Source of the DNA: a virus
Lineage: Duplodnaviria > Caudoviricetes
Virus record (IMG/VR): IMGVR_UViG_3300033076_000709
Span: 1 to 41,391 of that record
Direction: 5' to 3' (one strand)
DNA length: 41,391 nt
The position numbers and the translations under genes are program-made. The notes beneath the pieces were generated by a model. The model made no database searches and was not told the origin of the DNA. It saw nothing but the letters and a program-made list of their open reading frames with translations. This document shows, piece after piece, positions 1-41,391 of this stretch. Positions within the stretch are counted from its first letter, which is position 1. Every line of letters begins with the position of its first letter.

Positions 1-225
1 ACAACGGCGATTTGTATAACATACGCTAACACATTATACAAACGTGCTACCCCACGGTAGCGTCTTTTTAGCCTTTTAAATTCTGTTCAAACAGCAAAAC
101 CGCGGCAATTTGCGATCTTCGTCCTGTCAAGGATAGTTGCTGAGTGCTCACTAGCGCGGTGAGTCTTCCGTCCCTGTGATCCGAGATCCAGGTCTAGGGC
201 ACACGATCTTGGCTTGTGCGGGCCA
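1..225 (-). ncRNA. Candidate structured non-coding RNA, family unassigned, probably continuing past the window edge
   Basis: ORF-free and directly downstream of the minus-strand operon. Stems at 11-42 (14 bp, four G-U pairs possible only on the minus strand), 46-61, 122-133, 147-163 and 173-192; long-range complementarity 92-97/137-142 and 99-104/155-160. Confidence 0.55.
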
Positions 226-237
226 TAACTGCTTGAT

Positions 238-1281
238 TTAGATTATAATTTCTGCCCATTCGGGCATGTAATTTACGATGCTGGTGTTACGTTGATTGTC
301 CCATTGCTTGATAAAATTAAGCAATGAATCTGTGTTGCCTGGTCCGTCGACTAGTGATCTAAAGTTTGAGTCTACTTTTGATTTTAAGAGGTCTGGTAGA
401 TTTTTTGGGTCAAGTTGTGGCCAAAATGCTACTAAGTTAATATTGTTGATTGTGTAATTGTGCTTGCTACAAAAATCGTAAAGTTCGTGAATTCTATGAA
501 TGTTTAGTGCTGATATTGTTGGTAAAATACTTATGTCTGTTATGTCGTTGAGTGATTTTAAGTTGTCAGTAATTTGATCAAAGTTGCTACCCCATCGAAT
601 ATAGTCGTTTGCTTTTCCGGCTGCGTCTATACTCACAGTGAATACCACTTTTTTAAATTTTTTAATTTTGGCAATAAGCTGCTTGTTTACAATGGTTCCG
701 TTTGTTATTATGAATAGTGTTATGTGTTCTGCTGCATGATTATCTATTAAAAAATCCAAAAGGCACAAGAAATCCTTGCTAAACAACGGTTCCCCGCCGA
801 GGACGTCGATATACTCTAGTTGTTCGTGATTCTCTCGTATCCATTGATCTGCTGCCCAATCATACAACATATCTTTCTGTTTTTTCTCTGGCATAATCCA
901 GGTTGTGTTATTCTTCCAAAGATTTTCGTATGTTGTGCTAACGGTGCTAAAACAACTCATGCAACTTATGTTACATGTTTTGCCAGTGATTAATTTTATC
1001 TGTGTTATTTTAGATGGCTCGTGTAGTTGTCGGGTTAACGATTCTAGTCTAAGACTTGGTTTGTTGTTATCATCAAGTTTCCAGCAGGTACTGCACCCTG
1101 GATCTCGACGATTTTGTAAAAAACTGTTTCTTAACTCTGATAATTCTGTACTGTTCCAGTACTCGTTGATGCTGCTAAAACTTATTTTATTAAAAGTTTG
1201 ATTCATGCAACAAGGTGCGTACTTTTGGTGGTGACGATCCACTGCCATAAAAGGGAAATTACAGAAGTTATCTGAAGTCAT
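238..1281 (-). CDS. Radical SAM protein with an N-terminal Cys-rich (SPASM/twitch-like) domain
   Basis: CNISCMSC (CxxxCxxC), GGEPL, ITNGT and VSID motifs; N-terminal FCNFPF...PCC...CSTCW. Start overlaps the upstream stop (ATGA). Confidence 0.85.
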   Translation of the reverse strand: MTSDNFCNFPFMAVDRHHQKYAPCCMNQTFNKISFSSINEYWNSTELSELRNSFLQNRRDPGCSTCWKLDDNNKPSLRLESLTRQLHEPSKITQIKLITGKTCNISCMSCFSTVSTTYENLWKNNTTWIMPEKKQKDMLYDWAADQWIRENHEQLEYIDVLGGEPLFSKDFLCLLDFLIDNHAAEHITLFIITNGTIVNKQLIAKIKKFKKVVFTVSIDAAGKANDYIRWGSNFDQITDNLKSLNDITDISILPTISALNIHRIHELYDFCSKHNYTINNINLVAFWPQLDPKNLPDLLKSKVDSNFRSLVDGPGNTDSLLNFIKQWDNQRNTSIVNYMPEWAEIII

Positions 1282-2375
1282 GATACCAAATGAAGATACT
1301 CAGCTGATGCTGCTTTTCGGACTGCAATATCGGTATTGCAGGTACAACTGTTACGTTGACAAATTGTTGGCTGTGTGGCTGTTCCTATATTAACATCTGA
1401 TATATGTCCAATAGGGCCGTTGTTTAAACAAAGCCCGGCATATATAGACCCGTCAAACTCAACCTGTAGTTGATCCACACCAGCGAAACAAATCCAGTTT
1501 TTAAATTTATTTTTAGACTCTGCTACAATTAAATCTGTGTTTACTTCTTTATAACTGTTGTCGTTATGCCAAATCCCGGCGTTGACCCAGTTTGCATCGC
1601 TGTTGAATTCTACTAGCAACTTTAGTTCATCAGGAGTATAGTAAGATTCAGGAACAAGTTCAACAGTTGAGTCTTGATATTTTTGTTTTAAAATTGATTG
1701 TATCGGGATCGTTTGCAATTCACGAGATTTTTTATCGTCGGTGTTATTAACAAACGGTAACAACGTGGGTTCGTCAGCTGCCCAGGTAATTCTCCGTAGC
1801 ACGACCCAGATATTGTTTTCTCTCAGAAGATCAATGATCTGACGATAACGGTCAATGCGACCGGTTGCAAACATTAAATTTACAGCAATTTGGGTTGATG
1901 TTGATTTTGCTAATGCAATAATTTTGTCAATGGTTTGATCGATTTCTTTATCACTACGCTCGGGGTGTAGAGAAATTGTTATCCCAGTCAGCAGATCGGC
2001 AACGCTGAGATATGTTGAAAGAGGTAAGCTACCGTTAGTGACCACATTTACTTGGGTAGACACACCTGTGAGATTTATTGTTTTTAGTAGTGGAATAAAT
2101 CCAGGATCGATAAACGGTTCACCACCGGTGAAGATCCATTTAATCTGTTGGTTTTTATTTTTAACGTTGTTAGAAATATTTTTTATAAACTCTATAGCAG
2201 ACTTTTGATTGATAAATGGGCTAACCGCATCGTGAATATGCGGACTGCAATAACTGCAATCATAATTGCAACGTTTTCCTAAAAACCAATTGATACTTAT
2301 AACAGTTGGCGGAATGTTAATTGCATGATCTGGGCATTGCAGAGATCTAATTGCAACTATGTTGTTATTTGACAT
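1278..2375 (-). CDS. Radical SAM protein with a C-terminal SPASM/twitch-type auxiliary Fe-S domain
   Basis: CNYDCSYC, TGGEPF and VTNGS motifs; C-terminal WICFAG...DGSIYAGLC...CQRNSCTCNTD. Confidence 0.88.
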   Translation of the reverse strand: MSNNNIVAIRSLQCPDHAINIPPTVISINWFLGKRCNYDCSYCSPHIHDAVSPFINQKSAIEFIKNISNNVKNKNQQIKWIFTGGEPFIDPGFIPLLKTINLTGVSTQVNVVTNGSLPLSTYLSVADLLTGITISLHPERSDKEIDQTIDKIIALAKSTSTQIAVNLMFATGRIDRYRQIIDLLRENNIWVVLRRITWAADEPTLLPFVNNTDDKKSRELQTIPIQSILKQKYQDSTVELVPESYYTPDELKLLVEFNSDANWVNAGIWHNDNSYKEVNTDLIVAESKNKFKNWICFAGVDQLQVEFDGSIYAGLCLNNGPIGHISDVNIGTATQPTICQRNSCTCNTDIAVRKAASAEYLHLVS

Positions 2376-2381
2376 ACACGA

Positions 2382-2813
2382 TTATAATTTTTTGTTGATT
2401 ATGTGACTACCATGCACACGAACTTGAATGTGTCCGTTATACCAATCTTTTGATTCTAGTACTTTGCGTGAAAATTGTTCTCTTGCTTCGATATAGCTGC
2501 ACTCTGATTTAGATGCGCAGTAATAAAGTATTTCTCTTTTAAAATTGTCTTTGCCTAACAGTTCTACATCTTTGGTTAGTTCAGGCGAGCTACCGTAGTA
2601 GTCTCTCCAGTCTGAATCAACTTTGGTTCGAACCTTTTTCTTTTTCTTTGTGCCGTTTTTTAGTTTAACTGTTTTCTGAGTTGTTCGAGAAAATTTTGCT
2701 AGTTTTTTACCGATGTACTTACGGTTATTGGTGATGTTAGTAATCATGTAGACAAACCCCACACACTCTTCGGGTAGTTCTAAAACTAGTTGATCTTGAT
2801 AAGTCCATGTCAT
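2382..2813 (-). CDS. Stand-alone GIY-YIG family endonuclease of the type common in T4-like phages
   Basis: GFVYMITNITNNRKYIGKK (GIY-YIG motif), DWRDYYGSS, conserved Glu in SYIEAREQ, WYN; no NUMOD tail. Confidence 0.85.
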   Translation of the reverse strand: MTWTYQDQLVLELPEECVGFVYMITNITNNRKYIGKKLAKFSRTTQKTVKLKNGTKKKKKVRTKVDSDWRDYYGSSPELTKDVELLGKDNFKREILYYCASKSECSYIEAREQFSRKVLESKDWYNGHIQVRVHGSHIINKKL

Positions 2814-2831
2814 GTATGATAGTTATCATGA

Positions 2832-3845
2832 TTACCACAAAGTAGCGTATTTTTCGTCCACTAATGAGCTTTTGCATTTGGTTTGGCATTCCTGCCACTT
2901 GAATGTTTGAAACTCAGTTGCCCAGAAAGGATCTGCTAATACATCGGTTAGTGTTCTTGTTTTTAAGTTGAAGTTGTTTGCTATTCTTTGCCAGTCGGAA
3001 TTGTGATTGTATCTATTTGCTACCCAACAGCACGGGAATAACCTACCACGGGCATCAACATACAATCCTTTATTGCCTATTTCACATAACGGTGTTACGC
3101 CATTACGACTTTTGGTTTGATGGAATAATTTGTTGTTTGTAAATGGTATTTCTGTCCAGGTGCTGCGTTCAGATAATGGTACAACGTCTCGTTCAAATCT
3201 GTGACTGCTACTAACATATTGTACACTAGGTTGTAACGGATCGCTAGAGCCATAGGACGGATACACACTACCAAACTTTGTGCTCTTGGTCAGTTGAAAC
3301 ACATCAACACCCAGTTGTTTTGCAAACTCCTGCATGAATTCCAACTTGTGCTCATTGAACTTAAATGCAATTGCTGCCCATACAATTTTACAATGGCTAG
3401 TAGCTCGCAATGTTTGTAATCCTGCGATGATGCTATCATAATCACTGTTAACACGATACAAGTTGTTGCTATCGTTATCGTATCCGTCTATGCTAAAATG
3501 CACAGTATCGTCGCTGTCTAAGACCTTGCCTAAATCAAGCCACCAGGTGAGCTTCTTGTGTGACCCGTTGGTGATGATCACAATTTCCACAGGCTTGATA
3601 TCTTTGAGATATTGAATTACTGGAATTAGATCATGAGCGTAAATAGGATCTCCGTCATCGCCACAAAATGTGATCTTCTCTACATTTGCCTTTACAAATT
3701 CGGGAGTGAAGTTGCGTTTAAAAAATTCTAGATCTAACTCTGTATTAACAAGTCCTTCGGGTACTTCTTGACGAGCACATCGAGGGCATGCCAATGTGCA
3801 TTTGCTAGATATCTCGATGTGGAAGTGCCAGGTTGCTAATGTCAT
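2832..3845 (-). CDS. Radical SAM protein with a C-terminal twitch-like domain
   Basis: CTLACPRC, FCGDDGDP, ITNGS and FSIDG motifs; C-terminal PLC...GRLFPCCW...CQTKC. Confidence 0.88.
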   Translation of the reverse strand: MTLATWHFHIEISSKCTLACPRCARQEVPEGLVNTELDLEFFKRNFTPEFVKANVEKITFCGDDGDPIYAHDLIPVIQYLKDIKPVEIVIITNGSHKKLTWWLDLGKVLDSDDTVHFSIDGYDNDSNNLYRVNSDYDSIIAGLQTLRATSHCKIVWAAIAFKFNEHKLEFMQEFAKQLGVDVFQLTKSTKFGSVYPSYGSSDPLQPSVQYVSSSHRFERDVVPLSERSTWTEIPFTNNKLFHQTKSRNGVTPLCEIGNKGLYVDARGRLFPCCWVANRYNHNSDWQRIANNFNLKTRTLTDVLADPFWATEFQTFKWQECQTKCKSSLVDEKYATLW

Positions 3846-5923
3846 GTTATGTCTACATCTGTATTATACTGTGTAAAGCCGTTTTCTTTGACCACTTTGA
3901 GAATATTCTCCACACGCCCAGCAAGTTCGTCTTTGTGACTCACTAACCAAATTGACTTGTGTCGTTCTCGACTCATGTGTTTCAACAAGCTCAGGCCGTT
4001 TTCTACACCTTGTGTGTCTAAACCATTGTCCATGAGTTCGTCAATGAACAGCAGGTTGATAGGATGATACAGTGATTCCCATACGTCACGGAATGCCCAG
4101 CTCATACTCAAGATTAGTCGTGTTCTTTCACCTCGACTCAAGTTATCAAAGTCCAGTTCGCGGCCCAGTTCTTCAATACTCACTGAAAGATCGTTGTTAA
4201 ACTTCACAGTGTGCGGCAAGCCAATGCGATCCAAGTAATGTGTCATACGTTGATTGAGATAACTCAGATTCTGATCAATAATCTTCTTGCGAACAAAACT
4301 ATCCTTGGAAGTTAGCAGCTTGAGCAAGAATTCTTGATGCTCTTGCACACGAGTCAGTTCATTGATAGTGTCGTAGTTTACAGTTTGAAGAGCTTGTTTT
4401 TGCATCTCGTCAATTTGTTCTGTATACGGATCCTTCTCGTCGCCCTTCTTGGCAATTTGATCCAATAAGTTGTTTACTCGACTACGATGTTCAATTGCTT
4501 CTGCTTCGGTGTCATAATGTGTTGCAGGTTGCGGCGGCACAACTACAGCTTCCAATTCGTCTAGTTGTTCTGAGAATGGATTGGTTTCTGCTTCTTTGGA
4601 ATCCAATGCTGCCTTTAAACTGTCGAGTTCACTAGAATGACGAATGGCCTCAGCTTCTGTTTTGTAGTGTGTTGACGGCTTTGTACCTAGCTCGCCCAAT
4701 GCTTTTAGTGCATCTGTATTTTCGATCCACTGGGTGTTGGTAGCAAGTAATTGAAGAGCTGCTTCTTGTAGAGCTTTTTCTTTTGCTGCCAACACTGACT
4801 CATGATTGGTGTCGTGAAAGTCTTGCCCGCAAGCATAACACTTGTGATTCTTTAGTTCTTCAACTTCCGCTCGGAGTTTATCTACAAGTTTGGTTTCTTT
4901 AGCTTCGTCTGCAACACAGCGAGCAATGAGTTTTTCTAACTCTGCAATGTCTTTGGCTTTTTGATTGTATGCAGTTAACGCTGCCCACGCCGATAGCTCA
5001 GTTTCGATGTTGATTCGATTTTTGTCTAAATAAGCACGTCCGGCTGCTGCCACTTCTGCTGTGTGTTTTTGCCTCCATGCCGTTTCTCTAGCAACCAGTG
5101 CGTTATAAGCATCAGCCTGTTGTTTCTTTACATTCCAAACGGTTAAGTCACGGTGAGACTGCAATTCGACTTCAATATCAATTTTTGCCAATTCGTCATA
5201 CTGTGCTGCCAAATATGCTAGGTCGCTATCAACTTTCTTTTGCCACAGTCCACTACGACGCTTTAGACTTTCGATTTGTTCTTCGATGCGAGAGTTTGCT
5301 TCTTGTACGGCTCTAACGCGGAACTCTTCTTGAGAAATAGCATCTTTGGTTTGTTTGTTTAGTTCTTTGATCTTGTCTGCACGTTCTGAAAGTAGCGTAA
5401 TGCCCAACAACTGTTCGATGATAGTTCGTTGATCATTGGCTTTTAAACTTAGAAACGGTTCGGTGTATGTGTTAAGTGCAAGAACATGTTTGAACATGTC
5501 GTGGCTCATGCCTAGAATACGCTCAATTGCTTCTTGTGTTTCTTTGTTCTCGCCTTGTGCTTCGTCTGTTGCTGTTTGTTCTTCGTGATTCACATAGAAC
5601 TTTAAAACATTTGGCTTACGACCGCGTTCGATTTTATATTCTTTGTTGTTAACACTAAACTCCAGGCTCACTAACATGTTCTTGCCGTTGGTTTTGTTTA
5701 CTAAGTTATCCTTTCGGATGTTGCTTAAGGCGTTGCCGTAAAGTGCATAACTTAACGCATTGATAATAGTAGTCTTGCCTGTACCGTTTCGAGAGCCATC
5801 GCCACCTAAGTCCAAGTTCTCGCCTAGTACTAGTGTTAGGTCATTGCGGTCAAAGTTAATACCTTGTGTGGCATTGCCTACACTCATAAAGTTCTTAACA
5901 GTTAAATTTTTAAATTTGATCAT
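3842..5923 (-). CDS. gp46: Recombination endonuclease ATPase subunit (T4 gp46/SbcC/Rad50 family)
   Basis: KNFMSVGN, Walker A NGTGKTT, long coiled coil with central CYAC zinc hook, signature LSRGE, Walker B LLFIDE, D-loop GLD, VSH switch; coupled to a gp47-like gene. Confidence 0.95.
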   Translation of the reverse strand: MIKFKNLTVKNFMSVGNATQGINFDRNDLTLVLGENLDLGGDGSRNGTGKTTIINALSYALYGNALSNIRKDNLVNKTNGKNMLVSLEFSVNNKEYKIERGRKPNVLKFYVNHEEQTATDEAQGENKETQEAIERILGMSHDMFKHVLALNTYTEPFLSLKANDQRTIIEQLLGITLLSERADKIKELNKQTKDAISQEEFRVRAVQEANSRIEEQIESLKRRSGLWQKKVDSDLAYLAAQYDELAKIDIEVELQSHRDLTVWNVKKQQADAYNALVARETAWRQKHTAEVAAAGRAYLDKNRINIETELSAWAALTAYNQKAKDIAELEKLIARCVADEAKETKLVDKLRAEVEELKNHKCYACGQDFHDTNHESVLAAKEKALQEAALQLLATNTQWIENTDALKALGELGTKPSTHYKTEAEAIRHSSELDSLKAALDSKEAETNPFSEQLDELEAVVVPPQPATHYDTEAEAIEHRSRVNNLLDQIAKKGDEKDPYTEQIDEMQKQALQTVNYDTINELTRVQEHQEFLLKLLTSKDSFVRKKIIDQNLSYLNQRMTHYLDRIGLPHTVKFNNDLSVSIEELGRELDFDNLSRGERTRLILSMSWAFRDVWESLYHPINLLFIDELMDNGLDTQGVENGLSLLKHMSRERHKSIWLVSHKDELAGRVENILKVVKENGFTQYNTDVDIT

Positions 5924-6933
5924 AGGTTCCGATAGATTTGGAGCAGTAATTTATTGTCGTAGAAGTCAGACTCGATGTTAGTAAGTTGGTCAGTAACAAT
6001 CTGATCCACAGATTCAAACTTAATTTCTCCTGGCGCCATGTCTTCGTCTACACCTGCTGCCTTGTTAGGAATTAGTGCCATCTCACGAAGTTCGTAAGTT
6101 TTGATAAATGTTTCTTTGATGAAGTTGGCTTCTTCGTAACTGATCTCAATGTCTAGATTGACACGAACATGCATTTTGGGCTTAAGAAGAGTTGCAGCGT
6201 TATCAATAAGGTTGGCGAGCCCGTAAACCCTATAGGTCGGTTGAGCAGGCCAAGCATGAAAAGTAGTCTCTCCTCCCCACTCCAGTATAGTGAGTCCTCG
6301 TTCGTCGTCGCCAGCATCTGCATAATTGTGAGGGAACGCATTACCGATGTAGGTAATATTCTTTTTAGTTTGTCTCTTGTGGAAGTGCCCAGTGTACACA
6401 TGCCCAAATCCCCCAAGACTATCTCTTTGCAATTCCCCATGATCTGGCATCTCCACCATAGCGTTCATTAAGTAACCGGGCAGCTCGAAGTGCCCAAACA
6501 AATACTGACCTTTTAGTTTGGCCAGTTTCTTATGATCGTCCCCACATAGCCAAGGAGCAATAGTGACATTACCGTCGCTGAACCAATCATTGCAGATTTC
6601 CACATTAGGGAGGTGCTTTGCCCATTCTACGCTTTGAATGTCACGTTTATCGCGATAGTATAAATCGTGGTTACCAGGGATAAAATACACACGTTCAAAA
6701 TTGTCATTGAGGTGTTCCAGTGCTTGTAGGCTGTAGTTTAGTGTGACTAAATTTAAGCTGGCACGATTGTTGTGCCAGTCCCCAAGAAACAAACAGGTCT
6801 CGCAACCTTCCTCTCTTGCTTTTTGCGTAGCCCATTTGACAAACGCCAAACAGTCCTCGTTGTGCAAGGTACTGTTTGACTTCAAACCAAAGTGGATATC
6901 GGTAAAGATTGCAGCTTTTTTAAATAGATTCAT
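5920..6933 (-). CDS. gp47: Recombination endonuclease nuclease subunit (T4 gp47/SbcD/Mre11 family)
   Basis: Metallophosphoesterase motifs TDIHFG, LGDW, GNHD, GHFE and GHFH; lies between gp55-like and gp46-like genes as in T4. Confidence 0.95.
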   Translation of the reverse strand: MNLFKKAAIFTDIHFGLKSNSTLHNEDCLAFVKWATQKAREEGCETCLFLGDWHNNRASLNLVTLNYSLQALEHLNDNFERVYFIPGNHDLYYRDKRDIQSVEWAKHLPNVEICNDWFSDGNVTIAPWLCGDDHKKLAKLKGQYLFGHFELPGYLMNAMVEMPDHGELQRDSLGGFGHVYTGHFHKRQTKKNITYIGNAFPHNYADAGDDERGLTILEWGGETTFHAWPAQPTYRVYGLANLIDNAATLLKPKMHVRVNLDIEISYEEANFIKETFIKTYELREMALIPNKAAGVDEDMAPGEIKFESVDQIVTDQLTNIESDFYDNKLLLQIYRNL

Positions 6934-7823
6934 ACAGGATATAGTAGTTCCTTTAATTGTATACTATTGGTTGGGAATATGTCAAGTCCATGACATCGAA
7001 TTTCGAGTCCGCGGTTTCTCAATTCCCATTGGATCCACACTTCGCTAGGTAACGTTAACGGAGACCACTCAAGCTCGGTATTTGTTAGAGTCGATTCGAT
7101 AATACTGTTACAAATCCGATCGTGGTCTATGTACTGTTGCAATTGTAAATTTTTCTTATGGAATGGGACTAGCTGTTCAATTGGCGTTTGGTAGTTAAGA
7201 TTACAAAAGTCTTTGATTTTCGATAATGTATTTTCAAAATCGAATAGCAGTTCGGAAACCGTGATCCGCATTAAGTTTGGGAGTTGATGCTCTGATTGAC
7301 GGTCCCACTCAATTTGGTCAAACCAAGCTGGCATCAAATAGTAACTTAAAAATTCACGCATGACCCAGACTGGAATTTGATCTAACTGGGTACCAATCGG
7401 AACTGGCCAATTGCTATAAATTTTCATCAAGTCAATTTCTTCATCAAATTGTCGAGCCAACCAATTGTCCCATATCTTAAAGAAAAAATTATTAATGCCC
7501 AACAAGATTCTGTCCTGATCAGGATAAAGATAAACAATGGATTGTGCATCTTTGCCAATCTCGGCTAAGTTAGACACAATGCGTTCATCCTTTGTTGTTT
7601 TTGGATGTAGCCTGACAAACTTGTAACGAGAGCCACTATTAATGTAGCGCCGCCATCCTTGCATGTTGATTAAATGTTTGCCGTGGAATGCATGACTATT
7701 CCCAACGGTAGTAAATGGTTCTTGAATATCGCCATTGCTTACTAATGTAGTAAGACACCATTCAAGGTAGGTCCCGTAGGACCCACTGTTGAACACTATA
7801 GCAGTGGTAGTGTTTTTATTCAC
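6930..7823 (-). CDS. Hypothetical protein, possibly sulfotransferase/P-loop-like fold
   Basis: Likely GTG start at 7823 overlapping the gp55 stop (GTGAATAA), rather than the track start at 7859. N-terminal strand-loop-helix AIVFNSGSYGTYLEWCL; later ITVSELLFDFENTLSKIKDFCNL resembles the sulfotransferase 'YEDL..D....L..I..FL' segment. Confidence 0.5.
   Translation of the reverse strand: MNKNTTTAIVFNSGSYGTYLEWCLTTLVSNGDIQEPFTTVGNSHAFHGKHLINMQGWRRYINSGSRYKFVRLHPKTTKDERIVSNLAEIGKDAQSIVYLYPDQDRILLGINNFFFKIWDNWLARQFDEEIDLMKIYSNWPVPIGTQLDQIPVWVMREFLSYYLMPAWFDQIEWDRQSEHQLPNLMRITVSELLFDFENTLSKIKDFCNLNYQTPIEQLVPFHKKNLQLQQYIDHDRICNSIIESTLTNTELEWSPLTLPSEVWIQWELRNRGLEIRCHGLDIFPTNSIQLKELLYPV
6956..6985 (-). 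promoter_or_regulatory. Sigma70-like promoter for gp47/gp46, embedded in the upstream CDS
   Basis: TTGACA (6985-6980), 18-nt spacer, TACAAT (6961-6956), 22 nt before the gp47 ATG. Confidence 0.5.
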
Positions 7824-8739
7824 TATAACTAGAAACAACTGCTCCGGACATGTAGGCACCGCCAGACCCGCCAGACCCTGAGTTTTGTCTTGTCCATGAT
7901 GGGTTCAATCCATTGATTTCCAAGATATCATCTCGGATGTTCTGCATTTTCTTTTCGATGTTAAGAATTCGTGTAAAACTATTAGTGATAGCAGCGGTAT
8001 AGTAAGCGAACGGGTTCTGACTTTTGGATTCGTCAAACTGTAGACCAATTTGACTAAGTTGTAAAAGAGCTTGTCCACGCATTTCCTCATTGTAAGTATA
8101 GCCGCGCCAGTTAGAGCGTGTGGCATAGCGTTCACAAAGTTTCATAAACATCAGCGCCAGCTTTTTGGTCATGTTACCGTGGTCCTTGGAAAACTCCCCG
8201 GTTTTCAAATCGCCTTTCCAGTGGCTACGGCCCACAAGTTGTGGAACCTTGTCGTCGTCTAATCGGTAGTGTTCAAATGGCGGAAAGTTTAGGCGCATTT
8301 TGGACACAACCTGAGGCTCAGAATCAAGTAGCTCGTCTAGACCATCATCTAACTCTGTTGGTTCATCAAACTCTAGAATGTCTTCGATTTTCTTTTTCTT
8401 TGCTTGTGTTTTAAGGGGCTTTTTGGGCGCAGAAGGAATATGATCCCAGCATGTGATACGAAACACTAGATCTGTGTGCAGGATTTTTTTTTCGTTTTGC
8501 ACTTCCCCGGTTTCTCTTTTGAGTCGGTCGGCTCTGTTGCGGCGTGCTTCAGCAATAGTGCGCTGATTAATCTTACTAAGACTTGGTAAAATAATGTCGT
8601 ATTGATGATCGTTAGCACGGTCTTGATACCAGCAATATGTGTTCTTGCTTAAATGAATTTCTTTTAAAATGTCGCGGTTATTAAGGTAATTGACCTTGGC
8701 AGGTGTTCTTGTTAGTGTTGGGGCAGGTGTGTCAGACAC
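7816..8739 (-). CDS. gp55: Sigma factor for late transcription (T4 gp55-like) with a large insertion
   Basis: NYLNNRDILKEI, SNWRGYTYNEEM and FDESKSQNPFAYYTAAITNSFTRILNIEKK match gp55 hallmarks; GTG start with AGGAGA 7 nt upstream; upstream of gp47/gp46. Confidence 0.9.
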   Translation of the reverse strand: MSDTPAPTLTRTPAKVNYLNNRDILKEIHLSKNTYCWYQDRANDHQYDIILPSLSKINQRTIAEARRNRADRLKRETGEVQNEKKILHTDLVFRITCWDHIPSAPKKPLKTQAKKKKIEDILEFDEPTELDDGLDELLDSEPQVVSKMRLNFPPFEHYRLDDDKVPQLVGRSHWKGDLKTGEFSKDHGNMTKKLALMFMKLCERYATRSNWRGYTYNEEMRGQALLQLSQIGLQFDESKSQNPFAYYTAAITNSFTRILNIEKKMQNIRDDILEINGLNPSWTRQNSGSGGSGGAYMSGAVVSSYSE

Positions 8740-8766
8740 AGGGAAATCTCCTATTAGATATTACTT

Positions 8767-8794
8767 ATTATAACACAAAAGTACTAGTTGTCAA
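8767..8794 (-). promoter_or_regulatory. Consensus sigma70 promoter driving gp55
   Basis: TTGACA (8794-8789), 16-nt spacer ending in TGT (extended -10), TATAAT (8772-8767); Shine-Dalgarno AGGAGA at 8752-8747. Confidence 0.8.
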
Positions 8795-8825
8795 CAGTTA
8801 GATAAACTGACCAGATATTGATTTG

Positions 8826-8833
8826 GGTAAATA
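8826..8833 (+). promoter_or_regulatory. Putative late promoter GGTAAATA
   Basis: Shares the TAAATA core of the T4 late promoter TATAAATA; 5 nt before the ATG at 8839, at the head of the structural operon. Confidence 0.65.
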
Positions 8834-8838
8834 AAGCT

Positions 8839-9198
8839 ATGCAAGAAAACTACAACGACTCCGAACAACTGCAAGACACTGGGCCCAAGAGTGTGCCTTT
8901 TGCCAGCGTTTCTAAGGTCAAGCACATTCAAAGCGATGGTGTGTATATTAAGTCTACGTTTGTGCCAATGAATATTAAATTTTATTCAAAGAGGACCCCT
9001 GATGCTCACGTTGCTATATTAGCACACGGAGAGTTACTCATGGACGACGGAGAAACTAAGACTCGTTTTTCATCTCCGGCAACGTATGTGATTCCTGCAA
9101 ATACAAGAATAGCTTTTTACACCATTACAGAGTGTGTGTTTTATTGTGTGCATGCCACTCAAGAAACTGACATCAATGAGTTAGACAGAATTTACTAA
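8839..9198 (+). CDS. Small cupin-like (beta-barrel) protein with apparently degenerate metal ligands
   Basis: Start moved to the ATG at 8839. HIQSDGVYIK...AHVAILAHGELL...PATYVIPAN...CVFYCVHATQETD follows the pattern of phage cupin-like proteins. Confidence 0.55.
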   Translation: MQENYNDSEQLQDTGPKSVPFASVSKVKHIQSDGVYIKSTFVPMNIKFYSKRTPDAHVAILAHGELLMDDGETKTRFSSPATYVIPANTRIAFYTITECVFYCVHATQETDINELDRIY

Positions 9199-9210
9199 GA
9201 GAACAATAAT

Positions 9211-11439
9211 ATGAGCGGCGGACTTGATGCATTTGATTTAGGTGGGGCAATCGGTGGAATCACTGATTTTGCAGCAGACCTTGGATCTGCGGTCACTGAC
9301 TTTGGCACCGAGTTCATGAGCTCGATCCCAAGCCTTGATGCATTTCAGATTCCCAGCTTTGACATTCCTAGTCTGGGCGGATTTGGGGAAATAGGCAGTT
9401 TTGCCGGCAGTGCTTCTTGGTTTGATACATTCAATCCTGGGTCTATATTAAGCTCTATTCCTAGTGTGTCAGACTTTAATATTAGTTCGTTGACCAGTTC
9501 ACTTCCTTCATTAAGCAGTATTAAAAGCCTGGCCAGCACTGTGACATCGGCGGTATCAACAGTAAACAGCGCCGTTCAAACTGGGCTATCGGCCTATAAC
9601 AAAATAGCACCGGCTGTTAATGCAGCATCTAGTGCTTTCGGAATTCAAAATCCATTAACACAAATAGCACAAGCAACACAACAAGTAGCCGGCGTAGGCG
9701 GACAAGCTGCCGGCATACTTGGCGCAGCAACCGGTGCTATTTCCGGCCTTGGCAAGTTAAACACTAATAACTTGGTATCCTCGAGCGCCGCTGCATTAGG
9801 ATTCAATCCAGCTACAGCATCGTCTCTAACTGCTAAAGCTACCAGTTTGTTTACTACTGACCCAAACTCAACTAACGCTGTGGACAAAGCAACTGGTCTT
9901 CCTATTAACACACCTAGAGAAGTTGATGCTTATGGATTAAACATATTAACTGCCGCAGAAGATAAACAGCTTGTAAGAAATGTCAATCCAGCGTTTGTTA
10001 ACTCTTTTACCGATACGGACCAAGCTACAATTGACGCAATTAATCGTATTGAAGCCAACAAGGCAAAATCACTAAACAGTTCAGTTGATCCTGCATCGCC
10101 GACTGTGTCTAATTACGATCAAGCTGTGGCAAGCCGTCAGGAATTGTTGGCCAACAAAGCAGAAATAGAATCTTCGTTGGTTGCCAATGAGAAAGTTATT
10201 TCCGACGCAAATAAGAATATCGAAGAGATGCAACAAAATCTCTTGGATCCTGATTTGTCAGACGCTCAACGCGAAACTCTTAATGCACAAATTGCTGCGA
10301 ATCAGGCTACTATTGCTGAAGCAACTAACAACATAGTTGCAAACCAGGCGGCATTAAGTGACACCGACGACCAGCTGGCCGCCGATAATCAAATTATTGC
10401 TAGCACTGATGCATCTACTACTCAAACTCCCGGTGCAGTAAACCCTGATGAAGATCCATTTGAAGCTGCGAGGCTAGCCGCCGAAGGGCGCCAGACCCAA
10501 ACACCAACTATTAGCCCTGCAGAATTAGCTGCATCGCCATATGCAATTCAGACGTCATCTACACCTAACACTATAGTAGGTACTCCAGGGACACTGACAA
10601 ATATTAATGTTACTAACTTAGTACAGCAAGCAAGACAGCAACAGACACTGAGAAACCAAACACAAACCAAAGCGCAAAGCACAGATTGGCGAGTGAAGTT
10701 GAGATTGGCGCCAAACTCAACATACCTATATAATGATCCCAATGGCGCTGGTATTTTAGCACCACTGTCGGCTAAACAAGGCACCGACGGCGTAATTTTC
10801 CCCTACACTCCGGCGATCGAAACAGCGTACAAAGCAAATTATACTTCTTACGATCTAACACATTCGAACTATCGTGGATATTTTTATCACAACAGTTATA
10901 TTGACGCAGTGAACATGCGTTGCACTTTTACTGCTCAGGATACTAACGAGGCTAACTATTTGTTAGCAGTGATACATTTCTTCCGCAGTGTGACAAAAAT
11001 GTTTTATGGACAGGATGCACAACTAGGATCACCACCACCCTTGGTATTTTTAAGCGGACTTGGTACATATCAATTCAATGAGCATCCATGTGTGGTCAGT
11101 CAGTTCAACTATACGTTGCCACCTGATGTTGATTACATAAGAGCTCGTAGCCTGTTAAACGTAGGAACTAATTTGTTAGACAACCGCACTCGAACTACTA
11201 TTCCAGGAAATCCATTGAGTTACGGAATCAACAGATTGTTAAATGCTGGCTTGTTCCAAGGTGCCCAGGCCAATCCAGCGGCGCCCAGTGGATCACAAAT
11301 TGAAGAACCAACTTATGTTCCTACTAAAATGGAAATAGCTATTACATTATTACCTATGCAAAGTAGACAACAAGTTAGCACACAGTTCAGTCTCAAAGGC
11401 TTTTCGAATGGAAACTTATTGAAAGGCGGGTTCTGGTAA
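9211..11439 (+). CDS. Putative baseplate/tail-tube initiator protein with a long low-complexity and coiled-coil N-terminal extension
   Basis: C-terminal ~250 aa globular domain (DWRVKL...GVIFPYTP...THSNY...FFRSVTKMFYG...PPPLVFL...DVDYI) directly before a gp53-like gene; the function is inferred from gene order. Confidence 0.55.
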   Translation: MSGGLDAFDLGGAIGGITDFAADLGSAVTDFGTEFMSSIPSLDAFQIPSFDIPSLGGFGEIGSFAGSASWFDTFNPGSILSSIPSVSDFNISSLTSSLPSLSSIKSLASTVTSAVSTVNSAVQTGLSAYNKIAPAVNAASSAFGIQNPLTQIAQATQQVAGVGGQAAGILGAATGAISGLGKLNTNNLVSSSAAALGFNPATASSLTAKATSLFTTDPNSTNAVDKATGLPINTPREVDAYGLNILTAAEDKQLVRNVNPAFVNSFTDTDQATIDAINRIEANKAKSLNSSVDPASPTVSNYDQAVASRQELLANKAEIESSLVANEKVISDANKNIEEMQQNLLDPDLSDAQRETLNAQIAANQATIAEATNNIVANQAALSDTDDQLAADNQIIASTDASTTQTPGAVNPDEDPFEAARLAAEGRQTQTPTISPAELAASPYAIQTSSTPNTIVGTPGTLTNINVTNLVQQARQQQTLRNQTQTKAQSTDWRVKLRLAPNSTYLYNDPNGAGILAPLSAKQGTDGVIFPYTPAIETAYKANYTSYDLTHSNYRGYFYHNSYIDAVNMRCTFTAQDTNEANYLLAVIHFFRSVTKMFYGQDAQLGSPPPLVFLSGLGTYQFNEHPCVVSQFNYTLPPDVDYIRARSLLNVGTNLLDNRTRTTIPGNPLSYGINRLLNAGLFQGAQANPAAPSGSQIEEPTYVPTKMEIAITLLPMQSRQQVSTQFSLKGFSNGNLLKGGFW

Positions 11440-11741
11440 TGGCAGCAAATTACGATTCAACTAGCGCATATTTTAACACTAGCTATACACAATTTTATCT
11501 TGATGTTATGGTCAATCGACCTATTCCTAAACTACAAGACGATCTTGAGTGGGTCATTACAGAAACTTATCAATATAGACCTGACTTGTTGGCGTACGAT
11601 CTGTATCAGACATCTACTCTATGGTGGGTATTTTATCAACGCAACCCCAACACATTACAGGCCCCTCCGCTGGACTTTAAAATAGGTACACTAATTTATT
11701 TGCCTAAGATTACTACTCTAAAACAAACCTTGGGATTCTAA
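11439..11741 (+). CDS. Baseplate wedge protein, gp53/LysM-like
   Basis: YRPDLLAYDLYQTSTLWWVFYQRNP...GTLIYLP matches the gp53/tail-X LysM-type pattern. Confidence 0.75.
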   Translation: MAANYDSTSAYFNTSYTQFYLDVMVNRPIPKLQDDLEWVITETYQYRPDLLAYDLYQTSTLWWVFYQRNPNTLQAPPLDFKIGTLIYLPKITTLKQTLGF

Positions 11742-11742
11742 C

Positions 11743-14700
11743 ATGTCTAACCTGCGAGACCTAATTAATAAACAGGCCAACCTTAAAGTTGACAGAGATT
11801 TACTAATACTTGACATTGGCACCCAGGAACTGCGAGCCAAAAATAATTTACCTGGTGCAACAGCTGAGCTAGCAAAATTACGTTCACAACTTGCAAAAGT
11901 TGATGCCGAATTAGCATCGATAAGTCAGCAAATAGCACAACTACGCAGCCAATCAACTAGTGCAGGCAAGGTAGTCCAGGATGACCAAGCTGGATACGGA
12001 GAAAAAGCCAACACACAAGATCCATCGGCCGGTCCACAGATCTTAAAAAATGGCAGGATACAAACACCACCGGACACTACTTCGGGGACTACTGCTATTC
12101 AGCCAGTTTCTGCTAACAATGTTGATAGTGGAACTGATGCTCCTATTAGAAAATATTCCGAAACTCAGGGTACAGCTCCTGGATCTAATTTACAAAGTCC
12201 AGGGCCGGTTCGTGCACCGGGTGCAGGTGCAGGTGCAGGTCGCGGAGGCCAAGGCAGCCCAACAGCAGCGCAGGCAACGGGCACTGCCGATGCAATTCCT
12301 GGAGGCACTGCTGGCGTAGGAGCAGCAGGTGACGATTCTGGTAGGCCTAACACCGGGGCAGGAACCGGCACAGGCTCTAGCACAAACTCCACAGTGTCTG
12401 AACTTAATTCAATTAATTTTGGAGATGTAAAACCTCAGCCCAATATTTTAGATCAATATTCAAGTTACACCTACCAAGCTTCGTTGTATCTAATGAATAA
12501 AGACACGTATCAACGAATGGCCAACACTAGAGAAAAAAGTTTTCTAGGGAACGCACCTCTGTTGGTGCAATCGGGCGGAACAAACACTAGTGACAGAGAT
12601 TCAGCATTCAAATACGATTATTACATTGAAAATATCGAACTAAAAAGTTTTGTTGCATGCAAAGGTACAGGTCTTGCTCACAATGTGAGTGATGTTAAAA
12701 TGACCATCATCGAGCCTAATGGAATTACATTTCTTGACAATATGTCAGCGGCAGTGCAACAGTTCATTGGCGGCGGCAAATCTGATGCTAATATTGCAGC
12801 ACAGGTATATCTATTGGTAGTGAGATTCTATGGCTACGACGAGCAAGGAAATTTAGTCAGAGGAGGCGTTAATAACCCGAATCAAACTAGCGACCCCAAC
12901 TCGTTTGTTGAGAAATGGTATCCATTGCAAATCTCCAATATAAAATTCAAGGTACAAAACAAACTAGTTGAGTATCAAATTGAGGCTTCAGCTATTCCTT
13001 ATTATGTTGCTGCTGGCGCTGCTCGAGGAACAATTCCGTTTAACATGGAACTGAGCGGCCAAACACTCAAAGATATTCTAGCAGGTCCGATTGTGTATGC
13101 AGAAGGACAAACCGCAGTAAGCTCTGGTACCAATAACAATACCAACGGAACAAGTCCTACAAATACAGGATTTGCTACCACAGGTGGTGGCGCCGCAGTA
13201 GGAGGACGACTCCGTGGTATCACGGCAGCAACCAATCAAAGTTCTGCAGAGACAAATAGATTATTGGCAGCAGCAAACGCAGCAGCCGCCGCAGCGTCAG
13301 CGCCACCAAAAGCTGATGCTGCTAACTCAGCCAAGAAAACTGTAAGGTCTGGCCTAATGGCAGCATTAAATCAGTTTCAGCTTGATCTAGTTAAAGACAA
13401 GGTTGTAACATATCCAGACGAATACAATATTGAATTTGCAATTGACAGTCTTGCTTCTGCAAAAATTATCAATCCGGGATCAGTGAATAAAAGCACAACT
13501 TCGATGAGCACACCGGGCACAGCAGGCGATCAGATGTTGGGTGCAAAACAAAGCATGGATGCCAACAGTCGTGTGCAAGGCGCCACTGCTGGAATGCAAA
13601 TTGTGCAGTTTATTGATACTCTATTACGCAATAGCTCTTACATCAAAGATCAGCAGGTGGTCAGCATCAATGAAAAGACCGGCAAAGAAGAACGAACCAA
13701 CATAAATTTAAAAAACACAGCTTGGTATAAAATTGGGTTTAAAGTAGAACCAAAATGGGATCAGTTTGACAAGTTGAGAAACGATTATGCTTATAAAATA
13801 ACATACATTGTTTCTCCATATAAAATATCTCAACTGTTCTCGCCTTATTTTAACACACCGATGCAAACTGGAGCACACAAACAATATAGATATTGGTTTA
13901 CAGGACAAAATGATAGTGTGTTGGAATACGAAGAAAATTTCAATTATCTGTATTATATTGTAATGTCAGGGCAAGACCTGAGTGACAGACCTGCTAATGC
14001 AGTTGATTATTTGAGATTCCAATATCAGACTGCTAGTGGCCAGTCTAGCATGGGTGCCGAGGGCAAAACTAACGAACCAGGATCTAATGCAGCAGATCAG
14101 TTGTACAGTCCAAGCGATCTAGGATCGTGCCAAATATCTATTGTGGGCGACCCAGCCTGGCTACAACAAGGTGAGACTTTTTTTGCACTTGCCAAAAATG
14201 ATGTTAACTATTTTAGACCATTCTTAGCAGATGGCACAATCAACTTTGATAGTCAACAAATTTTATTTGAAGTTGGTTATAACAAGCCAGAGGATTATAA
14301 CATACTCACCGGAATAACTGAGCCAAAGTGGGGGAAAACTGATGTTGTATCACAGCAAGCCTATTCAACTCGAAAATCTGGAGTTTCTAAGATTTTAAGA
14401 ACTTATCTTGCTACTGCGGTGACTAGTTTTTTCAGCAAGGGAAAATTTACTCAGACTATTGACGGTAGTCTAATGCCGTATACCACTCCTCCGAAAAATG
14501 TTGAAACTACCGATATATCTCCGGTTGCTACATCTACAGCCGCAGCAGCAACAAAAACTGTTGCACCAGTGTTTGCAAAAACATTACGGTCTTCTGTGAC
14601 AAATCCTACGCCAACATCAAGTCTGGCCAAAGGAGTTGAGCAGATATTAAAACCAGCAGTGCAAGCAGACAATCCGTCATTAACTCAACTGCAAGCAAGT

Positions 14701-14853
14701 CCTGTGTATATACAAGCAAGACGAAACGGCGCCACCCCGGCTGCTGCATTAGAAGCAGCAAAGGCATCTTTTGCTGCTGGTACTAATAATGCAGCAAATT
14801 TTGCAGCACCTGGAATCAGAGCTGGCACACAATTAATAGTTAAAGACCAATAA
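11743..14853 (+). CDS. Putative baseplate hub protein (gp27-like position) with low-complexity extensions
   Basis: Sits between gp53-like and gp5-like genes. Core runs from PQPNILDQYSSYTY to ISIVGDP...YLATAVTSFFSKGKFTQTI, which resembles hub C-termini; N-terminal coiled coil and G/A/T/P-rich linker. Confidence 0.55.
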   Translation: MSNLRDLINKQANLKVDRDLLILDIGTQELRAKNNLPGATAELAKLRSQLAKVDAELASISQQIAQLRSQSTSAGKVVQDDQAGYGEKANTQDPSAGPQILKNGRIQTPPDTTSGTTAIQPVSANNVDSGTDAPIRKYSETQGTAPGSNLQSPGPVRAPGAGAGAGRGGQGSPTAAQATGTADAIPGGTAGVGAAGDDSGRPNTGAGTGTGSSTNSTVSELNSINFGDVKPQPNILDQYSSYTYQASLYLMNKDTYQRMANTREKSFLGNAPLLVQSGGTNTSDRDSAFKYDYYIENIELKSFVACKGTGLAHNVSDVKMTIIEPNGITFLDNMSAAVQQFIGGGKSDANIAAQVYLLVVRFYGYDEQGNLVRGGVNNPNQTSDPNSFVEKWYPLQISNIKFKVQNKLVEYQIEASAIPYYVAAGAARGTIPFNMELSGQTLKDILAGPIVYAEGQTAVSSGTNNNTNGTSPTNTGFATTGGGAAVGGRLRGITAATNQSSAETNRLLAAANAAAAAASAPPKADAANSAKKTVRSGLMAALNQFQLDLVKDKVVTYPDEYNIEFAIDSLASAKIINPGSVNKSTTSMSTPGTAGDQMLGAKQSMDANSRVQGATAGMQIVQFIDTLLRNSSYIKDQQVVSINEKTGKEERTNINLKNTAWYKIGFKVEPKWDQFDKLRNDYAYKITYIVSPYKISQLFSPYFNTPMQTGAHKQYRYWFTGQNDSVLEYEENFNYLYYIVMSGQDLSDRPANAVDYLRFQYQTASGQSSMGAEGKTNEPGSNAADQLYSPSDLGSCQISIVGDPAWLQQGETFFALAKNDVNYFRPFLADGTINFDSQQILFEVGYNKPEDYNILTGITEPKWGKTDVVSQQAYSTRKSGVSKILRTYLATAVTSFFSKGKFTQTIDGSLMPYTTPPKNVETTDISPVATSTAAAATKTVAPVFAKTLRSSVTNPTPTSSLAKGVEQILKPAVQADNPSLTQLQASPVYIQARRNGATPAAALEAAKASFAAGTNNAANFAAPGIRAGTQLIVKDQ

Positions 14854-14865
14854 AGGTAGAATACA

Positions 14866-17385
14866 ATGGCAGAGAATATACAAAGAAGTACTGGAAGACC
14901 ACAGGAATATCAATTTGACCGCGGCGGTATGCCAGCGGAAATGGGACCGTATATCGGAGTGGTAGTCAACAACGTAGATAACACACGTCAGGGAAGACTA
15001 CAAGTTTGGATTGAACAGTTCGGTGCAACCAATGTAGACGGTACTCCTGTGCTTGACGATCCCACTGTTTGGAGAACCGTGCGATATATTACGCCATTTT
15101 ACGGAGCTACTAAACAAAGCGGTAATGCCGGAGCAGGCACATACCCAGGAAACAGAAACAGTTATGGCATGTGGTTTACGCCCCCGGAACTTGGCACACG
15201 AGTGTTGTGTTTCTTTGTAGGCGGTGATCCCACAGTGGGTGGTTATTACCTTGGGTGCTTGCCCGAGGATGGTTTAAACCACATGATCCCAGCAATCGGG
15301 GCAAGCTCAAACTACCAAACAAACAACGACTCCCAAAAAAAATTGCTCAATGGTGTCTCGGCTGCGGCGGTAACTGAAATCAATGACATTGATCCTAAGT
15401 TTACAGATAACCCTAGATTCTTTGAGCAAAAGAAGCCAGTGCAAAGCACAGTCGAAGGCATATTAATTCAACAAGGTCTAGATAAGGATCCTATCCGAGG
15501 TCCAATTAAAAGTAGTAGCCAGCGAGAGAGTCCAAGCAACTGCTATGGAATTTCAACACCCGGGAAGCCTATCTACCAAGGTGGGTATAGCAACAAAACA
15601 CTAAAAACTGCAATTGAAAAAGGCCAGGTCAAACTACAAGACATCGCAGTTATTGGTCGTCAAGGTGGTCACACATTTGTTATGGACGATGGCGACATTG
15701 ATGGAGCTGATACACTAGTTCGTATTCGTACTGCTAAAGGTCATCAGATTACCATGAGCGATGACGGCGATTGTTTTTACATCACGCATGCTAATGGTCA
15801 AACCTGGCTGGAGTTTGGCAAGGCCGGCACTGTAGACGTATACTCAACAAATTCAATCAATTTACGAACACAGGGAGTTTTAAACTTTCACGCTGACCAA
15901 GGTATTAACATGTATTCCGGCGGAACTATACGCATGAAGAGTAAAAAAACAACGTTGATTGAAAGCGCCGAAAGTTTAATGATTGGGTCCGAGAAATATA
16001 CTCTGTTGTCCAGCAAAGGATCAGTGGGGGTTAGCAGCGTTGGTTCACTGGCTCTTGAAAGCAAAGTGGGCAGTTGGAAAACTTCTAGCGCATTAAATTT
16101 CTCCGGAAAAGTAATTAATCTCAACGGCGCACAATCAATACCGGTTGCTAAAATGCCAGTGGTGGCACCATATTCATTAGCTGATGTTGCGTATGTCAAT
16201 GGTCAAGGATGGACTGTAAAACCCGGAACTCTTGAAACTATTGTAACTAGAGCCCCTACACACGAACCTTACCCTTACCATAATCAAGGAACCGTTGCGC
16301 CAGTTGATTTAAACCCGGTACTGCCAACAACCCCGAATTTAGATAGTACACAAGCACAACGATATATCGAAGTTGGGGCTACCCCAATTCAACGTGGAGT
16401 TTCTGCAGGTGATATTTTATCTGAGCCAATTGCAGCCACAGCAGTCGGGCCATTAAGTCAAGATCAAGTAACAGCAATGACAGCACAAGCACGAGCTGAT
16501 TATGCACTGAAATACCCAGCATACGACGATGACGGTAACTTGATGCCTGGGTTTGAATTAAACGAGAACAATGATCCTGTATACACTGGTCCAGATATTG
16601 GTACCCGTGGCATAGGATTATATGGTCAGAGTCCGTCGGCACTGACGTCATTGGGTTTGATTAAATCTTCTGCACTTGATCTGATCAATAGCGGAGCTGC
16701 ATCGGTACAGTCAGTGTTGAATTCAGCGTCGTCGTGGACTAGCAAGTTAGGGGTTAATAGCCTAACAGACTTTTTGAATTCACCGGCTATTCAGAATATT
16801 GCCCAGGTTGGATTAGTTGCCGCAGCATTTAATGGACTTGTTAAATCAGGTACAATTACCGGTAAAGAAGACCCGGTGTATGTTGCAACATTTGTACAGC
16901 CAGCGGCACAGTACGGAGTAACTGATGTTGTCGCCTGGGCTGACGGATTCTCGCCTAGTACTGAAATATCTTCAAACATTGAAATTTCTGCACGTCAAGG
17001 TCAATACGCTGTTAACTATGTTGATGCATTTGCTGCAGAGTTAAACATCGCAGCTGATGCTCCAGTTGCCGAAACAGCTTCTGAAGCCACCAGTAGAGGG
17101 GTAATTGATCAAGATATGGCAAATAGCATTGGCGACCCCAAAGTCCCAGTTCCTCAGTATACTGACGTTGATATAGCAGTCGAAGACAATTCTATATCAA
17201 CGATCGACGCTGTGGCAGACATTAATACTGGTGTTACCAACGGCACCGGAACCGGGACCACTGCCAAGCCTATAATCGAAACAGTGATCCGCCCAGACGG
17301 TACAATTATGAAAGTTGCAGTAAACCCAACATCTACCACTGATGATGGCACGTTCCGATTCGCTCCTGGCAGCAATCAAGGGTAA
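14866..17385 (+). CDS. gp5: Baseplate central spike (gp5/VgrG-like)
   Basis: OB-fold motifs YIGVVVNNVD..RQGRLQVWI and GMWFTPPELGTRVLCFF; GHTFVMDD...RTAKGHQITMSD followed by beta-helix-like repeats; immediately before gp25. Confidence 0.8.
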   Translation: MAENIQRSTGRPQEYQFDRGGMPAEMGPYIGVVVNNVDNTRQGRLQVWIEQFGATNVDGTPVLDDPTVWRTVRYITPFYGATKQSGNAGAGTYPGNRNSYGMWFTPPELGTRVLCFFVGGDPTVGGYYLGCLPEDGLNHMIPAIGASSNYQTNNDSQKKLLNGVSAAAVTEINDIDPKFTDNPRFFEQKKPVQSTVEGILIQQGLDKDPIRGPIKSSSQRESPSNCYGISTPGKPIYQGGYSNKTLKTAIEKGQVKLQDIAVIGRQGGHTFVMDDGDIDGADTLVRIRTAKGHQITMSDDGDCFYITHANGQTWLEFGKAGTVDVYSTNSINLRTQGVLNFHADQGINMYSGGTIRMKSKKTTLIESAESLMIGSEKYTLLSSKGSVGVSSVGSLALESKVGSWKTSSALNFSGKVINLNGAQSIPVAKMPVVAPYSLADVAYVNGQGWTVKPGTLETIVTRAPTHEPYPYHNQGTVAPVDLNPVLPTTPNLDSTQAQRYIEVGATPIQRGVSAGDILSEPIAATAVGPLSQDQVTAMTAQARADYALKYPAYDDDGNLMPGFELNENNDPVYTGPDIGTRGIGLYGQSPSALTSLGLIKSSALDLINSGAASVQSVLNSASSWTSKLGVNSLTDFLNSPAIQNIAQVGLVAAAFNGLVKSGTITGKEDPVYVATFVQPAAQYGVTDVVAWADGFSPSTEISSNIEISARQGQYAVNYVDAFAAELNIAADAPVAETASEATSRGVIDQDMANSIGDPKVPVPQYTDVDIAVEDNSISTIDAVADINTGVTNGTGTGTTAKPIIETVIRPDGTIMKVAVNPTSTTDDGTFRFAPGSNQG

Positions 17386-17388
17386 ATA
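17381..17388 (+). promoter_or_regulatory. Putative late promoter GGTAAATA overlapping the gp5 stop codon
   Basis: Exact octamer copy, 4 nt before the gp25 ATG at 17393. Confidence 0.6.
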
Positions 17389-17392
17389 CAGC

Positions 17393-17767
17393 ATGGCTAC
17401 ATTCATTGGATTTAATACGCAAGGGCAATTCAAAAAGTTCACTCTGACAGATTCAGCACTGATTAAACGCGATCTACTGAATTCATTGAATATCCGACAA
17501 GGCCAAATCCCAGGTAGACCTCAGGTTGGAACTATAATATGGGATAATTTGTTTGAAAACCAAACCAATGAGGTTATCACAGCAATTGAAAAAGAAATAC
17601 AACGTGTTGCTGCAGGTGATCCAAGATTACAAATCATAAACACAGAAATATTCCCCCAGGAAAATGGGCTATTAATTCAAATTGAACTAACCCTGGTTCC
17701 CAGCACTGAAGCCGAGCGCCTGCGAATTTTCTTTGACCAAGAGACAAGAACAGCAACCTATGTTTAA
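17393..17767 (+). CDS. gp25: Baseplate wedge subunit / sheath initiator (gp25-like)
   Basis: LIKRDLLNSLNIRQGQIPGRPQVGTIIWDNLFE...DPRL follows the GPW/gp25 pattern; start moved to the ATG at 17393. Confidence 0.85.
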   Translation: MATFIGFNTQGQFKKFTLTDSALIKRDLLNSLNIRQGQIPGRPQVGTIIWDNLFENQTNEVITAIEKEIQRVAAGDPRLQIINTEIFPQENGLLIQIELTLVPSTEAERLRIFFDQETRTATYV

Positions 17768-17786
17768 CTGAGCCGTTTTTAAGTTC

Positions 17787-17794
17787 CATAAATA
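17787..17794 (+). promoter_or_regulatory. Putative late promoter CATAAATA
   Basis: 7/8 match to TATAAATA in the intergenic gap before the gp6-like gene. Confidence 0.55.
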
Positions 17795-17812
17795 AACAAA
17801 TAATGGACTACT

Positions 17813-20800
17813 ATGGCTAAGACGACAAGACAAACCGCTATTTTTGGTGTTGAGGATTGGAAAAGAATTTACCAAACCTACCGCGAGGCAGACTTTCAAA
17901 GCTACGACTTTGAGACTCTGCGTAAGAGTTTTGTAGATTATCTACGCTTATACTACCCGGAAACTTTCAACGATTACATTGAGAGTTCTGAATTCATTGC
18001 ATTACTAGACATCATTGCTTTTATGGGGCAGAGTCTTGCATTCCGTAATGACTTGAATGCCAGGGAAAACTACCTTGACACTGCTGAACGTAGAGATAGT
18101 GTAGTACGACTTGCAAATCTGGTTAGCTATACTCCCAAACGTAATACATCAGCGTCGGGATATCTAAAGATTTTCTCAGTAGTCACAACTGAAAATGTCA
18201 CTGATGTTAATGGCATTAACTTATCTAATGTAACTGTCAACTGGGCAGACCCTACTAATTTCAACTGGCAAGATCAGTTCTCTGCAATTATCAATGCATC
18301 ATTGGTTAGCAATCAACGAGTAGGTCGTCCGGGCAATAGAACAACAATTCTCGGAGTAGATACTTCAGAATATACAATTAATTTAGTACCTGGGTACCTG
18401 CCAGTTATCCCTTACACAGCCACAGTTGATGGCATAAACATGCCGTTTGAAGCAGTCAATGCTACATCGGCCAACAGAGACTATATCTACGAACCTAGTC
18501 CTGCACCCAACGGCGAATTTAATATTTTATTCCGCAATGATTCTCTGGGTTTTAACAGCGGCAATACCGGATACTTCTTTTTGTTTAAACAAGGTGTTTT
18601 GCAAAATCAGGATTTTAACCTAGCTGATAAAGTCAGTAATCAAGCAGTGCCTATTAATATCGAAGGTTGCAACAATGATGATCATTGGCTGTACCAACTT
18701 GACAATGTAGGATCAATTGCTAAAGAATGGCAATATGTTCCTAGTGTATATGCCGCTGCCGCAGAACAATCAGCAGCTGGACTACGCGAAGTATTTTCTA
18801 TTACCAGCAGAACAAACGATCAGATCACGCTGACATTCGGTGATGGTGTATTCTCTGCTATACCAGTTGGTATTTTTAGAACCTATGTTAGAGCAAGCAA
18901 CGGGCTGACTTATATTATCAACCCTGAAGAAATGCAAAGCGTGGTTATTCCAATCAGTTATATTAGCAGAACTGGTCAATTAGAAACAATCACATTCACT
19001 TGCGGCATTACTGAGCCTGTGTCAAATAGTCGTGCCAGAGAAAGTATCGACGAAATCAAACAACGTGCGCCTGCAAGATACTATACACAAAATCGTATGG
19101 TTAACGGCGAGGATTACAATAATTTCCCGTTTACTGCATACAATTCTATTCTTAAATCAAAAGCGTTGAATCGTGCTAGCATCGGTACCAGCAGATATCT
19201 CGAGTTAGTTGACGGAACAGGAAAGTACGCATCAACTAACATTTTTGGCAGCGATGGTGCATTGTACGAAAACTATGCATTGCCAAGTTTCCAATTTACA
19301 TATAACACCAACAACGAAATTGCTGATGTTATTGCTAACCGAGTTCAGCCTATTCTAAGAGCCAGCTTGATGCAGCAATTTTATTATGCTGAGTTTCCTA
19401 GACCGAGTTTAAATTCTCTAGGAGTAAGTTGGCATTTGACTACTTCTATCTCAAATACTACCACTGGGTATTTTGCAAACGTATCAGGCAATGCAGTACC
19501 AATTGGGCCTTACACTAGCAATAACACAAAATATGTTACCATTGGCGCACTAGTTAAATTCGTGCCACCACCAGGCTATTATTTTGATGCTAATAATCGA
19601 CTCAAAGCAGGAAGCCCTACTAAGTCTGATGAAAAATTAGTATTATGGGCTAGCCCTACCGCAGTTTACTTAGACGGTACTAACAACGGTCTTGGTAATC
19701 TTCCTGATGGAACAGGACCAGTGGTATTGAATAATTACATTCCAACTGGCGCAATTGCATCAGAAGTTATTCCTGTGTTTGTAACTGATTTGCCTGTGGA
19801 CTTTGAAACAGCAATGGCAAATCAAATTCAACTGAACAGAAATTTTGGTATTGGATATGATAGCCTTGGCGATATAACCGGCACTGCTGGTTCCTGGTAT
19901 CTGATTACATCTACCAATTTGGCACAAGATGCTGAATTTAGTTTGGCCAATGCTGGCAGCACAGCAGGAACTAATTTAGATGCTAGCTGGATGGTACAGT
20001 TTGTTACCAATGGCAGCACTTACACAGTAAGCACAAGAGCATTAGAATATTACTTTGGCAGCGTGTTACAAACTCGATTCTTCTTTTACGGAGATCAGCA
20101 AGTGTATGATAGTCGCACCGGTACAGTAATCAAAGACTTTATCAATGTACTGAAAACTAATAGTCGTCCTGATAGTGCATTGCCACTAAGTGGAGATACT
20201 AAACTTACCATAGTTGATCAACCAGTGTTAAGCGACGGCTTTGTTGACGACTTTCAAGTATTTGTGAGCTTTACTGATTCAGATGCCGATGGTGTCCCCG
20301 ACAACCCTGACTTCTTCAATGAAATTGTTGCACCAACAGTTGATCCTACGCACAAGCTAGTGTATCTGCAAAAAACTGTGGACTTTGATAATCTTGAACG
20401 ATATCTTCTAGTTGAACAAGGGATTGTAAACTCAGAGTATCCCGACCTTACTGCAATTGAATTAGTCAAGGAGCAATTTGTCAACGGACAAGTATTCTAC
20501 ACTTACGAAACTAAATTGTTTTATGTACTGTCGGTAGATCTTGCTACCGAAACTAGAACATTGACACTTTCAACTGATTGGATTGCCCGAACCGGTCGCC
20601 AAGATTTATATTATCAATATAGACACAACTCGCCACTGACATCTCGTATTGACCCAGGGACTACTAACATTATTGATATGTATGTGGTCACTGCTGAATA
20701 TTACACTGCGTATCAGAATTATATCAAGGATACCACCAATACAGTGCCTGAGCCAACTCCGCCAACTATCAATGAATTGACCACGGCATATCAAGGATTA

Positions 20801-21238
20801 CAAGATTATAAAATGATCTCTGATACTATGATTTTCAACAGTGTTGAATTCAAACCATTGTTTGGTGCCAAAGCTGACGAAAGTTTACGAGCTGTGATCA
20901 AAGTTATCAAGGCATTTAACAGTACTGCCAGCGAAAGTGAAATCAAGACTCAAGTTGTTGCAGCAATGAACAATTATTTTAGTCTAGACAAATGGGACTT
21001 TGGTGATACCTTTTATTTCTCAGAACTTGCTGCATATCTACACAGTACATTAGGAAGTATTATAAGTTCCGTTGTATTGGTTCCGTTGAACCCAGAAAAA
21101 AGTTTTGGCGACCTCTACGAGATTAGATCAGCCCCAAGTCAAATTTTCGCAAATGCAGCGACAGTAAATAACATTGAAGTGATAGAAGCATTGACAAGCA
21201 CAAATCTAAGAACAGCACCAGGAAGTGGAGTAATTTAA
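17813..21238 (+). CDS. gp6: Baseplate wedge subunit (gp6/baseplate-J-like), extended
   Basis: DFETLRKSFVDYLR, ENYLDTAERRDSVVRLANLVSYTPKR, TFGDGVFSAIP, ESIDEIKQRAP..YYTQNRMVNGEDY and FGDTFYFSEL motifs; follows gp25. Confidence 0.88.
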   Translation: MAKTTRQTAIFGVEDWKRIYQTYREADFQSYDFETLRKSFVDYLRLYYPETFNDYIESSEFIALLDIIAFMGQSLAFRNDLNARENYLDTAERRDSVVRLANLVSYTPKRNTSASGYLKIFSVVTTENVTDVNGINLSNVTVNWADPTNFNWQDQFSAIINASLVSNQRVGRPGNRTTILGVDTSEYTINLVPGYLPVIPYTATVDGINMPFEAVNATSANRDYIYEPSPAPNGEFNILFRNDSLGFNSGNTGYFFLFKQGVLQNQDFNLADKVSNQAVPINIEGCNNDDHWLYQLDNVGSIAKEWQYVPSVYAAAAEQSAAGLREVFSITSRTNDQITLTFGDGVFSAIPVGIFRTYVRASNGLTYIINPEEMQSVVIPISYISRTGQLETITFTCGITEPVSNSRARESIDEIKQRAPARYYTQNRMVNGEDYNNFPFTAYNSILKSKALNRASIGTSRYLELVDGTGKYASTNIFGSDGALYENYALPSFQFTYNTNNEIADVIANRVQPILRASLMQQFYYAEFPRPSLNSLGVSWHLTTSISNTTTGYFANVSGNAVPIGPYTSNNTKYVTIGALVKFVPPPGYYFDANNRLKAGSPTKSDEKLVLWASPTAVYLDGTNNGLGNLPDGTGPVVLNNYIPTGAIASEVIPVFVTDLPVDFETAMANQIQLNRNFGIGYDSLGDITGTAGSWYLITSTNLAQDAEFSLANAGSTAGTNLDASWMVQFVTNGSTYTVSTRALEYYFGSVLQTRFFFYGDQQVYDSRTGTVIKDFINVLKTNSRPDSALPLSGDTKLTIVDQPVLSDGFVDDFQVFVSFTDSDADGVPDNPDFFNEIVAPTVDPTHKLVYLQKTVDFDNLERYLLVEQGIVNSEYPDLTAIELVKEQFVNGQVFYTYETKLFYVLSVDLATETRTLTLSTDWIARTGRQDLYYQYRHNSPLTSRIDPGTTNIIDMYVVTAEYYTAYQNYIKDTTNTVPEPTPPTINELTTAYQGLQDYKMISDTMIFNSVEFKPLFGAKADESLRAVIKVIKAFNSTASESEIKTQVVAAMNNYFSLDKWDFGDTFYFSELAAYLHSTLGSIISSVVLVPLNPEKSFGDLYEIRSAPSQIFANAATVNNIEVIEALTSTNLRTAPGSGVI

Positions 21239-21239
21239 T

Positions 21240-24200
21240 ATGGCAAGAGTTAGAACTGTAGAATTTCTACCAGAAATTTTTCAAACAACAACAAACAAAC
21301 AGTTTCTTGCGGCTACGTTAGATCAGATGGTTCAAGAACCATCCTTTTCTAAAATACAAGGATATGTAGGACGTCGTGTAGGTCCGGGAGTAAACCCAGA
21401 CGACGAGTATATTAAAGAAGACACAGCAGTACGCACTGATTATCAGTTAGAACCAGGCGTAATTATTACCCAACCTGATTCATCTAAAATCCGAGATGCA
21501 ATTACATATCCAGGCATAACTGATGCAATTAGCATGTATGGCGGTCTGACTTCAAATGCTCAAAGACTTTATGCTAGTGAATACTACACATGGGATCCGT
21601 TTGTTGACCTAGACAAGTTTGTAAACTTCAGTCAATATTACTGGTTGCCAGCTGGCCCAGACGATGTTAATGTATATTCTGGTCAATATCCAACATCAGA
21701 CACGTTCGACGTCACACGAGAAAATGGTGTTTATACGTTTAGCGGAGCAACTGGCGATAACCCATCTATTACTCTGGTACGCGGCGGATCGTATCAATTT
21801 AATGTTGCACAAAATGCCAAGGAAACTGTAAATTACCGAGTGTCCAACGATGGTATAAGTTCATATCTAATTGATTATCAACCTAACCCAACTCTACAAT
21901 TAGTTAGAGGAAATACCTACGTATTCACATTAGCACTTAAAGGCGACTATCCTTTTTATATTAAAACTCAGCCAGGACTTGGCACCACAGACCAGTATAC
22001 CACAGGCGTAACCAACAACGGTGCATCAGAAGGCAAAATAACATTTGTTGTACCACAAGACGCACCAGATACATTGTATTATACCAATGACGTCCAGAGA
22101 AACATGCAGGGTGTTATTAATGTAATCGATGGCACACCTGGCACTGGTGCCGGATTCTGGATACAAACTGAACCAGGGGTTGATGGAAAAATTTCAGCCA
22201 CCCCCAATATCAGCAGTCGTGACGTGCTGGGAGTTGTTAATAATGGTGAAGATCTTGGAACTGTAACATTTAACGTTCCGTTATCTACAGACCAGAGTTT
22301 TTATTACACACTCAATGACATCTCAAGTTCGTTGCCAACAAATGGAGTTGATTTAATCACCTCGTTGAAATTCAACGAGATTAATAATATTTTTGTAGAT
22401 CGATTTTTAGCACAATACCCAACTGGTATCGATGGTATTACTAATCTTGATGGCAAGACATTGGTATTCCAGGAACAACAACCAGATGCCGAATCAGGCG
22501 GTTGGCAAGTAACTACTCAATTTGATCCAGTTGTTGCGGGCTCAGGAAACAACGGAAGACCTGGTAGCTTTGACACCACCTTGTTTGACCAAACAACAGA
22601 TGTTCCAGCAAGTGCAAGATATAGCGTCTGGCAAGCTAACTATGTGTCCACCGAAGGCGGCAACAAATATATTAAATTAACAAATATTTTCTCTGTCAGC
22701 AACTATGACAAATTCACTGTATTGTCGGGCACTGTAAATTCAAATACACAATGGTTTAAAAATGCCGATGGTGTATTTGAAAAAATTCCATTGTTGTCCG
22801 CAGTTAAAACCACATTGTACTATCAAGATGGAACCGATCCAGAAATTTTTGGACAGATTCGACTTGTCGACGAAGCAGACGCCGGAACGCTAGACATCAA
22901 TGAAATCATTGGCAAGAAAAACTACACCAGTCCAAATGGAGTAATATTTACTAATGGGCTAAAAGTTACATTTATTGGTAATATTGTCCCAACCAGCTAC
23001 GAGAACAACAGCTATTATGTCGAAGGTGTTGGTACTGCTATTAAGTTACTGCCTGTTGGAAATTTTGTCACCCCAGAAACATATACACAAAGTGCCACAA
23101 TACCTTACGATAGTTTGGCATACGATGTTGGCAATTTTGATGCTAGTTTAAATCAACCTGAGGTTCCAGATTATCTAGTGATCAATCGTGCTAGCCCTGA
23201 CTTAAATGCTTGGTGCCGAACTAATCGTTGGTTCCACATTGACGTAATCAATGCCAGCGCAAAATATAACAACACTGTTCCGTACCTTGACAATAATTTT
23301 AGAGCCAAGCGTCCTATTTTAGAATACCGTGCAGGCACACGATTGTTTGATTATGGAACACAAGGGAAACAACCAGTTGATATTATTGACTTTTCTGCTA
23401 CTGACGCATTAAGTAACATCAACGGAAGCGTTGGATACAGCACAGACGGATACAATTTTATCAGCGGATCTCGAGTTATTTTTGCCGCAGATATTGATCC
23501 TGAAGTAAGAAATAAAATTTTTGTCGTTGAATTTATTGTTCCAGATACTGTACCGCCATTGATTGCAGAACCTATTATCAATCTTGTACCGGCAGCAGAT
23601 TCTGAAGTGTTATTTGATCAATGTGTAGTATGCGTAAGCGGAAATACACAGCAAGGACGTGCGTTCTTCTTTGATGGTATTACTTGGCAAGCAGCACAAC
23701 AGAAAACTAAAGTCAACCAAGCACCGTTGTTTAATGTTTACGACACCGCCGGTGTAAGTTACGGAGATCGTACAAAATATCCAAGTACTAATTTTGCGGG
23801 CAGCAAATTATTCTCTTATGCAACCGGAAATGGCACAGCTGACACAATCCTAGGGTTCCCACTTAAATATTTGAGTTTAAGTAATGTTGGTGATATTGTA
23901 TTTGACAACAATCTATACGAGGACTCATTTACCTACACCAGAGATAGTATCTCTACAACCCAGAATATTAGCGAAGGTAATGTTCGCGAGTACAGCAATA
24001 GAACGTCGTATGCTAAAGAAATTGGATGGCAAACAGCAATTACCGAGAGCGTAATTCGACAACAATTTAGATTCCAGTATGACGGCCAGCCTCTGTTGTT
24101 AGATGTGCCTGTTGACACAACATCAGTACTGCCAGCAATTCAGTTATACTCAGCTGGTATATTCATTGATCCAAGTGACTATACTTTTGAAGTCACCAAT

Positions 24201-27200
24201 GACACAACTATCATTACAATTAACACTGTAGACGAGTTTGCTGGCGTTGGGGACATCATTGAGGTGAATGCGTTAAGTAACAAAACTAGCAAAGTTGCAT
24301 TTTATCAGGTGCCTGTTAATTTAGAAAACAATCCGTTAAACAAAAACAGCCCATCGTTTACATTAGGTACAGCAAGAAGCCATTACCAGTCTATTGGTGA
24401 GAATTTAAAAGCATTAGTGGGACCAATCAACGGCGCCAACAACACACGAGATCTTGGCAATATAATTCCTTACGGCACTAATATTCTACAACAAAGTGCG
24501 CCAATGACCTTGGCTGGCTACTTTATGCGTAGCAAAGACTACAACATTTTTAATTCGATTGAATGGAATAGTCTCGAATATGAAAAGTTCAAAGTACAGT
24601 TGTTGGCCACCGCGGTCCGAAATGATTATACCAACTATTCTATCCCGGACATGTTGACGTCGATTATTAGTGACATCAACACTGGTAAAACAGAGTCGTC
24701 GCCATTTTATTGGTCAGACATGTTGCCGGTGAGCCCAACCTTTACTCAAACCACTACAACAATTACACCAATCAGCACTGATGTGTTTGATCTGTCAACT
24801 ACTTACGACTTTACTAGCTCGAACTATAAAGGGTTGTTGGTATACTTGAATGATGTGTTACTAGTCAAGGATAATGATTACATAGTATCAACAGACGGCC
24901 CACGATTGACTATTACTGCTCCATTGGCAGTGGGCGATGTTGTTGTTATTAGAGAATATGCAACAACCTACGGAAACTATGTTCCTAACACTCCTACTAA
25001 ATTAGGATTATATCCAGCATGGCGTCCAAGAATATATCTGGACCCTAACTACACAGAACCGCAAATGGTTATCCAAGGCCATGATGGCAGTCTCACTATG
25101 GCGTTTGGTGACTTCCGTGATGACTTGCTGTTAGAGTTTGAAACTAGAATTTTTGATAACTTAAAAATTAACAGTCCAATTCCATTGTCTGCAACTGAAG
25201 TGATCCCTGGTCAATTTAGAACTACAGATTATTCACTAAGTGAAATAAATCAAATCTTGAGTCAGAGTTTCTTGACCTGGATTGGGTGGAACAAGTTAAA
25301 TTATCAAGCACAAACTTACAATGCTAACGATCAATTTACATGGAACTATACATCGTGCGGGAATATTTTAACTGGGCCAAATGAAACTGCATTGGGCATC
25401 GGTGCCTGGAGAGGGTTATATCAATATTTCTACGATACTACTAGCCCAGACACTACCCCGTGGGAAATGTTAGGATTCTCAATTGAGCCTGCTTGGTGGC
25501 AGGATGTTTATGGTACCGCTCCGTACACTGGCGATAACTTGGTTCTATGGGATGACCTTGCTGCCGGCCGAGTTGCAGATCCTAATGGCACATATTATCT
25601 TCCTCAGTATGCAAGACCACGTCTGACAGAAATTATTCCTACTGGCAGCGAAGGCGAGTTGTTGAGCCCATTTAACTCTGTAGTTGGATATTATGACAAT
25701 AGTCAGTTCCAGAAGAGCTGGACAGTCGGTGACGGCGGTCCTGTTGAATACTCATGGACTAAGAGCTCGAGCTATCCGTTTGCTGTGATGAGATTGCTGG
25801 CATTAACTCGCCCAGCTGAATTCTTCTCATTGTTTGCTGACCGAGACCTTTACAAATTCGATACTGACTATAATCAGTATCTCTATAACCAACGATTCAG
25901 ACTTGATGGTTCAAACATACAAGTTTACGGAAATGGCGTAAGCAAAGCCAGCTACATCAATTGGATCATTGATTACAATCAACAAACAGGAATCGACAGC
26001 ACAACAGCATTAGAAACTGATTTAGCAAGTCTTGATGTTCGACTTTGCTACAGAATGGCTGGCTTCACAGACAAAGAATACATGCGGATCTATACAGAAA
26101 AGTCTAGTCCTAACAGTTTAAATTCAAGTTTGTTGCTGCCCGATGACAGTTATAGTCTACTGGTCTACAAGAACCAGCCATTTGACCGAGTAACATATAG
26201 TTCAGTGGTGTGTCAGATTGTCGAAGACGGATACGCAGTCTACGGATATAGTATTACCCAACCGTTCTTTGAAATTTTAGTGAGTAAAACCTACGGAACT
26301 AAAACTTCAATTACTGCGGGCGGCCAAAGCATCGATGTACCAAATCAATACACTGATCAGGTAACTAGAATCCCGTACGGATATGTGTTTACTAACAAAA
26401 CTATTGCTATTGATTTCTTGTTAAGTTATGGCGCATTGTTAACTAGCCAAGGTCTTGTGTTTGACGACAAAGACAACGGCTACGTTCTAAATTGGAATCA
26501 AATGGCTCAGGAGTTCTTGTACTGGGCAAACCAAGGGTGGGAAGTAGGATCAGTTATAAACTTAAATCCTACTGCGTTCTCAATTACAGCAATTAAATCT
26601 CAAGCAATAGTTGATAGTATTGTTGCACAGACACCCGAGAATAACATTCTAGATCAAAATAGAAGTACAGTACCAGTTAGGGACCTGGTTATTGAACGTA
26701 TGGATAATGTGTTCAAAGCAATTTCCCAAACACAACAAACAATCAGTTATTTAGATTTAAAATATACCAGTTACGAAAGTATGGTAATATTAGACAATCA
26801 AAGTGTTTTTGCTGATTTAATTTATGACCCAGTGACCGGAGCAAGACAAAGCCGAATTATGGTAAATGCTACTATCAGCAACCAATGGGACGGGCAACTA
26901 AATGCGCAAGGCTTCATTCTAAACAATCAGCAAACAGTCGAGGAATGGAAGTCTAATAAAAAGTATGCCAAGGGTGAAATTGTTTCGTACAAAAATAACT
27001 ACTGGTCAGCACAAACTATTGTTCAACCCAAGGCAGTATTTGACTATGCCGACTGGACACAAAGTGATTATACAAAGATTCAAACCGGCTTGTTGCAAAA
27101 CTTGCCTAACTTTAGCAATCAGTTAATTAACAGTTATGACGTTAACACTGCTAATCTTGCAACTGACCAGGATCTAGTATCATACGGACTAATTGGATTT

Positions 27201-30200
27201 AGACCACGTCAATACATGTCATCGTTGAATCTCGATGATGTTAGTCAAGTTAACGTATACAAGCAATTCATTGGCGACAAAGGCACAATTCGAAGCGTCA
27301 GACTAATCGGAAATGCTCGCACAACTAAAGAAGTTGCCGAATACGACCTATTTGAAAACTGGGCAATTCTCAAAGGTGTGTATGGTGCAAATGCTAACCG
27401 CAGTTTTATCGAACTAAGATTAAACGAAGCCGATCTTTTGGCGGATCCATCGATTGTTCAGTTAGTAAACATTGGCCAAGAAAGCCAAGCAGACCAAACA
27501 GTATTACTACAAGATGTGTGGAGACAGAGCTATAAACTTACTAGCACTGATGTTTTTACAACTACTACAACACCACTGCAAGATGCTGCATTGCCAACTG
27601 CTGGTTATGTAAGTCTCAACGACGTTGATATAACTGTATTCTCATTAGATGGACAGTTAGGCGGATCGTCAGCTGTTGTTAATTCCCTAGGTGTAGGGAC
27701 AACAGTGTGGGCAGCAAAAATCAACAGATACGATTGGAATGTTTACCGATGCACAGCAATACCAGGGTATATATCATCAGTCACTAGTAATTTAAATTCT
27801 ACTGCTATTGTTGAATTTACTGGCAAGCACGGACTTGCAAAAGAAGATGTAACGGTTATTCGATTCTTTGATAATTCAGTTGATGGAATATACAAAGTAT
27901 TGGCAGTACCGAGTTCAAATACAATTGTAATTAACTTACCTATACGAAATACTATTACAGGTCGCGGCGTTGGTTTAGTATTGCGAACCATGAGAGTTGC
28001 ACAAGCAAGTGACGTATTAAATTTAAGTTATGCAAATCTACTAGAAGCTGGAACCAAGGCCTGGGTTGACAATAACGGATCTGGCTTATGGACGGTTTTA
28101 GAAAAACAAACTCCTTTTGTTAATAGTACTGCGTTACCTGTTGATGCAGATATATATGGAGCTAGATTCGGTGCAAGTATTGCGCAAGGATACAAAAATA
28201 TCATCGCGGTAGTTGGTTCACCAGGATACAGAACACCATACGAGGAATCGGCACAAATTGGTGCAGTATATCCGTATCTCAGAGACAACAACAATCAATA
28301 TGCACAAACAGCCACATTGACACTTGGCACACCGGGCATTCTAGGATACGGAAATAGTGTTGACGTTGGCAATCAAAGTTGGCTAGCAGCTGGTGCCAGT
28401 GCATCAAACGGTAACCAGGGATATGCCTCAGTGATTTACCGAGCTGAGAACAATAACGCATTTGAACAAAGACAATTGTTAGTTGCACCCGACGAAGATT
28501 TTGGTACTGGGGAATTTGGATATTCGGTATCCATCGACGAAACTGAACGTTGGTTGTACGTTGGTGCGCCAGGCAATGACAAAGTTTATGCGTTTGCTCG
28601 TCTTGACGTTGAATTTCAACAAGCCAAATATACTACAAATGGTTTGACAAAAAATTATTCGTTTGATGGACTAATTGAGATCACCGAAGATCAGCAAATC
28701 ACTGTTGTATACAACAATCAACTGTTAACTTATATTACTGACTACGAAGTTATCGGATCAACTGTGGTATTAAACACATTACCGCCTGCTGGTCAGAAAA
28801 TAACAATTACTCGCAAAGGTGCCCAGGAATTAATTGGCGATGGGTCATCGACAATGTTCAGTATTGCTAACTATCTAGCGAATATAACTGATATTTGGCA
28901 AATATCTGTAACCGTCAATGGAATTCTACAACGTCCATTTATGGACTATACATTTTCAGCCAACATAGTTGATTTTATATCAGCCCCTGCCGACGGTGCA
29001 AGTGTGGTTGTTACAGCAACAACACAATTTACATACGTGGCTACTTTGCCAGTGTCGGGTCTGGCTGCAAATGCTAGATTTGGTGCCAGCATTACACAGA
29101 CCAGTGATAGTAGATCTATTGTAATTGGAGCATCAAACGATGATTCGTCTACTGTTGATAACAGCGGACTCTCTTATGTGTTTGATAGAGGGGTTATCAA
29201 ATACATTGTAAGTGATCCCTCAGTGACTACATTTACCTTGCCAGCAGGACACCAAGGGCCGATCACAGTTATTGTCAATGGAGAATACTTAACCAATTCT
29301 GCACAATATATCAATGGGCAATTTTCTGTTGTAGGCGACGATGTTGTATTATCAAGTTCAGTTGAACTCAACATAGGCGATGTGATCGAGATCGAAAACA
29401 ACATCTTTACACAGATACAAGTACTGGAAGCTAACGCACCATTTGATCAAAGTCAATACGGTGCAGCACTTGACATGTGCCCATTTAATTGCAGTATAGC
29501 AATTGGTGCGCCAACTGATGGAACAGAATTTATACAAGCCGGCTCGGTGGAAAGACGTATCAACCAGTCTAGAGTATACGGTATCACTACCTCGTTAAAC
29601 GCCAATCCTGCGTTGACAGCTGGAGATACTATTAGAATTAATAATCAGTTAGTAACTGTTCCTGATGCGCCTAATAATACAGTGACTGGATTATCTAATG
29701 CAATTAATGCATCGGGAATTCCTAATGTAACTTCTAGTGTTACTGATGGCCTGTTGACCATTAGTATTATTAATAGTGCCGCTGCTAGTACATTTAACAA
29801 GCTACAAGTACTACCCGGGATAACCGACACTGCATTCAACGCATTGGGCTTTGATACCTATGCATACACTCAGACCATTACAAGTCCTGCGCCAACACTG
29901 AATGCAAATTTTGGTTCATCACTGGCATTCTCAAGTGATGCAATGACATTAATTGTTGGTGCACCAGGTGGCAATATTTACGAGCCTAATACATTTGATG
30001 ACAAAACAACATATTTTGATGATCGTAGCACTACGTTCTCTACTGTGGTTGTTCAATCAGGCGCAGTATACTCATATGATTATTTGGCTAGTTCGACCGC
30101 GGTATTAAGTAACCCTTCAAAATATGTGTTTGGTCAGCAAATCTATGATACTGGCGTGGCTAGCTTAGACCAATGGGGTTCAGCAGTTAGTTATGTCAAT

Positions 30201-33200
30201 GGCAGATTATTAGTTGGTAGCCCAGGTAGTGATCTTGGCGATAGTTCTGTGGACTACGGACGCACTGCTATTTTTACCAATGCAACTAACAGACCTAGCT
30301 GGTATCCAATTCATGTTCAGACTCCTGTTGCTGACATTAATTTGATTAACGGCGTCTACATGTATGATAAGTTGCAATCTAGCGCAACCCATTTCTTTGA
30401 TTCAATCAATCCAATCCAAGGAAAAATACTAGGTGCAGCTCGACAGAACATTGATTACATCGGCAGTGATGATCCTGCAAAATACAATGCAGGCCCTGCA
30501 AATAACAATGGTAATTTCTGGGCCGATGACCTAGTAGGCCGCATTTGGTGGGATATTAGTTCGGTAAGATTCATAGACCCGATGCAAAACGATGTTGTCT
30601 ATACAAGCCGTCGCTGGGCGCAAACGTTCCCTGGAAGTAAAATCGAAGTTTACCAATGGATTGCCGCTGATGTTCCACCAGCACAATACACAGGTCCGGG
30701 TGTGCCATATTCTCTAGAAGATTTTACAGTTACTTCGAAACTTAATTCTCAGGGTATATTTGTTACCAGTTATTATTTCTGGGTAACTGGGTTAGAGACC
30801 ATTGATACAGGTGCAGGTAAAACATTAAGCACTGTTGGTATTGCTCGTTACATCGAAAGTCCCAAGAGTTCGGGTATCCCTTACATTGCGCCGATTGATG
30901 CCAACACCTTTGCAATCTACAACGGAATTGAATATCTAAGTGCGTCTGACACTATTATTCATATTGATTATGATCGCGAAGAAACCAGTGCGAACATTCA
31001 TACAGAATACGAACTCATTGCACAAGACAAAGAAGATAGTTTCTTAAGTGCTAACTTGTATAGAAAATTACAAGATAGTTTCTGCGGTGTAAACTCCAAC
31101 GGAGCTGCTGTTCCTGACATTACATTAAGCCCAGCAGAACGTTATGGCGTACAGTTTAGACCACGTCAGAGCATGTTTGTTGATCGTTATGCTGCTCTGA
31201 AGAATTATCTAACCTATGTCAACGAGATTTTAAAAGACTATCCTACTGTTGAAAACAAATCGTTCACTCTACTGAACAGCATTGAGCCAGAGCCCACTGT
31301 GGCCAGCGGCGAATGGAATCAACGACTAGCTACCATTGAGGAGCTTGGGTATCAAAATATTTACGCGGTACCGCTAGGTTACAAATATCTTGTGGCTTAT
31401 GATAGCACTAACAATGGCAATTGGACCATTTATACAGTGGCTCAGGATACTAATATTCCTTCGGCACCTCGATACACATTGTTAACTCGAGTACAAAACT
31501 ACGACACAAGACAATACTGGGAATATATTAATTGGTACGATCCAACTTACAACAGTAGTATTGTTCCGGTTGCCGAAGTGGCTACATATTCAGAATTAGC
31601 AACAATCTTTTTTGATACCGCAGTAGGTAGCAGCGTAAAGGTTACTGCTAATGCCCAAGGCAAATTTGAAATTTATTTACGTACAGTTACTGGATGGGAT
31701 CGTGTTGGATTACAAAACGGAACCATTGCATTTGCTCAAGACTTGTGGGACTATTCTATTGGACGTTTTGGATTTGACGTTGAAGTATTTGACGCACAGT
31801 ACTTTGACCAAGAGCCAGTTATTGAAACTAGAAAAATTATACAGGCAATCAATGAAGAGTTATTTGTTGGCGATCTAGCAATACATCGTAACCGTGCATT
31901 AATATTAATGTTTAACTTTATATTGAGCGAATCCGAAGCGCCTGAATGGTTAACAAAAACAAGTTTGATTGACGTTAATCATAAGATTCGTCAATTGCTG
32001 CCATACCAAGTATATCGTCAAGACAATCAAGAATTTGTGCTTGATTATCTCAATGAAGTTAAACCATATCACGTACAAATACGAGATTTTAGTTTATCAT
32101 ACAATGGTGAAGACGCATACCAAGGCCAGTTGTCTGACTTTGATGTTCCGAGCTATTATAACAATCTCTTAGAAATCCCACAGTATGTAAGTCCTGTGCT
32201 ATTACCATACGATAAAAGCACTGCAGGCGGGACTGGGACTCCTAACACAGTTTCAGACGCCGGCACTAGCGCACAAATTTGGGCAGAGTGGCCTTGGAAC
32301 CAATGGTATAACAATTATCTATTGAGCGTTAATGATGTTACTATACTCAACGGCGGCTCGGGATATGTTGAAATCCCAACAGTGACAGTAATAGGCGAGT
32401 GTACAGTTGCAGCAGAATTGCTGGCACGTATTAACAGTGCTGGCCAAGTTGTGGCAATTGATGTAATCGTTCCGGGTGCCGGGTATGTAACAACCCCAAC
32501 AATTGCTATAACAGGTGGTAGTGGTTCGGGCGCAACTGCTTATCCAGTAATGAACAACGAGTTGGTTAGATCTATCAAAACAACGATCAAATATGATCGT
32601 TGCGAATATCAATCAACTGTGGTTGACTGGGAATCCAACGTCAGTTACAGCAGTGGAACACAAGTAAGATACAATAATCGCGTGTGGGCAGCAATCGGAA
32701 CAGTTCAAACAACTGAGTTTGATCCCGATAACTGGTTATTAGTACCAGCTTCTGATCTCAGCGGCGCTAATAGAACACAAGGTTTCTATGTTGCTACTGT
32801 TAATGAGCCAGGATTACAATTGCCATTATTGATTGATGGAATTGAATACCCAGGAGTACAAGTTACCGGCCCAGGATTTAATCAAAACACTGGCTTTGAT
32901 GTTGGTAACTTTGATATTAATCCGTTTGACAACATCAGCTATGGACCAGAAGGTCGTCCAACTTATGATCCTGCTATACTGGATGCTGTGTACGAAAGTT
33001 CTTATCTTGATCCATTCTTAGGCACACGAGCAACTGACGTTAATGTTGATGGCGGTGCTTATGTTGACACCTATTCAAGCTATGCTCCAGAAGAACTGGT
33101 ACCGGGAGCTGAGTTTGATACTCTAGACATGCGTGTTTATACTCGTGCAGGTTCTGACTGGGCTGTAAACGGCCATGGCTTCCCTACATTTGGGCAAGCA

Positions 33201-35141
33201 ATCGTGGTTGATTCAGTGCCAGCAGTTTATGATTTTAGTGGATGGTATGACGAAATACCGTTCCTGGTAGGAGGCACATTAACCAACAGAACAACTAACT
33301 TGAATCTTGTTCCGGGTGTGAACTACACAGTAAATTGGGCTGCTAGAACCTTTACTGTAGTATCGGGAATCAGCGTTGGCGATACCTTGCAAGGTGTTGC
33401 ATACGGCGCAGGCGGCGGAAATCAACTATACAGAAATACCTGGAACGGCAACGAAATTGGTAACACTGTAACAATTCCGGTTGCATACTCAGAGTTACAA
33501 GAAATTGATGTCTGGGTTAACGGTCAGAAATACACTAATCTAACTTACGCTGCGGGCACAGGTAATACCACTGTGGTTACATTTGGTGCAACATTTACAA
33601 TCAACCATGTTGTAACCTTGTATGCGTTGGGACCAACAACAATCGACGGCACAACTGTTAATTACAGTTGGAGCACACCTGTAACCCAGTTTATCGTGTG
33701 TGACGGGTCGACCACAATTTTTGAACTTGATAACAGTCTTGAATACTCTAACCCAGCGGTGCTCATAGTTGGTATCAATGGTCGTCGTTTAAGAACCGCA
33801 GCTAATATAGAACATTATGCTGATGGTAGCAGTGCATACGTGTTGCCAGATCGTTTAGGATTTAGTCAGTCATTAATTGCCGACAACGAAGTGTTGGTGT
33901 ACATTAACGACATTCCGCAGACTCTAGGCGTAGACTTTACTGTTGACCCGTATGTCGGCGATACAAGACAAATTACATTTACAACTGCTCCTGCAGAAGG
34001 TCAGCGTATTTTAATTGCTGTGACTACACAAGCACAGGCAGTAATCACAAGCGGATCATCATTGTTTATCCAAGGTGTTACTCCGGTTGCCGGTGATGTA
34101 ATTACTGTAGCAACTTGGAATGACACTAGACAACAAGATATTCTTACAACAGTATATGTTGGACCAGTATCAAGTGGCGCCACTGTCACAGAAGGATACG
34201 ATTCAACTGACTTTGATGCAGCAGATGTGAGTTTTGACCCTGGTAGCTTTGACTATACCGAAGGTGTAGTTGTAACTAGCAATGACTTATTCATGGGCCG
34301 ACCTGACACTAACCCATCACGAATGATAGTGACCCTAAACGGATTAAGATTATTCTACGGTGAAGATTTTACTATTTCGAACGGTGAAATTGTTCTTGCT
34401 GATAGTTTCGGAATCATTAGCCCTACTGCTGTTGTGATGATCACTGAATTTACAAATAGTCAGGTGCCAAATGAAATGGCATTCCGTATATTCCAGGACA
34501 TGCGTGGAGTTCAGGCAACTTATAGAATTACACCAACTACAACTACAACATTGGTACAAAATCTATCTACATCTGCTGATATTATCTATGTTGATGCTGC
34601 TGCAAATCTACCAACTCCGGATATTGAAAACAATATTTGGGGAATTATAACTATCAATGGCGAAAGAATTATGTATCGCAATATTGATGTTATTAACAAC
34701 ACTGTTAGTAGCTTACGCCGTGGAACTGCCGGTACTGCTGTTGCTGAACACACAACAGGTTCAATTGTATACAGCTTGTCTCGCAATGAAATTATGGACT
34801 CAGAATTCCAGAATTACATCAACAGCAATACATTCTCGGGCAACGGCACAACAACGGTTTTTGAAGCTGATAACATTGTGTTTGATCCCAACGATAGTTC
34901 TTTACCAATTGAATCTGTTGAAGTCTGGGTAGGTGGAACAAGAATGACTGATGGATATACAATTTCGGATGTAAATCCAGTTACTGTGGAGTTTGAAACA
35001 GCCCCAGCAGCAGGTGTAGAAATAGTTATATTGGTACGTCGTGGTGTAACTTGGTACGCTCCGGGCATTAATACTCCTAGCAATGGTGTTGCATTGCAAG
35101 ATACTGACACTCAGGCCGCAAGGTTCTTGAGGGGCTTGTAA
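21240..35141 (+). CDS. Giant (4633 aa) multidomain virion protein in the gp7-like wedge position
   Basis: Uninterrupted 13.9-kb ORF right after gp6. N-terminal FLPEIFQT, late LNEVKPYHVQIR, seven FG-GAP-like repeats, CBM5/12-like segments, NGGSGY/GAGY repeats and many V.vNG..L...DY beta-sandwich repeats. Confidence 0.75.
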   Translation: MARVRTVEFLPEIFQTTTNKQFLAATLDQMVQEPSFSKIQGYVGRRVGPGVNPDDEYIKEDTAVRTDYQLEPGVIITQPDSSKIRDAITYPGITDAISMYGGLTSNAQRLYASEYYTWDPFVDLDKFVNFSQYYWLPAGPDDVNVYSGQYPTSDTFDVTRENGVYTFSGATGDNPSITLVRGGSYQFNVAQNAKETVNYRVSNDGISSYLIDYQPNPTLQLVRGNTYVFTLALKGDYPFYIKTQPGLGTTDQYTTGVTNNGASEGKITFVVPQDAPDTLYYTNDVQRNMQGVINVIDGTPGTGAGFWIQTEPGVDGKISATPNISSRDVLGVVNNGEDLGTVTFNVPLSTDQSFYYTLNDISSSLPTNGVDLITSLKFNEINNIFVDRFLAQYPTGIDGITNLDGKTLVFQEQQPDAESGGWQVTTQFDPVVAGSGNNGRPGSFDTTLFDQTTDVPASARYSVWQANYVSTEGGNKYIKLTNIFSVSNYDKFTVLSGTVNSNTQWFKNADGVFEKIPLLSAVKTTLYYQDGTDPEIFGQIRLVDEADAGTLDINEIIGKKNYTSPNGVIFTNGLKVTFIGNIVPTSYENNSYYVEGVGTAIKLLPVGNFVTPETYTQSATIPYDSLAYDVGNFDASLNQPEVPDYLVINRASPDLNAWCRTNRWFHIDVINASAKYNNTVPYLDNNFRAKRPILEYRAGTRLFDYGTQGKQPVDIIDFSATDALSNINGSVGYSTDGYNFISGSRVIFAADIDPEVRNKIFVVEFIVPDTVPPLIAEPIINLVPAADSEVLFDQCVVCVSGNTQQGRAFFFDGITWQAAQQKTKVNQAPLFNVYDTAGVSYGDRTKYPSTNFAGSKLFSYATGNGTADTILGFPLKYLSLSNVGDIVFDNNLYEDSFTYTRDSISTTQNISEGNVREYSNRTSYAKEIGWQTAITESVIRQQFRFQYDGQPLLLDVPVDTTSVLPAIQLYSAGIFIDPSDYTFEVTNDTTIITINTVDEFAGVGDIIEVNALSNKTSKVAFYQVPVNLENNPLNKNSPSFTLGTARSHYQSIGENLKALVGPINGANNTRDLGNIIPYGTNILQQSAPMTLAGYFMRSKDYNIFNSIEWNSLEYEKFKVQLLATAVRNDYTNYSIPDMLTSIISDINTGKTESSPFYWSDMLPVSPTFTQTTTTITPISTDVFDLSTTYDFTSSNYKGLLVYLNDVLLVKDNDYIVSTDGPRLTITAPLAVGDVVVIREYATTYGNYVPNTPTKLGLYPAWRPRIYLDPNYTEPQMVIQGHDGSLTMAFGDFRDDLLLEFETRIFDNLKINSPIPLSATEVIPGQFRTTDYSLSEINQILSQSFLTWIGWNKLNYQAQTYNANDQFTWNYTSCGNILTGPNETALGIGAWRGLYQYFYDTTSPDTTPWEMLGFSIEPAWWQDVYGTAPYTGDNLVLWDDLAAGRVADPNGTYYLPQYARPRLTEIIPTGSEGELLSPFNSVVGYYDNSQFQKSWTVGDGGPVEYSWTKSSSYPFAVMRLLALTRPAEFFSLFADRDLYKFDTDYNQYLYNQRFRLDGSNIQVYGNGVSKASYINWIIDYNQQTGIDSTTALETDLASLDVRLCYRMAGFTDKEYMRIYTEKSSPNSLNSSLLLPDDSYSLLVYKNQPFDRVTYSSVVCQIVEDGYAVYGYSITQPFFEILVSKTYGTKTSITAGGQSIDVPNQYTDQVTRIPYGYVFTNKTIAIDFLLSYGALLTSQGLVFDDKDNGYVLNWNQMAQEFLYWANQGWEVGSVINLNPTAFSITAIKSQAIVDSIVAQTPENNILDQNRSTVPVRDLVIERMDNVFKAISQTQQTISYLDLKYTSYESMVILDNQSVFADLIYDPVTGARQSRIMVNATISNQWDGQLNAQGFILNNQQTVEEWKSNKKYAKGEIVSYKNNYWSAQTIVQPKAVFDYADWTQSDYTKIQTGLLQNLPNFSNQLINSYDVNTANLATDQDLVSYGLIGFRPRQYMSSLNLDDVSQVNVYKQFIGDKGTIRSVRLIGNARTTKEVAEYDLFENWAILKGVYGANANRSFIELRLNEADLLADPSIVQLVNIGQESQADQTVLLQDVWRQSYKLTSTDVFTTTTTPLQDAALPTAGYVSLNDVDITVFSLDGQLGGSSAVVNSLGVGTTVWAAKINRYDWNVYRCTAIPGYISSVTSNLNSTAIVEFTGKHGLAKEDVTVIRFFDNSVDGIYKVLAVPSSNTIVINLPIRNTITGRGVGLVLRTMRVAQASDVLNLSYANLLEAGTKAWVDNNGSGLWTVLEKQTPFVNSTALPVDADIYGARFGASIAQGYKNIIAVVGSPGYRTPYEESAQIGAVYPYLRDNNNQYAQTATLTLGTPGILGYGNSVDVGNQSWLAAGASASNGNQGYASVIYRAENNNAFEQRQLLVAPDEDFGTGEFGYSVSIDETERWLYVGAPGNDKVYAFARLDVEFQQAKYTTNGLTKNYSFDGLIEITEDQQITVVYNNQLLTYITDYEVIGSTVVLNTLPPAGQKITITRKGAQELIGDGSSTMFSIANYLANITDIWQISVTVNGILQRPFMDYTFSANIVDFISAPADGASVVVTATTQFTYVATLPVSGLAANARFGASITQTSDSRSIVIGASNDDSSTVDNSGLSYVFDRGVIKYIVSDPSVTTFTLPAGHQGPITVIVNGEYLTNSAQYINGQFSVVGDDVVLSSSVELNIGDVIEIENNIFTQIQVLEANAPFDQSQYGAALDMCPFNCSIAIGAPTDGTEFIQAGSVERRINQSRVYGITTSLNANPALTAGDTIRINNQLVTVPDAPNNTVTGLSNAINASGIPNVTSSVTDGLLTISIINSAAASTFNKLQVLPGITDTAFNALGFDTYAYTQTITSPAPTLNANFGSSLAFSSDAMTLIVGAPGGNIYEPNTFDDKTTYFDDRSTTFSTVVVQSGAVYSYDYLASSTAVLSNPSKYVFGQQIYDTGVASLDQWGSAVSYVNGRLLVGSPGSDLGDSSVDYGRTAIFTNATNRPSWYPIHVQTPVADINLINGVYMYDKLQSSATHFFDSINPIQGKILGAARQNIDYIGSDDPAKYNAGPANNNGNFWADDLVGRIWWDISSVRFIDPMQNDVVYTSRRWAQTFPGSKIEVYQWIAADVPPAQYTGPGVPYSLEDFTVTSKLNSQGIFVTSYYFWVTGLETIDTGAGKTLSTVGIARYIESPKSSGIPYIAPIDANTFAIYNGIEYLSASDTIIHIDYDREETSANIHTEYELIAQDKEDSFLSANLYRKLQDSFCGVNSNGAAVPDITLSPAERYGVQFRPRQSMFVDRYAALKNYLTYVNEILKDYPTVENKSFTLLNSIEPEPTVASGEWNQRLATIEELGYQNIYAVPLGYKYLVAYDSTNNGNWTIYTVAQDTNIPSAPRYTLLTRVQNYDTRQYWEYINWYDPTYNSSIVPVAEVATYSELATIFFDTAVGSSVKVTANAQGKFEIYLRTVTGWDRVGLQNGTIAFAQDLWDYSIGRFGFDVEVFDAQYFDQEPVIETRKIIQAINEELFVGDLAIHRNRALILMFNFILSESEAPEWLTKTSLIDVNHKIRQLLPYQVYRQDNQEFVLDYLNEVKPYHVQIRDFSLSYNGEDAYQGQLSDFDVPSYYNNLLEIPQYVSPVLLPYDKSTAGGTGTPNTVSDAGTSAQIWAEWPWNQWYNNYLLSVNDVTILNGGSGYVEIPTVTVIGECTVAAELLARINSAGQVVAIDVIVPGAGYVTTPTIAITGGSGSGATAYPVMNNELVRSIKTTIKYDRCEYQSTVVDWESNVSYSSGTQVRYNNRVWAAIGTVQTTEFDPDNWLLVPASDLSGANRTQGFYVATVNEPGLQLPLLIDGIEYPGVQVTGPGFNQNTGFDVGNFDINPFDNISYGPEGRPTYDPAILDAVYESSYLDPFLGTRATDVNVDGGAYVDTYSSYAPEELVPGAEFDTLDMRVYTRAGSDWAVNGHGFPTFGQAIVVDSVPAVYDFSGWYDEIPFLVGGTLTNRTTNLNLVPGVNYTVNWAARTFTVVSGISVGDTLQGVAYGAGGGNQLYRNTWNGNEIGNTVTIPVAYSELQEIDVWVNGQKYTNLTYAAGTGNTTVVTFGATFTINHVVTLYALGPTTIDGTTVNYSWSTPVTQFIVCDGSTTIFELDNSLEYSNPAVLIVGINGRRLRTAANIEHYADGSSAYVLPDRLGFSQSLIADNEVLVYINDIPQTLGVDFTVDPYVGDTRQITFTTAPAEGQRILIAVTTQAQAVITSGSSLFIQGVTPVAGDVITVATWNDTRQQDILTTVYVGPVSSGATVTEGYDSTDFDAADVSFDPGSFDYTEGVVVTSNDLFMGRPDTNPSRMIVTLNGLRLFYGEDFTISNGEIVLADSFGIISPTAVVMITEFTNSQVPNEMAFRIFQDMRGVQATYRITPTTTTTLVQNLSTSADIIYVDAAANLPTPDIENNIWGIITINGERIMYRNIDVINNTVSSLRRGTAGTAVAEHTTGSIVYSLSRNEIMDSEFQNYINSNTFSGNGTTTVFEADNIVFDPNDSSLPIESVEVWVGGTRMTDGYTISDVNPVTVEFETAPAAGVEIVILVRRGVTWYAPGINTPSNGVALQDTDTQAARFLRGL

Positions 35142-35146
35142 ACACA

Positions 35147-35154
35147 GGTAAATA
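35147..35154 (+). promoter_or_regulatory. Putative late promoter GGTAAATA
   Basis: Exact octamer, 4 nt before the ATG at 35159. Confidence 0.6.
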
Positions 35155-35158
35155 ATGC

Positions 35159-35314
35159 ATGAATCAGAGTAATCAACAACAGACCGAAACGGTACAACAA
35201 AAGCCGAATCCTGTGCCCAAGAAGCCCAATGAAATGGGCAGTATTAACGTAGAAGGATTTGTTAAAATTTTTGATCCTAACACACAGGAAAAATTTGTGG
35301 AGAAACGAGCATGA
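35159..35314 (+). CDS. Small 51-aa protein not in the ORF track; paralogous to the N-terminus of the next gene
   Basis: MNQSNQQQTETVQQKPNPVPKKPNEMGSINVEGFVKIFDPNTQEKFVEKRA; fills the gap, follows a late motif, and its stop overlaps the next ATG (ATGA). Confidence 0.8.
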   Translation: MNQSNQQQTETVQQKPNPVPKKPNEMGSINVEGFVKIFDPNTQEKFVEKRA

Positions 35315-35919
35315 TCATTCAGCCAGGACTGGCCAAAATTGAAGGATTTGTAAAGATCCTTGACCCAAACAGCGGCGAAATTCTAGTGGACAAGAAGAAT
35401 GCCATTCATTACGAAAACATTTCGATTGCAATGGCAGAAACACTAAGCAACAGAAATGTTGGATGGATCTATCAAATGGCATTCGGCAATGGTGGTAGTT
35501 CTGTGGATCCAACTGGTGTTATTACCTATCTCCCGCCTAACACAACAGGACAAAACGCTGACTTATACAACGAAACTTACGCCAAAGTTGTAGACGATAA
35601 CTCCAGTGCAAACACCGATGCTGTCAACAATAAAATGACAGTATTGCACACAACTGGTAAAGTTTACACTGACATTTTGGTAAGTTGTTTGCTGGATTAC
35701 GGCGAGCCTGCTGGACAACAGGCATTTGATAACTCAACTAATTTCAATGGTGAATATGTTTTTGACGAACTAGGACTTAAATCCTGGAACGGGTCAGTAA
35801 CAGACTTGAGATTAATAACACACGTTATTTTTCACCCAGTTCAAAAGAGTTTGAATCGTCAGATTCAAATTGATTATACATTGCGTATTCAAACTTTGAC
35901 TAATTTAAGTCAAACGTAA
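35311..35919 (+). CDS. Virion structural protein, possibly a baseplate/fibre attachment protein
   Basis: Located in the tail operon; MAFGNGG and FDELGL...LITHVIFHPVQKSLNRQIQIDYTL are reminiscent of fibre-attachment beta proteins (inference). Confidence 0.55.
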   Translation: MIIQPGLAKIEGFVKILDPNSGEILVDKKNAIHYENISIAMAETLSNRNVGWIYQMAFGNGGSSVDPTGVITYLPPNTTGQNADLYNETYAKVVDDNSSANTDAVNNKMTVLHTTGKVYTDILVSCLLDYGEPAGQQAFDNSTNFNGEYVFDELGLKSWNGSVTDLRLITHVIFHPVQKSLNRQIQIDYTLRIQTLTNLSQT

Positions 35920-35934
35920 TATGTATAGATTAAC

Positions 35935-35946
35935 GGTAAATAAATA
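35935..35946 (+). promoter_or_regulatory. Putative late promoter GGTAAATA(AATA)
   Basis: Octamer with an overlapping second TAAATA, upstream of a GGAG Shine-Dalgarno and the ATG at 35971. Confidence 0.6.
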
Positions 35947-35970
35947 AAGCAAGCACGGAGTAACCTGAAA

Positions 35971-37260
35971 ATGGCATATACAATCAATCTTACCGATGGC
36001 GCAATTTTTGCTACTATTGCAGACGGCACCATCAACACATCAAGTTCAATGACACTTGTTGGTAAAAACTACGCTGGTTATGGCGAGTTTTTAGACGAAA
36101 ACTTTATTCACTTGTTGGAAAATGGAGCCAACACTACTGCACCTAGCGCACCGCTAACAGGTCAGATTTGGTGGGATAAAACCAATAATAATCTTAATGT
36201 TTACAGTGGTTCAGCATGGAAGCGCATCGGTGGCGCAACAGCACAGAGCAGCGCACCTAGCGGAGCTACTAGTGTAGCCGGTGACTTGTGGTATGATTCT
36301 ACAAACGCACAGTTAAAAGTCTACACAGGAACTGCCTGGTTATTAGTTGGTCCTGCATTTACTGCTGGAACAGGCACAACAGGTGCAATTGTTGACACGA
36401 TTGTCGATAATACTTCTGTCAGTCACGTCGTAATTAAATTCTACGTCGAAGACAGTGTTGTATCAATCATGTCTAAAGATGCAGCATTTACTCCACAAAC
36501 TGCTATCTCAGGATTTACTACAGTACGCCCCGGTATGACCATGGCTACTACTGTAGGTAGCCAAACTCCGTTGTTCCAGGGAACAGCAACAGACAGTCAA
36601 TTATTGGACGGCATCGATTCTACTGGCTTTTTAAGTTCTACTTCTGCAGATACCACAAGTGGCACATTGGGTATTCTCAATGACTCTGGCCTAACAGTTG
36701 GTGTCGACCAGGATGCTAAACTCAGCGTTTCGGGCGCAGGTGTTGTTACACTTGCTAACCAAACAAGCGGACAAAACATGACATTCTCGGTCAATGTAGG
36801 CGGAACTCCAACTACAGCATTAACTATCTATGGCGCCAATGGTACTGTAGCAGGTAATCAAGTTAACGCTAACTACGCCGACGTTGCAGAACGTTTTGCA
36901 GCTGACGAAGTTTACGAAGCTGGTACTGTTGTTGAATTAGGCGGCGACAAAGAAATTACCAGAGTTACCAGTGACCTAAGCGACAAAGTGTTTGGTGTCA
37001 TAAGTACAAGAGCAGCTTACTTGATGAATAGTGCTGCCGGTAGTGACGAAACTCACCCACCTGTTGCAATGACAGGCCGCGTTCCAGTTAAAGTTGTTGG
37101 CGTTGTTAACAAAGGCGATCGCCTTGTATCTGCAGGCAATGGATATGCAAGAGCAGCCCAACCAGGCGAAGCCACAGCATTTAACGTTATCGGTCGTGCA
37201 TTGACTTCCAAAGCTGATCAAGGTAATGGCGAAGTTGAAGCAATTGTGACGATTAAATAA
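35971..37260 (+). CDS. Tail fibre/spike protein with a C-terminal peptidase G2-like intramolecular chaperone domain
   Basis: Two G(Q/D)(I/L)W(W/Y)D.TN..L.VY.G.AW repeats, LLDGIDSTGF fibre motif, and C-terminal ADVAERF...GTVV...VFGVIS...PVAMTGRVPVKVVG.VNKGDRLV. Confidence 0.75.
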   Translation: MAYTINLTDGAIFATIADGTINTSSSMTLVGKNYAGYGEFLDENFIHLLENGANTTAPSAPLTGQIWWDKTNNNLNVYSGSAWKRIGGATAQSSAPSGATSVAGDLWYDSTNAQLKVYTGTAWLLVGPAFTAGTGTTGAIVDTIVDNTSVSHVVIKFYVEDSVVSIMSKDAAFTPQTAISGFTTVRPGMTMATTVGSQTPLFQGTATDSQLLDGIDSTGFLSSTSADTTSGTLGILNDSGLTVGVDQDAKLSVSGAGVVTLANQTSGQNMTFSVNVGGTPTTALTIYGANGTVAGNQVNANYADVAERFAADEVYEAGTVVELGGDKEITRVTSDLSDKVFGVISTRAAYLMNSAAGSDETHPPVAMTGRVPVKVVGVVNKGDRLVSAGNGYARAAQPGEATAFNVIGRALTSKADQGNGEVEAIVTIK

Positions 37261-37272
37261 TAGGAAATAGTA

Positions 37273-38247
37273 ATGAGTTATACATCTGGTGGATTAATTG
37301 AAGCAACAGATTACAATGGTTTTGCCAGCACAACTACAAACGGCAACGTCAATGCAATCTGGGGCACAGGTGCCGGCACTTACGGATACGGCCAATCAAC
37401 TACGCTGTCGACTGTGTCTGCAGGCGGAACAGTAACAGCTACCTCATGGGCAGACTTAGTTAACCGTATTAGTTCTATTGCAAGTCACCAAGGTACTACA
37501 ATTACAGCAAGAACAGCCCCAGTTGCAGGTAATACTATTGCTGTTCTTTCAGCAGTTGCCACAGACTTAACTAACTGTTATAATAATCGAAACAATGCTG
37601 TAAGTTCGGGTGCAACTATTTCGCCAGCAACAGGAACTTGGTGGCAAGCAACCAATACACCAAACAGTGTTTGGACAATTACTACCACACATACTGTTAC
37701 ATTTGCCAATGCTGCTGCTGCACGTTATTTCTTTAACTCGGGTGGGTTAATCAAGTGGGACGTTGCTAAAACATCAACAGGCACCGAAGCTGATACTGAG
37801 TGGAACGACCTAGCACAAACATTAACTGGTACAATTTATCTCAGTGGTGCAAACGCAGCGCACACTATTAATGGCACTTCGTACACAGGAACTACAAAAT
37901 CAGGTGGAACAGGGGTACCTACTACATTAAACACCACAGTTGGTTTTTATAATCTATCTACTGTGGCATCCACATTGTATGATCAATATGCTGACTCGTC
38001 TCCGTACACTAGTGACCATATTAGATTGCAAGCTGTAGTTAATGATAATACAAACCCTACAGTATTGACATTCACTACTGCTTGGATCAACGCTAGCTCT
38101 GCTACACCAGGTTCTACAGAAATTATCACAGGCGGCGTTGCTGGCACAGGCCCAACCACAGTTGTTAACTACGTTGCTCCAGAAACAACTTATATTGCAA
38201 ACACCTGGGGAGCCATCACAATATCGGCTGCAACAGTTCTAAGCTAA
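37273..38247 (+). CDS. Thr/Gly-rich virion structural protein (fibre-associated)
   Basis: T/G/A/S-rich composition, GGLIEATDYN, YGYGQ and ARYFFNSGG motifs; last gene before the terminator. Confidence 0.6.
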   Translation: MSYTSGGLIEATDYNGFASTTTNGNVNAIWGTGAGTYGYGQSTTLSTVSAGGTVTATSWADLVNRISSIASHQGTTITARTAPVAGNTIAVLSAVATDLTNCYNNRNNAVSSGATISPATGTWWQATNTPNSVWTITTTHTVTFANAAAARYFFNSGGLIKWDVAKTSTGTEADTEWNDLAQTLTGTIYLSGANAAHTINGTSYTGTTKSGGTGVPTTLNTTVGFYNLSTVASTLYDQYADSSPYTSDHIRLQAVVNDNTNPTVLTFTTAWINASSATPGSTEIITGGVAGTGPTTVVNYVAPETTYIANTWGAITISAATVLS

Positions 38248-38264
38248 TTGATTTAGTTTTACCA

Positions 38265-38290
38265 AAAGGGGCTTAGGCCCCTTTACTTTT
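38265..38290 (+). terminator. Intrinsic terminator ending the structural operon
   Basis: AAAGGGGC-TTAG-GCCCCTTT hairpin followed by ACTTTT, 17 nt after the stop codon. Confidence 0.8.
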
Positions 38291-38310
38291 ATCTAAAATT
38301 CCTGTATACT
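38282..38310 (+). promoter_or_regulatory. Sigma70-like promoter overlapping the terminator tail
   Basis: TTTACT (38282-38287), 17-nt spacer, TATACT (38305-38310); the ATG at 38317 falls at the expected +1. Confidence 0.55.
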
Positions 38311-38316
38311 GTTTCA

Positions 38317-38622
38317 ATGACAACAGAAAATATTGTAGCCCATGCACGGGCACGTTTTGATCACGAATCGGCAAAACGAATACTAAAAGAAAAATATCAA
38401 GCCAAAATGATATTTGCCTACAACGGCGGTATGTTTTCGGCGGGTCCTGAACTTCAAATGACTGTGCTGACATGTCCAGACTCAGAAGCAGTTATTTTAG
38501 ACTTATACGGCAATCCTGTAAAAGTGCAGACACGCGAATTATTAGCATTAAGCCAGCAACGTTGGCAGGAACAAATGAATGCTTGGTTAGTGGAATTTGA
38601 AGAATTGAGTAAACAACGATGA
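38317..38622 (+). CDS. Hypothetical protein (101 aa)
   Basis: Clean ORF heading a translationally coupled run of genes (ATGA overlap); no recognisable motif. Confidence 0.7.
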   Translation: MTTENIVAHARARFDHESAKRILKEKYQAKMIFAYNGGMFSAGPELQMTVLTCPDSEAVILDLYGNPVKVQTRELLALSQQRWQEQMNAWLVEFEELSKQR

Positions 38623-39428
38623 CCACAGGCGCACTTATATTTGCGTTCAACAATGAAAAAACTGATTACGTTAAAATGGCCACTTGGAGTGCTGAAAGGA
38701 TTCGTGCGCACCTCTCCATTCCGGTTGCAATCGTCACAGATTCAACAGATAACGGACTACATCAACAATTTGAGCATGTCATTTACGCGGGAGCCCAAAC
38801 CGGGGGTTCGAGATACTTTGAAGATTATGGCGACACTGTGTCATGGCACAACGCCGGACGAACAGATGCTTACAGTTTATCTCCATTTGAACAAACCCTT
38901 GTCCTGGATTCCGATTACGTTGTCTGTGGGGACCAACTCCGACAAGTCCTGACTGCCCCGCAGGACTTTTTAGCACACAGAGCAGCGTTTAATGTCGCTC
39001 GTCCCGACGAACCATTTTTAGATACATTTGGGCGCAACAAGTTTCCTATGTGGTGGGCAACTGTGATGATGTTCCGCAAGAGCCCTACTGCACAATATAT
39101 CTTTGATTGCATGGAAATGATCAAAAACAACTGGCAGCACTACAGGAACTTATATGGAATAACAGAACACAATTACCGCAACGACTACTCCTTGAGTATT
39201 GCACTGGGTATTGTGTCTGGGCATACACTCAAAGTAGATAGTATTCCCTGGCCGTTGTTTAGTGTAATGCCGGACACTGAATTGTCTAGAGACTCCTATG
39301 GCTCTGCTGAAGCATGGATTATGAAGTATGCAGGAAGGGACGGAAAACCCAAAAGTGTCAGCATCGCAGGGCAAGACTTTCATGCCATGGGTAAAAAGTA
39401 TTTGGAGGCAGTGATTGCAAGTAATTGA
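38619..39428 (+). CDS. Glycosyltransferase-like protein (GT-A fold, GT8-like)
   Basis: GALIFAFN...DYVKMA...IPVAIVTD, SPFEQTLVLDSD (DxD), WATVMMFRKS, RNDY and late FHAMGK motifs. Confidence 0.7.
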   Translation: MTTGALIFAFNNEKTDYVKMATWSAERIRAHLSIPVAIVTDSTDNGLHQQFEHVIYAGAQTGGSRYFEDYGDTVSWHNAGRTDAYSLSPFEQTLVLDSDYVVCGDQLRQVLTAPQDFLAHRAAFNVARPDEPFLDTFGRNKFPMWWATVMMFRKSPTAQYIFDCMEMIKNNWQHYRNLYGITEHNYRNDYSLSIALGIVSGHTLKVDSIPWPLFSVMPDTELSRDSYGSAEAWIMKYAGRDGKPKSVSIAGQDFHAMGKKYLEAVIASN

Positions 39429-40191
39429 AGAACGCGGATATATTATCCCTGCATTTAACACAGGATCAGTTGACTATGTTGACTGTGCTAGGGCTTTGGC
39501 TAAAACGCTGCTGATGCGGCACCCTGATGCTAGAATCTGTTTGTTAACAAACGAAAAGTATGCCGCTGATCCTCACCTGTTTGCTTACACACATATAGTA
39601 GAAGATATTGATACAGAAAATCCCTATGCCAACGATCCTCTAGTATTCAGTCATACCCCATTTAGACAAACAATCAAACTAGAAGCAGACATGATGGTTG
39701 CCAGTGCTGTGGATCATTTGTGGACCTTGTTTGAACACCGTGACGTTGTGATCAGTCAAGGCGCAAGAGATTTCTATGACCAACCTGCTGCCAGTAGAAA
39801 GTATCGTAAGATTTTCGATGTCAACAACTTGCCCGATGTCTACAATGCTGTGACGTATTGGCGTGTGAGCAAGACTGCTACAGATTTCTTTAAACTTGTT
39901 AAGAAAATCTTTTCAAACTGGAGTTCTTACAAGACTTTGTTAAAGTTTCCTGAGGATGTTCCGTCGACAGATGTAGTGTATGCCATGGCCGCGCAAATCA
40001 TGGGCCCTGAGCAGGTTACACTACCGCCGGACTTGGGCCCACAAATTGTGCATATGAAAGCAGGCATGAGTCCCTTCTCAGCGCCAGCTTGGACCGACGA
40101 ACTTGTGTGGGAAGCCAATCCCTTGCGCATACAAACAGTGGCACAATGGGGCTTTGTTCATTTACATGTCAAGGATCGCATCAATGAATGA
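39415..40191 (+). CDS. Glycosyltransferase-like protein (GT-A fold), paralog of the upstream gene
   Basis: GYIIPAFN...DYVDCARALAKTL...ICLLT, TPFRQTIKLEAD (ExD in place of DxD), YNAVTYWR, STDVVYA and IVHMK motifs. Confidence 0.7.
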   Translation: MQVIEERGYIIPAFNTGSVDYVDCARALAKTLLMRHPDARICLLTNEKYAADPHLFAYTHIVEDIDTENPYANDPLVFSHTPFRQTIKLEADMMVASAVDHLWTLFEHRDVVISQGARDFYDQPAASRKYRKIFDVNNLPDVYNAVTYWRVSKTATDFFKLVKKIFSNWSSYKTLLKFPEDVPSTDVVYAMAAQIMGPEQVTLPPDLGPQIVHMKAGMSPFSAPAWTDELVWEANPLRIQTVAQWGFVHLHVKDRINE

Positions 40192-40531
40192 AACCACTGA
40201 AAACTTTTGGCAAGTATTCAACAACTTGGAACCCTGGCAACCACCTGTGATATTCTGGAGACTGCACCACGACGAAAAGGGCGATCCATTGTTTTACACA
40301 CAGGAAGATAAACCAGGTAATTACATTAACGTAACCCCTGAACAATATCAACGTGCCAGTATGAACGTCCGGGTACGTAACGGGCAGTTGGTAGAACTAA
40401 GAACTAACCGCACAAAGAAGCTGATGCCCAGCGAAACAGGAACACCTTGCTATCCCACAGATGTTAGCATTGTTGTTCCACCGGACACGGAGCATCAGTG
40501 CTGGAGATTAAAAACAAATGACACAAATTGA
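40184..40531 (+). CDS. Hypothetical protein (115 aa)
   Basis: Start moved to the ATG at 40184, which overlaps the upstream stop; fills the operon. Confidence 0.7.
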   Translation: MNETTENFWQVFNNLEPWQPPVIFWRLHHDEKGDPLFYTQEDKPGNYINVTPEQYQRASMNVRVRNGQLVELRTNRTKKLMPSETGTPCYPTDVSIVVPPDTEHQCWRLKTNDTN

Positions 40532-41104
40532 TTATTTTGACAATCGTCTTAGATTTGCAGCTTTAACTCCGGCAGCTATTTTTGCTCGAGTCTCTGCGGA
40601 ATAAATTCTACGTCTATTAGACTCGGCTATTTTTTCTTTAGCCTCAATTGTGTGTTTGTATTCCCCAGACTTTCCTTTTCGGTGCGTATTTCTACCTTTG
40701 AGTTTATTAGATATTTGTTGTTTTAACTCTTCACTCATTGGGCCTTTGGTTTTCCCTTTTGCAGAAGCAGATATTTTTGCTCGTGTTTCTATGCTTCGAA
40801 TTGCACCATTTCCACCTTCGCCTCCGTCGGTGAGATTTCTTAAAATACCTGTTCCGAGGTCTTTACGTCCATACCACCGAATCATTCTGCGTTCTAGTGC
40901 AAGAGCGCCGAGCTCGGTTAAGTTAGCTTCTAAAAATACAATTCTGGATTTATCTTTTGGGCAGTTTGTCCGTTCTCTAGATTTAATTTTAATCCAGGCT
41001 CGTAATCCTTTGCCTTTACCTATATAATAAGGGGTATTATCTTCTCTTAGATATGCGTATACATAAAACCCGTTGGGAGGGTTAGTTTTATTATAAGTAT
41101 TCAT
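40532..41104 (-). CDS. Free-standing GIY-YIG homing endonuclease with four NUMOD3-like repeats
   Basis: FYVYAY...PYYIGKG...R...ALALERRMI...[10 protein letters not shown]; repeats [30 protein letters not shown] and [10 protein letters not shown]; AAGGAG 8 nt before the ATG at 41104. Confidence 0.9.
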
Positions 41105-41205
41105 GCTGATTGCTCCTTGTAGCATTAGAGCCGGTGGATGCTTCCAACATCGCGACTGGCACCTATATTTAGCAATGGAAAATAAAAATTATGAAATCTG
41201 TAGAT
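40533..41205 (-). mobile_element. Homing endonuclease cassette inserted antisense into the glycosyltransferase operon
   Basis: Opposite orientation to the flanking genes and has its own promoter and leader; removing it in silico restores an in-frame MTQID-IADLD gene start. Confidence 0.55.
41105..41173 (-). promoter_or_regulatory. Late-type promoter (GCTAAATA) and structured 5' leader of the endonuclease
   Basis: TAAATA at 41171-41166, then GCCAGU...GAUG-UUGGAAG-CAUC...ACCGGC, then a UGCU-ACAAGG-AGCA hairpin covering the Shine-Dalgarno. Confidence 0.55.
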
Positions 41206-41391
41206 ATTGCCGACTTGGATGTCGTGGTACTTACCTATGACGAGCCACAAAAAGAAGAGCATTGGGTTAAGATTAAGAACATGGTGCCTTGGGCCAAACG
41301 GGTGGATGGCGTACAGGGCAGCGATGCTGCTCACAAAGCAGCGGCACAGGCCTCGGATACAGCCAGATTTATTCTCATCGATGGCGACAAC
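41191..41391 (+). CDS. Glycosyltransferase-like protein, 5' part (runs off the window)
   Basis: Not in the ORF track: MKSVDIADLDVVVLTYDEPQKEEHW...RVDGVQGSDAAHKAAAQASDTARFILIDGDN, a GT2-like N-terminus with DGD (DxD); open to the window end. Confidence 0.75.
   Translation, partial: MKSVDIADLDVVVLTYDEPQKEEHWVKIKNMVPWAKRVDGVQGSDAAHKAAAQASDTARFILIDGDN

Follow-up and report, generated by a model that had tools for sequence, protein, structure and literature searches.

A conserved RNA-type element with twin heptamers in freshwater jumbo phages, a possible RNA pre-primer at a replication origin

The minus strand at the start of the window, by which we mean the whole 41,391-nt stretch of viral DNA analysed here, is, by comparison with its homologs, the first half of a larger conserved RNA-type element of freshwater jumbo phages, and part of this half adds one more member to an established Rfam family, RF01718 (Polynucleobacter-1). 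Comparative analysis establishes the structure of the element, its strand, a rule that ties two short repeats to each other, a DNA-type tail and its distribution. As to its role, we think it modestly probable, by analogy, that the element is a pre-primer resembling ColE1 RNA II, placed at a transcription-activated (R-loop) origin of T4-like jumbo phages.

Positions 1-237 contain no ORF of 50 aa or more. The first-pass annotation had described a densely structured non-coding RNA candidate here, on the minus strand. Its five shorter helices (P2 to P5 and P7 in Table 1) are all found exactly where it had placed them, whereas the long stem P8, given as 14 bp over 42-11, has 14 bp when counted from 43 to 10 and only 13 bp between 42 and 11; the four G-U pairs attributed to this stem are confirmed. 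The folding energy of 1-237 is not above chance (z -1.14 on the minus strand, -0.27 on the plus strand), and 1-88 of the minus strand alone reaches z -2.30. It is covariation among the homologs, not folding energy, that settles the reality of the structure.

The covariation set consisted of 40 homologs and included the helices first described as well as two from the Rfam model (219-199 and 117-98). Overall, the helices are 92.7% paired, and 40 of their 54 pairs change on both sides (363 cells), a level that none of 500 shuffles reaches and that none of the slid controls comes near. The candidate structure is thus borne out by the very comparison of homologs that had been proposed for it. In the helix cells G-U combinations outnumber A-C combinations by 205 to 40, which fixes the minus strand, again as first claimed. 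Within the three-way junction, P4, P5 and P6 are 98.8%, 87.1% and 98.5% paired, respectively, with compensatory pairs in each. The loop of P8 (26-24) forms one strand of a first pseudoknot, the partner of which lies past the window and which swaps between G-C (47) and A-U (14). Window position 1 also covaries with a downstream partner (U-A 58, A-U 10).

Table 1. Features of the element and of the genes upstream of it, in window coordinates
Feature	Position	Strand	Remarks
Element, 5′ part	1-234	minus	~234 of ~440 nt; about 200 nt missing past the contig end
RF01718, complete model (5′ domain, subtype A)	89-224	minus	Rfam scan
Hairpin P1	199-219	minus	100% paired, 4/5 pairs compensatory; holds GUGUG
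Hairpin P2	173-192	minus	87.9% paired, 5/8 pairs compensatory
Hairpin P3	147-163	minus	97.3% paired, 4/5 pairs compensatory
Three-way junction	92-142	minus	P4 (142-137/97-92) encloses P5 (133-122) and P6 (117-98)
Hairpin P7	46-61	minus	outside the Rfam model; 5/6 pairs compensatory
Hairpin P8, 14 bp	10-43	minus	13/14 pairs compensatory
Conserved core start, 5′ strand of pseudoknot 2	1-8	minus	partner past the window
Two radical-SAM genes	238-1281, 1278-2375	minus	PF04055; between the nuclease gene and the element
SegE-like GIY-YIG gene, 143 aa	2382-2813	minus	PF19835, E 2.7e-33; phrog_447; alignment of 56 locus copies
Upstream genes, including gp55-like late sigma (7816-8739), SbcD/gp47-like, SbcC/gp46-like and radical-SAM	2832-8739	minus	PHROGs 12791, 100, 77

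Two other suggestions of the first-pass annotation had to be given up. The pseudoknot between ACCGCG (160-155) and CGCGGU (104-99) is complementary in the window but not conserved among the homologs (74% paired, one compensatory cell), and it was rejected, as 119 of 500 shuffles pair equally well. The likeness of 204-197 to the 5′ end of a group II intron gives way to another reading, in which GUGUG (204-200) is the covarying 3′ arm of P1. A group II intron, or any other self-splicing or self-cleaving ribozyme, is accordingly hard to credit: the size, the pseudoknots and the conserved single-stranded blocks would fit catalytic RNA in general, but GUGUG varies as a paired stem arm instead of being kept as GUGYG, an Rfam scan of a full-length homolog gave no match to any intron or ribozyme family at E ≤10, no interrupted gene flanks the element, and no reverse transcriptase (RT) was found.

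Although first presented as unassigned, the element has a name. The Rfam scan of the whole window, which had been proposed as a check, returned a single, confident match, to RF01718 at 224-89 on the minus strand, with 120.6 bits against a gathering threshold of 37, an E-value of 7.6e-26 and coverage of the full model (1-141 of 141). The consensus helices of RF01718 are supported by compensatory change, and no other Rfam family was found in the window or its homologs. In 2010, Weinberg et al. listed Polynucleobacter-1 as probably an RNA with a probable cis-regulatory role, occurring in Burkholderiales and in fresh water (PMC2864571). The supplementary alignment of that paper reaches ~280 nt and draws the equivalents of P7 and P8, together with a pseudoknot from the P8 loop, so that these two hairpins, too, had been assigned before. 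The parts of the paper covered here state no function for the motif. Among open-licence papers and bioRxiv preprints, the name Polynucleobacter-1 was not found elsewhere, and neither were the full anatomy and the proposed function of the element; the main text of the Minerva preprint mentions neither GIY nor Polynucleobacter.

The stretch had also been taken for the 5′ part of a larger phage element of the ncRNA type, cut by the contig end, and the homologs do run on past position 1. At the other end, contigs of one sequencing run cover 1-238 in several variants, and their resemblance to the window ends at 234-238, the 5′ limit of conservation in this comparison, with the proviso that this run may be the source of the window itself. 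One contig of this run extends 16 nt past position 1; two matching runs were listed, with contigs from one study. No RNA dataset was listed for window 1-2900, a result that weighs neither for nor against expression. A conserved block upstream of the Rfam model turned out to be where the coding sequence of the GIY-YIG gene ends and was rejected as part of the element. Just upstream of the 5′ end, a perfect -10-like hexamer lies at 242-247 on the minus strand without a good -35, and the promoter scan called no promoter there. Such a hexamer occurs near the 5′ end in 15 of 135 homologs, as compared to one in a control stretch.

Since the 3′ half of the element is absent from the window, its anatomy was read from homologs. 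The closest one compared (L012), identical to the window in 212 of 240 aligned columns, runs 203 nt past window position 1 and has its two repeats at +72 and +120 past that position, giving a total length of ~440 nt, with ~360 nt up to the second repeat. The 5′ pattern recovered 26 viral loci, a 17-mer of the core at least 120 loci (about 1300 stretches estimated), and a longer core pattern 116 matches in metagenomes. Alternative 5′ domains are mounted on one constant core, with subtype A at 90 and subtype B at 40 loci in a rough motif sort of 130 loci; the 5′ domain of subtype B (in L035, L037, L041, L045 and others) is visibly unlike RF01718, with the same core. The core helices contain 47 G-U against two A-C combinations, and the ~360-nt body with its two pseudoknots is shown by this comparison to be RNA-type. 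The hairpin between the repeats has one arm that covaries with each of two partners (core alignment columns 29, 115 and 129, past the window), which points to a base triple or a switch.

A blastn search with a full-length homolog found no match in isolate phages. One copy was found per genome in G002 and G003, where neither the profile nor a gap scan revealed paralogs. A one-mismatch site in G004 was rejected, as it precedes an ORF read as tail-sheath-like by its start and fails the core profile. Long ORF-poor stretches also occur at 297-301 kb of G002 and 105-107 kb of G003; one of them has five minus-strand mini-hairpin loops, and they may be tRNA clusters.

The most unusual feature of the full-length element is a pair of 7-nt direct repeats, A and A′, which flank a hairpin and mostly lie 47-62 nt apart (range to 72). 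The two are identical in 98 of 104 aligned rows, which comprise 12 heptamer types. The six other rows, all left out of the tree and pair counts, are four pattern matches that do not align with the family (L064, L103, L108 and L144), L029, in which the first repeat is missing, and L088, which is misaligned and whose own repeats are identical. A FastTree built from the 98 rows gives 41 changes of the heptamer, although tree error and recombination may have raised this number. The two repeats also agree in 182 of 184 loci picked by the RGATRAN pattern, which leaves three positions free. Gene conversion is disfavoured because the flanks of A and A′ differ consistently. No third column covaries with the heptamer, and no complementary third copy recurs in cis; the partner of A and A′ would thus most simply be the opposite DNA strand, or else a product copied from the RNA. 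L029, which lacks both the first repeat and the inter-repeat hairpin, may have arisen by deletion or misassembly, or may be a dead copy. Even if the mechanism proposed below is wrong, the rule that A equals A′ is a constraint in want of an explanation.

Tyrosine recombinases need identical overlaps of ~7 bp, and A and A′ might be the cores at which DNA crosses over in site-specific recombination or strand exchange. The length of the repeats, their identity, the locus without its first copy and the tyrosine integrase genes next to bacterial copies of the element (five of nine annotated loci, see below) would all fit. However, no integrase stands beside the phage loci inspected, a spacing of 47-72 nt is short for looping, no inverted binding arms are seen, and 300 nt of RNA-type structure upstream would go unexplained; recombination is therefore quite improbable. 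As a further possibility, A-B-A′ could be a template for tandem repeats made by template jumping, as in DRT10 or telomerase. Identity of A and A′ with otherwise free sequence, the hallmark described for DRT10 (PMC12632851), is indeed present, and the likeness to DRT10 and telomerase RNA consists in two short repeats that match each other. Here, by contrast, B is ~45 nt long and contains a hairpin, no RT is found nearby or in the complete host genome, and no repeat product was found. Specifically, RVT_1 is absent from five host records, from 24 YxDD-type ORFs and from the 295 ORFs of 130-1300 aa of the complete genome (E 1e-12), a scan in which a very divergent enzyme could be missed. The predicted concatemer junction has no match in metagenome contigs and 68 in viral contigs, of which eight are family members on the other strand and none is a concatemer. 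We regard templating as very improbable.

Beyond A′ the character of the element changes. In the 110 nt after A′, counted at 175 distinct loci, C-GNA-G triloops number 148 on the sense strand and 92 on the antisense strand, as compared to 9.8 and 6.0 in shuffles, while the 5′ domain has 23 (31.8 shuffled) and the core a single one (26.5 shuffled). In the tail helices, G-U and A-C combinations are equally frequent (22 each). This comparison shows that the element ends in a tail of ~80 nt with DNA-type mini-hairpins, present on both strands. Mini-hairpins of the GCGNAGC type are described as having much greater stability in DNA than in RNA, and as occurring at the origins of phages G4 and St-1 and at ssiA of RSF1010 (PMC13037366). 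Because of the triloop excess, the parity of G-U and A-C and the stability of such loops as DNA, we read the tail as single-strand DNA signals on both strands. A DNA-level element such as an origin had been named as the alternative that would speak against an RNA; the evidence suggests both, with a body of the RNA type and, after it, a tail of the DNA type.

The hosts are T4-like jumbo phages. One genome, G003, is complete (347 kb) and encodes homologs of gp43, gp41, gp61, UvsX/Y, gp46/47, gp55, portal and capsid; the window carries the same gene block as these hosts. Its co-oriented genes at 2832-8739 would be the source of read-through transcription into the element. Elsewhere in the window, a 4633-aa ORF on the plus strand (21240-35141), with weak FG-GAP and CBM5/12 matches, follows baseplate genes and probably encodes a giant baseplate or tail-fibre protein, and a homing-endonuclease-like ORF containing NUMOD3 lies at 40532-41125 on the minus strand.

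The neighbour most often met is the SegE-like GIY-YIG gene, which directly adjoins the element at 59 of the 76 distinct loci, is found behind other genes in ten and is absent within 1.4 kb in seven (69 of 76 loci thus have it within that distance). HEARO/omega RNA works with IscB, and the element could similarly be an RNA partner (guide, scaffold or inhibitor) of the adjoining nuclease, whose Tyr, Glu and Asn motifs, which we take to be catalytic, are conserved and which is rich in basic residues. The linkage is nevertheless not obligate: two genes intervene in the window, bacterial island copies have a DUF6641 gene and an integrase instead, and look-alikes in cultured phages lie beside an endonuclease VII or RusA-like gene. 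Moreover, 497 phage records encode homologs of the nuclease but show no such RNA by blastn, with a ~150-nt gap behind the gene of the closest of these homologs, and the near-identical nucleases of L011 and L035 go with different 5′ domains and heptamers. A nuclease partner is thus improbable. Regarding the locus itself, three radical-SAM genes surround the GIY-YIG gene in the window (238-3845, minus strand), two of them before the element, unlike in the 59 loci of direct contact. In L008 and L024, the GIY-YIG gene and the element are separated by an extra ORF of ~240 aa, the start of which looks like that of a homing endonuclease, and the junction, with intervening genes in ten of 76 loci, may be an insertion hot spot. 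Although PHROGs and GenBank give phrog_447 the label 'NAD synthetase', its Pfam match is to the SegE family of GIY-YIG proteins.

On the other side of the element, the next ORF is co-directional in 27 of 70 loci and convergent in 43, and the downstream genes are unrelated to each other among loci. Table 1 of the 2010 paper lists the motif as cis-regulatory ('y') and as a switch with a question mark (PMC2864571), and a leader or riboswitch for the downstream gene would agree with the co-directional loci and with the stem arm that has two covarying partners and might act as a switch. The convergent majority, the unrelated genes and the DNA-type tail that intervenes all argue the other way, and we strongly doubt this reading.

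The element also occurs outside phages. The long core pattern had no match in GTDB genomes, and the 5′-domain pattern found 30 loci (L413-L442), mostly in freshwater Burkholderiales, 13 of which match the core profile at E <0.01. Among 30 proteins annotated from nine of these loci, a divergent DUF6641 gene appeared at six loci and a tyrosine integrase at five, with no GIY-YIG family among the 30. The island copies have new heptamers; of 25 distinct copies, 20 have identical repeats, and those of the other five differ by 1-2 nt; their tails are less enriched in triloops (7 against 1.9). Small islands that combine the divergent DUF6641 gene, the element and a tyrosine integrase are candidate phage satellites.

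Among cultured phages, the nearest relatives are PA5oct, Atu_ph07, Phosso and RaK2-like phages, and four of the six inspected have a syntenic, poorly coding gap of 0.8-1.5 kb. The gap of Serratia phage BF recurs in 62 records, at four to five places each among the matches listed: in BF, five copies lie on the same strand at intervals of 55-85 kb, and fEgEco12 contains four. These RaK2-type copies show both pseudoknots, with covariation by eye, and one BF paralog changes both repeats together. They have identical 6-8-nt repeats and tails with 29 triloops (0.8 shuffled), and an extended -10 promoter precedes 18 of 18, whereas a dedicated promoter is not conserved in the freshwater copies. Sequence profiles gave no significant match to the RaK2-type element (E ≥0.15). 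A covariance model run over 56.8 kb ranked two BF copies first, at the predicted place, with rough E-values of 0.026 and 0.21, and matched the core of four of 18 RaK2-type copies at E ≤10. The case for homology between these look-alikes and the freshwater element is weak. The gaps of PA5oct and Phosso were rejected as members, having no significant similarity to the BF element or the profiles, and are syntenic look-alikes only. PA5oct has three same-strand, promoter-led paralogs with a shared 5′ block (L403, L404 and L405, at ~76k, 13k and 246k), and in Phosso the 1-kb non-coding gap (L374, 8759-10160) is followed by an annotated RNase HI gene.

A paralog of the syntenic gap of PA5oct, whose element is linked to the family only through its position, overlaps ncRNA004 (246116-246734), detected by RNA-seq. 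This overlap bears on the reading of the element as a free, trans-acting ornate RNA, a scaffold or protein sponge similar to GOLLD or ROOL, in which A and A′ would be twin sites for parallel pairing or for the binding of a symmetric partner. A large, knotted RNA with swappable 5′ domains on a constant core would suit such a role. Yet ncRNA004 is rare, at 0.08, 0.03 and 0.02% of phage reads (PMC7318152, Table 1), the homologs have no GOLLD or ROOL match in Rfam, and the DNA-type tail on both strands would lack an explanation. In addition, the heptamer changes freely, even between paralogs of one genome, a freedom that a shared partner would resist. We consider this reading unlikely.

The reading that we prefer, an RNA pre-primer at an R-loop origin, would proceed as follows. 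The body would be transcribed, here probably as the end of a gp55-gp47-gp46-GIY-YIG unit, and the folded RNA would present A, which would pair with the template DNA strand at A′ and nucleate a persistent hybrid. Cutting or termination of this hybrid would provide a primer for leading-strand synthesis, and the opened strands would fold the tail hairpins, onto which a helicase or primase could be loaded. Transcription, R-loop formation, priming and replisome loading are the steps that we infer. Any segment of the RNA pairing with the template further downstream would appear on the sense strand as a direct repeat, just as the A = A′ rule requires. Several observations count against an origin: the link to cultured phages is weak, one copy was found in each of the two freshwater genomes scanned, no promoter of its own is conserved in the freshwater copies, the bacterial islands include five repeat pairs that differ and have tails less enriched in triloops, and two near-complete genomes (G002 and G003) show no turn of the GC skew at the element, the drift following the gene strand.

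A wider generalization is more tentative, and we stop short of calling it probable: the element may represent a widespread class of RNA-programmed origins, in which a double-pseudoknot RNA carries a 7-nt self-guide matching its own downstream DNA site, found in freshwater jumbo phages, in RaK2-like phages with several co-oriented origins, and in integrase islands that may be satellites relying on the phage replisome. If the origin reading is true, it would give a function to an orphan Rfam motif of 2010 and a DNA replication start site to a large phage group, for which we found none described in open-licence papers and bioRxiv; the island copies would raise the possibility of satellites that borrow a jumbo-phage origin.

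The RF01718 model spans about a third of the ~440 nt, and the twin heptamers, pseudoknot 2, the DNA-type tail, the second 5′ subtype and the jumbo-phage setting are absent from it and from the 2010 alignment. The tail resembles the G4 and St-1 origins and RSF1010 ssiA in its clustered C-GNA-G and C-GNNA-G loops; here, however, the mini-hairpins follow a long RNA-type body and lie outside the window. T4 oriF and oriG act through R-loops (PMC4412123), and the likeness extends to a T4-like phage, transcription-dependent initiation and several origins per genome, as in the RaK2-like look-alikes. As covered by that source, oriF and oriG consist of a promoter and an unwinding element, with no ornate covarying RNA or twin-repeat rule described. 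For ColE1, a structured RNA of 550 nt forms a persistent hybrid from which RNase H makes the primer (PMC5043065); this requires pairing between the rG stretch of RNA II and dC residues in the template, and sites for helicase and primase become exposed on the displaced strand (PMC4412123). The element shares with RNA II a long structured non-coding body, here supported by covariation, and single-strand signals, here the tail mini-hairpins, although the layout as a transcript is our interpretation. The proposed transcript would also carry a segment that pairs with the template further downstream, with which the identity of A and A′ and the lack of a complement in cis are compatible. The homopolymeric G/C stretch there and the variable heptamer here count against the likeness. 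The ColE1 stretches are at -265 and -20, the G stretch far upstream, whereas the variable 7-mer lies about 50 nt from its twin; the phages encode their own T4-type replisome, and no antisense RNA I was identified. If the proposed role is correct, jumbo phages, too, would use RNA priming of the ColE1 style, with the G stretch replaced by a variable, self-matching heptamer.
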